NCBI GenBank assembly: GCA_964564695.1
Contig: CAZMCC010000001.1
Coordinates: 2,571-66,570, forward strand
Source: an uncultured Phycisphaeraceae bacterium
Lineage (GTDB): Bacteria > Planctomycetota > Phycisphaerae > Phycisphaerales > UBA1924
Direction: 5' to 3'
DNA length: 64,000 bases
Shown here: one piece after another, positions 1 through 64,000 of the stretch
Layout of the letters: every line of letters starts with the position of its first letter
How positions within the stretch are numbered: position 1 is the first letter of the stretch
Translations under genes and position numbers: made by a program
Notes under the pieces: generated by a model
What the model was told of the DNA's origin: nothing
Seen by the model: the letters and a program-made list of their open reading frames with translations, nothing else
The model's database searches: none

Positions 1-721
1 AGTTCACGAACTTCTGCTGCGGCGGATTCGCCGCGGCGGAGAGCGGGTACATCGCGGCGCTCGCCTTCACGTTCTTCACGATGGTCGCCGCGTCGCTGCC
101 CTGGACGAAGGCGCGCATGATGACGAGGTTGCTGTAGGTGCGGGTCTTCGCGATGAAGTAGCCGTCCTTGGGCAGCTCGCCCTTGTAGTCCGGCGGCACC
201 ACCAGGTACTTGCCGCCCTTGCCCTGGTCGGGCCCGGTCAACCCGAGGTCGTTGACCCAGCGCCAATGGGCATCGTCGAGGATGCCCAGCACGCCGGGTG
301 GCACCTGCAGCACCATCGGTCCGTCCTTGACGTCGACGATCGCCCACGTATAGACCACGACGGTGTTTGGGGTCAGGAACAGCGAGCGGGCGTCCGCCAG
401 GCCCTCGGAGATTCCGAAGCCCTGGTTGGGCGCGAAGCCGCCTTCGATGAAGCCCCGCCGCAGGCCTTGGACATTGGCCGCCGGAATGCCCATCAGGAAG
501 GCGTCCACGCCGCGAACGAAGTCGAGGTTGTCGTAGACCTTTTGGACAGTGGCGTCATCCGGCAGGCCGTCGTGAAACTTCAACGTGCCGATGCGCGTCT
601 CGACTGTGTCGGGCGTCGTGATGGACGCGGGGACGTCGGCCTTGTACTTCTGTGCCTGCGCACTGCCGGCGGTCATCGCGGCGAGGAGGGTTGCGACGAG
701 CGCGGGTGTTCGAGTCTTCAT
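1..721 (-). CDS. DUF1254/DUF1214-family secreted protein, N-terminal part (C-terminus lies beyond the left window edge)
   Basis: The reverse frame is open from position 1 to the ATG at 719-721. Translation starts MKTRTPALVATLLAAMTAGSAQAQKYK (signal peptide), then TPDTVETRIGTLKFHDGLPDDATVQKVYDNLDFVRGVDAFL. This is clearly paralogous to the protein at 761..2314. Confidence 0.6.
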   Translation of the reverse strand, partial: MKTRTPALVATLLAAMTAGSAQAQKYKADVPASITTPDTVETRIGTLKFHDGLPDDATVQKVYDNLDFVRGVDAFLMGIPAANVQGLRRGFIEGGFAPNQGFGISEGLADARSLFLTPNTVVVYTWAIVDVKDGPMVLQVPPGVLGILDDAHWRWVNDLGLTGPDQGKGGKYLVVPPDYKGELPKDGYFIAKTRTYSNLVIMRAFVQGSDAATIVKNVKASAAMYPLSAAANPPQQKFVN

Positions 722-760
722 GGTTGAGCCCTTTCTGTGGCCCGACATGTGGCGTTCCGC

Positions 761-2314
761 TCACTTTACCAGTTCGATCTCGCCCGGGCGCCAGGTCTTG
801 TCGAACCACGGGTCGAGCGGGCCGTAGAGGCGCAGGAGCGCGAACCAGCCCTTGCCGGGCACGGTTTGCGTCCAGTTGGCCTCCTTGCCGGCGGGGGCCG
901 TGGGGCCGAAATAGAGGTCGACCGATCCGTCGGGGTTGGTGTTGAGCTTGTCGCGCTTGCTGTTCTTGCTGGGGAAGGGCTGGCTGGTCTGGAGCTCGGA
1001 GCGGGTCTGAGGGTCGTAGAGGACGACCGACCAGAAGTCCTTGGCGGGGGCGTTGGCGGGGATGTTGAGCTTGTAGTTCTTGGCGCCGTCGAGCGCCGTG
1101 CCGGACTTGTCGTCGTCGATGAAGGCGTACTGCGAGCCCTTGCCGACCATCTTCGCGGCCATGGCGGGGGTGTTCACGGTCGCGGCGTAGAAGAAGAGCG
1201 TACGGGCGTCGAGGTTGCGTCCCGACATGCCGTCGCCGTCGAGCCAGCGGTAGTCGCCGCCGATGAAGCCGGTCTTCCACTGGCCGTCGGGGTAGAGCTT
1301 CGCGCGCGGGTCGCGGTTGCGGAAGGTCATTGCGCGGGCGGTGGCGTTGCCGACGGCGACGGCCTCGGTGAGCGTCTTCTTCAATCGCTCGTCGGGGGCG
1401 AATTTCTGGCCCTTGCGGATGCCGATGGCGGCGGCGAGGCCGCGGAGCTCGGGATCGATGAAGTCGAGGGGCTCTTTCTGGATGACGTGGTCGAGCTCAA
1501 GGTAGAACTCGAAGTCGTTGGCGTGGATGGTGTTGTACGGGACCTTCGATACGTTGATGAACTCCATCTTCGGCGGCCCTCCCGCGCTCGCGGCCTGGCT
1601 GAGCGGGTAGACCCGGAACCCGTCCTTGAACATCTTCACCGCGGCGTCGGGCTTGCCGTCGACGAGGAACCCGCGCAAGGGGATCCAGTTCACGTACGTC
1701 GGCGAGCGGAAGACGAAGTGCTCGCCGCCTTCCTTCTTGTCCTTGGGGAGTTCGCCCTTGAAGTCCGGGGGAACGATGAGGTACTTGCCGCCCTTGCCGG
1801 CATCGGGGCCGGGACCACCCATGTCGGTGACAAAGCGAAAGAAGGCGTCGTCGCAGGTGCCCGGGCCGCAGCCCGGCGGGATCTCAACGACCGTGGGGCC
1901 GTCGGCCTGCAGGTCGAGGAAGACCATGCAGTAGACCGTGTCGGTATTGGCGGTGAGCAGCAGGGGGTTGGAGTCGCAGAGCTGCTCGGTGATGATGGCG
2001 TGGTGGCACGTGGTGGCGCCGCGTTCGACGCTTCCCAGGCGGAGCGCCTCCAAGGATGCCGCCGGAATGAAGTTGAGGAAGACCTCGACCCCGCGGAGGA
2101 AGTCGAGATTGTCGTAGACCTTCTGCGTGGTTTCCTCGGTGGGGACGCCGTCGACGAAGTTGAGGGTCCCAATGCGGGTCTCGACCTTGTCGGGGGTCAT
2201 GATCTTCGAGGGGATGGGGTTGTTGAAGCCGGGGGTCTTGTCTTGGGCGGCGGCGACGTGTGTGAAGGCGGCCGCCAGCAGCAGCGACGCGAGCGTTCGA
2301 TTGACCGATGCCAT
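761..2314 (-). CDS. DUF1254/DUF1214-family secreted protein
   Basis: ORF 761..2455. I chose the internal ATG at 2312-2314, giving MASVNRTLASLLLAAAFTHVAAAQ (signal peptide). Family-typical motifs are present: TPDKVETRIGTLNFVDGVPTEETTQKVYDNLDFLRGVEVFL and a C-terminal WFALLRLYGPLDPWFDKTWRPGEIE. Confidence 0.75.
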   Translation of the reverse strand: MASVNRTLASLLLAAAFTHVAAAQDKTPGFNNPIPSKIMTPDKVETRIGTLNFVDGVPTEETTQKVYDNLDFLRGVEVFLNFIPAASLEALRLGSVERGATTCHHAIITEQLCDSNPLLLTANTDTVYCMVFLDLQADGPTVVEIPPGCGPGTCDDAFFRFVTDMGGPGPDAGKGGKYLIVPPDFKGELPKDKKEGGEHFVFRSPTYVNWIPLRGFLVDGKPDAAVKMFKDGFRVYPLSQAASAGGPPKMEFINVSKVPYNTIHANDFEFYLELDHVIQKEPLDFIDPELRGLAAAIGIRKGQKFAPDERLKKTLTEAVAVGNATARAMTFRNRDPRAKLYPDGQWKTGFIGGDYRWLDGDGMSGRNLDARTLFFYAATVNTPAMAAKMVGKGSQYAFIDDDKSGTALDGAKNYKLNIPANAPAKDFWSVVLYDPQTRSELQTSQPFPSKNSKRDKLNTNPDGSVDLYFGPTAPAGKEANWTQTVPGKGWFALLRLYGPLDPWFDKTWRPGEIELVK

Positions 2315-2404
2315 GGACGGAGTCTCCAGTTGGGATGAGCGCAGCTTAATCGATTGGGGGGGGTCCTTGCGCGATGCAAACCCGATGTTCACGACATGTT
2401 CAAT

Positions 2405-2442
2405 TCCAAAATGACAACCCCGCGAGCGGGTGGCTCGCGGGG
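2405..2442 (-). terminator. Rho-independent terminator downstream of the TPR/alpha-CTD gene
   Basis: Perfect 10-bp stem ccccgcgagc (2418-2427) / gctcgcgggg (2433-2442) with a 5-nt loop. On the minus strand it is followed by ttgtcattttgg (T-rich). It lies about 40 nt after the stop at 2481. Confidence 0.7.
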
Positions 2443-2480
2443 CCGGGGGGATCACTCGAATTGATCCGATCGGGGGCCGG

Positions 2481-3416
2481 TCAGGCGTCCAGGGCCCGCA
2501 GCTGCAGGCCGTACTCGTTGAGCTTGAGCTTGATCTCCGAGAGGCTGGTGGCGCCGAAGTTCTTGACGCCCATGAGCTCGGCCTCGGTGCGGCTGACGAG
2601 GTCGCCCAGGGTGTGGATGTTGAGGAGCTGGAGGGCCTTGCGGGCGCGGACGCTGAGGCTCATGTCGCTGACGGACTTCGCCAGGACCGCTTCCTTGCCG
2701 CTGCCCTTGAGCTGGTCCATGACCTTGCGGAGCGCGACGCGGTGGGCATCCTCCACACCCTGTCCGAGGCGCAACCCCTTGCCCGAGAGCATCTGCTTGA
2801 TCTCGACGAGGCTGCTCTCGCCGAAGTTCTTGTAGCCCAGCAGCTCGGCCTCGGTGGTCCGCAGGAGGTCGCCCAGCGTGCGGATGTTCATCTTCTTGAG
2901 GCAGGTGCGGGCCCGGACGCTGAGCTCGAAGTCGGTCACCGGGGTGTCGAGCAGGGCGGACCGCTTGAGGCGGTCGCGGCCTTCTTCCTCGTCGATCACC
3001 ATCTCGCGGCTCGCCATCACGTCCTTCATGAACAGGCGGGCGCGGGGGTGGTTCGGGTTGGTGTCGAGCACCTGGCGCAGGCAGCGTTCGGCGCGGGCGA
3101 GGTCGCCCCGGTCCTCGTACAGAACCGCGAGGTTGATCAGGGCGTTCACGGGCGCGGGCGGGATCTCGCAGGAGCGCTCGTACATCGAGATCGCTTCGTC
3201 CTCTTCGCCCGCCAGGTCGAGGGCGTAGGCGAGGCGGAAGAAGAGCGTGGAGTCCATGGGGTCGGACCCGACGGCCTTGCGAAAGTGGCCGATGGCCTCG
3301 GCCTTGTTGCCGAGCTGATCGGCCTTGAGGCCGGCGTCGAGGTGCTGGGCGGCGGCCTTGGTGTCGCGCGTCGGGGCGCCGATGACCATGTCGAGCGGGT
3401 TCGCAGTCGTGCTCAA
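2481..3416 (-). CDS. TPR-repeat protein with two RNA polymerase alpha-subunit C-terminal-domain (alpha-CTD, HhH) modules
   Basis: The N-terminal half has TPR-like repeats (AIGHFRKAVGSDP, AISMYERSCEIPP, AERCLRQVLDTNPNHPRA). The C-terminal half has two copies of the alpha-CTD signature: FELSVRARTCLKKMNIRTLGDLLRTTEAELLGYKNFGESSLVEIKQML and MSLSVRARKALQLLNIHTLGDLVSRTEAELMGVKNFGATSLSEIKLKL. Confidence 0.8.
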   Translation of the reverse strand: MSTTANPLDMVIGAPTRDTKAAAQHLDAGLKADQLGNKAEAIGHFRKAVGSDPMDSTLFFRLAYALDLAGEEDEAISMYERSCEIPPAPVNALINLAVLYEDRGDLARAERCLRQVLDTNPNHPRARLFMKDVMASREMVIDEEEGRDRLKRSALLDTPVTDFELSVRARTCLKKMNIRTLGDLLRTTEAELLGYKNFGESSLVEIKQMLSGKGLRLGQGVEDAHRVALRKVMDQLKGSGKEAVLAKSVSDMSLSVRARKALQLLNIHTLGDLVSRTEAELMGVKNFGATSLSEIKLKLNEYGLQLRALDA

Positions 3417-3450
3417 GTCGATCTCCTGATGCGTGTCGTGAACATCAAGT

Positions 3451-4995
3451 TTAGGAGGGCATGTGATCCGGTTCTTGTTTGGGTTTGAGGAGGTCGATGG
3501 TCTTCCACCGCCCGCTCAGGAACCGAACCATGAGGGCCGTGGCGAGCACGCTGACATACGTGGCGGCGGCCATCCACGGGCCGACGGATTCGAGCTGGGG
3601 GAAGAAGCGGGTCATCGCGAGGCCGCCGACGACGATGATCGACCAGCTCAGCACAAGCGTGGCGACGCCGGGCCACACGGTGTCGCCGGCGCCGCGGAGC
3701 GCGCCGGAGATGACCATGGCGATGGCATCGAAGAGCTGGAACGCGGCGACGGCGATCAGGAACTTCGAGCCGAGGCTCACGACACGCTCGACGTCCTCCG
3801 GGGGCGTCGAGGCGGGGATGAACAGGCCGACGAGGTCGTGGCGGAAGACGACGAAGAGGATGCCGCAGACGCCCATGTAGACGAGGGCCATGGCGATGCC
3901 GAGCCACGCGCGGTGGGCGGCCTCGGCCGGTTGCTTGGCGCCCAGGCACCGGCCGACGACGGCGGTGACGGCGATCGAGAGCCCGACGGCGGGCATGAAC
4001 GAGAGGCTCATGTAGCGGTGGGCGATCCAGCCCGCGGTCGAGTGGAGCGGGCCGAACTCGCCCACGAGGTACACCATGAAGAAGGCCCAGCAGATCATCT
4101 CGTTGCCGAACATCGCGGCGCCGGGCCAGCCGATGCGGAAGATGTCCTTGAAGTGCGTGGGCGAGGGGAGCCAGGCGGCGCGGGTCTTGTAGAGGCGGTT
4201 GAACTTCGGTGAAAGGAAGATCGTCAGCGGGATCGAGAGCTCGACCGCGGTGCCGATGACGGTGGACAGCGCCGAGCCGGCGACGCCCATGGCGGGGATT
4301 CCGAGCGTGACGGCGATGTCGGACGCGAACCGCAGGATGGGGTCGACGCCCGTGATGCCGGTCTGGAGGGGCTCGGGGCCGAAGACGAACACGCCATTGA
4401 GAAACAGGTTCACGGCGTTGCCGGTGAGGCCGGCGATGAGCGTGATCCAGGGCTTGTGCATCCCGTAGAAGAAGTGCGAGATGCCGCGCGAGGCCATGGT
4501 GAAGAAGGCGCCGTAGATGAGGATGCGCCCGTAGTCGACGGCCATGGCGTCGCGGCGCACAAGGGCCGCGAGCGCGTCGGGATCGAGCTGGGTCGATCGC
4601 ATCACGGCGAACAAGTGGGGCAGCAGCAGGGCGTAAGGGATGAGCGCGATGGCGGCGATGAGCGACCACCACACGCCGGTCCAGGCGTAGGCGGGGGCCC
4701 GGTCCGGGCGTCCGGCGCCCAGGTTCTGCGAGACGTAGGTGTTGATGACGGTGAGGAAGCCCATCATGCAGGCGATGGGGACGAAGGCGGCGAGGCCGCC
4801 GTTGCCCTGGGCGCCGACGTAGATGGGCTCGGGGCCGATGCGCGAGACCATGAGCATGTCGACGAACTGCATGAGCGTGTAGCTCGTCATGGTCGCGACC
4901 GTGGGGAGCGCGATCGACAGCAGTTCCGCCAATGGGCGGCGAGACAGTCCCCCGGCCGCCGTGGCGGCCTCGTTTTTCACGGGCGTTTCTGACAA
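3451..4995 (-). CDS. MATE family efflux transporter
   Basis: 514-aa polytopic membrane protein. The N-terminus LLSIALPTVATMTSYTLMQFVDMLMVSRIG and an internal duplication of roughly 12 TM segments are typical of MatE proteins. Confidence 0.8.
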   Translation of the reverse strand: MSETPVKNEAATAAGGLSRRPLAELLSIALPTVATMTSYTLMQFVDMLMVSRIGPEPIYVGAQGNGGLAAFVPIACMMGFLTVINTYVSQNLGAGRPDRAPAYAWTGVWWSLIAAIALIPYALLLPHLFAVMRSTQLDPDALAALVRRDAMAVDYGRILIYGAFFTMASRGISHFFYGMHKPWITLIAGLTGNAVNLFLNGVFVFGPEPLQTGITGVDPILRFASDIAVTLGIPAMGVAGSALSTVIGTAVELSIPLTIFLSPKFNRLYKTRAAWLPSPTHFKDIFRIGWPGAAMFGNEMICWAFFMVYLVGEFGPLHSTAGWIAHRYMSLSFMPAVGLSIAVTAVVGRCLGAKQPAEAAHRAWLGIAMALVYMGVCGILFVVFRHDLVGLFIPASTPPEDVERVVSLGSKFLIAVAAFQLFDAIAMVISGALRGAGDTVWPGVATLVLSWSIIVVGGLAMTRFFPQLESVGPWMAAATYVSVLATALMVRFLSGRWKTIDLLKPKQEPDHMPS

Positions 4996-5049
4996 GGTGT
5001 GCTCTCTATCCCCGCATCCCGGCGAGCGACGGATGGTAGGTCGGCACCG

Positions 5050-6024
5050 CTAGACGCGGCGTGCGGCGGCCATTCGCGCCGCGAGCAGCATCGCTTCGAT
5101 CATTGAGGTCGGGTCGGCAATGTTCTTACCGGCGATGTCGTACGCGGTTCCGTGCGCGGGGCTCGTGCGCACCGTCGGGATGCCGACGGTGACGTTGACG
5201 GTGCGTGCGCGATCGAGGAGCTTGACGGGGATGAGGCCCTGGTCGTGGTACATCGCGACGACGAGATCGAACTGGCCCTTGCCCGCGGGGGGCGCCGCGG
5301 CGCTGAGGAAGACGGTGTCGCCCGGAAATGGGCCGGTGGCGTCGATGCCGCGTGCGCGGGCGGCGGCGATGGCGGCGGCGATCACGGCGTCGTCCTCGGA
5401 GCCGAGGACGCCGTGCTCGCCCGCGTGCGGGTTGAGGCCGCAGACCGCGATGCGCGAGCGTGGGATGCCGAGTTCGACGCAGGCGCTGTGACCGAGCTGG
5501 ATGGTGTCGAGGATGCGTTCGGTGGTGACGAGCGCGGGCACGCGCGCGAGGGGGACGTGAACGGTGGCGAGAACGACCTTGAGCGTGGGGCCGTGGAAGT
5601 ACATGGCGCTGCGCGGGGCGTTGAAGCGCTCGGCGAGGAGTTCGGTGTGGCCGTGGTACGTCGTGTGGCCGGCAAGAGCCCAGGCCTCTTTGGAGATGGG
5701 GGCGGTGACGAGGCCGTGGCAGTGGAGGGGATCGTCGGCGGGGAGCTTGCAGAGGTCGATGGCCTGCTCGACGGAGCGGAAGCTGAGTTCACCGGCGTTG
5801 GCGGTGGGGCCGGGAGGCATCGGGCGCGGGGAGACTGTGCGGGCGATGGAGGAGAGGATGACGTCGGGGTTGGTGAGCGGGGCCGCGACGGGAGCGCCGC
5901 CGACGTAGATCCACTCTGCGGCGGCGCGGACGCGATCATCGCGCAGGGCGGCGACGAGCACTTCGGGACCGATGCCCCAGGGGTCTCCGATGGTGACAGC
6001 GAGGCGGGGGGGGCGGGGGAGCAC
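5050..6024 (-). CDS. pdxA: 4-hydroxythreonine-4-phosphate dehydrogenase
   Basis: Motifs AVTIGDPWGIGPEV, HGHTELLAERF, GLNPHAGEHG, MYHDQGLIPVKLL and VRTSPAHGTAYDIAGKNIADPTSM. I chose the GTG at 6022-6024 because the longer ORF (to 6141) runs through a palindromic repeat. Confidence 0.85.
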   Translation of the reverse strand: MLPRPPRLAVTIGDPWGIGPEVLVAALRDDRVRAAAEWIYVGGAPVAAPLTNPDVILSSIARTVSPRPMPPGPTANAGELSFRSVEQAIDLCKLPADDPLHCHGLVTAPISKEAWALAGHTTYHGHTELLAERFNAPRSAMYFHGPTLKVVLATVHVPLARVPALVTTERILDTIQLGHSACVELGIPRSRIAVCGLNPHAGEHGVLGSEDDAVIAAAIAAARARGIDATGPFPGDTVFLSAAAPPAGKGQFDLVVAMYHDQGLIPVKLLDRARTVNVTVGIPTVRTSPAHGTAYDIAGKNIADPTSMIEAMLLAARMAAARRV

Positions 6025-6050
6025 GGGCGAATGGTAACGGGGAGGGATGG

Positions 6051-6131
6051 GTGCCCCGGCGGAGCTCTGTCCGCCGGGTTCAAACGTCCGCTCGCGAGGA
6101 AGACCCGGCGGACAGAGCTCCGCCGGGGCAC
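6051..6131. repeat. REP-like palindromic element: perfect 28-bp inverted repeat with a 25-nt loop
   Basis: gtgccccggcggagctctgtccgccggg (6051-6078) is the exact reverse complement of cccggcggacagagctccgccggggcac (6104-6131). The left arm recurs 28/28 at 41240-41267. The element sits between the stop of the 6154..8412 gene and the pdxA start. Confidence 0.85.
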
Positions 6132-6153
6132 CCGGGGGCACTCGGCGACGGGA

Positions 6154-8412
6154 TCAATCGACGTGCACGAACCAGTCGTTGATGAACTCGCCGACGTCGG
6201 TGGAGTTGATGATGCCGTTGGCGTCCCAATCCGACGTGGGGAGGAGCTCGAACCAGGCGTTGATCATGTCGCTGACGTCGGTGGAGTTGACGATGTTGTT
6301 GCGGTTGAAGTCGGCGATGCGGACGCGGGGCATGAGGGCGATGGCGACGTTGTAGGCCTGGTCGGTTCCGACGCCGCCCTGGGTGGAGGGGTCGATGAAC
6401 TTCCCGTTGCTGTCGGTGTCGTAGACGATCTTGGCCCGCACCAAGAGCGTGCCGAGGCTCATGGCGGTGTCGGGGGCGAGGGAGGCGAGGTCGGCGCCGG
6501 GGGTGGAGGGGCCGAGGATGTTGCCCGACCACACGCCGCCGGAGTCGACGGAGTCGCCGTCGGCGACGCCGAGGAACTGGACCTGGTAGTTGCGGAGCGA
6601 GTTGGCGCCGGCCACCACATCGCCGACGCGCATCAGCAGCTCGAGTCGGTAACCGCCCGACTTGGGCTCGTAGTTGGCGCGGATCAGCGCGGCGGTGAGC
6701 TCGGTCGCGAGCGTGGTGTTGAGCTCGACACCCGCGACAAAGTACAGGTTGCCGGCACTGTCCATCGCCGGGGCCGAGATGGCGGGGCCATAGTCGAAGC
6801 CGGGGTAGACCTGGCTGAACATGGCGATGCGCCCGATGGGCTCGGCGTCGAGGGCGCCGTCGCCTTCGCCGGCGTCACCGGTGCCGGGGCGCCCGTCGGC
6901 GCCGAAGTCGCCGAGGATGGCCTTGCTCGAGGCGTCGGCGGAGCCGGCGGCGTCGCCGGAGTGAGCGGCGATCGACCACGTGACATCCTGCGTCACCGAA
7001 TCGACGCGCGCGACGGCGAGGTACGTGGGTTCGGGCTGGGGGTTCTGCGCGGCGGCGCCCAGGGGGGTGACCGCGCCGGCGATGAGCAGGTCACCGTTGT
7101 CGAGGACGCGGAGTGCGATCTGACCGTTGCCGCCGCGGAAGCTGACCTGGCTGCCGTAGCTCGTGAACTCGTGACCGGAGAGGGCGCCGAAGGCGGCGCC
7201 GGGGTCAAAGCCGTCGATGGGATCGACGAGCGAGCCGGGGGCGGTGGGGAGGGTGAGCGCGAGGGCGGAATCGGCGGAGCCGTCGGTGTTCACACCCCAG
7301 ACGGTGACGGCGCGGGTGGACGTGCCGGCGTCGGTGCGGAGCAGGACGGCCGCGGTGCCGGTGTCGTTCTTGCCATTGTGGACGGGCGAGAAGTTGGCGG
7401 TGGTGTAGGAGGCGTTGCCGCGGGCCGTGCCGACACCGCCGGGGAGGAAGGCGGTGGTGGTGGCTGTCGCGACACCGGCGGTCTGCTCGAAGTTGATGTT
7501 GGAGGCGAAGGAGAGGCCGAAGGCGACGGGACGGCTCGCGATCGACGCGGGCACGGCGTTGGGGGTGGTCAGCGACGTGGGCGTGTCGATGAGACGGTTG
7601 GTCGCGGGGGCGTCGTTGGCGCCGGACTGCTGGAAGCGGTTCACCTTTGTCGTGTCGCGCGAGAGGGGGCGGACGCGGACGAAGTTATGGTTCGTGACGC
7701 GGCTGCCCGAGAGCACGCCGAAGCCGTCGATGAGCGTGTGCGTGTTGCCTGCGGCGTCGACGGAGCCCAGGCCCAGCGACGCGGTCGCGGTGTTGCCGGT
7801 TGAGCTCGTGAGCTTGTTGCTCAGGGCGTTGACGCGCGTGACGTAGAGGCGGTTGGGCTCGCGGAACGTGAAGTTGACGACCGAGCTGATGATGTTCTGC
7901 TCGTCGTCGCCGTTGCCGAGCACGGCGTCGGGGCCGCCGCCAAACTCCATGAACGCGGCGCCGAACTGGTACGAGATGCGCCCTGCGGTGCTGACGGCGC
8001 CGTAGCGGCCCGACCCGTCGTCGACGGGGGGCGTGTTGACGCTGTCGGCGATTCCCTGGCCGGGGGCGTGCCAGCCGAGGTAGCTGGCGCGTGCGAACGG
8101 GCCGTAGGTGAGGTCGCTGGACGCGGCCTGGGCGCCGATGAGGTGGTTGAAGAACGGCGACGAGTTGGCCTTGGAGGACTTGGCGAGCGGGGCGATGGCG
8201 AAGAGGTTGCCCCAGGAGCTGGAGATCGGGGTGAGGTCGACGATGTAGGCGTTGAGCTGTTCGCTGGGGACGGCGGTGCGATAGGCGTCGAGGGCGTCGC
8301 CCGGGAGGCCGCCGGTGGGGGCGACCGAGTCCTGCGCGCCGGCGGGGGCCGCCCCCCCCAGTGCGAGCGCGAGGCCGGCGAACCCGATCAAAGCCCGATT
8401 CATACCGCGCAT
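6154..8412 (-). CDS. Large secreted protein with a C-terminal dockerin-like (EF-hand pair) tail
   Basis: Signal peptide MRGMNRALIGFAGLALALGGAAPAGAQD. The C-terminus is DFNRNNIVNSTDVSDMINAWF...DWDANGIINSTDVGEFINDWFVHVD, two D-x-N/D-x-x-(I/V)-N-STDV-x-x-(M/F)IN-x-WF repeats. The same module ends the 27892..28566 protein. Confidence 0.7.
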   Translation of the reverse strand: MRGMNRALIGFAGLALALGGAAPAGAQDSVAPTGGLPGDALDAYRTAVPSEQLNAYIVDLTPISSSWGNLFAIAPLAKSSKANSSPFFNHLIGAQAASSDLTYGPFARASYLGWHAPGQGIADSVNTPPVDDGSGRYGAVSTAGRISYQFGAAFMEFGGGPDAVLGNGDDEQNIISSVVNFTFREPNRLYVTRVNALSNKLTSSTGNTATASLGLGSVDAAGNTHTLIDGFGVLSGSRVTNHNFVRVRPLSRDTTKVNRFQQSGANDAPATNRLIDTPTSLTTPNAVPASIASRPVAFGLSFASNINFEQTAGVATATTTAFLPGGVGTARGNASYTTANFSPVHNGKNDTGTAAVLLRTDAGTSTRAVTVWGVNTDGSADSALALTLPTAPGSLVDPIDGFDPGAAFGALSGHEFTSYGSQVSFRGGNGQIALRVLDNGDLLIAGAVTPLGAAAQNPQPEPTYLAVARVDSVTQDVTWSIAAHSGDAAGSADASSKAILGDFGADGRPGTGDAGEGDGALDAEPIGRIAMFSQVYPGFDYGPAISAPAMDSAGNLYFVAGVELNTTLATELTAALIRANYEPKSGGYRLELLMRVGDVVAGANSLRNYQVQFLGVADGDSVDSGGVWSGNILGPSTPGADLASLAPDTAMSLGTLLVRAKIVYDTDSNGKFIDPSTQGGVGTDQAYNVAIALMPRVRIADFNRNNIVNSTDVSDMINAWFELLPTSDWDANGIINSTDVGEFINDWFVHVD

Positions 8413-8500
8413 GCGAAGGCCTCCCGCGAACGCATCGAAAGCTCAGGGGCGGACGCCCAGCGGCCGCGCTCGACCGGAGCAAAGCGTCAGGAAGTCTACA

Positions 8501-9217
8501 TCATGGACGCCCGGGGGCGACCTCGACGCCGGGGACTTGGGGCGGGTTGACGGGGGGCAGGCCGACCGGCGGGCGCTTGGCGAGGGTCTCAGACACCAAT
8601 AACTGCTGGCGGAGGAGCCACTGCCGGCTTTCGGCGTCGCGCTCGATGAGCAGGGCGCGCCGGAGGCGGTCGGCGGTGGCTTCGGTGGGCTGGCCGCGCC
8701 GGACGTCCCACTGGATCGAGTGGCGGAGGGCGGGGAGGTAGTTGGGGTCGCGCTCCAGTGCGCGGTTGAACTGCTTGGATGCGTCCTCGCCGTAGCCGAG
8801 GCGCCACCAGATGACGCCGATGTTGTACGGGAAACGGGGGTCGGTGGAAGAGAGCTCGGCGGCGCGCTCGAACGCGGCGACGGCTTCGAGGTTCTGGTCG
8901 CGCTCCATGAGGAGCATGCCGAGGTTGTTCCAGGCGGCGGGGAACTCGCTGTACTCGGTGAGGGCGGCGCGATTGAGGCGGATGGCCTCCTCGATGTGGC
9001 CGGCGTCCTGGGCCTGGTTCGCCTGACCGGCGAGTTCGTTGGCGCGGGCGATGCGGTCACGGGCCGCGGTGGCGGGCTGATCGGAGGTCACGGCGCCGGG
9101 CTTGGCCTTGTTCTTCGATTCGCAGGCGCCCAGGGCGCCGACGAGCGCGGCGCACAGGGCCGCGGCGGTGAGCACGGACGCTGCGGAGCGTGTGGATCGG
9201 GCGACGACGGTGTTCAC
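8501..9217 (-). CDS. TPR-repeat lipoprotein
   Basis: Signal peptide with lipobox: ALVGALGAC. TPR-like repeats follow (AIRLNRAALTEYSEFPAAWNNLGMLL, AVAAFERAAELSSTDPRFPYNIGVIWW, ASKQFNRALERDPNY). Confidence 0.7.
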   Translation of the reverse strand: MNTVVARSTRSAASVLTAAALCAALVGALGACESKNKAKPGAVTSDQPATAARDRIARANELAGQANQAQDAGHIEEAIRLNRAALTEYSEFPAAWNNLGMLLMERDQNLEAVAAFERAAELSSTDPRFPYNIGVIWWRLGYGEDASKQFNRALERDPNYLPALRHSIQWDVRRGQPTEATADRLRRALLIERDAESRQWLLRQQLLVSETLAKRPPVGLPPVNPPQVPGVEVAPGRP

Positions 9218-9223
9218 GGTGCT

Positions 9224-9862
9224 TCAGCTCCCTCGCTCGTCGCGCTCGATGCGCGAGAATCTGGCGTCGAGTTCCCAATCGGCCTCGCCGGGCCCGGCGG
9301 GCTTGTCGGTGGGCCCGGTACGCAGGGCCTTGATCTTGATGCTGGTGGGCATCAAGCCCTGAACCACGCTCCCGTCGCAGGCCCGGGTGAGCCATGCGAC
9401 GAGCGGGGCGATTTCGATGGATCGCAGTGCGCCCGACGCTGGCGGCGCGGCCTTGGGCGTGTACACCTTGCGGGCGATGTTCTTCGTGCCGGCAACCGAC
9501 CCCGAGGTCTGCTCGACACGCATCTCGTTCTCGAGGCCGACTTCCTTGCCGAGCTCCTCGAGCTTGGAGGCGACCCGGGGGTCGGGCTCGAAGACGAGCC
9601 GGGCTTCCTTCTCCTCGATCGCGGTGATGCTGGCGTCGAGGTCCTTGATGGTCCGGGTCTGCTGCTGCTGGAACGCGATGGCGCCGCGGGCCGCCGAGAG
9701 CGTGCGATAGGACAGCAGGGCGTAGATCCCCGCCGCCGCGAGCAGCAGCGCCGCGAACAGGACCAGCGTTCGCGGGCGGTTGCGCCGCTCGGCGCCGGCG
9801 GCGGCGAGCACGAGCGACATGGCCGCGTCGGCGCGCGAACTGGGGGGGAGGGGGCCGGTCAT
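9224..9862 (-). CDS. Bitopic membrane protein, GspM/PilO-like position in the T2SS-like operon
   Basis: Single TM segment (LVLFAALLLAAAGIYALL) followed by a coiled-coil-like stretch. The ATG at 9860-9862 overlaps the upstream stop (ATGA coupling). The assignment rests on position and topology only. Confidence 0.4.
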   Translation of the reverse strand: MTGPLPPSSRADAAMSLVLAAAGAERRNRPRTLVLFAALLLAAAGIYALLSYRTLSAARGAIAFQQQQTRTIKDLDASITAIEEKEARLVFEPDPRVASKLEELGKEVGLENEMRVEQTSGSVAGTKNIARKVYTPKAAPPASGALRSIEIAPLVAWLTRACDGSVVQGLMPTSIKIKALRTGPTDKPAGPGEADWELDARFSRIERDERGS

Positions 9863-11592
9863 TGCGTCGTCCCCCTGCCGGGTCGGCTCGACGAACTCGT
9901 GGGCCATTTGCCGGTGAGCGTCCAGATGCGCATGCCCCCGGTCGCACCGGCGGTGCCGCCGCTCGAGCCCGTCCAGGTGAGCTGTCCCGGCAACGAGTTG
10001 AGGTGGTCGGTGATCTGCGGGCCGGTGGTGGCGTTGGGGACCCGCAGGGTCACGGTGGCGGTGATGTTGGAGAGGTCGATGACCGAGATCTTGGCGCCGG
10101 GAACGGCGCCCAGCGCGGCGAACACCCGCTGCAGCTCCTGCACGAGGGGCACTTCCGCGGGGACACGGTCAGACCGGGTGTGGAGCTCGTTGATGTGTCC
10201 GCGGATGCGCCCGACGGGGTCGGGGTGCGACGCGAGCCCCGGGATCTTGGCCTCGAGCGCCTTGAGTGCCTCCGTGCGGCTTGCGCGGAGCGTGTCGAGC
10301 TCGCCCTGGGATTCGCCCGCGGCGGCACGCATCTTCCAGCCCAGCGCGACGACGACGAGGGCGACCGCCGTGACGGCCCCGGCCATCCAGCGGTAGTACG
10401 AGCGGTGCGTGCGCCCGGGGCGCTGCGAGAGGTCCACCAGCGCGCGCTGCCCGTCGTCGACCGCGGCGGCTTCGTCCTGCCACGGGACGCTCGTGCGGGC
10501 CCGCGCGAGGGTCAGGCCGACGGGGTCGTCGTCGGTGGCCGCGTCGACGAAGGCGCCCGGCCAGCGCTCGCCGATGGTCTGGGCGAAGGCGCGTCCGGCC
10601 CCGCCTGTGCCGCCCGCGGCGGCCGGGCCGACGTAGACGATGCGCTCGGGGTTCACGCCAAGCTGGGCGCTCCAACCGAGCCAGTCGACGCAGAGGCGGG
10701 AGGCCTCGGCGTCGGAGCACTCGACCGCGGCGAGCGGGCTTTCGGCGCCCGGGCCGGCGGGGTCGTCGAGTTCGAGCAGCGACGCGACGGCGCCGCCGAC
10801 CTCGACGCGACGCAGCAGCATCGACCCGCACGCGAGCATGCGCCCGGAGCGAGTCCAGCACCACAGCAGGCGCCCGATCGGGTCGATCAGCACGACGGCG
10901 GTGGTCGAGGTGGACTCGCCGACGAAGCGGCCGGAGGACGGGGACTCAGCGGGCGTCGCGCTCGGGTCCCACGCGCGGGCGGCGGCGTGCCAGAGGCTGG
11001 TCACGCTGTCGACGGCGATCGTCGCCCCGTCGAGAACGTCGAGCACGACGCGAACCGCGGCGTCCGGGACGCTCATGACCGCCAGTCGCTGGCGGATGGG
11101 TTCGGGAGCGGCCGAGGCGGCGCCGCGCGAGAGGAGGCTGCGGCGGGGGGCCGCGGCCTCGGCGCTGGGAGCGGCGGCGGCCTGCACGGAACGCTCGGTC
11201 CCGGCGCCCTCGGCGGCGGCGAACATGACCGCGTCGCCGGAGCCGGTTGTGCCGTCGGAGTCGCCGCGCGAGCCCCCCTGAAGGAGGGCGGCGGCGACGA
11301 CGTTGGCATCGGCACTGGGCGTTCCGAGCCACAGGCAGAACGCCCCGTCGCCGTCGACCACGAGCGTTTCGAGGACGCGGGCGCGCCGGATGCCCAACTG
11401 CTGCACGATCCAGGCGCCCACCGCGCGGGCCCGATCGAGCGCGACGCCCGAGGGATCGCTGTCTGCGGCGGGGCCATCGCCGGACGAGACCGAGGCTCGC
11501 CATTCGGCGTTCCAGCCGTCACCCAGCAGCCGTGCGCGGCTGATCAGCAACCCACCGGCTTCGCGTTCCAGATACCCGACCACGCCGCTCAA
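9859..11592 (-). CDS. GspL/PilM-N-like assembly-platform protein (cytoplasmic domain + TM + periplasmic domain)
   Basis: 577-aa ORF with one central TM segment (WMAGAVTAVALVVVALGW). Its position after the pseudopilin and GspK-like genes and its topology fit GspL. The start codon is uncertain (TTG at 11592). Confidence 0.45.
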   Translation of the reverse strand: MSGVVGYLEREAGGLLISRARLLGDGWNAEWRASVSSGDGPAADSDPSGVALDRARAVGAWIVQQLGIRRARVLETLVVDGDGAFCLWLGTPSADANVVAAALLQGGSRGDSDGTTGSGDAVMFAAAEGAGTERSVQAAAAPSAEAAAPRRSLLSRGAASAAPEPIRQRLAVMSVPDAAVRVVLDVLDGATIAVDSVTSLWHAAARAWDPSATPAESPSSGRFVGESTSTTAVVLIDPIGRLLWCWTRSGRMLACGSMLLRRVEVGGAVASLLELDDPAGPGAESPLAAVECSDAEASRLCVDWLGWSAQLGVNPERIVYVGPAAAGGTGGAGRAFAQTIGERWPGAFVDAATDDDPVGLTLARARTSVPWQDEAAAVDDGQRALVDLSQRPGRTHRSYYRWMAGAVTAVALVVVALGWKMRAAAGESQGELDTLRASRTEALKALEAKIPGLASHPDPVGRIRGHINELHTRSDRVPAEVPLVQELQRVFAALGAVPGAKISVIDLSNITATVTLRVPNATTGPQITDHLNSLPGQLTWTGSSGGTAGATGGMRIWTLTGKWPTSSSSRPGRGTTQ

Positions 11593-12506
11593 ACCTGGTT
11601 CCCCGCTTTCTTCTCTTCAGCCTTGCCCTTGTTGGGCACGGTCGGGCGAGTGGGGGGGGGGCGTGGTGGCGTTGTCACGGGGGTGGAGCCGCGCGGAATC
11701 GTGGGCTTGACGATGGCCGGGTTCGGTGTCGTCGGCCGGGTGGGGCTGTTGCGCGGCGGGTTGGCGATCGGGGGTTCGTCGATCGCGCCGCCGTTGCGAT
11801 CGATATCGACGAGGCGTTTGACTTCGGCCATCCGCTTCATGTCGACGTCGGTGGCGTTGGCGTCGTTCTCGCGGGGGTCGGCGTGTTCGGGGTTGGCGGC
11901 GCCCCGGCCGTTTGCGCCGAGGCGCTTGGCGTGGCCGGACTTGGGGGAGGGGGCGTCCATCGACCAGTCGAGGACGCGTTCGGCCATGGAGATGACGTGC
12001 TCCACCCCGTGAGCGTCGTCGAGGACGATGCGATCGGGGGCGACTTCGCGGACGGTCTTGCCGTCAACGGTTTCGCCGACGGCGATGATGTGCTGCTGGC
12101 CGTCGAGGGCGACCATGGCGAGGGTGCGCCGGGGGCCGACGATGGGGCCGAGGTATCGGAGTTCCGGGCCGCCGGTGCTCGTGGCGGGGTCCGGTTCGGC
12201 CTCGGCCTCGTCGCCGACGATTTGGCTGGTGTCGCCCTTGGGCGGCTCGTCTTCCGGGAGGGCCGGGGGTCGGGCCTCGGGGCCGGCCTCGGCGAGCACC
12301 CGTCCCCATAGCTCGGTATCGATGGGGGTGGGGACGCTGGTGGGGGGCTGCACACCGGGGGTGGGGGCGACCGGTTCGCCGGCGGGAGCCACGCTGAGCT
12401 TGGGGAACGGGACAAGGAGGACGGCGGCGCCGGCGACGGCCAGCCCGGCCGCGGCGATCCGCGCACGTCCAGCCGCCTTGCGAGCCTGATCTCTGTGCAT
12501 GCCCAT
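11589..12506 (-). CDS. GspC/PilP-like protein
   Basis: N-terminal TM anchor (IAAAGLAVAGAAVLLVPF), a Pro-rich linker, then LRYLGPIVGPRRTLAMVALDGQQHIIAVGETVDGKTVREVAPDRIVLDD, which resembles the GspC HR / PilP beta-domain. ATG at 12504-12506. Confidence 0.4.
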   Translation of the reverse strand: MGMHRDQARKAAGRARIAAAGLAVAGAAVLLVPFPKLSVAPAGEPVAPTPGVQPPTSVPTPIDTELWGRVLAEAGPEARPPALPEDEPPKGDTSQIVGDEAEAEPDPATSTGGPELRYLGPIVGPRRTLAMVALDGQQHIIAVGETVDGKTVREVAPDRIVLDDAHGVEHVISMAERVLDWSMDAPSPKSGHAKRLGANGRGAANPEHADPRENDANATDVDMKRMAEVKRLVDIDRNGGAIDEPPIANPPRNSPTRPTTPNPAIVKPTIPRGSTPVTTPPRPPPTRPTVPNKGKAEEKKAGNQV

Positions 12507-12604
12507 GCGTCGGTCTCCGGTGGCGCGACTTTGCGCGCCGCAGGCCAAGGGTACGCCGGCGTCAGCGGGTCATTCGCCGCCGCTCGGCGTGGCGCTCGCT
12601 GGTT

Positions 12605-13507
12605 TCAGGGGCCCACGTCAACGGGGATGCGTTCCCATTCGAGGAGCGAGGTCGTTCCGCCCCCGGCGAGTCCGGCCCCACGGGGCGCCTGCTCGAGGAG
12701 GCCGGTCCAGCGCCCCTCGTCGGACTCGGCAACGACCCGCCAGAGTGTGGGGGAGGTGGTGAGAAGCTGGGCGATGACGGCGCGGGCCCGCGGCTGGACC
12801 GAGGCCTGGTCGCAGATCCTGGTGAGGTCGGTAGGGCTGAGCTGCCCGTCTTCGCGCTCAGTGATGATGTCTCCCGCAACCATGGTGCTGGCCTCACCGC
12901 CGCCGGCCGCCGCGACGATCGTCACGAGCACATCGAAGTCGGCGGTCAGGGCGCTGACGGCGAGCGGCCCGGCGTCTCTCAGCTTCGGCCGTTCGTACTC
13001 GGGGAGATCGTTTTTATCGTCGCGGGAGGGGCGGTCGACGTGCGCCGGCCGGCGCGGGTCATTGTCGATGGGCTCACCCAGCGACTGCGCGATGGCCTGG
13101 GCGGCCATGCGGGCGGCTTCGAAGGCGGACCCGGATCCGGTGGGGCGGCGGAGGAGCGAGCCCTGGCCGTCCTCCATCCAGACGCGCACCCCGCGCCCGT
13201 TGGGGAGCAGGAGCTCGAAGGCGAGCCCGCCGTCGAGGAGGCGCTCGCCGACGTTGCCGCCGGTGGTGAGGAGCCACTGGTCGATCATTTCCTTGATGCC
13301 CAGGCGGGCGTGGTGCTCGTGGTAGCCGTCGATGCGGCGCTCGACGGCGAGGTGGGCGTTGGCGTGGCGCTCGAGCATGACCAGGGAGGCGATGGTCGCG
13401 ACCATCGCCAGGAGCACGACGATGGGGAGGGCGAACCCCCCCCGGCGGCGAGCGCCGGCGGCGCGTGGGGCGAGCCGTGCGAGCGTGCGTGGGTGTCGGA
13501 GGCTCAT
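12605..13507 (-). CDS. GspK-like minor pseudopilin
   Basis: Internal ATG at 13505-13507 (ATGA overlap with the upstream stop). The N-terminus RRRGGFALPIVVLLAMVATIASLVMLE is a GspK-type hydrophobic segment. The ORF part upstream of this ATG is Arg/Pro-rich and looks non-coding. Confidence 0.55.
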   Translation of the reverse strand: MSLRHPRTLARLAPRAAGARRRGGFALPIVVLLAMVATIASLVMLERHANAHLAVERRIDGYHEHHARLGIKEMIDQWLLTTGGNVGERLLDGGLAFELLLPNGRGVRVWMEDGQGSLLRRPTGSGSAFEAARMAAQAIAQSLGEPIDNDPRRPAHVDRPSRDDKNDLPEYERPKLRDAGPLAVSALTADFDVLVTIVAAAGGGEASTMVAGDIITEREDGQLSPTDLTRICDQASVQPRARAVIAQLLTTSPTLWRVVAESDEGRWTGLLEQAPRGAGLAGGGTTSLLEWERIPVDVGP

Positions 13508-14907
13508 TGGGGGGGGGGGCGGGGCCTCTCGGGGGGCTTGTTCGGCATGCTGCCTTGATTGACGTTTGAGGGCATGCCCGAACGGGGGCGTCCGTTGCTG
13601 CGCCGGCGGCCGTCGTCGGGGGTGCTGTTGCTGTCGCGCCCGGTCTCGCCGGTTGGTGTGCGGGAGCGGTCGGTGACCGATCCGCCGGCGCCGAGGCCGG
13701 CGCCGAGGTTGGCGGCGACCGCGGGCTGGCCGGTGACCGAAGCGATGGAGCCGGGTTCGCCGGAGAGGCCCCAGCCGATCTCGAAGGTCCACTCGTGGCG
13801 GATGCCGCTGTTGGTGTGGATCTCGAGCTCGATATAGCCGGGGAGGTCGTCGGACCACACGGCGGAGTGCTCGCGGAGCCGCTCGGCGTCGTTGCCCTGG
13901 TTGGCGCCGCTCTTCTTGGTGTAGAGCGCGCGCCAGGTGGCGGAGGCGATGTTGCCCATGAGGCGGGTCTGGCCGACGCGCTGGCCGGAGGTGGGTTCGA
14001 GATCAAAGGGCGCGTCGACGACGGGGTAGATCTGGCGCCACCAGAGCACCCAGCCGGGGTGCTGCTCGCGCCCGCCGGCTTCGACGCCGGGGTCGAACTT
14101 GAACTCGAAGGCGCCGCGCACGCCCTGGACGAGCTCGGTGGTGACGCGGTCGTCGCTTTCACTCCGGGGCGAGGAGCCGTCCCTCGGCTCCCCGTTGGAG
14201 CGGTCAAGGTCGGCGTTGTCGGGGCCGCCGGCGGGGCCGCGCCGGGCGGAGAGGGAACGCCGGCGGTTGCGGTTGGAACGCAAGTCGTCGCCGGTGTCCG
14301 CTGCGCCGACGGCGGGGCGGGTGTCGTCGCCCGGGTTGGCGGGGTCGCGGGCGGCGGGGCCGTCGGTGGCGGGGTCGTCGGTGGTGGTGACGGCCACGTC
14401 GGCGCGGTCGCCATCGACGGGGTATCCGAAGTCGGCGAGTTCCTCGACGCTCATGCCACGCTCGACGCCGAAGACAAACAACGGGCGGGTTCGCAGCGCG
14501 ACCTCAAGCCGCTGGGGGTGCATGAGTCCGGCGTTGTTCGACTCGGTGTCGGGCATCACCGGGGGGAGCGCGTCGTCGAGCTCCAGGAGGAGGCGGGGGC
14601 GCTCGGGTTCGCGGTCGTCGTCGGTCGGGGGCTCGGGGCGTTCTTCGCTGCGATCGCGCCCCATGCGGTTGCCCTCGGCGTTGCGTGGCGGGGGCGTGCT
14701 GTTCGACATCGCGAGCCCGCCCACGGCCTTGGTGATGGCCTCGTGCGCGAGCGCCTCGGAGAGCGAGTCGTCGAAGGCCTCCTGGCCGACCCTGTCGGCG
14801 GTCTCGAGCGACGAGAACACCGACACGGCAACGAGCACGACCATCGACCCCAGCACGGCGGCGAGGGCGACTTCGATCAGCGTGAATCCGCGGCGTCCGG
14901 CGCTCAT
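13504..14907 (-). CDS. Unusually large pseudopilin (prepilin-type N-terminal methylation motif), GspJ position
   Basis: The N-terminus MSAGRRGFTLIEVALAAVLGSMVVLVAV carries the G-F-T-L-I-E prepilin motif. It is 467 aa with long Arg/Asp/Pro-rich low-complexity inserts. The start overlaps the upstream stop (ATGA). Confidence 0.65.
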   Translation of the reverse strand: MSAGRRGFTLIEVALAAVLGSMVVLVAVSVFSSLETADRVGQEAFDDSLSEALAHEAITKAVGGLAMSNSTPPPRNAEGNRMGRDRSEERPEPPTDDDREPERPRLLLELDDALPPVMPDTESNNAGLMHPQRLEVALRTRPLFVFGVERGMSVEELADFGYPVDGDRADVAVTTTDDPATDGPAARDPANPGDDTRPAVGAADTGDDLRSNRNRRRSLSARRGPAGGPDNADLDRSNGEPRDGSSPRSESDDRVTTELVQGVRGAFEFKFDPGVEAGGREQHPGWVLWWRQIYPVVDAPFDLEPTSGQRVGQTRLMGNIASATWRALYTKKSGANQGNDAERLREHSAVWSDDLPGYIELEIHTNSGIRHEWTFEIGWGLSGEPGSIASVTGQPAVAANLGAGLGAGGSVTDRSRTPTGETGRDSNSTPDDGRRRSNGRPRSGMPSNVNQGSMPNKPPERPRPPPQ

Positions 14908-15572
14908 CGGCTGCTCCCTGAGGCTGAGGATTGGCTCCCGCTTCCGCTCGAGCGCGAGCGACGACTGGGGCGGGGCAGCGCCTGGGCGGGGGTCGAGCCG
15001 CCGGTCATGCCGCCCGTGAAGGACTGGAGGAGGTCACGCAGGCCCTCGGAGCTGCTCAGGCCGCGGCGCATCGAGTCGGGGTTGCGGGTGATGGCGATGG
15101 GGTCCATCATTCGGGACATGACGGCGAGCTCGGCGCCCTGGGCGAGGGGCCCGCCGCCGGTGTCGACGGTGTCGTAGACGCGGACGGTGACGAGGCGGAA
15201 GCGGTCGGTGCGGAGGTCGGCGCCGCCGCCGCGGGACTCGCGGGGCTTGGTGCGCATCTCCATGTTCGTCTCATCGAGCTTGTAGCGGAAGGTGAACTGG
15301 CCGCCCGCGTAGTCGATGGGGGTGGTCGTGGGCGGCATCTTCTTTTTTTCGTCGAGGTACTGCAGCAGGAGCTTGTGCGCGATCTCGTTGGCGCCGACGA
15401 TCCTGCGGTCCTCGTAGGAGAGCCGCATGATGAGCGAGATGGAGCTCATGGCGGCGACGGTGACGATCGCGAGCAGGGCGACGGCGAGCACGACTTCGAG
15501 CAGCGTCATCCCGGCACGCCGGGTCGGGCCACGGGCGATCCTCACCCGACGTGTCGACCTGAGATGGTGCAT
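14904..15572 (-). CDS. Minor pseudopilin (GspH/I-like)
   Basis: RRAGMTLLEVVLAVALLAIVTVAAMSSI is a prepilin-type N-terminal motif. I chose the ATG at 15570-15572. Confidence 0.6.
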   Translation of the reverse strand: MHHLRSTRRVRIARGPTRRAGMTLLEVVLAVALLAIVTVAAMSSISLIMRLSYEDRRIVGANEIAHKLLLQYLDEKKKMPPTTTPIDYAGGQFTFRYKLDETNMEMRTKPRESRGGGADLRTDRFRLVTVRVYDTVDTGGGPLAQGAELAVMSRMMDPIAITRNPDSMRRGLSSSEGLRDLLQSFTGGMTGGSTPAQALPRPSRRSRSSGSGSQSSASGSSR

Positions 15573-15607
15573 CCGGTCCTCACTGGCGTGGAGTGCGACG
15601 GGCTCGC

Positions 15608-16033
15608 TCAGCCGCCGCTGGGCGCACGGGCGTCGCGGATGTTCCACACGTTCACATCGTCGGCGGTGCCGGCCTGGTTGTCGGCGCCGAGGCTGTACAG
15701 GGTGTAGGGCTTGCCCTGCTCCTGGGCGGGTGTGTAGTAGACGAGCGGGCGTCCCCAGCCGTCGGTCGGAACGGCGTTGATGAGCGGGGGCGTGGAAGTG
15801 ACGAGAGCGTCAAGGGCGGCGGGGTAGGTGCTCGTGCGGGCGTAGAAGGTGCCCAGGGCGGCCTCGAGCTGCGAGAGCTTCACGACGGTGGCGCCGCGTT
15901 TGGCTTCGTCGCTCGAACCACCGATGCTGAAGATCACCACGGTGGCCAGTACGCCGATGATCACGACGACGAGCATCATTTCCAGCAGGGTGAAACCCGA
16001 TGCCCGACGGATGACTTGGTTGGTGCGGCGCAT
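15608..16033 (-). CDS. gspG: Type II secretion major pseudopilin GspG
   Basis: RRASGFTLLEMMLVVVIIGVLATVVI, then KLSQLEAALGTFY...DGWGRPLVYYTP...YTLYSLGADNQAGTADD (GspG signature). ATG at 16031-16033. Confidence 0.85.
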   Translation of the reverse strand: MRRTNQVIRRASGFTLLEMMLVVVIIGVLATVVIFSIGGSSDEAKRGATVVKLSQLEAALGTFYARTSTYPAALDALVTSTPPLINAVPTDGWGRPLVYYTPAQEQGKPYTLYSLGADNQAGTADDVNVWNIRDARAPSGG

Positions 16034-16294
16034 GGGTGTGATACTCCGTGTCTTGAACGAGTGAACAGGCGAATCGCCAAGCGGTGGATCCGCCGGTACT
16101 TTCTGCCGACCCCCGCGGAGAGGTGTTCGCCGCATTGGGGGCCGCGCTCGGCACCACTTTACGCTGCCGCGTGCGGGCCCGCGCGGCAACCTTACGGGTC
16201 ATGATCCGGGGGTGAACGGGGAGAAGGCGGGGGTTTGGCGCGGGTCCGTTTGCGATTTCGGCGGTGATAACGCACGCGGGGCCGCGAGCCGGGA

Positions 16295-17560
16295 TCAGGC
16301 CCCGATTCCCTTGCTCGCCGAGAGGATGGGCAGCAGGATCGAGATCACGAGCGACCCGATGATCGCGAACATGAGCACGATGAGGGCCGGCTCGAGGGCC
16401 GCGAGCAGACGCGACGACGTGCGGTCGACTTCCTCGGCCATGTCGGCCGCGAGGGTGGTGAAGGCGGACTCCATGTCGCCCGCCCGATCGGCGGCGACGA
16501 GCAGGCGGCGCGTGGCGAGCGGGAGCGAGCCCACATCCTCGACGAGCGTGCGGAGGAGCCCGCCGGCGACCAGGCGCTCGCGGAGGCGATCGAGCTGAGC
16601 CCGGAGCTTGGGGTGTGTCACCGCCTGGTTCGAGACGCTCAGGGCCTCGGCCAGGGGCACGCCCGACCGGGTCATCGCGGCCATCACGCTGAAAAATCGG
16701 GTGGATTCCTGCGCAAGCACGAGGCTGCGCAGGCCCGGGAGGCGTCGCATGAGCACGGTCACTGCCGCGATGACGATCTTGTGCAGCAGCAGGGCGACCA
16801 CGAGCACGCCCGCGGCCACGATGCCCATGAGCGTCGCGTTGTCGCGCAGCCACACGCCCGAGCCGATGACGAGCCGGCTGATCATCGGCATCTTCACCTT
16901 CGACGCCATCAGGGCCTCGCCGATCCGCGGGACGACGAACATGAGCATGAAGATCGAGACGAGCACGCTCAGGCTCAGCACGATCAGGGGGTAGATCATG
17001 AGCGTCAGGGCCTTGCCGCGGACCGTCAGCTGGCGACGCGCGGATTCGCTCAGGCGCTTGGCGGCGCCCGAGAGGTCGCCGGTGCGCTCGGCGGCGCGGT
17101 ACACGGCGATGGTGACCTCGTCGAATCCGCCGACGGCGCGGCAGGCGTCGGCGAAGCTCGTGCCGCCCGCCACCATCTCGCGGATGCGGTCGATGCGGGT
17201 GCGTCCGCCGGGGCGGACGGTCGCCGCGACGACTTCGAGGGCTTCGACGAGGGGCACGCCGCGGGAGATGAGCTGGGAAAGCTGCTCGTTAAGGGTGGCC
17301 TGGTCGGTGAGGGTGAGCGTGTAGGCGGGGGCCGCCCAGCCGGGCATGCGGTAGAACTTGAGCAGGAGCAGGCGGTCCTTGCGGAGCATCTCGGCGAGGG
17401 CGCCGGGGCTGCGGGCCTGGCGCAGGCCGAACTTCTTCCCCCCCCCGGGGCCGACGGCCACGTAGAAGAAGGATGAGGGGCCGGCCCGGACGGCCGCGCC
17501 GGGGGCGAGGCCGCCCTGCCCTGGCGTTCTGCTCGTGGACATGAGGCTTGCTCGGGACAT
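16295..17560 (-). CDS. gspF: Type II secretion system protein F (GspF/PilC family)
   Basis: Two GspF-type repeats (LSQLISRGVPLVEALEVV... and FFSVMAAMTRSGVPLAEALSV...) and 3 TM segments. The start is ambiguous (17542, 17560 or 17593). Confidence 0.85.
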   Translation of the reverse strand: MSRASLMSTSRTPGQGGLAPGAAVRAGPSSFFYVAVGPGGGKKFGLRQARSPGALAEMLRKDRLLLLKFYRMPGWAAPAYTLTLTDQATLNEQLSQLISRGVPLVEALEVVAATVRPGGRTRIDRIREMVAGGTSFADACRAVGGFDEVTIAVYRAAERTGDLSGAAKRLSESARRQLTVRGKALTLMIYPLIVLSLSVLVSIFMLMFVVPRIGEALMASKVKMPMISRLVIGSGVWLRDNATLMGIVAAGVLVVALLLHKIVIAAVTVLMRRLPGLRSLVLAQESTRFFSVMAAMTRSGVPLAEALSVSNQAVTHPKLRAQLDRLRERLVAGGLLRTLVEDVGSLPLATRRLLVAADRAGDMESAFTTLAADMAEEVDRTSSRLLAALEPALIVLMFAIIGSLVISILLPILSASKGIGA

Positions 17561-17577
17561 CCGACTAGCGTACTCCC

Positions 17578-18045
17578 ATGGCCAAACGCTCACCGACGCG
17601 CTCCCGCAAGCGGACCGCCCGCTCGAAGGGCAAGATCACCGGCAGCACCTTCGAACTCGCCTGCGGCGGGATCGTTCGTCGGCGCGGCCCCGGCGGGCGC
17701 GACGAGGTTCTGCTGGTCCACCGCGAGAGCTACGACGACTGGTCGTTGCCCAAGGGCAAGTTCGAGCCCCGCGAGGACGCGACGGTGATCGAGTGCGCCA
17801 TCCGGGAGGTTCTTGAAGAAACCGGGGTCCGCGCTCGGGTGTCGGGGTTCGCCGGGCAGACCATGTACATGAAGAACGGGCGTCCCAAGCTGGTGCTGTT
17901 CTGGGACATGGCGTTCAAGCGGGCCGCGAAATTCACGCCCAACGACGAGATCGCCGGGATTGCCTGGCTTGCCACGAAGGCGGCCCTGAAGCGGCTGACG
18001 CACGAGGACGAACGGAATGTGCTGGCGGCGGCTGTGGGGAAGTAG
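17578..18045 (+). CDS. NUDIX hydrolase
   Basis: Nudix box GKFEPREDATVIECAIREVLEETGV (G-x5-E-x7-REUxEExGU). Confidence 0.8.
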   Translation: MAKRSPTRSRKRTARSKGKITGSTFELACGGIVRRRGPGGRDEVLLVHRESYDDWSLPKGKFEPREDATVIECAIREVLEETGVRARVSGFAGQTMYMKNGRPKLVLFWDMAFKRAAKFTPNDEIAGIAWLATKAALKRLTHEDERNVLAAAVGK

Positions 18046-18187
18046 TGCCGGCCGACCGGTCTTGCGATCTTCATATGCTCAAGGGCGTTACCCGGTCCGA
18101 ACGGGCGGCACGCCTTAACCATGTTGACGCACGGCGTGTGGTTACTCCGGTGCCCCGGTGGTAGTGTCCGAGGCGGAGAACTCCGCC

Positions 18188-19294
18188 ATGACGACTCGAA
18201 CCCTCGGTGCGCTCGCGGCCTGCCTCGCTGTCCAGTCGGCTCTCGCGGGTCCGCTCGATCCGCCGCCGGGGCCGATCACGTCGACGCTCAAGCCGCTGAC
18301 GGAGGTCGAGCCGCGCCTGGCGATCAACTCGTACTACACGCCCGGCGATTTCGACAGCCTCTTCAAGATCACGCAGCCGGGGTCGTACTACCTCACGGCC
18401 GACGTGGCGGGCGTGGTGAACAAGCACGGCATCGAGGTGGCGCTCGTCGCGCCCGGGGCCGTGACGATCGATCTCAACGGGTTCAGCGTCAAGGGCGTGG
18501 CCACTTCGCTGAGCGGGATCGTCGACAGCACGGGGTACGTCGTGCTGCATGTGCGCAACGGCACGGTGAACGGCTGGCCCGGCATCGGCGTTGACGGGGC
18601 CCAGACGGTCGATCGCCTCGTCGTCGCGGGCAACGGCGCCCTGGGCATCTACGCGCAGGCGGCCGCGACCGTGACCAACTGCATCGTCTCGGCCAATGGC
18701 GCCAACGGGGGCTACGGCGTCGACGCCGGGCCGGGGTCGATCATCGCCGACTGCATCGTGCAGTTCAACGGCGGCACGAGCGGCGGGGGCGGCATCGCCG
18801 CCGGCGACAATTCGCAGGTCCGCCGCTGCACGGTCACGTCGAACGCGGCGGCGCTCTCGGCGGCCATGGGGTTCGGGATCTATGTCGGGTACGACTGCGA
18901 CGTCGCCGATTGTCGCGTCGACAACAACGGTTCAGGGGCGTCGACCTCGAGCTCCGGCATCAACGCGGGCGAGGGCACGAGCGTCACGGGGTGCCGGCTG
19001 TACGGGAACTTCGGCGGGGGCATCCGGTCGGGCGGCGAGGGGATCATCTCGGGGAACGCCGTGGGGTATTCGAACGGCATCGGGATCATCATCGCCGGCA
19101 ACCGGGCGCGGGTGGAGGCGAACCACCTCTTCAGCAATTCGTCGGGCGGCGTGCGGGTGGAGGGTACGGGGTGCACGGTGGTGCGCAACTCGGTGAAGGG
19201 CACGTCGCCGTACTCGATCCCGGGCGGGAACGACGCGGGTCCGGTGGGCACGGCGGCGACGGCGACGAGCCCGTGGTCGAACATCGCGAACTGA
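18188..19294 (+). CDS. Secreted parallel beta-helix repeat protein, GPLDPP family copy 1
   Basis: Signal peptide MTTRTLGALAACLAVQSALA, then GPLDPPPGPITSTLKPLTEVEPRLAINSYYTPGDFDSLFKITQPGSYYLT and VTIDLNGFSV. About 21-aa PbH1-like repeats with a periodic Cys (NCIVSANGANGGYG, DCIVQFNGG, RCTVTSN, DCRVDNN). The C-terminus is the ATSPWSNIAN variant. Confidence 0.8.
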   Translation: MTTRTLGALAACLAVQSALAGPLDPPPGPITSTLKPLTEVEPRLAINSYYTPGDFDSLFKITQPGSYYLTADVAGVVNKHGIEVALVAPGAVTIDLNGFSVKGVATSLSGIVDSTGYVVLHVRNGTVNGWPGIGVDGAQTVDRLVVAGNGALGIYAQAAATVTNCIVSANGANGGYGVDAGPGSIIADCIVQFNGGTSGGGGIAAGDNSQVRRCTVTSNAAALSAAMGFGIYVGYDCDVADCRVDNNGSGASTSSSGINAGEGTSVTGCRLYGNFGGGIRSGGEGIISGNAVGYSNGIGIIIAGNRARVEANHLFSNSSGGVRVEGTGCTVVRNSVKGTSPYSIPGGNDAGPVGTAATATSPWSNIAN

Positions 19295-19410
19295 GTGGCG
19301 GCCCCGGGGCGTCGTCTCGGGGCCGGCAAGAGTTCCTTTCGTAGATTCTTCATTGTCATACCCCCTCATCGCCTGTACATTCACAGCGTCCCGCGAGGAG
19401 AGGCGACGCA

Positions 19411-20583
19411 ATGGACAGCGCGTTTTGTAGCCGAGGGCTGGCGGCCCTTACCCAGCTTGCCATCGCCATGTGCCTGCTGGGCGGCCCCCTTGACCCACCG
19501 GCGGGTCCGATCGCGCCAACGCCGGGGTCCGAGCCCCGGATCGCGATCAACGCCACGAACACTCCCGGAGACGCCGACAGCCTCTTCAAGGTCACCCAGC
19601 ACGGGTCCTACTACCTCGCTGTTCCGATCACCGGCGTCGCCGGCAGGAGCGGCATCGAGATCGCCACGTCCAACGGCGTCACGATCGACCTCATGGGGTA
19701 CTCGCTCCAGGGCGTCGCGGGCTCGTTCCACGGCATCTCCACCTCCGGCGTGCACGGGCTCATCATCATCCGCAACGGCTGGGTCGGCGGGTGGGGCTCC
19801 CACGCCATCGAACTGAATGGGGGCTTCACCGGCGAGGTCTCGACCGTCGAGAACGTCCACGTCATGTATAACGGCGGATGGAGCGTTCGCGCCGCGACCC
19901 GGGCCACGATCCGCGATTGCGTGGCGTCCGGCAACGCCGTCGGCTTTCAGGCCCAGCAGCACTCGCTCATCGTCCGGTGCACCGCGCGCAACAACAACGG
20001 GACCGGGACCCAAGCCGGGTCGACGGTCTCCGAGTGCGTCGCCGACGCCAACCTGCGTGGGTTCAGCTTCAGCGGGGGGAGCACCGCCATCGGCTGCACC
20101 GCGGCCAACAACGTCAACGACGGCTTCGAAGTCTCCGGCGCCGTCCTCACCTCGTGCGCCGCGAACAACAACGGGGGGAGCGGGTTCGCCTGCGGCAACG
20201 GCTGCACCATCGACAACTGCGTGGCCTACAGCAACACCAGCCACGGCATCTCCCGTGAATCGAGCTGCGTCATCCGCAACAACCTCGCGAACCTGAACGG
20301 GAACTCGTCGGGCAGCGGCGCGAACATCCGTGTTGCCCAGGGGTCCAACCGCGTCGAAGGGAACAACTGCATCGGCGGCGACTGGGGGATCCAGGCGCTG
20401 GGCGCGGGGAACGTCATCGTCCGCAATACCTGCCGCGGGAACACGCTGAACTGGAGCATCGCGGCCAACAACGTCGTCGTCCCCATCATCAACCGGACCG
20501 CGCCGGCGAGCGGCGCCATCAGCGGCGATTCCGGGCCGAGCTCGCTGGGCTCGACCGATGCGAACGCGAACTACACATATTGA
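19411..20583 (+). CDS. Secreted parallel beta-helix repeat protein, GPLDPP family copy 2
   Basis: GGPLDPPAGPIAPTPGSEPRIAINATNTPGDADSLFKVTQHGSYYLA. Repeats DCVASGN, RCTARNN, ECVADAN, GCTAANN, SCAANNN, NCVAYSN. C-terminal module NRTAPASGAISGDSGPSSLGSTDANANYTY. Confidence 0.8.
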   Translation: MDSAFCSRGLAALTQLAIAMCLLGGPLDPPAGPIAPTPGSEPRIAINATNTPGDADSLFKVTQHGSYYLAVPITGVAGRSGIEIATSNGVTIDLMGYSLQGVAGSFHGISTSGVHGLIIIRNGWVGGWGSHAIELNGGFTGEVSTVENVHVMYNGGWSVRAATRATIRDCVASGNAVGFQAQQHSLIVRCTARNNNGTGTQAGSTVSECVADANLRGFSFSGGSTAIGCTAANNVNDGFEVSGAVLTSCAANNNGGSGFACGNGCTIDNCVAYSNTSHGISRESSCVIRNNLANLNGNSSGSGANIRVAQGSNRVEGNNCIGGDWGIQALGAGNVIVRNTCRGNTLNWSIAANNVVVPIINRTAPASGAISGDSGPSSLGSTDANANYTY

Positions 20584-20608
20584 CCGTCAATTCCGAAGGA
20601 GGACATCC

Positions 20609-21844
20609 ATGCACCGTTTCGCTGCCCTTGTCGCACTTGTCTGTGCCTGCACTCTCGCCCTCGCCGGCCCGCTCGACCCCCCCGCGGGTCCGATCGCGCC
20701 CACCGCCAAACCCCTTGCCGAGGTTGAGCCGCGGATCGCGATCAACGCGACGAACACGCCCGGCGACGCGGACAGCCTCTTCAAGATCACCCAGCCGGGC
20801 TCGTACTACCTCACTGGAAACATCACCGGCGTCGCCGCCAAGAGCGGGATCGAAATTGACGCCCCCCGCGTGACCATCGACCTCAACGGGTTCACGCTCG
20901 CCGGCGTCGCCGGATCCCTTGACGGCATCGTCACCTCCACCAACAACAGCCAGATCGTCATCCGTAACGGCTCGTTCACAGGCTGGGGCGGCAGCGGCAT
21001 CAATTTCCCGGGCGTCACGTCGATGGGCGTCGTAGAGGCCGTCACGTCCGTCAACAACGGCGACGCCGGCATCCGTGCCGGAACGTCGTTTTCGCTCTTA
21101 CACTGCTCGGTCCGGAGCAACGGCGGCATCGGCATCGATGCCGGTATCTACAGCACCCTGATCAACTGCTCGGCGTCTTTCAATGACGGCGCAGGCATCA
21201 ACGCCAGTTCGGCTTCGACACTGATCAACTGTTCCTCGGCGAACAACAGTGTCGGATTTGATATCGGCGCCGGCTGCACGCTCTCCAATTGCTCCGCGAT
21301 CAGCAGCGACGGCTTCGGGTTCGTGACAGCGCAGGGGTGCACGCTTTCCGCCTGCGGCGCCTGGAACAACCAGGGCGGCGGGTTCAACGTCGATACCGGC
21401 GGGACCGTCACCCATTGCACATCGCACCAGAACGTCGGCATCGGCATCATCGCCGGCGCTGCCAGCAAGATCACCGACTGCACGGTCTCGAGCAACAACC
21501 TCGACGGCATCTCTGTCTCCAGCGACTGCCATGTGCGGGGCAACACCAGCGACAGCAATGGCGCGGGGACCACCGACGGCGCCGCCATCCAGGTCACCGG
21601 AAGCGACAACCGCATCGAGGGCAACAACTGCACGGACTCCGACCGCGGCATCGATGTGGACGTCGCCGGCAACGTCATCATCAGGAACACCTGCTCGGGC
21701 AACACCATCAACTGGACGATCGCGGCCAACAACGTCTGCGGCCCCATCCTCAACCGCACCGCCCCCGCCAGCGCCGCCATCAGCGGCGACTCGGCTCCCA
21801 GCTCGCTGGGCTCCACCGACGCGAACGCGAATTACACGTACTGA
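20609..21844 (+). CDS. Secreted parallel beta-helix repeat protein, GPLDPP family copy 3
   Basis: An RBS (ggagga, 20597-20602) precedes the ATG at 20609. MHRFAALVALVCACTLALAGPLDPPAGPIAPTAKPLAEVEPRIAINATNTPGDADSLFKITQPGSYYLTGN. At least six consecutive 21-aa repeats (INCSASFNDGAGINASSASTL and so on). C-terminus NRTAPASAAISGDSAPSSLGSTDANANYTY. Confidence 0.85.
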   Translation: MHRFAALVALVCACTLALAGPLDPPAGPIAPTAKPLAEVEPRIAINATNTPGDADSLFKITQPGSYYLTGNITGVAAKSGIEIDAPRVTIDLNGFTLAGVAGSLDGIVTSTNNSQIVIRNGSFTGWGGSGINFPGVTSMGVVEAVTSVNNGDAGIRAGTSFSLLHCSVRSNGGIGIDAGIYSTLINCSASFNDGAGINASSASTLINCSSANNSVGFDIGAGCTLSNCSAISSDGFGFVTAQGCTLSACGAWNNQGGGFNVDTGGTVTHCTSHQNVGIGIIAGAASKITDCTVSSNNLDGISVSSDCHVRGNTSDSNGAGTTDGAAIQVTGSDNRIEGNNCTDSDRGIDVDVAGNVIIRNTCSGNTINWTIAANNVCGPILNRTAPASAAISGDSAPSSLGSTDANANYTY

Positions 21845-21934
21845 CGTTCAGCCTCACCCCCCGGTTGTGGGGCTTGCGGCCGGCGCGCTGGCGCGGTAGG
21901 TTCCGACCGCCCAATCGCCCAGGGAGATTGAGAG

Positions 21935-22954
21935 ATGAAGACGTCCCCGTCCATTGGCCGCGCGATCGTCGCGCTCCTGCTCGCGCCCGTCGCTGCCCTC
22001 GCGGGCCCGCTCGATCCGCCCGCCGGTCCGATCGCGTCGACCGCCAAGCCGCTCGCCGAGGTCGAACCGCGGACGGTCGTGAACGCGACGAACACTCCGG
22101 GCGACGCCGATGCGAGCCCGAGCCTGTTCAAGATCACGCAGAGCGGCTCGTATTACCTCACCGGCAACGTCACCGGCGTTTCCGGCAAGATCGGGATCGA
22201 GATCGACGCCGACTCGGTCACGCTCGATCTCTGCGGGTTCGAGCTGCGGGGCGTCGCGGGCACGCTCGACGGCGTCCGTGTGACGCCCGGCCGGCGCGCC
22301 GTCACCGTTCGCAACGGCTCGCTGAAGGGGTGGAAGGGCGCCGCCGTCAACGCCGTGGGCGGACCCAACGCCGACGCCTGCCTGTACCAGGACCTGCGGG
22401 CCGTCGACAACGGCACCGACGAATTCAGCTACATCATCGACGTCGGCGGCGCGAGCACCGTCGTGAACTGCGTCGTCGCGTTCAACGCCGGCACCGGCAT
22501 CCGGGGCAACAACGGCACGCTCATCAGCGGCTGCGCCGTCAGCAGCAACTCCGGCGACGGCATCATCTGCGGCGCGGGGACCGTCAAAGACTGCCTCGCC
22601 CGCGGCAACGTGTTCGACGGCATCCGCGCCGGGGCCGCGTCGGTGATCACCGGTTGCTCGGCGACCGCGAACAGCGGCGCCGGGATCACCATCCACGACG
22701 CCACCATTGCTCGCGACAACGCGTGCCTGGGCAACGGCTGGGGCATCTATATCTACAGCGACGGGAGCACCGCCGACGGAAACACCCTCGCGGGCAACGC
22801 CGTGGGCGTCGAGATCGTCGACCCCGGCAACGTGTTCACGCGCAACACGCTGCGGGGCAACACCGTGCGCGACACGGTCGTTGCGGGCAACGACGTCGGG
22901 CCGTTCCAGTCTGCGGCGACGTCGATGAGCCCGTGGGCGAATCTGGCGCCCTGA
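21935..22954 (+). CDS. Secreted parallel beta-helix repeat protein, GPLDPP family copy 4
   Basis: ALAGPLDPPAGPIASTAKPLAEVEPRTVVNATNTPGDADASPSLFKITQSGSYYLTGN. It has a shorter core and the C-terminal variant SAATSMSPWANLAP, as in copy 1. Confidence 0.8.
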   Translation: MKTSPSIGRAIVALLLAPVAALAGPLDPPAGPIASTAKPLAEVEPRTVVNATNTPGDADASPSLFKITQSGSYYLTGNVTGVSGKIGIEIDADSVTLDLCGFELRGVAGTLDGVRVTPGRRAVTVRNGSLKGWKGAAVNAVGGPNADACLYQDLRAVDNGTDEFSYIIDVGGASTVVNCVVAFNAGTGIRGNNGTLISGCAVSSNSGDGIICGAGTVKDCLARGNVFDGIRAGAASVITGCSATANSGAGITIHDATIARDNACLGNGWGIYIYSDGSTADGNTLAGNAVGVEIVDPGNVFTRNTLRGNTVRDTVVAGNDVGPFQSAATSMSPWANLAP

Positions 22955-23027
22955 CGCGCGGCCGTAGAGGCCCATTGTGCGGCGCAGCCATCGTGGTACA
23001 TTGACCGCACGCCCGAGGAGGTGCCCA

Positions 23028-24122
23028 ATGTGCCGTGCGCGTCGTGCTGTCGTCGTCGCCGCCCTTGCCGCGCTTGTCCCGTGTTCCCAGCTTCACGCCG
23101 GCCCGCTCGACCCGCCGCCTGGCCCGATCGCGTCCACGCCAAAGCCGCTTGCCGAGCTCGAACCGCGCATCGCTATCAATTCGACGAACACCCCCGGCGA
23201 CGCCATCAGCGTCTTCCGGATTCCGGGGTGCGGGTCGTACTACCTCACCTCCAACGTCGCGGGTCAGCCCGGCAAGCACGCCATCTTCGCTCCCGCGTTC
23301 CCCGGCGGAGGCGAGGTCACTATCGATCTCAACGGCTTCACACTCACCGGTGTGCCGGGGTCGCTCAACGGCGTCAACGCCGCGGGCACCGTCAACGTCC
23401 GCAACGGCGCCGCCAATCTCTGGGGCGGTGCCGGGATCAGCGTCTCGCGCGGCATCCTCCGCGACCTTCACGTCTCCACCAACGCCGGGCACGGCCTGGT
23501 CGCGAACTGGGGCGTCGTCATCTCGCACTGTGTCGCGGAGGGCAACGGCGCTAACGGCATCCACGTCTCCGACGTCTCGCGCATCGAGTCGTGCGTCTCG
23601 AAGGTCAACACCGGCGAGGGCATCCACCTCGACGGGGCCGGCACCGTTGCCGATTGCGTCGTGTACAACAACGCCGCCGGCGGCATCATCGCCGGCCTCG
23701 CCTCGCAGGTCACGGACGGCACCGTCTTCTCGGTCCCGACCGACGCGATCCGCGTCTCGCACGGCTCGAGCGTGGCCCGAAACTCGATCGCGTCCGCGGG
23801 CGTCGGCGTCCGTGTCACCGGCGATGCGTGCCGCATCGAGGCCAACTCGGTGGTGTTCGGCGTCGTCGGCATCCGCATCGAGAGCGCGGGGTCGCGCGTC
23901 GAGGGCAACTCGGTGAGCCGCGGCGGCACGGGGATCAGCGTGTCACCGGGCGTCGGCAACATCATCGTCCGCAACACCTGCTCGGGGAACACGACGAACT
24001 GGGACGTCGTCGCCGGGAACATCTGCCTGGTCGTGCAGGCGGCGGTAAGCGGGGCGGTCAGCGGCAACGCCGGGGGCGTCCCCCTGGGCTCGACCGACCC
24101 GAACGCCAACTTCACCCACTGA
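23028..24122 (+). CDS. Secreted parallel beta-helix repeat protein, GPLDPP family copy 5
   Basis: RBS gaggagg at 23015-23021, ATG at 23028. MCRARRAVVVAALAALVPCSQLHAGPLDPPPGPIASTPKPLAELEPRIAINSTNTPGDAISVFRIPGCGSYYLT. C-terminus SGNAGGVPLGSTDPNANFTH. Confidence 0.8.
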   Translation: MCRARRAVVVAALAALVPCSQLHAGPLDPPPGPIASTPKPLAELEPRIAINSTNTPGDAISVFRIPGCGSYYLTSNVAGQPGKHAIFAPAFPGGGEVTIDLNGFTLTGVPGSLNGVNAAGTVNVRNGAANLWGGAGISVSRGILRDLHVSTNAGHGLVANWGVVISHCVAEGNGANGIHVSDVSRIESCVSKVNTGEGIHLDGAGTVADCVVYNNAAGGIIAGLASQVTDGTVFSVPTDAIRVSHGSSVARNSIASAGVGVRVTGDACRIEANSVVFGVVGIRIESAGSRVEGNSVSRGGTGISVSPGVGNIIVRNTCSGNTTNWDVVAGNICLVVQAAVSGAVSGNAGGVPLGSTDPNANFTH

Positions 24123-24266
24123 ACTTTCGGCCCTTCCACGCCCACTCGCCCGAGCCCACCGCATCCGCCGTCGCCACCTACCATCGTGCCGATGTCCTCC
24201 ACCACCGCTCCGTCCCGCCCCGTCGTCGTCCCCGCCGACGCGGCTTCCAAGTCCACGCCCACCACC

Positions 24267-25304
24267 ATGCGCGCACTCGTCAAGCACCACGCCGGCCCAG
24301 AGCTCAAGCTCGACGCCAATCGTCCCGTCCCCACCCCCGGCCCCCGCGACGTGCTCATCCGCGTCAAAAAGGTCGGCATCTGCGGCACCGACCGGCACAT
24401 CTGGGAATGGGACGCCTGGGCCGCCGGGCGCATCCCCGTCGGCATCGTGACCGGGCACGAGTTCGTCGGCATCGTCGAGAAGGTCGGCTCGGCCGTCACC
24501 AAGTACCAGCCGGGCCAGCGCGTCAGCGCCGAGGGCCACATCTCCCCGATGGTCGGCTACAACGCCCGCACCGGCAACGCCCACATCGCGAGCGACATGG
24601 TCATCCTCGGCGTCGATCGCGACGGCGTCTTCGCCGACTACGTCTGCGTCCCCGAGGACAACGTGTGGCCCGTGCACCCGGGCATCCCGGATAAGGTCGC
24701 GGCCGTGCTGGACCCGCTCGGCAACGCCGTGCACACCGTGATGTCCGCGGGCGTCTCCGCCAAGACCGTGCTCGTGACGGGCGTGGGCATCATCGGCCTC
24801 ATGGCGGTGACGGTGGCGAAGGCCGCGGGCGCCAGCCGCATCTTCGCGGTCGACATCGACCCCAAGCGACTCGCGCTTGCCAAGAAGCTCGGCGCCGTCG
24901 AGGCGTTCGACGCCCGCGACGCGTCGTGGGTGAAGACTCTCCGGGCCGACACCCGCGGCGACGGGCCCGACGTGCTCCTCGAAATGTCCGGCGCCCCCTC
25001 CGCGATCGACGCGGGCTTCAGCGCCCTGCGCTTCGGCGGGACGGCCGCGCTGCTGGGCATCCCCTCGCGCCCGATCACGTTCGACCTCACCAGCCACGTC
25101 GTCTTCAAGGGCGCGACGGTGCTGGGGATCAACGGTCGCAAGATGTTCGAGACGTGGTACCAGATGGAGGCGCTTTTGCTCTCGGGCCGCCTCGAGCTCG
25201 ACGAGATCATCACCCACGAGATCCCGCTCGAAGACTTCGCCAGGGGCTTCAAGCTCATGCAGACGGGCGAGGGGATCAAGATTGTGATGAGCGTGTCGCC
25301 CTGA
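24267..25304 (+). CDS. tdh: L-threonine 3-dehydrogenase (zinc-dependent MDR family)
   Basis: MRALVKHHAGPELKLDANRPVPTPGPRDVLIRVKKVGICGTDRHIWEWDAWAAGRIPVGIVTGHEFVGIVEKVG is near-collinear with enterobacterial Tdh. The internal ATG at 24267 gives a 345-aa protein; the ORF extends to 24186. Confidence 0.85.
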   Translation: MRALVKHHAGPELKLDANRPVPTPGPRDVLIRVKKVGICGTDRHIWEWDAWAAGRIPVGIVTGHEFVGIVEKVGSAVTKYQPGQRVSAEGHISPMVGYNARTGNAHIASDMVILGVDRDGVFADYVCVPEDNVWPVHPGIPDKVAAVLDPLGNAVHTVMSAGVSAKTVLVTGVGIIGLMAVTVAKAAGASRIFAVDIDPKRLALAKKLGAVEAFDARDASWVKTLRADTRGDGPDVLLEMSGAPSAIDAGFSALRFGGTAALLGIPSRPITFDLTSHVVFKGATVLGINGRKMFETWYQMEALLLSGRLELDEIITHEIPLEDFARGFKLMQTGEGIKIVMSVSP

Positions 25305-25307
25305 TTG

Positions 25308-25329
25308 TGTCAACTTCTGAAAGTTGACA
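25308..25329. promoter_or_regulatory. Perfect 9-bp palindrome (tgtcaactt-ctga-aagttgaca) between the tdh stop and the fic start; operator or terminator hairpin
   Basis: Seen directly at 25308-25316 / 25321-25329 in an AT-rich spacer 44 nt upstream of the fic ATG. The function is inferred only. Confidence 0.35.
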
Positions 25330-25372
25330 AAAGAGAAATGCCGCCTATTCTACCGCGAAAGCGGAGGTAGGC

Positions 25373-26743
25373 ATGCGCATTGAGCGGCCGCCATTGACAT
25401 TTGAGCAAGCGTTTGATCGGCCCTCGCCGGTCGTCGGCGATGCGGAGTCTGGTGCGGTTGCTCGCCTGCTTGCCGATTACCGCCCATGGCGGAAAACCAG
25501 GTACGCCGCGGCGGAACTGGGTTTGGATCCTGAGACGGCCTGGTTGCTCACGAAGCGTGCACGATTCCCCATGTTTCGCCGGGTGAGCCTGCCGCGGGCG
25601 GAGGGGGGGCGCTTCGGTCTGACACACACCCCACAGATGGCCGAATCGCTCCTGCTCATCGACAGAAGCACCGGCGTGGTCGGCACGCCGAGGGTCCGGC
25701 AGAACCTCACGCTGCACAAGCGGCTGCTCGCCCTTGCCAAGGACGGCCAGCTCACCGCCCCCCGGCGGGTCCGCACGGACATGGAGGAAGCCGCGGAGTC
25801 GGCGATCATCGAAGGTGCGTCCGGTACGCGCCAGGAGGCGATCGAACTCCTGCGCTCCGGACGTCGACCGAAGTCGATTTCAGAGCGCATGGTCATCAAC
25901 AATTACATGACCATGCAGCGTATCAAGGAGCTGGTGGACACCCCGCTCAGCCCGGCGCTGATCCTTGAGCTTCAAGAGTTGATCACTGAGGGCACTCTCG
26001 ACGACCCGGCGGAGGCTGGGCGCTTTCGGCGGGCCGAACAACCGGTCCGCATCGTCGATACTCGGGACGAAACGGTCATCTTCGAGCCGCCTCACGCCGC
26101 GCTCGTTGTTGACTACGTGACACGCCTCTGCAAATTCGCCAACACGGACCACGCGGGCGCCGACTTCCTTCATCCCGTTATCAAGGCGGCGATTCTCCAC
26201 TTCATGATCGGATACATCCATCCGTTTGCGGACGGCAACGGGCGCACCGCGCGGGCGATGTTCTACTGGTTCGCCCTCCGACATGGGTACACGCTCTTCG
26301 AGTACCTTTCCATCTCTGAAGTCATCCGCAAGGGTTACGCGCGTTACCCACAGGCGTACGTCGACGTTGAAACGGACGACGGTGACCTGACGTATTTCGT
26401 CCTGTACAAGTTGGACATCATCTCGCAGGCGCTGGACCGGCTTGCGGAAAAGCTCGCTCTGGACGCCGAGAAGATCAAGCTCAGCGAGCGACTGCTCGCA
26501 CTGGCGGAAGGGCTCAATCTCCGGCAGCGACTCCTCTTGGAACATTCCCTCCGCCACCCGCTTACGCAGTACACGGTCAAGACCCACGCAAACTCGAATG
26601 GCATCGTTCTCACCACGGCGCGTGCCGACCTCGAGCAGCTTGTCATTCTCAAACTTCTCGCCACCGCCAAGCGAGGCAAGGAAGTCATCTATATGGCCAC
26701 GCCCAAGCTCACCCAGAGGCTCGCCGCCAAGAGGCTGGTCTGA
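25373..26743 (+). CDS. Fic family protein (class II arrangement: N-terminal inhibitory motif, Fic core, C-terminal wHTH-like region)
   Basis: Fic active-site motif HPFADGNGRTAR at 26219-26254. Upstream [ST]xxxE[GN] motif SAIIEG at 25799-25816. Two hand-counted 60-nt lines give about 57-58% GC, against about 70% in the surroundings. Confidence 0.85.
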   Translation: MRIERPPLTFEQAFDRPSPVVGDAESGAVARLLADYRPWRKTRYAAAELGLDPETAWLLTKRARFPMFRRVSLPRAEGGRFGLTHTPQMAESLLLIDRSTGVVGTPRVRQNLTLHKRLLALAKDGQLTAPRRVRTDMEEAAESAIIEGASGTRQEAIELLRSGRRPKSISERMVINNYMTMQRIKELVDTPLSPALILELQELITEGTLDDPAEAGRFRRAEQPVRIVDTRDETVIFEPPHAALVVDYVTRLCKFANTDHAGADFLHPVIKAAILHFMIGYIHPFADGNGRTARAMFYWFALRHGYTLFEYLSISEVIRKGYARYPQAYVDVETDDGDLTYFVLYKLDIISQALDRLAEKLALDAEKIKLSERLLALAEGLNLRQRLLLEHSLRHPLTQYTVKTHANSNGIVLTTARADLEQLVILKLLATAKRGKEVIYMATPKLTQRLAAKRLV

Positions 26744-26823
26744 TCGTCCGCGTTCCCAGAAGCCATCCACGGGCGAACTTGGTCAACTGACCCCCGATCG
26801 CGAGCAACGCCCCCTCCAAACGA

Positions 26824-26856
26824 CAACACCCCGACGGGCAAGCCGCCGGGGTGTTG
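26824..26856. terminator. Hairpin between the convergent fic and PEP-CTERM genes (putative bidirectional terminator)
   Basis: 10-bp perfect stem caacaccccg (26824-26833) / cggggtgttg (26847-26856) with a 13-nt loop. It is followed by the T-containing tgatgttgatg on the + strand. Confidence 0.5.
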
Positions 26857-26894
26857 TGATGTTGATGCCTAATTACCCGAAATCCCGAGGTCGA

Positions 26895-27596
26895 TCAGCT
26901 CCGGCGACGCCGGACAGCGACCAGCCCGCCCAAGCCGAGCAGGGCCGCGGCACCGGGAGCGGGAACCTCGCGGACAGAGATTTCCACGTTGTCGATGCCC
27001 CAGGATTCATCGAGCCCACCCTGCCAGCCAGAGCCGGCGGCGATGAAGTCGATCGTGGCGGTGGAGCCCGTGTGCGGGATGTTCTGCAGCAGCGGCTCAA
27101 GGGTCATGTCGTACGCCTTCTCGCCCCAACTGCCGTTCCAGCCGACGCTGCCGCCGGAGTAGATCAGCCCGGCGGGGACCGCGGGGACGTAGTTCGTGCT
27201 TCCGCTGGCGATGGCGAATGTGGCCTGGAAGACCTGGGTGCCGTCGACCCAGACCTGGAAGTAATCGGGAGCCGGGCTGCCGTTGTCGCTGTCCCACGAG
27301 TCGATCGCCGCGAGCAGGAACCCGACCGAGATCGAGCTGTGCGCCGGGAGCGAACTCAGGCTCAGCGTGGACGCCACCGCCGGGCCGACCGAGTCGTTCC
27401 GCAGCAGGTTGCCGCCAAACAGGTTCGGGGGGTTGCCCATGCCGGTGAACCCGGCGACGGACTCGGCCGTGCCGGCCCCGCTGAACTGGGCCGGGATGCC
27501 GCTGTCAAAGTTGTTGGAGAACACCGTGGTCTGGGCCGTCGCCGTCAACGCACAGACGGCAACCGTCGCCATCCCGATCAGGCTCACGCACTTCAT
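26895..27596 (-). CDS. PEP-CTERM sorting-domain secreted protein
   Basis: Signal peptide MKCVSLIGMATVAVCALTATAQT. C-terminus VPAPGAAALLGLGGLVAVRRRRS (VPAP + TM + Arg cluster, the PEP-CTERM architecture). Confidence 0.75.
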   Translation of the reverse strand: MKCVSLIGMATVAVCALTATAQTTVFSNNFDSGIPAQFSGAGTAESVAGFTGMGNPPNLFGGNLLRNDSVGPAVASTLSLSSLPAHSSISVGFLLAAIDSWDSDNGSPAPDYFQVWVDGTQVFQATFAIASGSTNYVPAVPAGLIYSGGSVGWNGSWGEKAYDMTLEPLLQNIPHTGSTATIDFIAAGSGWQGGLDESWGIDNVEISVREVPAPGAAALLGLGGLVAVRRRRS

Positions 27597-27891
27597 AACA
27601 CATTACTCCAGATTCGCGTTCAGGTGATCGAGGCCGAACCCGCCGCCGGTTCCCTCTCCTTTGAAAGCCTCGACACAGCACACAAACCCTATCCGATACA
27701 ACCGATTTGAGACATGAACTCGGTATTTGTCGCATCAAGATGAGGAAAGACGGAGCCTTGGTAGTTGTCCTGCCAAACGAATTCGGGGGCTTAGGGGCTT
27801 ATTCGGTCCCGGATTTCGCCCTCTGTCATGCCTGACCTTGGCGCACCCCGACATCCTTGTATACTCGCGTTGTCCCTTCGGGAGAGATCAC

Positions 27892-28566
27892 ATGCGTACC
27901 ACCCTCGCGCTGGCCCTCTTTGGCGCCATCGCCGCGTCCGCCTCCGCCCAGCCGTTCTCGAACGTTCGGGACGACCACAAGTTCGCCTGGGGCGAGAACA
28001 TCGGTTTCCTCAACTGGCGCGACGCCGGCAGCGACGTTGAGGGTGTTCGCATCCGGTTCACCTACGGCGGCTTCATGGACGGGTACATCTGGGGCGAGAA
28101 CGTCGGCTGGATCAAGACCGGCAACGGCAACCCCGGCCCGTACGCCAACACCAACAACACCAACTACGGCGTCAACATCAATCTCACGACCGGCAATCTC
28201 AGCGGCTTCGCCTGGGGTGAGAACATCGGCTGGATCAACTTCAGCGGCGGCGCCCTCGCCACCCCAGCGAACCCCGCCCGCGTCGATTTCGTGACCCGGC
28301 GCCTCCGCGGCTACGCCTGGGGCGAGAACGTCGGCTGGATCAACCTCGACAACGCGACCGTCTTCGTCGCCATGTTCTGCCTCACCGACATCAACCAGGA
28401 CGGGATCTCGAACTCCACCGACGTCGGCGAGTTCATCAACCTCTGGTTCCAGGATCAGGTCAAGGGCAGCCTGCAGGCCGACTTCGACGGCAACGGGATC
28501 GTGAACTCCACCGACGTCGGCGAGTTCATCAACGCCTGGTTCAGCGATCAGCTCAACTGCATCTGA
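27892..28566 (+). CDS. Secreted protein with four WGEN(I/V)GW(I)N repeats and a C-terminal dockerin-like tail
   Basis: ATG at 27892 gives MRTTLALALFGAIAASASAQ (signal peptide). Repeats FAWGENIGFLNW, YIWGENVGWIKT, FAWGENIGWINF, YAWGENVGWINL. C-terminus DINQDGISNSTDVGEFINLWF...DFDGNGIVNSTDVGEFINAWF. Confidence 0.75.
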   Translation: MRTTLALALFGAIAASASAQPFSNVRDDHKFAWGENIGFLNWRDAGSDVEGVRIRFTYGGFMDGYIWGENVGWIKTGNGNPGPYANTNNTNYGVNINLTTGNLSGFAWGENIGWINFSGGALATPANPARVDFVTRRLRGYAWGENVGWINLDNATVFVAMFCLTDINQDGISNSTDVGEFINLWFQDQVKGSLQADFDGNGIVNSTDVGEFINAWFSDQLNCI

Positions 28567-28758
28567 GTCGCCTCGCGGCGGCACCACTCGATTTGGTGGA
28601 TTTGCCGCGGTGCATGTGCGCGTTTGCGCGCAGGTTTGTGAACATACCAGACCGTTTGTTCCCGCCGCATTGAGTGGTGCGCGGGGTTGGGGTATCTTGT
28701 CGCTCTTGCGTGCCGTGACGCTCGCGCCCGTGTCCCACCGAACACAGGAGCCGTGCGC

Positions 28759-30327
28759 ATGTCGAGCAAGACGGTCGTCACGAACTATTCCGCCTTCACC
28801 GCGAAGTACGGGGCCGCGGGGGTCAAGCGTCTCAAGCAGGCGGTCACCCGCCTGGTCGCGGCCGACAAGAAGCGGGGCCTGACGACCCGCGTCGCCGATC
28901 TCTCGAACGCCGCCAACATGAAGGCGGCCGGCGGGAAGAAGGTCGATGATCCGCAGGACCGCAAGGCGTGCAAGGCGGCCGTCGACGCGATCTTCCGCAA
29001 GACGCGTCCGGACTACCTCATGCTTCTGGGTTCGGTCGACGTCGTCCCGCACCAGGACATGGACAACCCCTTCGCCGGGGGTGACGACGACCCCACTGTG
29101 CCGGGCGACCTGCCGTACGCCTGCGAGGAGCCGTTCAGCACGCGCACCGAGAAGTTCAAGGGCCCGACGCGCGTCGTCGGGCGCCTCCCCAACGTCACCG
29201 GCGACACGACCCCCGACTACCTCATCGGCCTGCTCGACTCCGCGGCGACCTTCGTCAAGCGCCCGCACAGCGACTACGCCTCGTACCTCGGCCTGACCGC
29301 CGAGGCGTGGGACGCCTCGACGCGCGAAAGCCTCGCGAACATCTTCGGCTCGGCCGACACCATCCAGGGCATTCCCCCGCACGGGCCCGCCTGGGCCGAC
29401 GACATGCTCGGGGCCCGCTGCCACTTCGTGAATTGCCATGGGGCCGACACCGTGGCCGAGTTCTACGGCCAGCCGCGGGGCCGAAACCAGTACCCCATCG
29501 CTCACGAGGCCCGTCGCGTCGTCGGCAAGCTCAGCCAAGGCACGATCGCCGCGGTCGAGTGCTGCTACGGCGGCCAACTCTACAACCCCGAGCCCGCCGG
29601 CGTGCACGCCTCGATCGTCAATACCTACCTCGGGCACGGGTGCTGCGGCTATTTCGGCGCGACCACCATCGCCTATGGCCCGGCGGAGGGCCAGGGCGCG
29701 GCCGATCTCATCTGCCAGTTCTTCATCAAGAACATCCTCAACGGCGCTTCCACCGGACGCGCAGCGCTGATGGCCCGCCAGCAGTTCGTGCAGGCCGCGG
29801 GCACCCTCGACCCGGCCGACGTGAAGACGCTCGGCCAGTTCAACCTGCTGGGCGACCCCTCGGTGCACCCGGTCGAGGCGCCGCCAACGGGGGCCGGCGG
29901 CTCCGAACCGAAGCTGATGAAGGCCGCGGCCGGTATGGCCGGCGCCAAGAGCATGGGCGCCCCGGACCTCCTGCGGACCCTTCGACGCGCCGAGCTGGTC
30001 GACATCGGCCTGCGCCTGGCGAACTCGGCGGCGGCCGCGATGTCGGTAGCGTCCAAGATGCCCGGCGGGCCGATCGTCAAGGCGATGGCGGCCCTCGCCC
30101 ACGCCTCGGGCATCCTCGACCCCAAGTTCATGAGCTTCAAGACCGACGCCCCGGCGCCCAGCGCCTGGTACGCCAAAAGCAAGATGGCCGAGACTCCCAC
30201 GCCCGAGTTCCACGCGGCGGTGGGCCAGGTGGACGCCCCGGACGCCCCATCGGCCCAGTTTTCGGCGGTGGTGGCGACGGTGCTCGAGGGCAAAGTGGTG
30301 AGCGCCCGGCAGCTCTACAGTCGGTGA
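28759..30327 (+). CDS. Peptidase C25 (gingipain)-like clan CD cysteine peptidase homolog, no signal peptide
   Basis: RBS aggag at 28746-28750, ATG at 28759. C25-type landmarks: DYLMLLGSVDVVP, VVGRLP, putative catalytic His227 (FVNCHGAD, codon 29437-29439), Cys268/269 (AAVECCYGG, 29560-29565) and QFNLLGDPSVHP. An unassigned tail of about 170 aa follows. Confidence 0.55.
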   Translation: MSSKTVVTNYSAFTAKYGAAGVKRLKQAVTRLVAADKKRGLTTRVADLSNAANMKAAGGKKVDDPQDRKACKAAVDAIFRKTRPDYLMLLGSVDVVPHQDMDNPFAGGDDDPTVPGDLPYACEEPFSTRTEKFKGPTRVVGRLPNVTGDTTPDYLIGLLDSAATFVKRPHSDYASYLGLTAEAWDASTRESLANIFGSADTIQGIPPHGPAWADDMLGARCHFVNCHGADTVAEFYGQPRGRNQYPIAHEARRVVGKLSQGTIAAVECCYGGQLYNPEPAGVHASIVNTYLGHGCCGYFGATTIAYGPAEGQGAADLICQFFIKNILNGASTGRAALMARQQFVQAAGTLDPADVKTLGQFNLLGDPSVHPVEAPPTGAGGSEPKLMKAAAGMAGAKSMGAPDLLRTLRRAELVDIGLRLANSAAAAMSVASKMPGGPIVKAMAALAHASGILDPKFMSFKTDAPAPSAWYAKSKMAETPTPEFHAAVGQVDAPDAPSAQFSAVVATVLEGKVVSARQLYSR

Positions 30328-30591
30328 GTGAGCGAGAAGATCCAGGGCCATGTGACCCGCGAACCCGTCGCCCCGGGCTCCAAGTCCGACCGTGAGGCGG
30401 TGATGATCCGCGCCGACGACGGGCGCCGCCTGCTCCTGCGCATCAAGGGCAACCCCGCGCTGGGCGACCCCGCCCTCGACGTCCTCGTCGGCAAGCACAT
30501 CGTCGCCGAGGGCGTCGTCACGAGCACGGCGTTCATCATGGAGAGCTTCACCGAGGGCGAAGCACCCCGCGGCGGGAAGCCCCCGCGCTGA
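30328..30591 (+). CDS. Small (87 aa) hypothetical protein directly abutting the C25-like gene
   Basis: GTG at 30328 immediately follows the TGA at 30325-30327 (TGAGTG). The composition looks coding (SEKIQGHVTREPVAPGSKSDREAVMIRADDGRRLLLRIKGNPALGDP...). I recognised no family. Confidence 0.45.
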   Translation: MSEKIQGHVTREPVAPGSKSDREAVMIRADDGRRLLLRIKGNPALGDPALDVLVGKHIVAEGVVTSTAFIMESFTEGEAPRGGKPPR

Positions 30592-30596
30592 CGCGA

Positions 30597-31130
30597 TCAA
30601 TTCAGCAGCTTGCTCCACGCCCCGGATGCTTCGCGCCACGCGCCGCTCTCGACGCAGCCCACGACGACTTCGTCACGCGCGGCGCCGAGGTCGGCGGATG
30701 TCGTCTCGGTCACGCCGGGCGGGCGCGTGGCCCACATCAGCAGCGTCGGCAACACGTACCAGACGAATCCGAAGGTCAGCCCCTTTGCGTTGCGCAGTAG
30801 CGCGTCGGTGTTCCGCGGCTCCTGCTGCAGGCCGACGACGAACCAGCGCACGTTGGACAGCAGGATGAGCGCGGCGATCACCGTGGTCGGGACCATCCAC
30901 CACGGGGCCGTGCGGTGCCACGACGTGCCATAAGCGAAGGGCGCTGCGATATACCCGGTGTGCAGGAGCAGCACGATGACGCCGAAGCCGATCGCCATGG
31001 CCCACTCCTGCCACGTGATGGGGCCTTTGGCGTTCGGGCGCGTCATGCCGAAGAACGTGTACACCGCGACCAGCGAGAAGAACACGCCGGTGATCGCGGG
31101 GAGCGCGAGGAGTATGCGGGCGAAGGGCAT
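30597..31130 (-). CDS. Integral membrane protein (about 4-5 TM), unknown function
   Basis: Hydrophobic segments ILLALPAITGVFFSLVAVYTFF, AMAIGFGVIVLLLHTGYIAAPF, WWMVPTTVIAALILLSNV, FGFVWYVLPTLLMW. It starts 4 nt after the upstream gene. Confidence 0.6.
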   Translation of the reverse strand: MPFARILLALPAITGVFFSLVAVYTFFGMTRPNAKGPITWQEWAMAIGFGVIVLLLHTGYIAAPFAYGTSWHRTAPWWMVPTTVIAALILLSNVRWFVVGLQQEPRNTDALLRNAKGLTFGFVWYVLPTLLMWATRPPGVTETTSADLGAARDEVVVGCVESGAWREASGAWSKLLN

Positions 31131-31133
31131 GGG

Positions 31134-32078
31134 TTATTCCGGCGCGGGTTCGCGCCCGAGGATCGAGATCAGCCGGGCCCGGTCCTGGGCCTGGGCCCGG
31201 TTGAATTGCTCGCCCTCCACCTCGGTGTGGGGATCGGGGTATGTGCTGGACCGCCAGGAGAGGGCGCGGCGGAACGCCTCGTCGCACGCCGTGCGGTCGG
31301 GTTTGCGCTGCTTGACGAGCTGCGCGAGTCGTTCCTCGTAGAGCTGCGAGAGCGGGACCGCGGCGTGGAAGTACGGGTCCACGTTCCTCATGAGCAGCTC
31401 GGCGTCGTCGTAGCGGTCCTGGCCGATGAGCGTGCGGGCGAGCGCGACCGCCTCCTCCTGACGCGGCTTGAGCGCCTCGAGGTCGATAAGCGTGGCGCCC
31501 CGTCCGCGCGGCCAGGCGCCGATCTCGGCGTCGGGCATGTCGCAGATCGGCACCATCGCGTTGGGCACGCACGCGACCGTCGGCCCCTTGGGCGAATCGA
31601 GCTCGATCGAGACGATGCTCTGCTCCAGCATCTTCCCGTAGCTCGGCCACAGCTCGGTGGGGCACAGGGCCTGCACGGTGACGAGGTGCTTGCCGTCCTC
31701 GAACAGCACGAACCGCATGGTCATCGGCGTGCCGTCCTGCTCCTGCTCGGCTTCGCAGAGGATGGCGGGGTGGTTGTGATTCGGTCCGCCGACGTAGCCG
31801 GAGACGAGCCCGGTGATCGTGAGCTTGAAGTGGTCCGCGAGGTAGCGGGCCCAGTCCTCCATGCTCCCGTTCTCGTATGCGGGCCGGGCGGCGACGGCGA
31901 GGAACGCCGCGGCGACCGACGAGCTCAGCAGCGTGAGCGGGAACGACTTCGTGGGGTCGGAGAAGTCGGGCTCTTCGGCGGGCATCGGGGGCTCGACGAA
32001 GTCCTTGGGGACCAGCAGCGAGAACCCCAGGTCGGGGAACTTGGCGGGGAACTGCTTGCGGGTGTGGGACTTGCTCAT
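31134..32078 (-). CDS. Hypothetical cytoplasmic protein
   Basis: 314-aa ORF with balanced composition (MSKSHTRKQFPAKFPDLGFSLLVPKDF...). No recognisable motif. Confidence 0.55.
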   Translation of the reverse strand: MSKSHTRKQFPAKFPDLGFSLLVPKDFVEPPMPAEEPDFSDPTKSFPLTLLSSSVAAAFLAVAARPAYENGSMEDWARYLADHFKLTITGLVSGYVGGPNHNHPAILCEAEQEQDGTPMTMRFVLFEDGKHLVTVQALCPTELWPSYGKMLEQSIVSIELDSPKGPTVACVPNAMVPICDMPDAEIGAWPRGRGATLIDLEALKPRQEEAVALARTLIGQDRYDDAELLMRNVDPYFHAAVPLSQLYEERLAQLVKQRKPDRTACDEAFRRALSWRSSTYPDPHTEVEGEQFNRAQAQDRARLISILGREPAPE

Positions 32079-32232
32079 GGCGCGTGGAACTCCGGGGACA
32101 CACGAGCATGCGAGAAGGGGGCGGCCCGGGGATCACGATTTCTCGCGGAGCGAAATCCCAACCCGGGGCATCCCCGAATCCGCGGTGCCCGCGCGCCGCA
32201 ACGCCGACCGTACCCCCGCGGTATGCGGTAGC

Positions 32233-32773
32233 GTGATCGTGTCCGACCGCCCCATCCCCGACTGTCCCCGCTGCGGCTTTGACCAGTCGGGCCAGGTGGC
32301 GACGTGGCGCGAGGCGTGCCCGTTGGAGGGAGTGTGCACCGAATGCGGGCTGTTGCTGCGATGGGGACTGGTGGTGGGCCGGATGCGACCGACGCGCTGG
32401 TCGCTGGTTCCGCTGCCGATCGCGCTGGGCGGTTGGGCGCTGGTGCGCGATCTTGCGTACACCGCGTACGCGCGCGAGCCCGCCCGGCGGATTCGGGGGC
32501 AGCCCCGGGTGGGTTGAGACGTGCCTTGGTGTGCTGTTCGAGGCGATCTACCTTGGGTGGACGTGGTTTTCCGTGTCGATGGTGGTGACGGCGTATCTGG
32601 TGGTGTGGCTGGGAGTCGCGTATCGGAGGTATCTGCAGCTGCCGCACGCATGGTGGGTGGCGGTGGCGAGCGTGGCGCTGGGGATGCTGACCGGGATGGC
32701 GTTTTGCGCGCTGTTGCCGGGGGGGTTGACGGGACTCATGTGGCCGCGAAGCCCCGGGTGGTTCGGGGAGTGA
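32233..32773 (+). pseudogene. Zinc-ribbon membrane protein split over two frames (frameshift at a G5 run, or two short ORFs)
   Basis: Frame 1 (GTG 32233 to TGA 32517) reads VIVSDRPIPDCPRCGFDQSG...CTECGLLLRW...WSLVPLPIALGGWALV. Frame 2 continues with plausible TM segments (CLGVLFEAIYLGWTWFSVSMVVTAYLVVWLGV...VAVASVALGMLTGMAFCALLPG) to 32773. Deleting one G from the run at 32495-32499 would join the two. Confidence 0.35.
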
Positions 32774-32821
32774 CGCAGCGCCGTCAAGGTCGTGGCACGT
32801 CGCCGGGCGTACGCTCGGGCG

Positions 32822-33370
32822 ATGACGACCCACGCCGACCTCGCCCGCAAGATCGCCGACCTCGCCCTGCTCCGCGGGACGTTCACGCTCCGCTCGGGGC
32901 GGACGAGCAATTACTACCTCGACAAGTACCTGTTCTCGACGCGCCCCGAGGTGCTCAGCGAGCTGGCGAAGCTGTTCGCCGAGCGGATCCGTGCGGTGGA
33001 GACGGCCACCGGCAAGAAAGCCGACCGGCTCGCGGGAGCCGAGCTCGGCGGGATCCCGCTCGTCACGGCGTCGAGCCTCGCGACCGGGCTGCCGTGCATT
33101 TTCGTGCGGAACGCGAAGAAGGGCTACGGCACGTCGAAGCAGATGGAAGGCAAGCTTGAGCCCGGCGAGCGCGTCGTGTTCGTCGAGGACGTCGCGACGA
33201 CCGGGGGCCAGGCGCTCGAAGCGGTCGGGGTGCTCAAGGCGGCGGGCGCGGACGTGCTCGCGGTGATCGCGACGATCGACCGGCAGGAGGGGGCGAGCGA
33301 GGCGTTTGCCAAGGCGGGGGTGCGGTTTGAGGCGTTGTTCACGAAGAAGGATCTGGGGATCAGCGAATGA
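32822..33370 (+). CDS. pyrE: Orotate phosphoribosyltransferase
   Basis: LRGTFTLRSGRTSNYYLDKYLF and the PRPP-binding loop VVFVEDVATTGGQALEAV. ATG at 32822. Confidence 0.85.
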   Translation: MTTHADLARKIADLALLRGTFTLRSGRTSNYYLDKYLFSTRPEVLSELAKLFAERIRAVETATGKKADRLAGAELGGIPLVTASSLATGLPCIFVRNAKKGYGTSKQMEGKLEPGERVVFVEDVATTGGQALEAVGVLKAAGADVLAVIATIDRQEGASEAFAKAGVRFEALFTKKDLGISE

Positions 33371-33375
33371 GAGAC

Positions 33376-33530
33376 GCGAGCGCAAGCGAGTGGTTCGACG
33401 CCGAAGCAGGGACTCACCGCAGAGGCGCAGAGGAACGCCTGGATCGAAATCAAGATTGCCTTCCTCCGCGCTCTCTGCGTCTCTGCGGTGAATCCTGCTT
33501 TCCGGGAATTCACCACTCGCTTGCGCTCGC
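33376..33530. repeat. About 155-nt extended imperfect palindrome (long hairpin) between convergent pyrE and hsp70
   Basis: The outer 18-bp arms are perfect: gcgagcgcaagcgagtgg (33376-33393) / ccactcgcttgcgctcgc (33513-33530). Inner complementary blocks: caccgcagag...gcgcagaggaa versus ttcctccgcgc...ctctgcggtg, and ccgaagcaggga versus tcctgctttccgg. Confidence 0.7.
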
Positions 33531-33535
33531 GGCTC

Positions 33536-35572
33536 TTATTGCAGGCTCTTCTTGATCGCCAGCTCCTGCAGCGGGATGCTCGAGCGGTCGAGCGACTCCT
33601 TGGCCTGCTGGAACTCGTCGGCGTTCACACTCTTCCAGTCGGCCTCGGCCCGCGCGATGAAGGCTCGCACGCCGGCGACCGCACTATCGAGCTGGCTCGC
33701 GTATGCCGGATCCAGCTCCGCCCGGTACCGCTCGAGCTGGCGCGTCACCATGCTCACATCGAGCGTCGCGTGGGAGACGAGGTCCGCGACGCGGTGTCGC
33801 GTCATGTCCTCGCGGGCGTTGGCGAAGCTGTCGGCCTCGATGCGGTCGACTTCCTCGCGCGTGAGGCCGTGGTTGGGGACGATCTGGATGCTCGCCCGCT
33901 TGCCGGAGCGCTCCTCGATCGCCTGCACGCTGAGCACGCCGCTGGCGTCGACGAGGAAGTCGACCGTCACCCGCGGGATGCCCGCGGGCATCGGCGGGAT
34001 GCCGGCGAGGTGGAAGGTGCCGAGGCTGCGGCAGTCGGCGGCCATCTCACGCTCGCCCTGCACGACGTGCAGCTTGATCGACGTCTGGTTGTCGACGCCG
34101 GTGGAGAAGTGCTCGCTCGCCCGCGCGGGGACGGGGCTGTTGCGGATGATGAGCTTCGCGGCCGCCCCGCCGACGGTCTCGATGCCGAGCGACAGCGGGA
34201 TGACGTCGAGCAGCAGGGCGGAGGTCGACGAGCCGGAGAGGATGGCCCCCTGCACCGCGGCGCCGAGGGCCACGACGGTGTCGGGATTGAGGGCCGTGTA
34301 GGGCTCGAGCTTGAAGAGCTCGGCGACGCGCCGGCGGACCAGTGGTGTGCGCGTTGCGCCGCCCACGAGCACGACGGCGGAGATGGGGGCTTCGTCGAGA
34401 TCGCGCCGTGCGTCCCGCATCGCCTGGCGGCAGCGGTCGAGCGTGCGGACGACGAACGGGTCGATGAGCGCCTCGAACTCGGCGCGGGTGAGCGTGCGGT
34501 CGTAGACGCGCGAATCTCCGAGGTCGATGCGGAGCCGGGCCGTCTCGGTGCTCGAGAGCCGGATCTTCGCCTGCTCCGCGAGGTCGCGGAGCGAGCGGCG
34601 GGTGCCGGGGTCGAAGGCGTCGGGCGTGACGCTGAAGCGTTCGCCGATCTCGCGTGTGAAGAGCGCGACGAGGGCGTGGTGGCAGTCGTGGGGGTCGGGG
34701 GCGGTGTCGCCGGACGCTGCGAGAACCGGGAAGTAGTGGGCGGGGGTCTTGTCCGGGCTCGCGTCGTTCACGGCGGCTCCCGGCGTGATGCGGAGGATCG
34801 ACGCGTCGAAGGTTCCGCCGCCGAGGTCATAGACGAGGATGGTCTGGGCGCTCGGTGGCACAGGCATCCCGCCTGTGTTTCCTGTGCCGGCCGAAGCGGC
34901 CGACACAGGCGGGACGCCTGTGCCACCTTGAATGCGAAGGCCCAGGCCGTAGGCGAGTGCGGCGGCCGTGGGCTCGTTGACGATGCGCACGGCGTCGAGG
35001 CCGGCGAGGCGGGCGGCGTCGCGCGTCGCCTGGCGCTGGGCGTCGTCGAAGTAGGCGGGGACGGTGATCACGGCCTTGCGCACCTCGACGCCGAGGGCGG
35101 CGGAGGCCTGGTCCTTGAGTGCGCGGAGGATGAGGGCGGAGACTTCTTGCGGGGAGACGAGCTTTGCGGGTCGGGCCGCCTTCGCAAGCGGGCGTTCACC
35201 CTCAGCTTGCGCTGAGGGCTCGTTCGGAGGGATCTCGACGCGCACGGTGTTGTGCGGGCCGTCGACCACGCGGTACGACAGGTACTTGAGATCGCCCGCC
35301 GCGTCGGCGAGCGAACGGCCCATGAGGCGTTTCACGCTGACCACCGTGGTGAGGGGGAACTCCGCCGCGGCGTCGCGAGCGGCGCGGCCGACCGTCGTTG
35401 TTCCGTCCGCGTTGAACCGAACGGCGGACGGCACGAGCTCACGCCCGTCGCGGTCCGGGATCACGCGCGGGGCGGCGTTCGCCGAGTCGCCCGGCGGCCA
35501 GTGCGCCACCGCGACGAGCGAGTTCGTCGTGCCCAGGTCGATGCCGACGATGGGGTCGGGGGCGGCGGCCAT
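33536..35572 (-). CDS. Hsp70-family chaperone (DnaK/HscA-like paralog)
   Basis: [62 protein letters not shown], plus a substrate-binding domain. A Gly/Pro-rich insert of about 30 aa ([31 protein letters not shown]) sits in the ATPase domain. Confidence 0.85.
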
Positions 35573-35668
35573 TCGCCGTGACGGTACGCTGATCCGGGCC
35601 TCCTGCGCGAGCGGGAGGTGCTGTGGCTCCGGAACTCGAACACCTCCCGCTTGCGCGGGAGGCTCGGA

Positions 35669-36541
35669 TCACTTCCCCATCAACCCCTGCAGCCGCCGGA
35701 TGAGCTTCAGGGTCTGCTCGGGCGTGAGGTGGGCGAGCACGCCGCTGCCGACGAGGGCCTTGGTGCGTTCGTCGGCGTTGTCGCCACCGGCCTCGGCGAA
35801 GTCGGCGAAGAGCTCGCGGACTCGGGCCGCGGGCTCGCCTGTGAGGCCGAGGTCGCCGACGAGGTACGTGTACAGGAAGTCGCCGGACTTCTCGACGCGG
35901 TAGAACGCCCGCTCGAGCTCGCGTCCGAAGCTCTCGAGGCGGACCTTGATCACGATCCCGGCCACGGGCGGCGTGTTCCCGTCCTTGTCGAGCGTGCGCT
36001 GCCCATCGGCGATCACGGCCTTCCAGTACGCCCCCAGCGCCTCGTCGTAGCGTTCCCTGAACTCGGTCGGCAGCACCGCCCGGACGCGGGTCCCCAGCGG
36101 CCCGGCCTCGACGAGCGGGCGCAGCGGCCCGAGGGCCTCGTGCGTGAGCAGCAGCAGGTCGGGAACGTTCTGCGCCGCACCGGCGCTGCCAAACTTCACG
36201 AGCAGGTCGACGTTGCTCGCGACGAAATCGTCGAGGAACCGAGATCGCTCAAGGCGAATCGCGTCAACCGTCCGCGCGACCGACGCCGGCAGATCGAGGT
36301 GCTTGAGCGCCTCAAACTCCGGCGGCTCTTCGGTCGGGGCCACGCGGCCGGAGAAGTCGAACTTGAGCAGCGAGGCCGGCTTGGCCGCGTCGCCCCCCAC
36401 CTTCGGGCCCGCGAGCGGGGCGGCGGGGGCCGGCGCGGGTGGTTCAGTCCGCGGCGACACGTCCTGAACAATCAGGTTCGAGACAACGACGGCGAGCGCG
36501 GCGGCTATTGCGAGCATCGGCGTCTCCATAAGCGTCCCCAC
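35669..36541 (-). CDS. Membrane-anchored hypothetical protein
   Basis: 290-aa ORF with an N-terminal TM segment (MLAIAAALAVVVSNLIV) and a Pro/Ala linker. No known motif. It lies immediately upstream of the hsp70 paralog on the same strand. Confidence 0.5.
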   Translation of the reverse strand: MGTLMETPMLAIAAALAVVVSNLIVQDVSPRTEPPAPAPAAPLAGPKVGGDAAKPASLLKFDFSGRVAPTEEPPEFEALKHLDLPASVARTVDAIRLERSRFLDDFVASNVDLLVKFGSAGAAQNVPDLLLLTHEALGPLRPLVEAGPLGTRVRAVLPTEFRERYDEALGAYWKAVIADGQRTLDKDGNTPPVAGIVIKVRLESFGRELERAFYRVEKSGDFLYTYLVGDLGLTGEPAARVRELFADFAEAGGDNADERTKALVGSGVLAHLTPEQTLKLIRRLQGLMGK

Positions 36542-36583
36542 GGCCGTGTTAGTGGCCGAGCGGGCCGGGCGGTTTCGCCCCGA

Positions 36584-36802
36584 TCAGAAGACGATCCAGT
36601 ACACCATCGCGAGCCCGACGAGGCTCGCTACCGCGATCACCCACGGCGGCACGCTCATGACCGGGCTGGCCCCAAACACGTGCCCGCAGTGATAGCAGAT
36701 CTCGGCGTCGTCGTGCACCTCGCCCTTGCACTCGGGGCAGGTGCGGGTGACGTCGCTGAACCGTTCGACGTCCTCTTGCGACGGGGCTTCGTAATCGTTC
36801 AT
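36584..36802 (-). CDS. Small zinc-ribbon protein with a C-terminal TM anchor
   Basis: MNDYEAPSQEDVERFSDVTRTCPECKGEVHDDAEICYHCGHVF (CxxC...CxxC), then WVIAVASLVGLAMVYWIVF. An alternative start at 36937 would add 45 aa. Confidence 0.5.
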   Translation of the reverse strand: MNDYEAPSQEDVERFSDVTRTCPECKGEVHDDAEICYHCGHVFGASPVMSVPPWVIAVASLVGLAMVYWIVF

Positions 36803-37313
36803 GGGGCCCAGGTCCTTGCCGCAGCAGCCGCCGCCCACGCGCGGGCCGGTGCCGCACGAGTGGCCCCGTTGGGGCGGCTGGGCGGGCTGCCGGGTCAGGG
36901 GGATCGAATCGCCGGGTGGTTTCGGGAGAAGAGTCATCGGCTCAAAACAATACAACAGGTCCCCGCGCCGGGCTTGTGGCCCGGTGGGGTTGCGGTAAAC
37001 TGGCGTCGGCACGGATGTGCCGCGCCGACGAGCCCACGCTTTGGAGGCATCCTGAATGCGGTTCCCGGTGGTTGCCCCTGCATCGGGGGCGATCGCGCCC
37101 GGGTCGTTCGGCTGAGGGTCGGCGGCGCCCGATCCCCCGGCCCCCCGCACCACGGCGTGTGAAGTTGCGCCCACGTTCATGCAAGTCGCTCCGCTGTCCC
37201 CGGGCGAGGCCCGGTCCACGCGCGAGCGTCGTTCATCGTCGGTCCGTCGCGTTCTCGAGGCCGACTCTCGAGAGATCCAGACCCGTCACTGCCCGATCCT
37301 GAGGAGAAGTTCA

Positions 37314-38498
37314 ATGTCCAGCCGTTGCTTCAAGATTGTCACGATGATCGTCGCGGGCGCCTGCGTGGCGAGCGCCCTTGCCGGCCCGCTCGATCCCCCC
37401 GCAGGCCCCATCGCGTCGACTCCCGGGCCCGAACCGCGGATCGCGATCAACGCGATCAACACCCCCGGCGACGCCAACTCGCACTTCAAGATCACCCAGC
37501 CCGGCTCGTACTACATGACCGGCAACCTGAACGGCGCCGCCGGACGTCACGGGATCGAGATCGTGTCTGTCGGCGTCACCGTCGACCTCAACGGGTTCCG
37601 CCTCATCGGCACCGGCGGCTCGCTCAACGGCGTGCACGTCGACGGGTCGGTCGCCCAGGCCGACATCACCGTCATGAACGGCCACGTCATCGCGTGGGGC
37701 GGCGACGGGGTCAACTGCTCCGACGGCGCCCAGGTCACCGGCGTGCGTGTGCGCGGCATCCAGTCCAACAGCAACACCGGCGCGGGCATCCTCGTCGGCC
37801 CGCGCTCACAGGTCAACGACTGCGTCGCGCTGAGCAACGTCGGCGTCGGGTTCGGGGCCGGCTCGGGCTGCATTTTCACCAACTGCACGAGCAGCGGCAA
37901 CCTGTTCGGCTTCACGTCCAACACGGGCGGGACGTTCGAGTCCTGCACCGCCGTCGGCAACTTCAGCGACGGATTCAACGTCTCCAACGCGGGCAACTTC
38001 CTGCACTGCACCGCGAACAACAACAGCGGCACCGGGTTCCTGACGGCCAACGGCGGGGTGCTCGTCGGCTGCATGACGACCCAGAACGGCGCGCACGGCT
38101 TCAGCCTCTCCTCGGCGTGCACGATCACCTCCTGCACCGCGTTCTTCAACAACCAGCACGGCATCGTCGTCGGCAGTGGCTGCGCCATTCTGAACAACAC
38201 CGTGACCAGCAACGGGCAGACCATCGCCGACGGCGGCGGGATCCGCTGCGCCCTGGGCGACAACCGCATCGAGGGGAACAACAGCTCCGGCAACGACCGC
38301 GGCATCGACTGCCAGGGCGGGGGCAACATCGTCTTCCGAAACACCTGCGCCGGCAACGGCACCAACTTCTCGCTCGTCGCCAACAACGTCTTCGGCCCGA
38401 TCGTCGACCGCACCGCGCCGGCCTCGGCGGCCGTCGCCGGCAGCTCCGCCCCGGACTCCTCCGGATCCACGCACCCCAACGCCAACTTCGCGTTCTGA
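37314..38498 (+). CDS. Secreted parallel beta-helix repeat protein, GPLDPP family copy 6
   Basis: RBS gaggag at 37301-37306, ATG at 37314. MSSRCFKIVTMIVAGACVASALAGPLDPPAGPIASTPGPEPRIAINAINTPGDANSHFKITQPGSYYMTGN. Repeats DCVALSN, NCTSSGN, SCTAVGN, HCTANNN, GCMTTQN, SCTAFFN. C-terminus DRTAPASAAVAGSSAPDSSGSTHPNANFAF. Confidence 0.8.
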   Translation: MSSRCFKIVTMIVAGACVASALAGPLDPPAGPIASTPGPEPRIAINAINTPGDANSHFKITQPGSYYMTGNLNGAAGRHGIEIVSVGVTVDLNGFRLIGTGGSLNGVHVDGSVAQADITVMNGHVIAWGGDGVNCSDGAQVTGVRVRGIQSNSNTGAGILVGPRSQVNDCVALSNVGVGFGAGSGCIFTNCTSSGNLFGFTSNTGGTFESCTAVGNFSDGFNVSNAGNFLHCTANNNSGTGFLTANGGVLVGCMTTQNGAHGFSLSSACTITSCTAFFNNQHGIVVGSGCAILNNTVTSNGQTIADGGGIRCALGDNRIEGNNSSGNDRGIDCQGGGNIVFRNTCAGNGTNFSLVANNVFGPIVDRTAPASAAVAGSSAPDSSGSTHPNANFAF

Positions 38499-38634
38499 GC
38501 TTTATCGCTCGGGACACCAATGTCATCGCCGACACGCGCAGGCGCACGACGGTGCGCCTGCGCGTCGTTGGTGCGCGGGCCTGCGTGTATGCTCAAGTGT
38601 CGGGGGACGGCGGCACGCAAGGAACCGTGCGATC

Positions 38635-38928
38635 ATGGCGATGCGTTGTCAGACTCTCGGATTCCTTGGGTTGTTCGCCGCCTCGGCCGTCCCGGCGGTC
38701 GCCGGACCGCTCGACCCGGCCCCCGGCCCGATCGTTCCGACGTACAAGTCGCTCACCGATGTCGAGCCGCGGGTAGCGATCAGCGCGACGAACACGCCGG
38801 GTGACTCCGACTCGCACGTCAAGATCACCCAACCGGGGTCGTATTACCTCGGGGGCAATTCAGCCTGTGCTCGACGGAGAAGTGCGTCGTCGGCTTCGCC
38901 GGCGCCACCGTCCCGTCGGGCTGCGTGA
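38635..38928 (+). pseudogene. N-terminal remnant of a GPLDPP-family beta-helix gene (copy 7)
   Basis: MAMRCQTLGFLGLFAASAVPAVAGPLDPAPGPIVPTYKSLTDVEPRVAISATNTPGDSDSHVKITQPGSYYLGGN matches the family for about 72 codons. Similarity then ends abruptly near 38851, and the frame runs into Arg/Ser/Ala junk before a stop at 38928. Confidence 0.65.
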
Positions 38929-39051
38929 GTTGCTGAGTCTGGCCTCGAGACTCCTTACCCGAACGTTCGTACGGGGCGCGCGCCATTGCGGCCCCCCTCG
39001 TTATCGGGTATGCTGCGCGCGGACCACGCCGTGTTGAGGAGGAGACTCGAA

Positions 39052-40449
39052 ATGCCGGTGCGCCTTTATTTCGTCGCGTCGCTCGTCGCCGCGTGGTCCG
39101 CTGTCGCTGTCGCCGGCCCGCTTGATCCACCGCCCGGTCCCATCGCGCCGACGCAGAAGCCGCTCGCAGAGATCGAGCCCCGCACCGCCATCAACGCGAC
39201 GAACACCCCCGGCGACGCCGACAGCGTGTATCGCATCGCGAGCCCCGGCTCGTACTACCTCACCGCGAGCTTCACCGCACCCGCGGGCAAGAGCGCCATC
39301 GAGATCGCCACCAGCAACGTCACCATCGACCTCGGCGGGTTCACCATCACCAGCCTCGCGACGCTCGACGCCATCCAGCTCTCGTCGGGCGGCCGTTACA
39401 ACATCGTCATCCGCAACGGCAGCATCGGCACCTGCCTCGGCGGCGGGATCGACATCCTGCCCGACATCGTGGGCGCTGTCCCCACCGTCGGCGGATCGGT
39501 CGAGAACGTCAGCATCCACAACACCTCCGGCTACGGCCTGCGGACCGGCAACGGCGCCAAGCTCATCAATGTCCACGCATCGAGCTGCGGCGGCAACTCG
39601 GGAATCGACGCCAACGAATACTGCACGCTCACATCGTGCTCGGCCAACGGCAACGCCGTGCACGGCATCACCGCCGCCAAGGGCTCGACGCTCGTGAGTT
39701 GCACCGCCGCGGACAACCAGGGTTCCGGGATCGAGACGGGCTTTGGTTCGAGCGTGCTGAACTGCTCGGCCCGCACCAATGGCGATTACGGTTTCCTCTG
39801 CGGGCAGGGCGCGTCGGTCGTCAACTGCACCGCCCGCGAGAACGGCGACATGGGCATCTACGTCACCGGCCGTTCCACCGTCGTTGGGTGCACCGCCACG
39901 CTCAACGTCCGGTTCGGTATCTACTGCGAGTTCTTCTCCTCGTCGGTCAGCGACTCGAACGCCTACGACAACGGCGACGACGGGATCACCGTCGGAAGCT
40001 ACAGCACCGTGACCGGGTGCGTCGCGAGCAACAACGGCGGCAACGGCATCATCGTCGGCACCGGAAGCGAGGTCGTCGGCTGCAGCGCCGGCGCGAACGT
40101 TCGCGACGGCATCCGCTGCGGCTCCCAAGCCCTCGTGAGGGATTCCACCTGCACGAACAACGGCTTCGGCTCCGGCAACACCGCCGCCGGCATCCACGCC
40201 ACCGGCGACCGCAACCGCATCGAGGGAAACCATTGCACGGCCAACGATTTCGGCATCGACATCGACGGTCAGGCCAACGTGATCATCCGCAACACGTGCT
40301 CGGACAACACCCAGAACTTCGTCATCACCCCCGACAACATCTACGGCGCGATCGTCGACCGCCGAACCCCCGGCACCCCCGCGGTCGTCGGCAGCGCGGC
40401 CGCGGGCACGATGGGCTCGAACGACCCGAACGCGAACTTCGCTCACTGA
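39052..40449 (+). CDS. Secreted parallel beta-helix repeat protein, GPLDPP family copy 8 (longest, 465 aa)
   Basis: RBS gaggaggag at 39036-39044, ATG at 39052. MPVRLYFVASLVAAWSAVAVAGPLDPPPGPIAPTQKPLAEIEPRTAINATNTPGDADSVYRIASPGSYYLT. About 11 Cys-ladder repeats (SCSANGN, SCTAADN, NCSARTN, NCTAREN, GCTATLN, GCVASNN, GCSAGAN...). C-terminus AAAGTMGSNDPNANFAH. Confidence 0.8.
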   Translation: MPVRLYFVASLVAAWSAVAVAGPLDPPPGPIAPTQKPLAEIEPRTAINATNTPGDADSVYRIASPGSYYLTASFTAPAGKSAIEIATSNVTIDLGGFTITSLATLDAIQLSSGGRYNIVIRNGSIGTCLGGGIDILPDIVGAVPTVGGSVENVSIHNTSGYGLRTGNGAKLINVHASSCGGNSGIDANEYCTLTSCSANGNAVHGITAAKGSTLVSCTAADNQGSGIETGFGSSVLNCSARTNGDYGFLCGQGASVVNCTARENGDMGIYVTGRSTVVGCTATLNVRFGIYCEFFSSSVSDSNAYDNGDDGITVGSYSTVTGCVASNNGGNGIIVGTGSEVVGCSAGANVRDGIRCGSQALVRDSTCTNNGFGSGNTAAGIHATGDRNRIEGNHCTANDFGIDIDGQANVIIRNTCSDNTQNFVITPDNIYGAIVDRRTPGTPAVVGSAAAGTMGSNDPNANFAH

Positions 40450-40461
40450 GTCTTGAACGAG

Positions 40462-40481
40462 CCGTGAGCGCAAGCTCACGG
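40462..40481 (+). terminator. GNRA-looped hairpin just after beta-helix copy 8 (possible terminator; no U-tract)
   Basis: ccgtgagc-gcaa-gctcacgg, an 8-bp perfect stem 13 nt after the stop. It is nested within further inverted repeats: tgaacgagcc near 40454 versus ggctcgttca near 40562, and gcgagcac at 40493 versus gtgctcgc at 40546. Confidence 0.4.
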
Positions 40482-40567
40482 TGAGCGCCCGCTTGCGAGC
40501 ACATGTCTGTGAACCAGCAGCGCCCGGCGTGCGCACGATTCACCCTGTGCTCGCGCCCAGGGCTCGT

Positions 40568-41215
40568 TCACACCCGGATCACCGCGTCCTCCACCGTCCA
40601 GCGCACCTTGGGGTGCTTCGCCATCGGATCATCGCTCGCCCGATAGCCAGAAGCGGCCAGCACCGTCGACGCGTAGCCCTTCGCCGGCAGCCCCAGGATC
40701 TCGTCGAACTTCGCCGACTCGAACCCGCCCATCGGGCACGCGTCGACCCCGATCATCGCCGCGCTGGCAAGGAAGATCCCCAGGGCGATGAACGTCTGGT
40801 GCGCGCTCCAGGCGTCCATCTGATCGGGCGTCAGGCCGTTCACCGTGCCGAGCATCGAGTCGCGATACCCCGCGAGCGATTCGCGGGCCACCTTGCGCAC
40901 TTCGACGACCCGATCGAGATGGCGCTCGACGTCCGGCGCCGCCATCGGCTTGCGCCGGCAGAACACGACCAGGTGCGAGCACTCGGTGATCTGCGCCTGG
41001 TTGTACGCCGCGGGGCGCAGCTTCGCACGCACCGCCTCGTCCGTCACCACCACGAACTTCCACGGCTGCAGGCCGAAGCTCGACGGCGCGAGCACGGCCG
41101 CCTTCTCGAGGGCCGTCCATGTGGACTCCGGGATCTTCTTCGTCGGGTCGAACTTCTTGGTGGCGTACCGCCAACTCAGGGCGTCGAGAACGGCGTCGGG
41201 GGCGATGGTCGGCAT
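40568..41215 (-). CDS. Nitroreductase-family NAD(P)H-dependent oxidoreductase
   Basis: LSWRYATKKFDPTKKIPESTWTALEKAAVLAPSSFGLQPWKFVVV...AYNQAQITECSHLVVF...IGVDACPMGGF (classic nitroreductase fold motifs). Confidence 0.8.
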   Translation of the reverse strand: MPTIAPDAVLDALSWRYATKKFDPTKKIPESTWTALEKAAVLAPSSFGLQPWKFVVVTDEAVRAKLRPAAYNQAQITECSHLVVFCRRKPMAAPDVERHLDRVVEVRKVARESLAGYRDSMLGTVNGLTPDQMDAWSAHQTFIALGIFLASAAMIGVDACPMGGFESAKFDEILGLPAKGYASTVLAASGYRASDDPMAKHPKVRWTVEDAVIRV

Positions 41216-41239
41216 GGACGCAGACTAGGGCTTGATTGG

Positions 41240-41317
41240 GTGCCCCGGCGGAGCTCTGTCCGCCGGGCGAGAGTCCGAGTGCATCGTCCGGGCGGACCAA
41301 GCGTCGCCCGGGCACCC
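41240..41317. repeat. Second copy of the REP-like element (intact left arm, degenerate right arm)
   Basis: 41240-41267 is identical (28/28) to 6051-6078. The right arm, ccgggcggaccaagcgtcgcccgggcaccc, is a decayed version of the 6104-6131 arm. The copy lies between the nitroreductase start and the ctaA stop. Confidence 0.75.
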
Positions 41318-41318
41318 A

Positions 41319-42755
41319 TCACCTCGACGCCCTCCACAGCCGCTTCGCCCACACGCAGCCCAGCGTCGTGGTCACGAGCACCAGCGCCCCGTTCGCCTGG
41401 TGCGCCGTCGTGATCGCCGCTTCCCACCACGGGACCTGCGCGACCGTATCGAGGTTCTCAGGCGAGGGCGGCAGCACGTCCTTCGCCTTCGACGACATCA
41501 CCGCCCCCAGCGCCGCCCACCCGAGCGCGAACTGCAGCATCACGATCACCAGCATCGCCACGCTCACGCGCGACACCGTGAGCTTCGCGGGCAGCAGCCC
41601 GCCCGCGAGCGATCGCGCCACCTTCCCACCGGCGAACCCCGCGCCGGTCACCATCATCATGATGACGAGGCTGAACGCCGCGTGCGACCACAGCGCGTGC
41701 GGCGTGTGGAAGTGGCGATACATCGCCCCGAGGACGAGCTGGATCCACAGCGCGTGCAGCGCTCCCGTCGCCATGGCCTTGTATTTCCGCAGGCTCGCGG
41801 GCGCCGCGTCGGTCGTCACAGACTGATAGGCCGGACTCACGTAGGCGCTGAGCGCCACCACGCCGGCGAAGAAGACCTGCGCCAGAACGCCGTGCAGCAG
41901 CGCGAAGAGCTGGCCTTGGCGCGTCCCGACTTCGAGTCCAAGGCGCACCCGAAGCCCGCCGAGCAACCCCTGGATGCACACGAGCACAAACAGCCCGATT
42001 GCCCACTTCCTCACCCACCCGCGCGTCTCGCCCCCCCGCAGCACCATCACCGCCGTGACGAGCGTCGTCAGCCCGCACAGCGTCCCGAAGAGCCGGTGCG
42101 TGTGCTCGATAAACATGGCCGGGTGGCTCATCAGCGCGATGGGGTAGAGGAACATGTTGGCGCCGTAGCTGTCGGGCCACCCGCGGATCGCGAGCCCCGA
42201 GTTCGTGCTCGTCACGGCCCCGCCCGTGACCACGAGCGGGATCACCGACGCCGCGCACACGAGCGTCATCCGAAACACCCAGTCTGCCGACAGCCCGCGC
42301 GCCCTGAACCGCGACCCGATCCCCGCCCCCAGCAGTCCAATGACCACGCCCGCCCCCAGGAACCCCAGCGCCGCCCCGCCCGCCCCCGGACTCAGCCCCT
42401 CGAGCCCCTGAGCCGGCAGGGCTCCGACCGTGGGGGGCTTGGTCAGCTGGGACCCCAGGATCAGCAGCCCCAGCACCGCCGACCCCCGCCCCGCCCCCCC
42501 CCCCATCGCGAGCGTCCGCCCCAGCGCCCCCCCACCCGCCGGAATCAGCCGCCCCGCCCCGATCGCCGCCAACGCCCAGCACCCCAGCACGAGCGGCCCC
42601 GCGACCGCGGGATCGAGGTTCAGGGCCGGGATATGCGTCAAAAACGCCGCCACCCACGTGGCCACGGCCATTCCAAACCCCAGCACAGTCACCATTGTGC
42701 CGGTCGAGGAGGATCGCGCAGAATAGATCGGGAATTGTTCGGGCGTCATGGTCAT
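41319..42755 (-). CDS. ctaA: COX15/CtaA-family heme A synthase with an N-terminal membrane extension
   Basis: Polytopic protein with paired His motifs typical of CtaA (MFIEHTHRLFGTLCGL; LLHGVLAQVFF; MYRHFHTPHALWSHAAF; TTAHQANGALVL). It is divergent from the ACIII/caa3 cluster. Confidence 0.6.
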   Translation of the reverse strand: MTMTPEQFPIYSARSSSTGTMVTVLGFGMAVATWVAAFLTHIPALNLDPAVAGPLVLGCWALAAIGAGRLIPAGGGALGRTLAMGGGAGRGSAVLGLLILGSQLTKPPTVGALPAQGLEGLSPGAGGAALGFLGAGVVIGLLGAGIGSRFRARGLSADWVFRMTLVCAASVIPLVVTGGAVTSTNSGLAIRGWPDSYGANMFLYPIALMSHPAMFIEHTHRLFGTLCGLTTLVTAVMVLRGGETRGWVRKWAIGLFVLVCIQGLLGGLRVRLGLEVGTRQGQLFALLHGVLAQVFFAGVVALSAYVSPAYQSVTTDAAPASLRKYKAMATGALHALWIQLVLGAMYRHFHTPHALWSHAAFSLVIMMMVTGAGFAGGKVARSLAGGLLPAKLTVSRVSVAMLVIVMLQFALGWAALGAVMSSKAKDVLPPSPENLDTVAQVPWWEAAITTAHQANGALVLVTTTLGCVWAKRLWRASR

Positions 42756-42943
42756 GGCGTCGCCCCTAAGTGCTGTGCCGAACAGGTGTTGAGATTGCGT
42801 CTCATGTTGAAAACGACCCGTCCAGCGGCTTGACAGGATACCTCTTGCCCCATGAGGATTCTTGTTGCGTAGAAGGTTGTGCGCTCAGACAGGAATTCCC
42901 GTCCGGAAACCCCGTTTTCGGGCCACCGACCGCGATCGAGGGC

Positions 42944-42957
42944 TTGACCCGTGTCAA
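42944..42957. promoter_or_regulatory. TTGAC-N4-GTCAA palindrome (FNR/CRP-box-like) overlapping the actA start codon
   Basis: ttgacccgtgtcaa seen directly. The consensus FNR box is TTGAT-N4-ATCAA. The position on top of the GTG start is atypical, so function is speculative. Confidence 0.2.
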
Positions 42958-43676
42958 CCGTCTTCCCGAAGTGGACCAACCAGCTCCCCACGATGCTCGC
43001 CGTCGGCGGCGTCGGTGCGCTGTGCGGGGTCATCGGCATCGTCTGGTACTTCTTCACGCCCAAGTACTGGGAGGTCGGCTACATGCCGGCGCAGCCCGGG
43101 GGCGGGTTCAGCCACCTTATTCATGCCGGCAAGCTGGGCCTTGATTGCCGCTATTGCCACAGCCACGTCGAGGAATCGCCCGAGGCGAATATCCCGACCG
43201 TGTCGACGTGCATCGGCTGCCACGGCGCGAACAAGCTGGCGCTCAACACCGACGCGAGCACGCCGCACTCGGTCAAGACCGAGTTCATCCGCACCGCGTG
43301 GAAGGCCGACGAGTCGATCCCGTGGCGCCGCGTCCACAAGCTCCCCGACTACGTCCGCAACTTCCCGCACAACGTGCACATCAACGCCGGCGTGAGCTGC
43401 TTCAGCTGCCACGGCATGATCGGCCGGCAGGAAGTCGTGCACCAGGCCAAGAGCCTGAGCATGAGCTGGTGCCTCGACTGCCACCGCAACCCCGAGCCCA
43501 ACCTCGTCCCGCGCGACAAGGTCACCGACATCTACTGGGTCGAGCAGCAGATGGCGACCGAGGGCAACCCGGCGACGCCGCAGCTCGGCTCGCCCGGCGG
43601 CAAGGCGCTGCTGCAGGCCCTGAGCGAGAAGCCGCTGCATCTCCTGCCTGAAAACTGCGGTGCTTGCCACTTCTGA
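42951..43676 (+). CDS. actA: Alternative complex III subunit ActA (pentaheme cytochrome c)
   Basis: N-terminal TM anchor and five CxxCH motifs (CRYCH, CIGCH, CFSCH, CLDCH, CGACH). GTG start gives VSTVFPKWTNQLP. Confidence 0.8.
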   Translation: MSTVFPKWTNQLPTMLAVGGVGALCGVIGIVWYFFTPKYWEVGYMPAQPGGGFSHLIHAGKLGLDCRYCHSHVEESPEANIPTVSTCIGCHGANKLALNTDASTPHSVKTEFIRTAWKADESIPWRRVHKLPDYVRNFPHNVHINAGVSCFSCHGMIGRQEVVHQAKSLSMSWCLDCHRNPEPNLVPRDKVTDIYWVEQQMATEGNPATPQLGSPGGKALLQALSEKPLHLLPENCGACHF

Positions 43677-43692
43677 GCAACGAGGAAATGCG

Positions 43693-44742
43693 ATGACGGA
43701 TCGGCGGACTGGAGCATTGGTGACGGGCGTTGCGACGGCGGTGGCCGCGGCGTCGGTCGCGTGCGCTCAGAGCGTGCCGAACTACGACTTCCAGTGGGCG
43801 ACGGTGGGGGATCTGAACAACGGCGGGTACGACGGGCCGACGCCGTTCGGACTCAAGATGCTGCTCGGGCGCGGGAGCGTGGACTACACATACCGCATCA
43901 GCAAGCTCGAGGTGACGACCTCGCAGTGGATGGAGTTCGTGAACACGTACTCGACCCGCGGCGACGAGTGGCGATTCTTCGGCGAACCAACGTTTTGGGG
44001 CGCGGTGGTGGACCCGTCCTATCAGGGGCCGGGTCGCCGGTACAGCTTGCGGACCGACGTCGCTAACGCGGGAATGCTGCCGGTGGTGCGCATGACGTGG
44101 CGCGACTCGGCGATGTTCTGCAACTGGCTCAACAACGATAAGGCGCCGACGCTCGAAGCGATCGCGAACGGCGCGTATGACATCAGCACGTTCGGCCAGA
44201 ACCCCGACGGAACTTTCACGGACCAAGCGGTGCACAACCCGGACGCGAAGTTCTGGATCCCCACGCTTGACGAGTGGATGAAGGCTGTGCGGTTCGATCC
44301 CAACCGCATGGGTGAAGGACAGGGCGGCTGGTGGCAGTACCCCAACATGAGCGACGAGCCGCCGATTCCCGGACGGCCGGAGGACGGAGGAACCACCAGT
44401 GCGGGGTACACCGATCTGGAGATCGCGTTTGGGGAATGGGACATTCCCCTTGGCGCGTATGCCGACTACATGTCGGCGTACGGGCTGTGGGACACATCCG
44501 GCGCGGGGAGCGAATGGATCGAGGACTACATCAACGGGCAACATCGGGAGCGGATTTACCTCGGCTCCTTCGCGAGCGGCGAATACGTCGTTGAGGATCA
44601 CTCGAGCGTGGCGATGAGTTCTCAGCCGGATTCGGCGGGGACAATGATCGGATTTCGCATTGCGAGTCAAGTTCCGGAGCCGGCTTCAGCGGCGACTTTT
44701 CTGTTTGGCTGTTCTCTGATCAGAAGAAAGAGGAGTTCATGA
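43693..44742 (+). CDS. FGE-sulfatase (SUMF1/DUF323)-like domain protein with a PEP-CTERM tail
   Basis: Signal peptide-like ALVTGVATAVAAASVACAQ. MTWRDSAMFCNWLN and the terminal IGFRIA are typical of formylglycine-generating-enzyme-like domains. C-terminus VPEPASAATFLFGCSLIRRKRSS (PEP-CTERM). Confidence 0.6.
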   Translation: MTDRRTGALVTGVATAVAAASVACAQSVPNYDFQWATVGDLNNGGYDGPTPFGLKMLLGRGSVDYTYRISKLEVTTSQWMEFVNTYSTRGDEWRFFGEPTFWGAVVDPSYQGPGRRYSLRTDVANAGMLPVVRMTWRDSAMFCNWLNNDKAPTLEAIANGAYDISTFGQNPDGTFTDQAVHNPDAKFWIPTLDEWMKAVRFDPNRMGEGQGGWWQYPNMSDEPPIPGRPEDGGTTSAGYTDLEIAFGEWDIPLGAYADYMSAYGLWDTSGAGSEWIEDYINGQHRERIYLGSFASGEYVVEDHSSVAMSSQPDSAGTMIGFRIASQVPEPASAATFLFGCSLIRRKRSS

Positions 44743-46586
44743 AGTTGCTGGTGTCTTGGCTATGCGCTCTGGTTGTGGTTGTGGGAGCACCCGCGGTTGC
44801 TCACGCGGGCGCCGAAGTGATTGTCACGGTCACGCGATCCGGCGGGGGGATTTGTTCAGGCACGTCCGTTTACTTCTTCAACGCCGGCACGCCCTTCACG
44901 TTGAATCTGGGCAGCTGTGATCACCAAATCAACATCGACACAATATCGAGTTCGATCAACATCGGTAAGATCACGCTTGACGGGGGGCCATCGTCCGGTG
45001 TAATCGACATCGTGCTGGCGCCGTGGCCCAACAGCCTCATCCAATCGGATACCGCACCGACGTATTTCATTGGCGCCAACTGGGCGGGCATTGACGATCA
45101 ACCACTCGATTTTTCGTCGGCTGTCCGTACGCGGCTGTATGGCGGCATTGGCGGCGCCGTAACGGGCGAGATCCATGTTGACGAGATATCTCGCTTTGAT
45201 TGCCTCGGAGCCCTCCAGGCTCCGATTACCTGCCAAACAGGGATCAATTTTGGAAATACGTTTGTTGTGCAGGCAAGCTCGTCGACGACCGGTGGCACGA
45301 TCTCGGTCTCGTCAAGCGGAATGTTGAGAGTTCGCGGGACTGGCACGCAGGGTTTGGCGGGTGCGATTTCTGCTCAGGGCGGCGGCATCAATCTGATCGC
45401 GTCCACTTCGGGCGGGTTGTTTGGGAACGTTAGCGCAACCGGGGATATTGCCAGCATCGACATGGGCGGTGCTATTGGCACTTCCACCACTCCCGTTTCC
45501 ATTACAACCACCGGACATGGATCCGACGTTGGCACTGTCAAGGGAACGGCGGTCTACGCCAACATCACAACTCCCCACCAATCCAATCCGCGCGGCGACA
45601 CCAAGCGGATCGAGGCCACTACTGGCGGCTTCAAGGGATCACTGACGACATATGTCATGCAGGGCACCGCTCTGGGTACCCCTGCGATTGACCTCGCCAC
45701 GAATCTTGATGCGAATGTTGACGTATTCGCGCTTGACCGTGGGCTCACGATCGACGGAAGCATACTTGCGGGCCGAACTGTTCGCGTGGGCCGAGCCCTC
45801 GCAGCCCAGGCGCCGGTTGTGATTGGCTCCGGGGGGCTGCAAGGACAGATCATTCTCAATGCCGAGAATATCGACGGCACGTGGTCGGGTTCGGTGACGG
45901 TCGGCAGCACCACGTTGTCTCCAACACCCTACTACACGCAGTTGTCTTCCCAACTCGGCGGCGGTGCCGTTGGCCTCGCTCCGTATAATTGTCACGTCCA
46001 GGACTGCGACCCGCCGCACCTTTCCGTCCTCACCGAAGAAGAAGTCGGCGAGGGCCTTTCGAGCGTGGTCGTGCGTCACTACGGCCCCGTGAACTTCGCA
46101 TCGGGATTCCCCTTCGTCGTCATGGAGACCGAGCTCCCGAACTATGTCGATGTTCCGAACAGTATCTGTTGGGAGTGCTGCGGGGTCGGGACGTGCTCGT
46201 ACAGCCCGCCGGTTCCGGGCTGCCTCGGCACGCCGGTGAACATCAGTTCAAGCCTCTCGGCGGTTCAGAGCGAGACCAACCCGCGCGACATCATCGTCTC
46301 GGGCGTGGGCGGCTTCAAGTTCAGCCAGTGGCACACGTACTGCTTCAAGCCGCTGCGCACGGCAACCAGCAACAAGCTGTACTGCGAAGGAGTCACGGGT
46401 TCGCCCGTCGTGACCGATTACATCTATCGCTTCGCCATCATCGGGAGCATGTTCGACCTCAACTACAGCGGCGATGTCGAGTACGGCGACGTGACTGAGT
46501 GGTTCGAGGAACCCGTCGACTTCAACGGCGACGAAGCAGCGGACTCCGCGGACCTCGCAGAGTTGATCGAAGCGGTCGGCGAGTGA
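44739..46586 (+). CDS. Large secreted protein with a degenerate dockerin/EF-hand-like C-terminus, lower GC
   Basis: ATGA overlap with the upstream gene. Signal peptide MKLLVSWLCALVVVVGAPAVAHA. C-terminus DLNYSGDVEYGDVTEWFEEPVDFNGDEAADSADLAELIEAV. Two hand-counted 60-nt lines give 55-57% GC, against 70% in actB. Confidence 0.6.
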   Translation: MKLLVSWLCALVVVVGAPAVAHAGAEVIVTVTRSGGGICSGTSVYFFNAGTPFTLNLGSCDHQINIDTISSSINIGKITLDGGPSSGVIDIVLAPWPNSLIQSDTAPTYFIGANWAGIDDQPLDFSSAVRTRLYGGIGGAVTGEIHVDEISRFDCLGALQAPITCQTGINFGNTFVVQASSSTTGGTISVSSSGMLRVRGTGTQGLAGAISAQGGGINLIASTSGGLFGNVSATGDIASIDMGGAIGTSTTPVSITTTGHGSDVGTVKGTAVYANITTPHQSNPRGDTKRIEATTGGFKGSLTTYVMQGTALGTPAIDLATNLDANVDVFALDRGLTIDGSILAGRTVRVGRALAAQAPVVIGSGGLQGQIILNAENIDGTWSGSVTVGSTTLSPTPYYTQLSSQLGGGAVGLAPYNCHVQDCDPPHLSVLTEEEVGEGLSSVVVRHYGPVNFASGFPFVVMETELPNYVDVPNSICWECCGVGTCSYSPPVPGCLGTPVNISSSLSAVQSETNPRDIIVSGVGGFKFSQWHTYCFKPLRTATSNKLYCEGVTGSPVVTDYIYRFAIIGSMFDLNYSGDVEYGDVTEWFEEPVDFNGDEAADSADLAELIEAVGE

Positions 46587-46750
46587 GTTTGACGATGGTG
46601 AAAGGCAACGGTAAAGGAAGACGGACCCTTATGAGCCTTGATCAATGCCATTCGACGGTCGGTGAGAAGCCCATCCCCGCGGCACGCAGCGTGCCGATGG
46701 AAGCCGTGGGCATCTCTCCGCTTTCCAGCGCCGCCGGTCAGGCCAAGGGC

Positions 46751-49700
46751 ATGAAGTTCTGGCGCAGCCTCGACGAGTACGCCGACGCGCCCGAGTTCCG
46801 CGAGTGGCTCGAGAAGGAATTCCCCGCGGGCGCCAGCCGTCTCATCGAGACCAGCCGTCGCGACTTCGTCAAGCTCATGGGCGCCAGCGTCGCCCTCGCG
46901 GGCGCGGCCATGATGCCGGGCTGCCGCCGGCCTGACCACAAGATCATGCCGTACTCGAAGAACGTCCCCGAGGAGACCATCCCCGGCAAGGCCGTGTACT
47001 TCGCGACGAGCATGCCCGTCCTGGGCGGCGGTTTCGGCGCCGGCGCTGAAGGCCTGCTCATCGAGACGCACGAAGGTCGCCCGACCAAGGTCGAGGGCAA
47101 CCCGCTCCACCCGAACAACCGCGGCAAGAGCAGCATGTGGGCCCAAGCCAGCGTGCTCGATCTCTACGACCCGGACCGTCTCAAGGACCCCGTGCTCGTC
47201 GACACCGGCGACATGCCCCGCTCGTGGGACGACTTCGGCGCGTGGAGCAAGCAGCACTTCGCGAAGTTCGACGCCAACCAGGGCGCCGGCCTCGTCTTCC
47301 TCGCCGAGAAGGTCTCGAGCCCCTCGCGTGACGCGGCCCGCGACGCCGTGATCGCCAAGTGGCCCAAGGCCGCGTGGGCGGTGTACGACCCGACCGAGGA
47401 CGCGGGCCTGCTCGCCGGCAGCCCGCCGATGTGGGGCGACCGTCCGTGCAAGCAACTGCTCGACCTCTCCAAGGCCAAGACGATCGTCGCGTTCGATCGC
47501 GACCTGCTCTTCAGCGAGCCCGCCGCCCTCACGCACGCCCGCGACTTCGCGGCCACGCGCAAGGCGATGACGACCAAGGACGAGATGAGCCGCCTGTACG
47601 CCGTGGAGAGCCGCTTCACGCTCACCGGCGGCAAGGCCGATCATCGCGTGCGTCTGGCCCCGAGCCAGATTCCGTGGGCGATCGCGATGCTCGCGAAGGC
47701 GGTGATGGCGAAGCTCGGCGGCGGCGGTGGGGGGGGTGGGGGGTTGGCGACCGCGATCTCCTCGATGTCCGCCACGCTCCCCGCGGCGTTCGCCGAGTCC
47801 GGCCTCAACCAGCAGTGGATCGACGCCTGCGCCGACGACCTCGTCGCGAACAAGGGCCACAGCGTGGTCGTCGCCGGCCCGGGCCAGCCCGGTGCGGCCC
47901 ACGCGATGTGCCACCTGCTGAACGTCGCGCTGGGCAACGTCGGCACGACCGTGAGCTATCTCGAGATGAGCAGCGAGGAGGCCTCGAGCTCGGCGGGCGA
48001 GCTCGCGAAGGTCGCGGCGCTGCTCGACACCGGCAAGGTCGACACGATCGTCTGCCTCGGCGTCAACCCCGTGTACGACGCGCCCGGCGCGCTCGACTTC
48101 GGGGCCAAGTTCGCCAAGGCCGGCATGCGGATCACCCTCGACCACGGCCCCAGCGAGACCGTCGCCGCCAGCAACTGGCGCCTTCCCAAGGCCCACTTCC
48201 TCGAGGCCTGGGGCGACACCCGCTCGGTCGACGGCACGATCGCCCCGATCCAGCCCATGATCGCTCCGCTGTACGGCGCCAAGAGCGACCTCGAAGTGCT
48301 CGCGATGATCCGCGGCGCCGAGCACACCGACGGCTACGAGCTCGTCCGGGCCGCGTGGCGCGATGCCGAGGGCGGGCGCGCCGGCGGCCACGAGGGCGGC
48401 GACTTCGAGAAGCGCTGGCGCCGCGTGCTGCACGACGGCGTGGCGTCGGGCACCGTGGGCCAGGCCGCCGCCAAGCCGATCGACCGTGCGAAGCTCGAGG
48501 CGTGGGCGACGGGCCTCGTCGCGGGCATGAAGCCCGCGGGCGTGCCCGCCCGGGGCTCGCTCGACGTGGTCTTCGCCGCCAGCAACGTCGGCTCGGGCAA
48601 GCAGGCCAACAACGGCTGGCTGCACGAGCTTCCCGACGCCACGAGCCACCTCTCGTGGGACAACGCCGCGTACGTGAGCCCCAAGACCGCCGAGGCCCTG
48701 GGCCTCATGCCGAACTCGGGCACGAGCGAAGTGCGCGAGGCCCGCATCGCCGACCTCACCGTCGGCGGCCGGACCCTGCGGATCATCGTGTGGCCGACGC
48801 CGGGCGTCGCCGAGAACACCGTGGTGCTCCCGCTGGGCTTCGGCCGGACCGTGGTCGGGCGCGTGGGCGAGGGCTGCGGCTTCAATACCTATGCGGTGCG
48901 TCCGGCCGGCGGCGAGTTCAGCGCGAGCGGCGCCACGCTCAAGCCCGCGAGCGAGGGCGACCGCTGGTACCGCGTCGCGTGCACGCAGACGCACTACTCG
49001 ATGGAAGGCCGCGCGCTCCTCCGCGAGGTCGACGTCGGCGCGTACCGCGCGTACGGCGACGACCCCTTCGTCGGGATGAGCGAACAGGACAAGAAGAAGC
49101 TCGCCACCGACAGCTATGGGCGCGACCGGCGCATGACCTTCGCCGAGCGCCTGGGTGAGCTGAGCCACACGCCGGCGAACGAGTCGATCTACGACAACCC
49201 GTACAACCTCGGCAAGCGCGACCCCGACACCACGAAGCGGACCGACAAGGGCGGCCCACCGGCCTACAGCGTCGGCCCGCAGTGGGGCATGTCGATCGAC
49301 CTCGCCACGTGCACCGGCTGCAACGTGTGCACCATCGCCTGCCAGGCCGAGAACAACATCCCGATCGTCGGCAAGCGCGAGGTCCAGAAGGGGCGCGAGC
49401 TCCAGTGGATCCGCGTCGACCGCTACTTCATGTCCGAAGCGACCAACCCGCGCGGCATGGACGACCCCACGGGCATGAGCTTCCAGCCCGTCGCCTGCGT
49501 CCATTGCGAGAACGCCCCCTGCGAGACCGTCTGCCCGGTGAACGCCACCGTGCACGGCCCCGAGGGCATCAACTACATGGTCTACAACCGGTGCATCGGC
49601 ACCCGGTACTGCGCCAACAACTGCCCGTACAAGGTCCGCCGGTTCAACTTCTTCGACTACGGCGTCGCCAAGTACAAGGGCCAGTACCTGGGCAAGGAAG

Positions 49701-50334
49701 AGGCCGACAAGATCCCCGGCGGCGGCCCCAGCAACAACCCCAACTTCGTCCCGCCCCGCCTGCGCGAGAAGCTCGACGAGATCACCAAGCTGCAGATGAA
49801 CCCCGACGTGACCGTCCGCTCCCGCGGCGTCATGGAGAAGTGCACCTACTGCCTGCAGCGCACCAACGAGGCCCGCATCGAGGCCAAGCTCAAGAAGCTC
49901 CCGGGCATCCTCGACGGCATGGTGCAGACCGCCTGCCAGCAGGCCTGCCCCAGCGACGCCATCAGCTTCGGCGACATGCTCGACAGCGCGACCGACTACG
50001 ACGCCCGCAAGGGCAGCCGCCTGCACGCCGAGCGCAACCACTCCCGCAGCTACCTGCTGCTGGGCTACCTCAACACGCGCCCCCGCACGACCTACATGGT
50101 CGGGCTCCGCAACCCCAACCCCACGATCCGCCCAAGCGTCGACAACCCCTTCCATCACGGGGACCACGACGACAACGGGCATGAGGGGCATGACCCCCAC
50201 GAGGCGCCCGCCCCCGCGGGTGAGAAGCCCGCGGAGCGGCACGGCCTGCTCGCCGAGCCCGCGAGCTCCTCGCGCCGCCTCGCCCTTGACTCCGGCCTGA
50301 AGTTCACGCTCCGCGTTCTCGGAGGCACCACCGC

Positions 50335-50338
<4 letters not shown>
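46751..50338 (+). CDS. actB: Alternative complex III subunit ActB (molybdopterin-oxidoreductase-like domain fused to a 4Fe-4S ferredoxin domain)
   Basis: [25 protein letters not shown], then the Tat signal [19 protein letters not shown]. Fe-S Cys clusters [38 protein letters not shown] and CTYCLQR. Alternative ATG starts exist at 46631 and 46697. Confidence 0.85.
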
Positions 50339-51999
<1,661 letters not shown>

Positions 52000-52052
52000 T
52001 CCTGTTCTCTCCGGTCCCTGGCCCCTGATCCCTGACCCCTGGACCCCCTCTT

Positions 52053-52622
52053 ATGGCCAAGCGAACACGCACCATTTACAAGACCCCCGAAGGGCAGGTC
52101 ATCCACGGGATGATGGCGGAGTACGCCACCCCCGCCGACCTCTACCACGCCGCGGAGAAGGTCCGCGACGCCGGGTACTCCCGCTGGGACGTCTACAGCC
52201 CGTTCACCGTGCACGGCATGGACGACGCGATGGGCAACCCCGCCACGAAGCTCCCGCTCGTGGTCGCCGCCATCGGCCTCACCGGCGCCGGCTTCGGCTA
52301 CCTGCTGCAGTACTGGGTCGGGCACATCGCGTACCGCACCGTCGTGCAGGGCAAGCCCACCGACGCGTGGGAGCCGTTCGTCCCGGTGACCTTCGAGCTG
52401 GGCGTGCTGTTCACCGCGTTCGCCGCCCTGCTGGGCATGATCGCGTTCAACAAGCTCCCGATGTGGTACCACCCGCTCATGAAGAAGGAGCGGTTCCTGA
52501 AGGTGTCCGACGACCGCTTCGTGATCCACGTCGAGGCCGCCGACCCCAAGTTTGACCCCGCTGCCACGCGCACCCTGCTGGAGAAGTCCGGCGGGACCCG
52601 CGTCGATCTGGTGGAGGAATAA
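52053..52622 (+). CDS. actD: Alternative complex III subunit ActD (DUF3341)
   Basis: MAEYATPADLYHAAEKVRDAGYSRWDVYSPFTVHGMDDAMG plus two TM helices, the typical ActD layout. Confidence 0.8.
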   Translation: MAKRTRTIYKTPEGQVIHGMMAEYATPADLYHAAEKVRDAGYSRWDVYSPFTVHGMDDAMGNPATKLPLVVAAIGLTGAGFGYLLQYWVGHIAYRTVVQGKPTDAWEPFVPVTFELGVLFTAFAALLGMIAFNKLPMWYHPLMKKERFLKVSDDRFVIHVEAADPKFDPAATRTLLEKSGGTRVDLVEE

Positions 52623-52626
52623 GCCC

Positions 52627-53478
52627 GTGAACCCGAGTCCCGCTCCTAAGCCCGCCGCCCACCGCTCAGCACTCGCGTTCGCGCTGGTGGCCGGCGCGTG
52701 CGCCGCGCTGCTGCCCGCGTGCCACGGCGAGCGCTCCAACGACCCGCCGCGACAGTTCCTCCCCGACATGGACGACTCGCCCAAGTTCAAGCCCCAGATG
52801 CAGACGGAGTTCTTCTCCGACGGTCGGGCCATGCGCGGGCAGGTCCCCGGTACCGTCGCCTTCGGCTTCGACACCGACGCCGCCGACGATGAGCGCGGCC
52901 ACTTCCTCCGCGCCGACGCCGTCTACTACAACGGCTACGAGAAGACCGACGATCATGGCGAGCCGATCTTCGCCGACACCATCCCCGCCGGCATCCAGGT
53001 CACCAAGGACTTCATCCTCCGCGGCCAGCAGCGCTTCAACATCTACTGCTCCGCCTGCCACGGCTACCTCGGCGACGGCAAGGGCATGGTCGGCAAGCAG
53101 TGGTCCGCCCCCGTCCCCAGCTACCACGACGCCAAGTACCTCAACAAGGCGCAGAAGGAAGGCAAGGACGGGTTCATCTTCTACACGATCATGCACGGCG
53201 TCGCGCCCGGCACCCCGGGCGAGCCCACCAAGATGCCGTCGTACGCCGACAAGGTCAACGAGCACGACGCCTGGGCGATCGTCGCGTACGTCCGCACGCT
53301 CCAGAGCGTCTGGGTGACCGACCTCTCCAAGCTGCCCGCCGACAAGCGCCAGCAGATGGACCCCTCGCGTCCGCCGGCGCCCCCGCCGGAGAAGCCGGCC
53401 GCCCCCGCGCCCGGTGCACCCGCGACGCCCGGCGCCCCCCCCAGCCCCGCCCCCGCCGCCACCGGAGGTCACCAGTGA
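52627..53478 (+). CDS. actE: Alternative complex III subunit ActE (monoheme cytochrome c lipoprotein)
   Basis: GTG at 52627. Lipobox LLPAC. A single CSACH heme site, then FIFYTIMHG...MPSYA (Met ligand region). Pro/Ala-rich tail. Confidence 0.75.
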   Translation: MNPSPAPKPAAHRSALAFALVAGACAALLPACHGERSNDPPRQFLPDMDDSPKFKPQMQTEFFSDGRAMRGQVPGTVAFGFDTDAADDERGHFLRADAVYYNGYEKTDDHGEPIFADTIPAGIQVTKDFILRGQQRFNIYCSACHGYLGDGKGMVGKQWSAPVPSYHDAKYLNKAQKEGKDGFIFYTIMHGVAPGTPGEPTKMPSYADKVNEHDAWAIVAYVRTLQSVWVTDLSKLPADKRQQMDPSRPPAPPPEKPAAPAPGAPATPGAPPSPAPAATGGHQ

Positions 53479-54752
53479 GCCAAGCCACCGCCCACGGCCA
53501 TCAGCACGGGGACTTCGACCCCTACGCGATCCGGCGCGTCCGCCTCGACCCGGCCCGCGTCAGCCTCCCCGCCGGCGCGACGAGCAAGCTCTCGGCCTTC
53601 TGCTTCATCGTCGGCGTGCTCGCGCTGATCGTCACTGTCATCATGGGGTTCACCGCGGCCGACCTGACCAAGCACGCGATCGCCGCGTACCACGTCGGCT
53701 TCATGTTCAGCCTCACGATGTGCCTGGGCGCCCTGGGCTGGACGATGATCATGCACGCGGTCAACGCGGGCTGGTCCGTCACTGTGCGTCGCCAGTGGGA
53801 GAACATGGCGAGCCTGCTGCCCTACATGGGCGTGCTGTTCGTCCCGGTGCTCGCGATCGAGCTGCTCGAGGGCGGCAAGCTCTACAAGTGGTTGAACCAC
53901 GCGTACGTCGCCGGCGACGTCCTCGCCGCCGAGAAGCGCCCGTTCCTCAACCCCACGTTCTTCATCGCTCGCTCGTTCGGCTACGTCGTGGTCTGGAGCC
54001 TGCTCTCCCGCTACATGGTCGGCCTCAGCCGGCGCCAGGACGAGACCGGTGACCCCAACATCACCCGGCGCATGCGGTTCACCAGCTGCGGCGGCATCCT
54101 CGTGCTCGGTCTCTCGGTCGCGTTCGCGTCCTTCGACTGGGTCATGTCGATGGACTACCACTGGTTCAGCACGATGTTCGGCGTCTACTTCTTCGCCGGC
54201 AGCCTGCAGAGCTCGGTGGCCCTCTCCATCATCGTCCTCATGTTCCTCATGAAGTCCGGACGCCTCAACGGGCTGGTCTCGGTCGAGCACTTCCACGACC
54301 TGGGCAAGCTCCTGCTCGCGTTCACCGTCTTCTGGGCGTATATCGCCTTCAGCCAGTACTTCCTCATCTGGTACTCGAACATCCCCGAGGAGACCGCCTG
54401 GTTCCTCGTCCGCAAGTCCAACGGCTGGGAGAACGTCTTCTTCCTGCTGTGCTTCGGCCACTTCGTCGGGCCGTTCCTCATCCTGCTGTTCCGTCAGGTG
54501 AAGCGGGTGCCCCGGATCCTGGCGCTCGTCGCCCTGTGGCAGCTCGCGATGCACGCGGCCGACATGTTCTTCCTGATCCGCCCGAACGTCTACCCCGATC
54601 GCATCGGCCTGGGCCTGGTCGACCTCGCCGGGTTCATCGCCCCGCTGGCGATCATGCTGGGGCTGCTCGTCCGCCGGATCGGATCGGTCCCGCTTGTTCC
54701 CACCCAGGACCCGCGCCTCGCCGAGGCGATGGAGCACCGCAACTACATCTGA
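53475..54752 (+). CDS. actF: Alternative complex III subunit ActF (second NrfD-like membrane subunit)
   Basis: GTG at 53475 overlaps the actE stop (GTGA). About 10 TM helices. The ORF track entry starts at 53100, inside actE, which I reject. Confidence 0.75.
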   Translation: MSQATAHGHQHGDFDPYAIRRVRLDPARVSLPAGATSKLSAFCFIVGVLALIVTVIMGFTAADLTKHAIAAYHVGFMFSLTMCLGALGWTMIMHAVNAGWSVTVRRQWENMASLLPYMGVLFVPVLAIELLEGGKLYKWLNHAYVAGDVLAAEKRPFLNPTFFIARSFGYVVVWSLLSRYMVGLSRRQDETGDPNITRRMRFTSCGGILVLGLSVAFASFDWVMSMDYHWFSTMFGVYFFAGSLQSSVALSIIVLMFLMKSGRLNGLVSVEHFHDLGKLLLAFTVFWAYIAFSQYFLIWYSNIPEETAWFLVRKSNGWENVFFLLCFGHFVGPFLILLFRQVKRVPRILALVALWQLAMHAADMFFLIRPNVYPDRIGLGLVDLAGFIAPLAIMLGLLVRRIGSVPLVPTQDPRLAEAMEHRNYI

Positions 54753-54821
54753 CCCCCGCCGCCCCGTCCAGAGCCTGTCCAGAGTCCTCCACCGGTGACC
54801 AATAGACCGGAGTTCGAACGA

Positions 54822-55259
54822 ATGAGCACCCACCACCCCCACGACCCGCACAACCCGCACGCCGACCCGGCACCCCACACGCCGGAGGTGCACGAGGCGC
54901 CCGACCAGTGGCACGACCACACGCGCGATGAGCGTCCCCAGCACGCGCATCTCGAGTCGATCAACGCCCCCAAGGTCACCGGCGTCGGCCTCGGGCTTTT
55001 CCTCGCCGTCGCCGCCACCATCGCGATCGTCTACGGCTTTTACATCTGGTACACGGTCCGTGCCCTTGACTCGCACGAGGGGCCCGGCATGGGCCTCGAG
55101 GGCCCCGCCATTTCCACCCGCGAAGACCTCAAGGCCAAGCTCAACACCGGCTACGCCTGGGCCAGCCACGACGCCGCCCTCCTCCCGATCGATCAGGGCA
55201 TGGACCGCGTCGTGCAGCAGTACGCCGCCCGGCGCCCCGCCCCCGCGAGCAACCCCTGA
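54822..55259 (+). CDS. Small single-TM protein with a His-rich N-terminus (ActG position)
   Basis: MSTHHPHDPHNPHADPAPHTPEVHEAPDQWHDH, then the TM segment VTGVGLGLFLAVAATIAIVYGFYIWY. Assigned by position only. Confidence 0.45.
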   Translation: MSTHHPHDPHNPHADPAPHTPEVHEAPDQWHDHTRDERPQHAHLESINAPKVTGVGLGLFLAVAATIAIVYGFYIWYTVRALDSHEGPGMGLEGPAISTREDLKAKLNTGYAWASHDAALLPIDQGMDRVVQQYAARRPAPASNP

Positions 55260-55296
55260 TAATCCCGCACCTCACACAGGACTCTCCCCGCTCCTC

Positions 55297-56343
55297 ATGA
55301 CGCTCCGCCGATTCGCCAGTTCGCTCGCCCGCTCGCTCTGCCCGTTGGCGGTGACGGTCGTGCTGTGCGCCCTGGCCATCCCCGCCGCCCCGGCGGCCGC
55401 GCAGCTCATCCCCAAGGACAAGCCCGACGAGATCAAGGGCCTCGAGCTCACCAACAAGCTCGGCCAGCCGATCCCGCTCGACCTCGAGTTCACCGACTCC
55501 TCCACCGGCAAGCCCGTCACGCTCCGCGACATCTTCGGCGCCAGGACCGCCGGCTCCGGGATCGACACCACGGCCCCGTCGCTCGCCGACCTGCCTCCCG
55601 ACGGCCTGCCCCGCGGCCAGCGCCCGGTGCTGCTCCTCATGATGTACTTCCGGTGCCCCATCCTGTGCCCCAAGATGCACCAGGAAGTCACCGAGCTCCT
55701 GGGCAACCTCGAGTTCCGCATCGGGCGCGACTTCGACGTCATCATGGTCAGCTTTGACCCGCTCGATACGCCGCGCGAGGCCGAGCACTTCAAGACCGAC
55801 GGCTTCATGCTCTACAGCAAGCCCGTCGACGAATACACCCGCGCCGGCTGGCACTACCTCACCGGCACCGCCCAGAACGCCAGGGTCCTCGCCGACTCGA
55901 TCGGGTTCGCGTACCGCTACATCCCCGAGTCCAAGCAGTACTCGCACGGCCCGGCCATCTTCCTGCTCACGCCCGAGGGCGTGCTGTCGCGGGTCTTCCC
56001 CAACTTCGAATTCACCGAGGCCGCACGCCTCGGTGATGTCCGCATGGCGCTCGTCGAAGCCTCCCAGGGCCGCATCGGGTCCACCTTCGACCAGCTCATG
56101 CTCTTCTGCTATCGCTTCGATCCCCGCGAGGGCAGCTACGTGCTGCAGGCCCTGCGGGTCATGCAGATCGGCGGGCTCATCACCGTCGTCGCCCTCGGCG
56201 GGCTCGTCGGCTGGCTCGTCCGGGGCGAACTCCGCAAGCGCACCCGCGCCGCGGCGGCGCTCGGTTCCGGGGCTGGGGGCGGCGGGGCGACTGGCATCAG
56301 CAACTCGATCATCAAGAACGCGACGGCGGTGGGCGCACCATGA
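55297..56343 (+). CDS. SCO1/SenC-family copper chaperone with an extra C-terminal TM segment
   Basis: ATG at 55297, signal/anchor LCPLAVTVVLCALAI. Thioredoxin-fold CxxxC site FRCPILCP and the downstream conserved His (YSHGPAIFLLTPEG). Confidence 0.75.
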   Translation: MTLRRFASSLARSLCPLAVTVVLCALAIPAAPAAAQLIPKDKPDEIKGLELTNKLGQPIPLDLEFTDSSTGKPVTLRDIFGARTAGSGIDTTAPSLADLPPDGLPRGQRPVLLLMMYFRCPILCPKMHQEVTELLGNLEFRIGRDFDVIMVSFDPLDTPREAEHFKTDGFMLYSKPVDEYTRAGWHYLTGTAQNARVLADSIGFAYRYIPESKQYSHGPAIFLLTPEGVLSRVFPNFEFTEAARLGDVRMALVEASQGRIGSTFDQLMLFCYRFDPREGSYVLQALRVMQIGGLITVVALGGLVGWLVRGELRKRTRAAAALGSGAGGGGATGISNSIIKNATAVGAP

Positions 56344-57602
56344 ACACCTCATCTCTCCATTCGACCATGGACAACACCCTCACGCCACTGCTCGGCCAGC
56401 AGTGGCTGCAGGACATCTGGTTCAAGCAGCGCGCCGCCAGCGAGCTCGGACGCGACTCCGACTGGCTGTTCATGTACGTGCTGTGGGTCAACATCATCAG
56501 CTTCGTCGTCGTCATCGGGCTGATGATCTACTTCGCCTGGAAGTACCACCGCAGCAAGCAGAACACCAACTACCAGGTCAGCGCCAGCCACAACACCCCC
56601 ATGGAGCTCGCCTGGTCCATCATCCCCCTCCTGGTGATGGTTCCCATCTTTTTCGTCGGCTTCTACGGGTACATCGACAAGCTCGCCGCCCCCGCCAACG
56701 CCGAGGAGATCCGCGTCACCGGCATGCAGTGGAACTGGCAGGCCACGTACTCCAACGGCAAGCAGGCCGACGACTTCATGATGGTCCCCGACGAGGTCGC
56801 CACCAGCGGCCCCATGACCCAGTGGAAGGCCGACACCCTCCGCGCGGGCAACATCACCGAAACCCCGATCATCTACGTCCCCGCCGGGCGTGCCGTCCGC
56901 ATTCTGCTCAACAGCAGCGACGTGATCCACAGCTTCTACATCCCCGGCTTCCGCGTGAAGATCGACGTCTTCCCCAACCGCTACACCAGCCTCAACTTCA
57001 CCCCCGAAGAGGCCGGCTTCGACCACGTCGTGTGGTGCGCCGAGTACTGCGGCAAGAACCACTCCGAAATGGCCGCCTGGATCCGCGTCGTCAGCGAAGA
57101 AGACTTCCAGATCTACAAGAACAAGATCAAGGTTCTCACCGACGAGATCTTCAAGGACCCCGCGACCGGCAAGCCCAGCCTCGTCAAGTACGGCGAGTAC
57201 CTCTCCAAGATCAAGGGTTGCCGCGCCTGCCACAGCGTCGACGGCACCGCCAACACCGGCCCGACCTGGACCCAGGTCTTCGGCGAGGCCAAGGAATTCT
57301 CCGCCACCAACAACGACAAGAGCTACACCGCCGAGCAGATGAGCGACTCGACGCACTTCGCCAACTACATCCGCGAGTCTGTCTACGACCCGCTCGCCAA
57401 GATCCACACCGGCTTCAACCCCCAGATGAACAGCTACCGCGGGCTCGTCACCGAGGACCAGCTCGTCAGCCTTACCGCCTACATCAAGAGCCTCTCCCCC
57501 AAGGCGCCCAAAGATACCGGCGCGGCCCCGACTACCCCGCCGCCCGCCCCCGCCCCCGCCCCCGCCCCCGCCCCCCCCCCCCCCGCCGGCGGCGGCCACT
57601 GA
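56340..57602 (+). CDS. ctaC: Cytochrome c oxidase subunit II with a fused cytochrome c domain (caa3 type)
   Basis: CuA site HSFYIPGFRVKID...CAEYCGKNHSEM. C-terminal heme c site CRACHS. ATGA overlap with the SCO gene. Confidence 0.9.
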   Translation: MNTSSLHSTMDNTLTPLLGQQWLQDIWFKQRAASELGRDSDWLFMYVLWVNIISFVVVIGLMIYFAWKYHRSKQNTNYQVSASHNTPMELAWSIIPLLVMVPIFFVGFYGYIDKLAAPANAEEIRVTGMQWNWQATYSNGKQADDFMMVPDEVATSGPMTQWKADTLRAGNITETPIIYVPAGRAVRILLNSSDVIHSFYIPGFRVKIDVFPNRYTSLNFTPEEAGFDHVVWCAEYCGKNHSEMAAWIRVVSEEDFQIYKNKIKVLTDEIFKDPATGKPSLVKYGEYLSKIKGCRACHSVDGTANTGPTWTQVFGEAKEFSATNNDKSYTAEQMSDSTHFANYIRESVYDPLAKIHTGFNPQMNSYRGLVTEDQLVSLTAYIKSLSPKAPKDTGAAPTTPPPAPAPAPAPAPPPPAGGGH

Positions 57603-57641
57603 TCCCAGTTCGTTCCCCACGCCTCACGCATAGGTGCAGCG

Positions 57642-59468
57642 ATGTCCACCATCAGCGGTTCTCACGGTTCCCACGACTCCGGCCACGCCCACGGGCATGG
57701 CCACGCGCACGGCCACGACGACCATGCCCATCACCACGCGCCGTACCTGACCCCCAAGGGCGGCTTCATCACGACGGTCGTCGACTGGGCGACCACGATC
57801 GATCACAAGAAGATCGGCGTGATGTACCTCTTCGCCATCCTCCTGATGTTCTTCTTCGGTGGCCTCGCCGCCATCGCTGTCCGCATGGAGCTCTTCACGC
57901 CGACCACGGTCGAGACCATCGGCAACACCACCACCATCTCCGGCCAGATGTTCAAGCCCGCCGCCGACGTCACCGACATCAAGCTCGGCAACGAGACCTA
58001 CAACCGCATCTTCACGCTCCACGGCCTGATCATGGTCTTCCTCGTGATCGTCCCGAGCGTCCCCGCCAGCCTCGGCAACTTCCTCTTGCCCCTGATGCTG
58101 GGGGCCAAAGACGTCGCCTTCCCCAAACTCAACTTGATGAGTTGGTACATCTACGTCTTCGGGTCGATGTTCGCGATCCTCGCGGTCATCCTCGGCGGCG
58201 TCGACACCGGCTGGACCTTCTACACGCCCTATTCAACAACCACAGACGCCGACCACATGCGCGTGGTCTACATGATCCTCGCCGCGTTCACCCTCGGCTT
58301 CAGCTCGATCTTCACGGGCCTGAACTTCGTCGTCACCGTCCACAAGCTTCGCGCCCCCGGCATGGGCTGGTTCGACATGCCCCTGTTCGTCTGGGGCATC
58401 TACGCGACGAGCATCATCCAGGTCCTCGCGACGCCCGTCATCGGCATCACCCTCCTGCTGCTCATCTTCGAGCGGCTCTTCCACATCGGCATCTTCGACC
58501 CCCGCCTGGGCGGCGACCCGGTGCTCTTCCAGCACTTCTTCTGGTTCTACAGCCACCCGGTTGTGTACGTGATGATCCTCCCGGGCATGGCGATCATCTC
58601 CGAGCTCATCGCGGTTCACAGCCGGAAGAAAATCTTCGGCTACCGCGCCGTCGCGTTCAGCTCGCTGGCCATCGCCGGCATCGCCTTCATCGTGTGGGGC
58701 CACCACCTGTTCACGAGCCAGGGCGAGGTCATCAGCACGATCTTCTCCGCCCTCACCTTCCTCGTCGCGATCCCCACCGCCGTCAAGGTCTTCAACTGGA
58801 CGGCCACCCTGTATAAAGGATCGATCGCCCTCACCACGCCCATGCTCTACGCCCTGGGCTTCCTCTTCCTCTTCTCGATCGGCGGCCTCACCGGCCTCTT
58901 CCTGGGCGCCCTCGCCACCGACCTCCACCTGCACGACACCTACTTCGTCGTCGCCCACTTCCACTACGTCATGATGGGCGGCACGATCATCGCCTTCGTC
59001 GGCGGCATCCACCACTGGTGGCCGAAGATGTTCGGCAAGATGTACGCCGAGTTCCCCGCCAAGATCGGCTTCTGGCTCGTCTTCATCGGGTTCAACCTGA
59101 CCTTCTTCCCGCAGTTCATCATGGGCAGCCAGGGCATGCCGCGCCGCTACGCGAGCTACGCCCCCGAATTCCACATCTATCACCAGCTCAGCACCATCGG
59201 CGCCTTCACGCTGCTCGCCGGCTTCGTCACCCACGCCCTCACCTTCTTCCACTCGCTCATGTGGGGCAAGAAGGCCGAGCCCAACCCCTGGGGCGGCCTC
59301 ACCTTCGAGTGGACCAACGCCGCCAGCCCCCCGATCGAGCACAACTTCGACCACGAGCCCGTCACCACCCACGGCCCGTACGACTACGACACCGTCCTCC
59401 CGCCCCAGACCCGCCCGGGCGAGTGGCAGCTCCCCAAGCCGGCCGCGGGCGGCTCGTCGCACCACTGA
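57642..59468 (+). CDS. ctaD: Cytochrome c oxidase subunit I
   Basis: Canonical heme-copper oxidase motifs ([49 protein letters not shown]). His-rich N-terminal extension. Confidence 0.95.
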
Positions 59469-59548
59469 TGCAAAGGACACCAGGTGCCGCGAGCGCCCTC
59501 GGCACTTGAGACACCTCGACCCCTTGAACTTCCGATAGAGGCACACGA

Positions 59549-60241
59549 ATGTCCACCATCGACCTCGGCGACCGCTTCCCGCAGCACACGGGCGATCGTC
59601 CATACAGCGAGACCTACAAGGCCGCGTCGCACTTCCGCGACCGCGACCACGAGTTTGACGCCGTCAAGCTCGGCGTGTGGCTCTTCCTCTCCACCGAAGT
59701 CCTGCTGTTCAGCGGCATGTTCGTCGGCTACGCCGTCCTCCGCCTGCTGCACCCCGAGGCCTTCGTCAACGGCTCGGGCTACCTCGACGTCCGCTGGGGC
59801 CTGCTCAACACCATCGTCCTGCTCTACTCCAGCTTCACCGTCGCCACCGCCGTGCGGTGCGCACAGGTCGGCAACATCCCCGGGCTCAAGAAGAACATCC
59901 TCATCACGCTCTTCTGCGGCGTGGCCTTCATCGTCATCAAGTTCGTCTTCGAGTACTACCCCAAGTGGAGCCAGGGCAAGCTCCCCGGCAAGTTCTTCAG
60001 CTACCCCGGCGCCCACGACCCCAACGAGCCGCTCTGGTGGGGCCTCTACTGGGGCGCCACCGGCATCCACGCCACCCACGTCCTCGTCGGCATCCTCCTG
60101 TTCATCTGGCTCTACATCCGCGCCGGCAAGCGCCACTTCGGCCCCACGCACTACAACGCCGTCGAAGGCGTCGGCCTCTACTGGCACATCGTCGACATCG
60201 TGTGGATCTTCCTCTTCCCCCTTCTTTACCTCATCCACTGA
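59549..60241 (+). CDS. ctaE: Cytochrome c oxidase subunit III
   Basis: LGVWLFLSTEVLLFSGMF...YWGATGIHATHVLVGIL...VEGVGLYWHIVDIVWIFLFPLLYL. Confidence 0.9.
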   Translation: MSTIDLGDRFPQHTGDRPYSETYKAASHFRDRDHEFDAVKLGVWLFLSTEVLLFSGMFVGYAVLRLLHPEAFVNGSGYLDVRWGLLNTIVLLYSSFTVATAVRCAQVGNIPGLKKNILITLFCGVAFIVIKFVFEYYPKWSQGKLPGKFFSYPGAHDPNEPLWWGLYWGATGIHATHVLVGILLFIWLYIRAGKRHFGPTHYNAVEGVGLYWHIVDIVWIFLFPLLYLIH

Positions 60242-60298
60242 TTCGCCGGTCCCTAGCCCCAGTCCCCAGTCCCTAGTCCCTGTTTCGAGGCAACGACC

Positions 60299-61051
60299 AT
60301 GAGCAGCGGCCAAGACGAATTCATCATCCACGACGACGGCCACGCCGACAACTACGGCGAGCACCACGGCCACATCATCGTCTCCCCCGGGACGCTGCTC
60401 GCCGTCTTCAGCGCCCTGCTCTTCTTCACCCTTCTCACCGTGGGCCTCGCCCAGGCCGAGAAGCTCATCAGCCACACCTTCGACTTCGTCATCCCCCAAT
60501 GGGTGAACGTCATGGTCGCCATGAGCATCGCGAGCGTCAAGACCATGCTCGTCGTCCTCTACTTCATGCAGCTCAAGTACGACAACCCCATCAACGGGAT
60601 GGTCTTCATCTTCACCCTCCTCACCGTCGCCTTCTTCCTCGGCTTCACCATCATCGACCTCGGTAACCGCGGCTCGCTCTACGCCTACAAGGCCCAGTAC
60701 ATCGTGCCCGGCGGCACCGGACTCGGCACCGGCAAACCGATCACCGCCACCGCCGCCGCCGCGGCCTCCGAGCCCGGCAATCCCCTCCACGAACTCTGGC
60801 TCCACTCCCAGCACCGCGACGACACGCACCTCCGCCGCGGCGCCGGCGACTTCACCCTGATCTTCGACGATGCCCCCATGTCGCGCTCCGGCGCCGAGCA
60901 CAGCCGCCCCCTCACGGGCCTCACGCTCCCCGGCTTCGCCAAGCCCCACGACGACGCCCACGGCGCACCCAAGCCCGCCGACTCCCACGGCACCAAGCCC
61001 GCCGAACCCAAGCCCGCTGAGCCGGCCAAACCCGCGTCCGGCGGCCACTGA
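60299..61051 (+). CDS. ctaF: Prokaryotic cytochrome c oxidase subunit IV family protein with a C-terminal extension of about 125 aa
   Basis: Core MVAMSIASVKTMLVVLYFMQLKYDNPINGMVFIFTLLTVAFFLG is typical of bacterial subunit IV. A non-membrane Pro/Ala/Lys-rich tail follows. Confidence 0.7.
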   Translation: MSSGQDEFIIHDDGHADNYGEHHGHIIVSPGTLLAVFSALLFFTLLTVGLAQAEKLISHTFDFVIPQWVNVMVAMSIASVKTMLVVLYFMQLKYDNPINGMVFIFTLLTVAFFLGFTIIDLGNRGSLYAYKAQYIVPGGTGLGTGKPITATAAAAASEPGNPLHELWLHSQHRDDTHLRRGAGDFTLIFDDAPMSRSGAEHSRPLTGLTLPGFAKPHDDAHGAPKPADSHGTKPAEPKPAEPAKPASGGH

Positions 61052-61105
61052 CCTCCCGTAACACCCGCCCCTCGCAACGGGGCGCTTCACCCGAGTTCGC
61101 GTTCC

Positions 61106-61966
61106 ATGAGCCGACGCACCGGCATCATCCTGGCCCTCGTGAGCGCGGTCCTCCTCGCCGTCAGCGTCGTGAGCATGACGCGCCGGGTCCGGGACTACAA
61201 CGCCCGCGCCGAGTTCCCGCAGTACTCCATCAAGAACGTCACCACGCGCGAGCTTGATGTGTTCAGCCGCCCGGTGCGCATCCTCGATTCGCATCTGCCG
61301 GGGGGGAGTGGGGGGGGCGGCCAGGCCGCGATCACGATCGAGTACGGGCCGACCCCGATCACCACGCCCATCAAAGCCCCGCCCGCGCCCGACCTGCCCA
61401 AGCTCGTCGGCTACGCCGAGTGGCTCGCGATCCTCGACATCAAGGAATTCGCCCCCAAGACGCACGTTGACGAGTTGACGCAGCCCGTGAGCCGTCGCGT
61501 CGCGATCGTCAAGCGCAACCCCGCCGAGGGCTACGACCCCGACACCTGGGGCTCGGTCCGCCGCGCCGACTGGACCTTCGACTTCTTCATCCTCACCCCC
61601 GAGGGCACGATTCAGACCGAACGCTGGCGCTTCCCCCGCGGCGAACGCGGCGAGAAACGACTCCAGGCCGCCGCGGCGGCCGCCGCGAAGGTTGGGGGGG
61701 GTGGGGGGGGAACGCCCCCCGACCCGTCCGAGGCCGGGCTCATGAACATCAAGCCCCTCGAAGAGCGGAGCTGGGAATACGCCGCCGCCCTCTTCGTCAT
61801 CCCCGCGCTGCAGGTGCCGAAGTACAAGTTCAAGGACGACGCCGTGAGCGCCATGGGCTGGACGCTCCCGGTCGGCATGTTCAGTGCACTGGGGCTGACG
61901 TGTGGGGTGGTGTTCGGCGCCGCCCGGAACCGGCCGGAGCCGGTCCAACAGACCGTCGCGTCGTAA
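61106..61966 (+). CDS. Hypothetical membrane protein (N- and C-terminal TM segments), last gene of the respiratory cluster
   Basis: TM segments IILALVSAVLLAVSVV and GWTLPVGMFSALGLTCGVVFGA. Two poly-Gly inserts. No recognised family. Confidence 0.5.
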   Translation: MSRRTGIILALVSAVLLAVSVVSMTRRVRDYNARAEFPQYSIKNVTTRELDVFSRPVRILDSHLPGGSGGGGQAAITIEYGPTPITTPIKAPPAPDLPKLVGYAEWLAILDIKEFAPKTHVDELTQPVSRRVAIVKRNPAEGYDPDTWGSVRRADWTFDFFILTPEGTIQTERWRFPRGERGEKRLQAAAAAAAKVGGGGGGTPPDPSEAGLMNIKPLEERSWEYAAALFVIPALQVPKYKFKDDAVSAMGWTLPVGMFSALGLTCGVVFGAARNRPEPVQQTVAS

Positions 61967-62007
61967 CGGCAAGCATCAGGCGTTGGTCGGGTCGACGCTG
62001 ACGTCGC

Positions 62008-63138
62008 CTACAGCTCGATCGCGCCCGTCTCGACTTTGTTGATATCCGCCGGCCCGTTGCGGACCGCGAGGCGCGCGATGACCTGCCCGAGCCGGCGCAG
62101 CTCGTCGCGTGCCCCGCTCACCGACTTGGATTCCTTCACCGTCCACAGCGCGATCGTCGCACAGTCGGTCAGCACCGGGAACCCGAAACCCGTGCCCGTC
62201 GCCATGAGGACTTCGCACACGCTGGCGGCCAGCTCCGCGTCGTCCTCGTTGATCGCCTTCTCGATGTCGCTCACCTTGCGCCGGGCCGCCTCGATGTAGT
62301 TCTGCACCGGCTCCATCGACGGCAGCGCGTCCGCCATCTCGCTGTAGATCGGCGCGTCGCCCGTCGGGGCGCTGCGGGCCCGCACGTGGTTGCTCACGCG
62401 CCGGATCAGCTCCGCCGCGTCGTAGGGCTTGGCGATCAGCTCGTCCGCCCCCGCCTCGATCGCCGCCTTCGCGCCGGCCGAGTTGCCGTCCACCGTCAGC
62501 AGCAGGATCGGCCCGCGGAAACCGCTCGTCCGCACCGCCTTCACGAAGTCCGCGCCCGACTGCCCCACGGGCGTCGAGTCGGCGATGAGCACGTCGTACA
62601 GCTCCGCCACCAGCGACTTCATCGCCTGGACCGGCCCGTCGACGCAGTTGACCTGCATCGGCGAGTTCGCCAGCGTCATCTTCATGAGTTCTCTGTCCAT
62701 CGCCTCCGCGTCGACGTACAGCAGCCGGGCCGGCACGATCTCGGCCATCAGCCCGCGCTGCGCCACCGCGCCGCGCCCGGTCGTCGAGCTCACGTACTGG
62801 CGCGTGTCGACCGGCGTATCAAACGTCGCGCCCATCTGGTGCATCCGCCCCGAGACGTGCGAACACCACCGTACCAGGCCCTTGACGGTCACCTGTCGGC
62901 CCATCGCGTTGATGAGCTGGATCGTGCACTTGCTGCCCGGGTGCACAAAGCCGCACGTGAGGAAGCACACGCCGCCCGCCGAGATGTTCCGCGTGTACGC
63001 GTCGACCTTCGTCGTGGACCCGCCCGGGTGGATCAGCGCGATCGGCGTGGGGCCGCAGCGGTACCGCAGCCGCTCGTACTTGCGGCGCTGCTTGGCCGCG
63101 GGATTGGCTTCGTCCGCGGCGTCCAGCGCGTCAAGCAT
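62008..63138 (-). CDS. PilZ - receiver (REC) - HPt-like three-domain signalling protein
   Basis: PilZ motifs RKYER (RxxxR) and NISAGG (D/NxSxxG). REC-like LLYVDAE...DVLIADSTP...ILLLTV...IAKPY. The C-terminal four-helix HPt-like region has CEVLMATG where AHxLKG is expected. ATG at 63136-63138; the ORF extends to 63354. Confidence 0.7.
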   Translation of the reverse strand: MLDALDAADEANPAAKQRRKYERLRYRCGPTPIALIHPGGSTTKVDAYTRNISAGGVCFLTCGFVHPGSKCTIQLINAMGRQVTVKGLVRWCSHVSGRMHQMGATFDTPVDTRQYVSSTTGRGAVAQRGLMAEIVPARLLYVDAEAMDRELMKMTLANSPMQVNCVDGPVQAMKSLVAELYDVLIADSTPVGQSGADFVKAVRTSGFRGPILLLTVDGNSAGAKAAIEAGADELIAKPYDAAELIRRVSNHVRARSAPTGDAPIYSEMADALPSMEPVQNYIEAARRKVSDIEKAINEDDAELAASVCEVLMATGTGFGFPVLTDCATIALWTVKESKSVSGARDELRRLGQVIARLAVRNGPADINKVETGAIEL

Positions 63139-63331
63139 TGCGGCGATTCCCGCATCGATTCCTGGCTTGGATGGCCTTGCGCAGGCTGCTCTGGACACCG
63201 TGCACCTCCGGGGGAACCCGGAACATGCATCGGTCCGCACACCGTGCGCCTCAATCTCCACTTCATGTTCGGAGACTGAATAACCGGTTGGCACCGGCCC
63301 TAGCCCGCGCTTTTTTACAATGGACGCCCGC

Positions 63332-64000
63332 TCAGCGCCCCGATCCGCCATCAATGTCCGAGAACCATCCCGCGCTCCGCACGCCCCGAACCCCCCGCAG
63401 CGCCGCCTCCGGCCCGATCACGAACCACTCCGGGTACCCCACGCCCGACACGAAGTAGGGCAGCTGGTTCGTCAGGCGCATCCCCGCGATGTCCGTCCCG
63501 CCCACGAGCCCGACCCGCCGGTCCCCCCCGCCCCCCCCGCCCCCCCCGCGCCGCGGCACGATCGCCAGCACCGCCACCCCCGTGCCCTCGAGCTTGCCCG
63601 AGAGCCGCTCGGTGTTCGCGAGCTTCGCCCACGCGCCGTTGGTCTTCTCGTTGCCGTACAGCACGGCGTTGATCTTCTCGGTCCCCGGCTCCGCGAGGAA
63701 CTGGGCATCGCTCATCACGCGGAACGACGCATTCCCGCGGTACAGGAACGTCTCGGAGTCGAACCGCGCCTTGGCCAGCCCCCACGCGGTCTCGGTGTCC
63801 GAGCCGCGGGTGCCGTACACGAGCACGGGCTCGTCGCGGAAGGCGTCCTTGAACCCGCCGCCGCAGATCCGGACCTCGGGGACGCCCGTTTCGCCCGCGC
63901 CCGGCAGCGTGTGCGACTTGAGGAAGGTCATCAGCGCCGGCCAGTCGACGCACTCGTTGCCCCACCAGTGCCCGGCCTCGGGCTGCTCGTGGTATTCGAG
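63332..64000 (-). CDS. C-terminal part of a larger protein (alpha/beta-hydrolase-like segment plus C-terminal domain); N-terminus lies beyond the right window edge
   Basis: The reverse frame stays open to position 64000 (LEYHEQPEAGHWWGNECVDWPALMTFLKSH...). It contains a poly-Gly insert, [14 protein letters not shown]. The product call is tentative. Confidence 0.45.
   Translation of the reverse strand, partial: LEYHEQPEAGHWWGNECVDWPALMTFLKSHTLPGAGETGVPEVRICGGGFKDAFRDEPVLVYGTRGSDTETAWGLAKARFDSETFLYRGNASFRVMSDAQFLAEPGTEKINAVLYGNEKTNGAWAKLANTERLSGKLEGTGVAVLAIVPRRGGGGGGGGDRRVGLVGGTDIAGMRLTNQLPYFVSGVGYPEWFVIGPEAALRGVRGVRSAGWFSDIDGGSGR

Follow-up and report, generated by a model that had tools for sequence, protein, structure and literature searches.

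A tandem array of predicted secreted beta-helix paralogs with conserved ends and variable cores, linked to a dockerin-bearing gene in a Phycisphaerae bacterium

In the window (the whole stretch of DNA analysed, 64,000 nts), five open reading frames follow one another on the + strand between 18188 and 24122, with intergenic gaps of 116, 25, 90 and 73 (or 22) nts (Table 1), so that the ORF coordinates agree with the initial annotation of five same-strand genes 25-116 nts apart. The five find one another by tblastn (E 1e-37 to 1e-97; c1 and c2 are homologous to c3 at 1e-51 and 1e-97), and the paralogs share just 31-50% identity. For c5 an alternative GTG start at 22977 would give 381 aa; public gene calls take the 364-aa start. 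The c3 product is identical to a public protein (P0001). A second locus, at 37314-40449, holds two complete copies plus a truncated one, and the eight copies counted earlier were thus found again, as seven full copies and one fragment. The array adjoins a T2SS operon (GspC/G/F), and its other neighbours are nudix, tdh and Fic genes. A T2SS link was rejected since a search of 154 related loci found no homolog of GspF or GspG, and the adjacency is therefore incidental. A scan for promoters and terminators gave counts equal to the shuffle expectation, and so says nothing on operon structure.

Table 1. Beta-helix paralogs and the linked partner gene in the window
Feature	Coordinates	Strand	Description
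c1	18188-19294	+	368 aa; signal peptide, N-module, longer irregular coils; C-terminus SPWSNIAN
c2	19411-20583	+	390 aa; C-terminus GSTDANANYTY; nearest paralog c3 (50%)
c3	20609-21844	+	411 aa; AlphaFold-modelled copy; 9-Cys ladder; Pfam Beta_helix E 6e-13
c4	21935-22954	+	339 aa; core shortest of all, 128 aa; C-terminus SPWANLAP
c5	23028-24122	+	364 aa; C-terminus GSTDPNANFTH
Partner gene	27892-28566	+	224-aa secreted protein; four WGENxGW repeats (motifs at 27988, 28090, 28213, 28318) and C-terminal dockerin, putatively GC-type
c6	37314-38498	+	second locus; 394 aa
Truncated copy	38635-38931	+	signal peptide and N-module through GSYYLGGN, then unrelated sequence, stop
c8	39052-40449	+	second locus; 465 aa; core longest of all, 243 aa

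Each copy begins with a hydrophobic leader ending in A-x-A (or similar), directly followed by an invariant GPLDPPxGPI. The leaders are predicted Sec signal peptides, and the proteins are accordingly taken to be secreted. Mature proteins are acidic, with G, S, T, N and A making up 50-55% of residues. Compared in pairs, the seven full copies are 68% identical over the N-module, 42% over the C-proximal coils and 30% over the core, which bears out both the signal peptide with a near-invariant N-terminal module and the sequence-variable core between conserved ends that had been described. The core, of 128-243 aa across the seven, is built of 21-22-residue coils. Alignment gaps among the copies correspond to whole coils (21-22 or 42-43 aa), as expected if length changes through gain or loss of coils, the course proposed earlier. 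The C-terminal tail GSTDxNANFxx is present in c2, c3 and c5 of the array, and also in c6 and c8, while c1 and c4 terminate in SPWxNxxx instead; the previous count of a conserved C-terminal module in three of the five was therefore right. The Cys placed by the initial annotation at the same position of each coil does form a ladder, with nine in c3 (residues 166, 187, 208, 228, 249, 270, 291, 341 and 362), but the ladder is uneven and c1, c4 and c5 have only 3-5 each.

Right-handed beta-helix folding, which had been suggested for the family, is predicted by the AlphaFold model of c3 (pLDDT 88.9, pTM 0.84; strand triplets regular, with period 21), and every top Foldseek match of that model is a beta-helix. 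Pfam matches concur: PF13229 (Beta_helix) scores 49.1 bits for c3 and 47.8 bits for c4 (cutoff 25.9), and PF05048 (NosD) 34.4 bits for c5 (cutoff 23.6). TIGR03804 is above threshold for c3, c4 and c5; c1 and c2 fall under the Pfam thresholds. NosD itself (TIGR04247) was rejected: its scores of 12-13.5 bits are far under the cutoff of 300, and the arrays in the window have no nos genes beside them. The paralogs resemble PbH1/CASH beta-helix proteins in predicted fold, in coil length (21-22 residues) and in the repeat motif N-x-I-x-G-N ... G-I. They differ in the N-tail and cap (GPLDPPxGP...EVEPR...GSYYLTGN), the '...DPxANFxY' tail and the Cys-ladder core, which lie outside all curated models. 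No Pfam or NCBIfam model searched covers the N- or C-terminal modules, and the combination of terminal modules is, as had been thought, without a named family.

A conservation profile of 185 members shows that the core coils keep only C, N, G and I positions and that the ends score 0.7-0.99. Both tails of c3 (N-terminal, residues 20-40; C-terminal, residues 380-411) are highly conserved, yet are of low confidence in the AlphaFold model. Conserved tails modelled with low confidence are typical of interaction motifs, though the low pLDDT could instead stem from oligomerisation invisible to a monomer model.

At third codon positions the N-modules of the paralogs show an identity of 0.50, where codon usage predicts 0.49. 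It is thus selection at the protein level that holds the ends, and gene conversion as the source of their conservation is ruled out. Recent coil slippage is also ruled out, there being no 63-nt or coil-length tandem DNA repeats. A search for inverted repeats that could serve invertible or cassette switching gave none that is convincing, the longest being 29 nts with 72% complementarity. As synonymous sites are saturated, dN/dS among the paralogs is not computable, and the ratio was taken from one gene pair only, c3 and its ortholog in the related array L080: 0.15 for the N-module, 0.35 for the core and 0.17 for the C-tail. In this pair the core is under relaxed constraint, not positive selection, and the core hypervariability of the initial annotation, with its implication of diversifying selection, is not supported.

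The family is very large. The N-module profile matches 9,714 clusters at 50% identity, and whole-protein matches comprise at least 2,982 clusters at 90% identity. Phycisphaerae MAGs commonly carry such genes in arrays, which reach 15 copies. Across genomes the copy number ranges from 1 to 15 or more, and it differs even between close relatives; the variation in copy number among relatives is seen in arrays L080 and L081. This abundance is not unusual, and the members are all in public databases already, where "parallel beta-helix repeat protein" is their sole annotation. Literature searches on Phycisphaerae beta-helix, Phycisphaerae dockerin and "GC-type dockerin" found no description of the family. 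Bacteria of the Phycisphaerae occur widely, in soils, sediments, lakes and wastewater, but hardly any has been cultured. The paralogs belong to a very large, unstudied beta-helix family of these bacteria, apparently secreted, whose clusters and arrays make it one of the larger groups of secreted proteins still unexplained in the class.

A gene overlooked in the initial annotation lies 3.7 kb downstream of the array and encodes the WGENxGW-repeat protein with a C-terminal dockerin (Table 1). The array is genetically linked to it: the partner is directly after the array in 20 of 74 related loci and, viewed reciprocally, a family gene is directly upstream in 18 of 38 partner loci and within 4 kb in 25. 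In the related locus L081 the order is nudix-array-tdh-array-partner-C25, with the partner directly after the array, which shows the partner in the window to be part of the same ancestral locus. The partner is also found away from arrays (in loci L077 and L079, and in about a third of the 38 partner loci) and is missing from many arrays, so the linkage could mean co-regulation of a secretome and not contact. Its dockerin is of the duplicated Ca-loop type and resembles cellulosomal dockerins (Pfam Dockerin_1 24.0 bits, cutoff 22.9; PDB dockerin 2y3n_B, E 3.7e-4). The GC-type dockerin model NF041540 scores 26.9 bits, just under its cutoff of 29, and the protein ends in '...NCI' where most homologs have 'GC'. 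Comparison of the WGENxGW repeat domain with PDB folds gave no match, and the domain is apparently a new fold. The N-tail/cap and the WGENxGW domain are thereby defined as two uncovered modules for which curated models could be built.

Linkage to a dockerin partner suggests a surface-displayed binding repertoire. The reading preferred here, with a probability of roughly 0.4, is that the paralogs are a surface-tethered, mainly non-catalytic, ligand-binding repertoire specific to the Phycisphaerae lineage. Sec-exported, monomer-sized right-handed beta-helices would share one chassis, with the conserved N-tail and cap at one end and canonical PbH1 coils and the '...DPxANFxY' tail at the other, and a middle of 6 to about 12 minimal coils, each 21-22 residues long. 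The coils would keep only their inward and turn residues (Cys, Asn, Gly, Ile), solvent-facing residues being free to vary, and the variable faces would recognise different ligands outside the cell, with glycans the most plausible. The conserved ends would do one job across all paralogs, namely folding or capping together with attachment to common machinery. The linked WGENxGW-repeat protein is the strongest candidate for such machinery; it may contact the paralogs, and its putative GC-type dockerin would hold the complex on the cell surface. With a defined chassis, selection on the ends and a dockerin partner, the generic annotation gives way to a testable model of variable binding-surface display.

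Instead, the proteins could be secreted enzymes that act on polysaccharides (as lyase, hydrolase or epimerase) and form an undescribed CAZy-like family, in which the variable coils set specificity and the catalytic site is in the C-proximal coils (NRIEGN / DRGID / IIRNTC). Phycisphaerae degrade polysaccharides, these coils hold conserved R, E and D, and the best structural neighbours of c3 are mostly enzymes (AlgE4/AlgE6 epimerases, K1 capsule lyase, PL6 alginate lyase, tailspike depolymerases), the last point also counting against ligand binding. However, the TM-scores of those neighbours, 0.3-0.47 against PDB and no higher than 0.59 against BFVD, indicate a generic fold and no specific family. 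A PDB sequence search with the family profile gave a single match, an artificial repeat protein, and no solved enzyme. The signature motif sets of AlgE (YG[FI]DPH[DE]), GH28 (NTD, DD, GHG, RIK) and PL1 (WiDH) are absent in all seven copies, isolated single matches being one GHG and one [GQ]DD. The conserved polar residues sit in the standard PbH1 motif matched by TIGR03804, and coils of 21-22 residues leave scant room for the long cleft-building loops of known beta-helix enzymes. An enzyme family is a serious but unlikely alternative, and the paralogs probably lack catalysis.

Beta-helix polysaccharide enzymes and tailspikes (AlgE4 A-module, K1 lyase, P22/CBA120 tailspikes, PL6) have in common with the paralogs the fold class and the use of variant surfaces on one scaffold. 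The tailspike or polysaccharide-lyase likeness drawn in the initial annotation goes no further than this fold level (TM 0.3-0.59), given the minimal coils and the absence of the tested catalytic motifs, of a phage context and of any PHROG match for the seven copies (E<=0.01). The annotated neighbours are cellular, and a phage tailspike or depolymerase was rejected; tailspikes bear virion-attachment domains, whereas the paralogs bear predicted Sec signal peptides.

Rather improbable is that the paralogs assemble into an extracellular structure (fibre, sheath or surface layer), with the ends as head-to-tail or oligomerisation interfaces and the middles merely exposed. The solenoid ends and both tails are indeed the most conserved parts, natural two-unit fusions (P0005, P0086) and chains with 2-4 N-module-like units (P0241, P0270) occur, and the many co-oriented, tightly spaced genes suggest stoichiometric co-expression; but the proteins have no known anchoring signals, and a copy number so variable between close relatives is unusual for a defined structure. 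That the end/core pattern is an evolutionary by-product of recent duplication, end gene conversion or coil slippage, or a remnant of prophage tailspikes, with no repertoire function, is already largely refuted: the tandem organisation, direct DNA repeats at the gene ends (63-85% identity) and truncated copy fit it, but N-module synonymous sites are at the codon-usage expectation (0.50 vs 0.49), the paralogs are too divergent (31-50% identical), the same end modules are kept in thousands of clusters class-wide, and neither 63-nt tandem repeats nor PHROG matches nor, among Pfam-annotated flanking genes, any but cellular ones were found.

For the preferred ligand-binding repertoire, a specific mode of attachment can be proposed: the conserved, disordered tails (proline-rich GPLDPPxGP... 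and ...DPxANFxY-COOH) may be docking peptides for the dockerin-anchored, tryptophan-rich WGENxGW four-repeat domain. This proposal is a speculative one and improbable as it stands. If true, it would be an undescribed, non-cohesin modular display system, in which interchangeable ligand-binding beta-helices are mounted on one adaptor. Surface complexes built on dockerins ('planctosome') have been hypothesised for freshwater Phycisphaerae (PMC6461901), and a dockerin is what the partner shares with such cellulosome-type systems. Unlike in those systems, the beta-helix proteins themselves are without dockerin or cohesin, and any docking would use the WGENxGW-repeat domain. A dockerin-like tail is present in 0 of 223 family ORFs and in none of the fetched proteins, cohesin is likewise absent, and the same set contains no fusion of a family member with a dockerin or WGENxGW domain.

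A paralogous beta-helix surface repertoire is known elsewhere in the PVC superphylum, in the chlamydial Pmp proteins, likewise an expanded family of secreted beta-helical proteins with a variable passenger surface (PMC10715098). The paralogs described here are much smaller and have neither repeated FxxN/GGA[ILV] pairs (FxxN 0-2 and GGA[ILV] 0 per paralog) nor an autotransporter barrel, no autotransporter domain being found.

Turnover of the arrays is also visible. In the related array L080 the c1 ortholog adjoins the c3 ortholog, c2 being missing there, and in the second locus of the window the truncated copy at 38635-38931 is likely a pseudogene remnant.

The five beta-helix genes of the main array (c1 to c5, in order) encode proteins of 368, 390, 411, 339 and 364 aa, the last becoming 381 aa with the GTG at 22977 as start, and are separated by 116, 25, 90 and 73 (or 22) nt. 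Their limits agree with public gene calls on identical contigs. They match each other by tblastn with E values of 1e-37 to 1e-97, and the same search found a second locus with two further full copies, c6 and c8. The short ORF between these two encodes a signal peptide and the N-terminal module (N-module) up to GSYYLGGN only, followed by unrelated sequence. It is likely a pseudogene, a truncated family member, and is evidence of birth-and-death turnover in the family.

Features of the window considered in the text
Feature	Position	Strand	Basis or content
Dockerin-ending secreted protein	6157-8442	-	
Type II secretion/pseudopilin operon	~11590-17593	-	GspC-like, N-methyl pseudopilins, GspG, GspF
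Nudix gene	17578-18045	+	
Main array, c1 to c5	18188-24122	+	five ORFs
Fic-domain gene	25373-26743	+	
PEP-CTERM-like gene	26895-27596	-	
Partner gene	27892-28566	+	WGENxGW repeats and dockerin
Peptidase_C25 (gingipain-like)	28642-30327	+	directly downstream of partner
c6, full copy	37314-38498		tblastn
Short family ORF	38635-38931	+	signal peptide and N-module only
c8, full copy	39052-40449		tblastn
Respiratory set	41319-50338		CtaA/COX15-like gene, multihaem cytochrome c, 1,279-aa 4Fe-4S protein

In each copy a basic and hydrophobic leader ends immediately ahead of an invariant GPLDPPxGPI, features from which cleavage by Sec signal peptidase I is predicted at that point. Mean pairwise identity among the seven full copies is 68% in the N-module (tail plus cap), 43% in the coils next after it, 30% in the core and 42% in the C-proximal coils. 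The core spans 128 to 243 aa depending on the copy, and gap blocks in the paralog alignment are of 21-22 or 42-43 residues, i.e. whole coils. An AlphaFold model of c3 built from a 50-sequence alignment (pLDDT 88.9, pTM 0.84) predicts regular strand triplets of period 21 between about residues 56 and 371, with low confidence at residues 20-40 and 380-411. A clear Cys ladder runs through c3 (positions 166/187/208/228/249/270/291/341/362), c2, c6 and c8; in c1, c4 and c5 it is shorter (3-5 Cys). The mature paralogs are acidic (pI 4.3-6.2), with Gly/Ser/Thr/Asn/Ala making up 50-55% of them. In Pfam, c3 and c4 match Beta_helix and c5 matches NosD; all three also carry the TIGR03804 repeat. Neither c1 nor c2 reaches the thresholds of the Pfam and TIGR03804 models, and the termini of c1-c5 are not covered by any Pfam or NCBIfam model. 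NosD membership was tried as an assignment and failed.

The family is large. Whole-protein searching gave at least 2,982 90%-identity clusters at E<=1e-5, and those that are named come almost all from Phycisphaerae MAGs, the sole names being "right-handed parallel beta-helix repeat-containing protein" or "hypothetical". The proteins are already public under a generic name, and their core is within a known superfamily. An 84-residue profile of the N-module only, scored against 1.84 billion representatives, matched 9,714 clusters at E<=1e-3, of which 4,096 reach E<=1e-10; among the best matches listed the module nearly always begins 20-45 residues into the protein, and a few proteins of 500-980 aa carry two to four units per chain. 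Same-strand arrays of 1 to 15 copies are present in 74 genome loci, with 244 N-modules counted over 76 loci. Over 185 members, conservation scores of 0.7-0.99 mark the N-tail with its cap, the three or four final coils and the very end of the C-terminus (sequence "LGSTDPNANFTY"); in the core coils only the positions C, A/S, N, G and I are conserved. The chain ends in xANF/Y in about two thirds of members and in a PWxN variant in about one sixth, most of the remainder having close variants of the xANF/Y tail. In two ~980-aa public proteins from other lineages (P0241 and P0270, C-terminal RYLMP) each of the four units is opened by an EPRT...GSYYLTGN...VTLDLNGF cap, and in another, P0047, the N-tail is swapped for a ~150-aa FTYQGRL... 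domain. The cap module has therefore been shuffled between architectures.

The window paralogs are 31-50% identical to one another. At conserved four-fold codons of the N-module, third-position identity is 0.50 against a codon-usage expectation of 0.49, so synonymous sites are saturated and the conserved ends are kept by selection on the protein; gene conversion as their keeper is ruled out by the same values. Neither tandem DNA repeats of coil length nor long identical tracts or inverton-like repeats were found. Nei-Gojobori dN/dS for the single measurable ortholog pair, c3 and a 78%-identical gene of L080 (a close relative of the window), runs 0.15 (N-module), 0.21, 0.35 (core), 0.27 and 0.17 (C-tail). 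In this one pair, core constraint is weaker than that of the ends, yet there is no positive selection overall. L080 lacks c2: there the ortholog of c1 directly precedes that of c3. In L081, another close relative, nudix is followed by two copies, tdh, two divergent copies, the partner and C25 peptidase; the window has five copies after nudix, then tdh, Fic, the PEP-CTERM-like gene, the partner and C25. The gene frame is syntenic and the family content is turning over.

The partner was detected by clustering non-family ORFs around arrays. It is a secreted protein of ~220 aa in which four WGENxGW(I)N(F) repeats precede a dockerin-like tail ending Gly-Cys. In 20 of 74 related loci its gene lies directly 3′ of the array and on the array's strand; L006, L015, L029, L037, L072 and L081 are among the loci that have it. 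Reciprocally, in 38 metagenome loci with at least 1.5 kb upstream of a partner, a family gene is immediately upstream in 18, within 4 kb in 4 more and immediately downstream in 3. The partner also occurs away from arrays and in small tandem sets of its own, so the link is strong, not obligate. Its C-terminus scores 24.0 bits against Pfam Dockerin_1 (cutoff 22.9), 26.9 bits against the GC-type dockerin NF041540, just under the cutoff of 29, and E 3.7e-4 against a cellulosomal dockerin structure. The repeat domain belongs to no Pfam or NCBIfam family; its AlphaFold model is beta-rich and confident (pLDDT 85), and Foldseek matched it to nothing in PDB (best E 0.64). A whole-partner search, dockerin tail included, gave 4,481 matches at E<=1e-3, mostly "hypothetical". 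None of 223 family ORFs has a dockerin or WGENxGW repeat of its own. The same duplicated dockerin segment ends many other secreted proteins near arrays (73 ORFs in 37 loci, including L015, L034, L037, L044, L046, L049 and L072), most with a terminal Gly-Cys, and this C-terminal module appears to be used very widely by Phycisphaerae. Dockerin-based surface complexes, the "planctosome", have been hypothesised for freshwater Phycisphaerae (PMC6461901), a proposal that does not involve these beta-helix proteins.

The data agree with a shared chassis whose surface is free to vary. Its ends, above all the two conserved and apparently unstructured tails, would do a job required by every paralog; the middle is a minimal solenoid, and the paralogs differ in its exposed residues and number of coils. 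The favoured reading, at a probability of roughly 0.4, is a repertoire of secreted proteins that are mainly non-catalytic, bind ligands (most plausibly glycans) and would be attached to the cell surface via the WGENxGW/dockerin protein. The computed results support export, the fold, the pattern of conservation, the selection regime, turnover and the genetic linkage; we infer that the proteins bind ligands, sit at the cell surface and contact the partner. That the paralogs are polysaccharide enzymes of an undescribed family is unlikely, though the strongest of the rivals: Foldseek places c3 among generic beta-helices (AlgE4/6, K1 lyase, PL6, tailspikes; TM 0.3-0.47 in PDB, at most 0.59 in BFVD), and the AlgE, GH28 and PL1 signature motif sets are absent from the window copies, as are the FxxN/GGA motifs of chlamydial Pmp proteins. 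No PDB sequence relative was found. It is less probable still that they are subunits of an extracellular structure, with the conserved ends serving as interfaces. An evolutionary by-product or phage remnant is largely refuted and very improbable; the copies have no PHROG match. Judged by the libraries and literature searched, four things appear to be undescribed: the terminal modules, the Cys-ladder minimal core, the class-wide tandem arrays and the linked WGENxGW/dockerin partner.

The type II secretion operon is divergent from the array, with the Nudix gene in between; a link between the two was rejected, the operon not being found near arrays in other genomes. The Fic and PEP-CTERM-like genes (25373-27596) sit where L081 carries two additional family copies. 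The bin at 26-28 kb runs from the last part of Fic across the PEP-CTERM-like gene into the partner; its G+C of 0.628 is below that of neighbouring bins, which suggests replacement or insertion at this place. Downstream of the second locus are respiratory genes unrelated to the finding. The Peptidase_C25 gene keeps the same position in L081, with 78% identity.

Follow-up and report, generated by a model that had tools for sequence, protein, structure and literature searches.

The analysed window, a stretch of 64,000 nucleotides from an uncultured Phycisphaeraceae bacterium, carries an alternative complex III (ACIII) operon in which two further genes lie between actA and actB, all of them on the + strand. 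The upstream gene, actA (42951..43676, stop codon TGA at 43674-43676), encodes the multihaem cytochrome c subunit of the complex and matches the Cytochrome c3/c7 and QrcA models. It is followed by a 16-nt spacer (43677..43692, GCAACGAGGAAATGCG) with a Shine-Dalgarno-like GAGGAA inside, by a gene whose 349-aa product is a secreted protein of FGE fold (43693..44742, ATG at 43693 and stop ending at 44742), by its partner gene P3 for a 615-aa secreted beta-rich protein (44739..46586), and by a 44-nt spacer with a Shine-Dalgarno-like AAGGAAG (46587..46630) that leads into actB (46631..50338). Beyond actB the operon is intact, with actC (50335-51999; NrfD in Pfam), actD (52053-52622; ActD in Pfam) and actE (ORF 52552-53478; a cytochrome c, Cytochrom_C in Pfam) in order. 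The identities of ActA and ActB are backed by multihaem, Fe-S and Tat-extension models, and the gene order is that of an ACIII operon: multihaem ActA, Tat-exported molybdopterin-like/Fe-S ActB, NrfD-type ActC, ActD and cytochrome c ActE, an order that relatives conserve. Around the insert the window holds ctaA, a nitroreductase gene and actB-E/SCO1. The initial annotation had described two co-oriented genes separating actA from actB and coupled by an ATGA at 44739-44742; the ORFs lie as it described them, and the overlap is read directly, with a GAGGAG Shine-Dalgarno sequence 5-10 nt 5' of the start of the 615-aa gene.

The start of actB required revision. It had been placed at 46751, but a conserved N-terminal motif is found from the ATG at 46631, where ActB begins MSLDQCHSTVGEKP, and the motif M..DQC[PH]ST is kept in most relatives of the same family. 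The revised gene encodes a protein with molybdopterin-like and Fe-S domains and a Tat-variant extension, and 44 nt, not 164, thus separate it from the 615-aa gene. A promoter for actB within 46587-46750 had also been raised as a possibility, and we found no support for it, since most of this stretch codes for the conserved ActB N-terminus. The 44-nt spacer is not terminator-like (fold of -4.7 kcal/mol, z +1.0), and a terminator scan gave no + strand match within it; a scan of the region for sigma-70 promoters and terminators returned nothing informative, Planctomycetes-type promoters being invisible to a sigma-70 scan. Given the tiny spacers, co-transcription of the insert with the act genes is the most economical reading, as an almost wholly coding insert with 16- and 44-nt spacers and neither a terminator hairpin nor a promoter-like site would most likely be transcribed from the act promoter. 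A promoter inside the cassette, or one of the Planctomycetes type, may also be present.

The first inserted gene had been assigned an FGE/SUMF1-like domain, and Pfam FGE-sulfatase recovers it at 64.5 bits. An AF2 model of the protein (pLDDT 77) gave Foldseek matches to CarF, ToxD, FGE, EgtB, pFGE, PvdO and PorK, with a probability of 1.00 against FGE, pFGE, CarF and EgtB. We then looked near the domain C-terminus for the catalytic cysteine pair of true FGE, which in the human enzyme is Cys336 and Cys341 as named in PDB mutant entries. No invariant or near-invariant cysteine was present in a 31-sequence family alignment, the part of the window protein that aligns to pFGE (profile positions 246-322) is devoid of cysteine, and the mature protein has a single one, in FCNWL. 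Judged by these residues the FGE-fold protein appears to be non-catalytic, and it is probably a binding module. [quoted passage not shown] The proposed PEP-CTERM anchor thus stands as far as the motif features and signal peptide go, but the profile match falls below threshold (PF07589, E 0.13, with 12.9 bits where 20.7 are required) and NCBIfam gave no match. Of 80 family members surveyed, 52 have an equivalent tail, as do most local copies, and an exosortase/EpsH gene lies on the same contig (PF09721, 132.8 bits, G000:C1:74996-75772). The tail presumably serves exosortase-dependent attachment to the surface or matrix.

The 615-aa partner has a signal peptide. Its N-terminal part, a beta-sandwich and solenoid-like region, is variable, its core is conserved, and its C-terminus holds two Ca-loop/helix repeats. 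In the family alignment (A1) the core reads GLxGQIIINA..W.G.VTVGSTTLSP..LGGGAVGL.PF.LH..DC.P..RHYGPV. Its AF2 model reached a pLDDT of 82 and a pTM of 0.79; the protein had no match in Pfam, NCBIfam or PADLOC, and sequence searches of the PDB and Foldseek searches of the PDB and BFVD likewise returned nothing. A degenerate dockerin-like tail had been reported for it, and two such loops, DLNYSGDVEYGD and DFNGDEAADSAD, are indeed visible, but the tail alone scores 17 bits against Pfam Dockerin_1, short of the 22.9-bit cut-off. Because pairing and coupling are conserved, the data suggest that the FGE-fold protein and P3 act together at the cell surface, where both would be localised.

To place the insertion among relatives we searched 40 of them, as the initial annotation had proposed, and located actA orthologs in 35. 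The premise that actA and actB are normally contiguous was upheld, the two genes being adjacent in every relative compared except one. In 29/29 relatives at family level (family or order) actB directly follows actA, and the same is true of four of four further close relatives (L054, L055, L056 and the P0153 contig), whose ActA proteins are 72-87% identical to that of the window. The exception, a close relative designated L053, carries the same insertion in the same order. The insertion is real and confined to a lineage, interrupts an actA-actB junction that is contiguous elsewhere, and is polymorphic among close relatives. A chimeric contig, in which assembly or binning had placed a repeated cassette in the operon, could be imagined from the frequency with which family copies sit at contig ends in MAGs; yet the same operon continues on both flanks, and L053 is an independent assembly from another sequencing run with the same order and homologous, alignable junctions, so that we consider an artefact extremely improbable. 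The 44-nt actB-side spacer can be aligned with its L053 counterpart, and the actA-side spacer measures 62 nt in L053 against 16 nt in the window. Scanning metagenomes with the conserved 5' end of actB recovered nothing beyond the two contigs already known.

Comparison of the window with L053 also exposed how the inserted genes have evolved. Both have dN/dS values of 0.13-0.20 (NG86), reflecting purifying selection, and both are therefore functional. The 5' segment of the FGE-like gene (43693..43882) is ~90% identical to L053 with a dS of 0.28 and, by sliding identity, NG86 and protein mosaic, has a recent history in common with the flanking act genes. An apparent recombination breakpoint lies near 43880, and dS, which is 0.28-0.42 in the flanks and over the first 60 codons of the FGE-like gene, rises to 1.5-1.7 in the cassette interior. 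At the protein level the window's FGE N-terminus is common with L053, while the C-terminus of the L053 protein is common with another family member, P0034. The cassette copies are thus mosaic, although weaker codon constraint, not recombination, could account for part of the high interior dS.

In a tree built from 660 nt of flank, the filled state (window and L053) is not monophyletic among five approximately equidistant lineages; if this weak tree is followed, the history requires loss, a second gain or lateral transfer of the allele. The interleaving of filled and empty states, together with a cassette interior far more diverged than its flanks, could alternatively mean that the genus ancestrally carried the pair at this site and repeatedly lost it, with no insertion in a sub-lineage. 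We regard this as unlikely, however: the 29 family-level relatives are all empty, as are 4/5 of the other close lineages, the spacers of the empty actA-actB sites are of ordinary short length, in some cases with a structured hairpin, and do not look like deletion scars, and the tree that interleaves the states is weak.

We next considered composition. A computed sliding profile, likewise proposed in the initial annotation, bore out that both inserted genes lie below their neighbours in GC, which falls to 0.57 in 600-nt windows at 44600-45500 compared with 0.68-0.74 in actB. Gene GC is 0.628 for the FGE-like gene and 0.598 for the 615-aa gene (genome, 0.688), placing them at the 3.3rd and 1.4th percentiles of 2,511 crude ORFs, and GC3 is 0.80 and 0.72, respectively, against 0.93 in actA, 0.96 in actB and 0.97 in actC. 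Such values (GC 0.60-0.63 against 0.69, GC3 0.72-0.80 against 0.93-0.96) would fit recent horizontal acquisition from a lower-GC donor outside the lineage, the foreign cargo that had been proposed. Family members, however, fall below their own flanks in GC at 40 of 45 loci from other genomes, and the paralogs within this genome have the same composition as the inserted pair. Low GC and GC3 are traits of the FGE/partner family, and low GC is therefore no proof of recent foreign origin. Every close homolog, moreover, comes from Phycisphaerales or Phycisphaeraceae, the family being Phycisphaerales-wide and native to that order, and the insertion, at least in its 5' part, is older than the divergence from L053. 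Foreign acquisition is accordingly improbable, and for annotation the low GC seen here should be taken to signal a gene family, not a recent arrival.

This family is large. It includes at least 588 FGE loci in GTDB species genomes, and P3 homologs form 1,583 representative clusters, with >1,200 clusters at 50% identity. FGE and partner pairs occupy many unrelated loci among unrelated housekeeping and metabolic genes. The closest FGE homolog, P0034 (68% identity), lies between Aminotran_5 and CDO_I, and the syntenic site in the present genome is empty. In one relative of another genus (G015), copies split rplJ|rplL, rplW|rplB and rpsM|rpsK; rplJ and rplL are adjacent in 29/29 other relatives. 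Targeting of highly expressed operons as a general rule was rejected by an unbiased sample of 80 loci, in which only 3/80 lay <4 kb from a panel gene (ribosomal, RNA polymerase or ACIII), the background being 2%, and both neighbours were co-oriented at only 18 of 53 loci.

The distribution of the family bears on a possible functional link of the two proteins to ACIII, an option the initial annotation had raised; they might, for instance, mature, anchor or regulate the complex and be retained in the operon on that account. Co-orientation, tight spacers within the operon and purifying selection that retains the pair in two lineages speak for such a tie, but only the window and its L053 counterpart are at ACIII among >130 family loci inspected, the pair is missing from 33 ACIII operons of relatives, and hundreds of family members reside elsewhere, including ribosomal operons and sites beside unrelated metabolic genes. 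Both proteins also bear export and surface-sorting signals and are without redox motifs. We therefore hold a role in ACIII to be very unlikely, and adjacency to ACIII should not be taken as function.

Consistent with what had been noted at the outset, no transposase or integrase flanks the insert, whose neighbours are respiratory genes; a search for flanking direct or inverted repeats or a target-site duplication returned only chance-level matches, and junction sequences at five operon sites had no common motif. A transposon, IS element or integron cassette was rejected for want of a transposase or integrase, terminal inverted repeats, a target-site duplication and attC. A variable protein of the DGR type was likewise set aside, there being no RVT_1 match in the genome (84.6% complete) and no other place in it with a near-identical repeat of the insert that could serve as template, and neither protein matches any PADLOC model of an anti-phage defence system. 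Copies lie at different sites in related genomes and are mosaic through recombination, and the family relocates frequently. A bolder possibility, which we advance tentatively and think doubtful, is that the pairs constitute a new kind of recombinase-less mobile cassette, consisting almost solely of ORFs, that moves between intergenic spacers (including those of the most highly conserved operons, namely ACIII, rplJL, S10 and alpha), spreads from one related lineage to another by homologous exchange of its conserved flanks and is reshuffled by gene conversion between copies. Were this so, these bacteria would possess a shufflable repertoire of surface proteins, with the host operon in which each lands determining how strongly it is expressed.

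Collectively, we think it probable that a two-gene cassette of a Phycisphaerales family was inserted in the actA-actB spacer, where it is co-transcribed and tolerated without a role in respiration. The cassette, drawn from a large paralogous family specific to Phycisphaerales, would have entered the short spacer in a sub-lineage of this genus. Its first gene supplies a secreted FGE-fold protein, apparently non-catalytic, with a PEP-CTERM-like sorting tail, and its second, coupled through ATGA, supplies a beta-rich secreted protein that belongs to a new family and has a putative dockerin-like Ca-binding tail. The act promoter would drive the insert, actBCDEF being read through the cassette while each gene keeps a Shine-Dalgarno-like site of its own. 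The location itself would reflect a chance landing and tolerance of a relocating, recombining cassette, with no respiratory role indicated. Literature searches found no description of ACIII operon insertions or of the FGE/partner family. The analysis defines a large, undescribed Phycisphaerales gene-pair family, including a partner that lacks a Pfam family or fold match. In this group, which is abundant in the environment but poorly cultured, the family is a candidate for a variable system of the cell surface. The analysis also indicates that insertions can break up conserved operons: genes for exported proteins stand between universally adjacent genes of a core respiratory operon here and of three ribosomal-protein operons in a relative, and the usual marks of mobile DNA are absent from these splits.

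Several known systems invite comparison. PEP-CTERM/exosortase-sorted proteins (Haft et al. 2006, PMC1569441) resemble the first protein in their N-terminal signal peptide and in a C-terminus made up of a Pro-x-Pro motif (here VPEP), a hydrophobic helix and a basic cluster; in both cases a genome has numerous and diverse copies together with a homolog of the exosortase EpsH. The present family differs in its below-threshold HMM score and in that most members have [VI]PxP rather than PEP. That study depicts typical PEP-CTERM genes as single-gene units after long intergenic regions (PMC1569441), whereas here a coupled two-gene unit sits within an operon between 16-nt and 44-nt spacers. With non-catalytic FGE-fold proteins (pFGE/SUMF2 1Y4J, PorK/GldK, CarF 5AOH and PvdO) the first protein has in common the FGE-sulfatase fold, recovered by Pfam, PDB profile search and Foldseek, and like them it shows no catalytic cysteine pair, but it is only 13-18% identical to any solved structure and has a surface-sorting tail and a dedicated partner gene. 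P3 resembles a type I dockerin at its C-terminus, where each of two DxNxDGxxxxxD-like loops precedes a helix, although it falls below the Pfam threshold and the tail occurs in only a subset of family members. Integron cassettes and the free-standing homing-endonuclease genes of T-even phages are promoterless or selfish inserts between conserved genes. Unlike these, the insert studied here encodes exported products, its family has no site or operon preference in the unbiased sample, and it showed neither terminal repeats nor attC, nor a gene for an integrase, nuclease or transposase; like members of both classes, it is an almost ORF-only insert between conserved co-oriented genes, patchy among close relatives and probably dependent on the host operon for its expression.

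Two co-oriented genes lie between actA and actB of the alternative complex III (ACIII) operon, as the initial annotation had described: an FGE-like ORF of 349 aa (43693-44742, + strand) and a partner ORF of 615 aa (44739-46586, +). Upstream stand ctaA, a nitroreductase gene and actA (42951-43676, +), which encodes a multihaem cytochrome c. The FGE-like ORF starts 16 nt past the actA TGA and is preceded by an SD-like GAGGAA, while the ATG of the partner overlaps the FGE-like stop in ATGA at 44739-44742, with GAGGAG 5-10 nt upstream of it, within the codons for the basic tail of the FGE-like protein; the overlap described earlier is confirmed. The 3' boundary of the insert has to be redrawn. ActB (+; Fe-S domain, molybdopterin-like domain, Tat-variant extension), which is followed by ActC (NrfD), ActD, ActE and SCO1, had been given a start at 46751, and upstream of that call most same-family relatives encode, in frame, a conserved N-terminus of the form M-x(1-4)-DQC[PH]ST. 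The window version, MSLDQCHSTVGEKP, begins at ATG 46631, 120 nt further upstream, and four close relatives match its DNA almost base for base, whether the insertion is present or absent. The extension (M..DQC[PH]STxG, 46631-46750) lies some 40 residues before the Tat-type RRDF motif. Of the interval 46587-46750, taken earlier as spacer, the first 44 nt (46587-46630) therefore remain as such, instead of 164 nt, and the rest encodes the conserved ActB N-terminus.

Scans found no sigma-70-like promoter across 42500-47200 and no + strand terminator in the 44-nt spacer, for which no stable fold was found either (-4.7 kcal/mol, z +1.0). The simplest model would have transcription begin at an act promoter in the ctaA/actA divergent region and read through into actBCDEF, in keeping with an insert that is almost all coding, has spacers of 16 nt and 44 nt and contains no terminator-like hairpin. 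Each inserted gene has its own SD-like site and, judging from motifs, both products would be exported, the FGE-like protein being sorted by exosortase and the partner perhaps docked via its Ca-binding tail.

ACIII operons are normally contiguous at this point, as had been stated. Among relatives of the same family or order, all compared as MAGs, the actA locus was fetched in 29, and in all 29 actB comes next, with neither an FGE nor a partner gene intervening; the two act genes are likewise adjacent in four contigs among the closest public ActA homologs (identity 87% in two, 83% and 72%; spacers, where measured, of 60, 120 and 138 nt). Only one relative among those compared shares the pair at this site, a 2.6-kb contig (L053) from an unrelated sequencing run with the same arrangement: the actA 3' end (86% aa identity), 62 nt, an FGE-like gene (70%), an ATGA overlap, a 261-aa partner, 43 nt and actB (93%). 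Its partner (L053:1346-2131) is a short form corresponding to residues 364-613 of the window protein (68%), in which a signal peptide of its own is joined straight to the conserved core, without the approximately 350-aa beta-solenoid-like N-terminal half. Both insert junctions can be aligned between the window and this independent contig, which rules out an assembly artefact. Flanks of filled and empty lineages are about equally distant, at 86-90% DNA identity. Because the operons of relatives are mostly empty and that of L053 is filled, the insertion is confined to a sub-lineage and polymorphic among about equally distant lineages. Its history may include loss, a second gain or lateral allele transfer, since a 660-nt tree, itself weak, does not join the two filled lineages as sisters. 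Separately, the empty spacers of two close relatives (L055:7727-7846 and L056:7793-7930) carry long inverted repeats (GTGAACGGTGA... / ...TCACTGTTCAC), with a predicted hairpin of -50.6 kcal/mol (z -4.75) in L055; this hairpin is absent from a third empty relative, L054, and from the filled alleles.

We detected neither a transposase nor an integrase at the cassette, in agreement with the initial annotation, and no terminal repeat, target duplication, attC-like site or motif common to the junctions of five operon sites; the neighbours are ctaA, the nitroreductase gene, act genes and SCO1. Nor did the genome under study (a Phycisphaerales MAG of 3.71 Mb in 150 contigs, GC 0.688, 84.6% complete) give a reverse transcriptase match. 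Between the window and L053, synonymous divergence of the cassette interiors is 4-5 times that of their surroundings, with a switch near 43880: dS is 0.32-0.42 in the act gene flanks (dN/dS 0.13-0.16) and 0.28 in the first 60 codons of the FGE-like gene (0.32), vs 1.54 in the remainder of that gene (0.16) and 1.66 in the C-terminal half of the partner (0.13). These ratios show that purifying selection acts on both genes, which are presumably functional. In the protein alignment, identity over the N-terminal 40 columns of the FGE-like protein is 86% for the window and L053 and 53% to the closest homolog outside L053 (on metagenomic contig P0034); over columns 261-320, L053 and P0034 share 85-90% identity, and 47-62% with the window. 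We take this mosaicism and the dS step as signs that cassette copies recombined or underwent gene conversion; part of the high interior dS may come from weaker codon constraint. Homologous exchange via conserved flanking genes would account for the mosaicism and for spread among related lineages, not for the first insertion. At one cassette copy elsewhere (L062:1-945, on contig C93 of genome G015) a convergent ORF looks XerD-like by its C-terminal sequence alone; this was seen once, and the other copies inspected showed no recombinase.

The GC dip at the insert is genuine, as the earlier reading had it: in 600-nt windows GC falls to a minimum of 0.57 at 44600-45500 vs 0.68-0.74 in actB. By gene, GC and GC3 are 0.663 and 0.93 in actA, 0.628 and 0.80 in the FGE-like gene, 0.598 and 0.72 in the 615-aa gene, and 0.703 and 0.96 in actB, so that the inserted genes rank at the 3.3rd and 1.4th GC percentiles, respectively, of 2,511 crude ORFs of the genome. 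The view that this composition marks foreign cargo finds no support in comparison with the wider gene family. Paralogous copies on two other contigs of the same genome (C105 and C80) are alike (GC 0.57-0.62; GC3 0.63-0.76, vs 0.90-0.94 in adjoining genes), and in genomes of other species the FGE-like gene lies below its own flanks in 40 of 45 loci (median -0.03), as does the 1.45 kb 3' of it in 37 of 45. Low GC thus characterises the gene family.

That family is large and dispersed. Relatives carry, at many loci, an FGE-like gene with a partner of 480-790 aa behind it; FGE matches number 15 in G015 and two in the present genome besides the window copy, and in metagenomic contigs the pair adjoins unrelated housekeeping genes. 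A scan of GTDB species genomes returned at least 588 FGE-family loci; of the 80 kept, 79 are titled Phycisphaerae or other Planctomycetota and one 'uncultured bacterium'. With ORFs called by a crude GC3-based heuristic, a partner was recognised directly 3' of FGE in 34 of these 80, nine with the 4-nt overlap. The partner profile matched 1,583 representative clusters at 50% identity (1,247 at E below 1e-10). Closely related cassettes occupy different sites in related genomes: the P0034 homolog (68% identity) lies between Aminotran_5 and CDO_I genes followed by a TPR gene, a site that is empty in the genome under study (PhoU, Aminotran_5, CDO_I, TPR; C64:15676-18777), and the P0034 sample also holds an insertion-free ACIII operon (ActA identity 87%).

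Co-oriented family members also split three ribosomal-protein operons in G015, from a different genus of the same family: FGE and partner between rplJ and rplL-rpoB (G015:C15:53700-59900), and FGE between rplW and rplB (L076, G015:C117:1-6657) and between rpsM and rpsK-rpoA (G015:C19:21500-29000). In the 29 other relatives checked, rplJ and rplL always lie side by side. 3' of the FGE-like gene in the rplW-rplB copy (L076:3950-4020), another frame encodes ...EEFVAAIRQMNQEQMEAEVRRLGALLNGGQ and a stop, matching the C-terminal motif of G015 partner proteins; this stretch looks like what remained when most of the partner gene was deleted. Additional copies were located immediately 5' of rplK in G020, 3' of nusG in G003 and 5' of rpsA in G004 and in metagenomic contigs L047-L050. 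A general targeting of highly expressed operons, suspected from these cases, was rejected: among the 80 loci, taken by score alone, three lay within 4 kb of any of 18 panel genes (ribosomal, RNA polymerase, NusG and ACIII), vs a 2% random background. Both neighbours are co-oriented with the FGE-like gene in 18 of 53 loci, which we judge, rather than calculate, to be near chance. Core-operon insertion is repeated and striking, yet not the family rule.

The partner had been described as a 615-aa secreted protein with a degenerate dockerin-like tail; its length, signal peptide and two C-terminal Ca-loop/helix repeats agree with this, and the repeats score under the Dockerin_1 threshold. No Pfam, NCBIfam or PADLOC model matches the protein, and its confident all-beta model (pLDDT 82, pTM 0.79) has no significant structural match in PDB or BFVD. 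The conserved core of the partner family reads GLxGQIIINA..W.G.VTVGSTTLSP..Y..SS.LGGGAVGL.PF.LH..DC.P...RHYGPV. A Cys-rich stretch (CWECCGVGTCSYSPPVPGCLG; window 46150-46240, residues ~470-500) is modelled as a loop with low confidence; L053 has a shorter version, and most family members lack it.

For the FGE-like protein, the assignment of an FGE/SUMF1-like domain with a PEP-CTERM anchor is upheld in fold and in tail motifs. The tail (VPEP, a hydrophobic helix and RRKRSS) shows the defining PEP-CTERM features as outlined in PMC1569441 and does not reach curated PEP-CTERM HMM thresholds; [VI]PxP tails of the same kind recur family-wide, and an exosortase homolog is encoded on the same contig. 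A signal peptide precedes an FGE-sulfatase fold (Pfam, 64.5 bits), PDB profile matches are to pFGE/SUMF2, CarF and PorK, and the AF2 model (pLDDT 77) gives Foldseek probability 1.00 to CarF, ToxD, FGE, EgtB, pFGE, PvdO and PorK. No cysteine is invariant across the 31-sequence FGE family alignment, and the aligned C-terminal stretch of the FGE-like protein contains none; we therefore do not class it as a formylglycine-generating enzyme. By sequence, it instead appears to resemble the non-catalytic or binding members of this fold.
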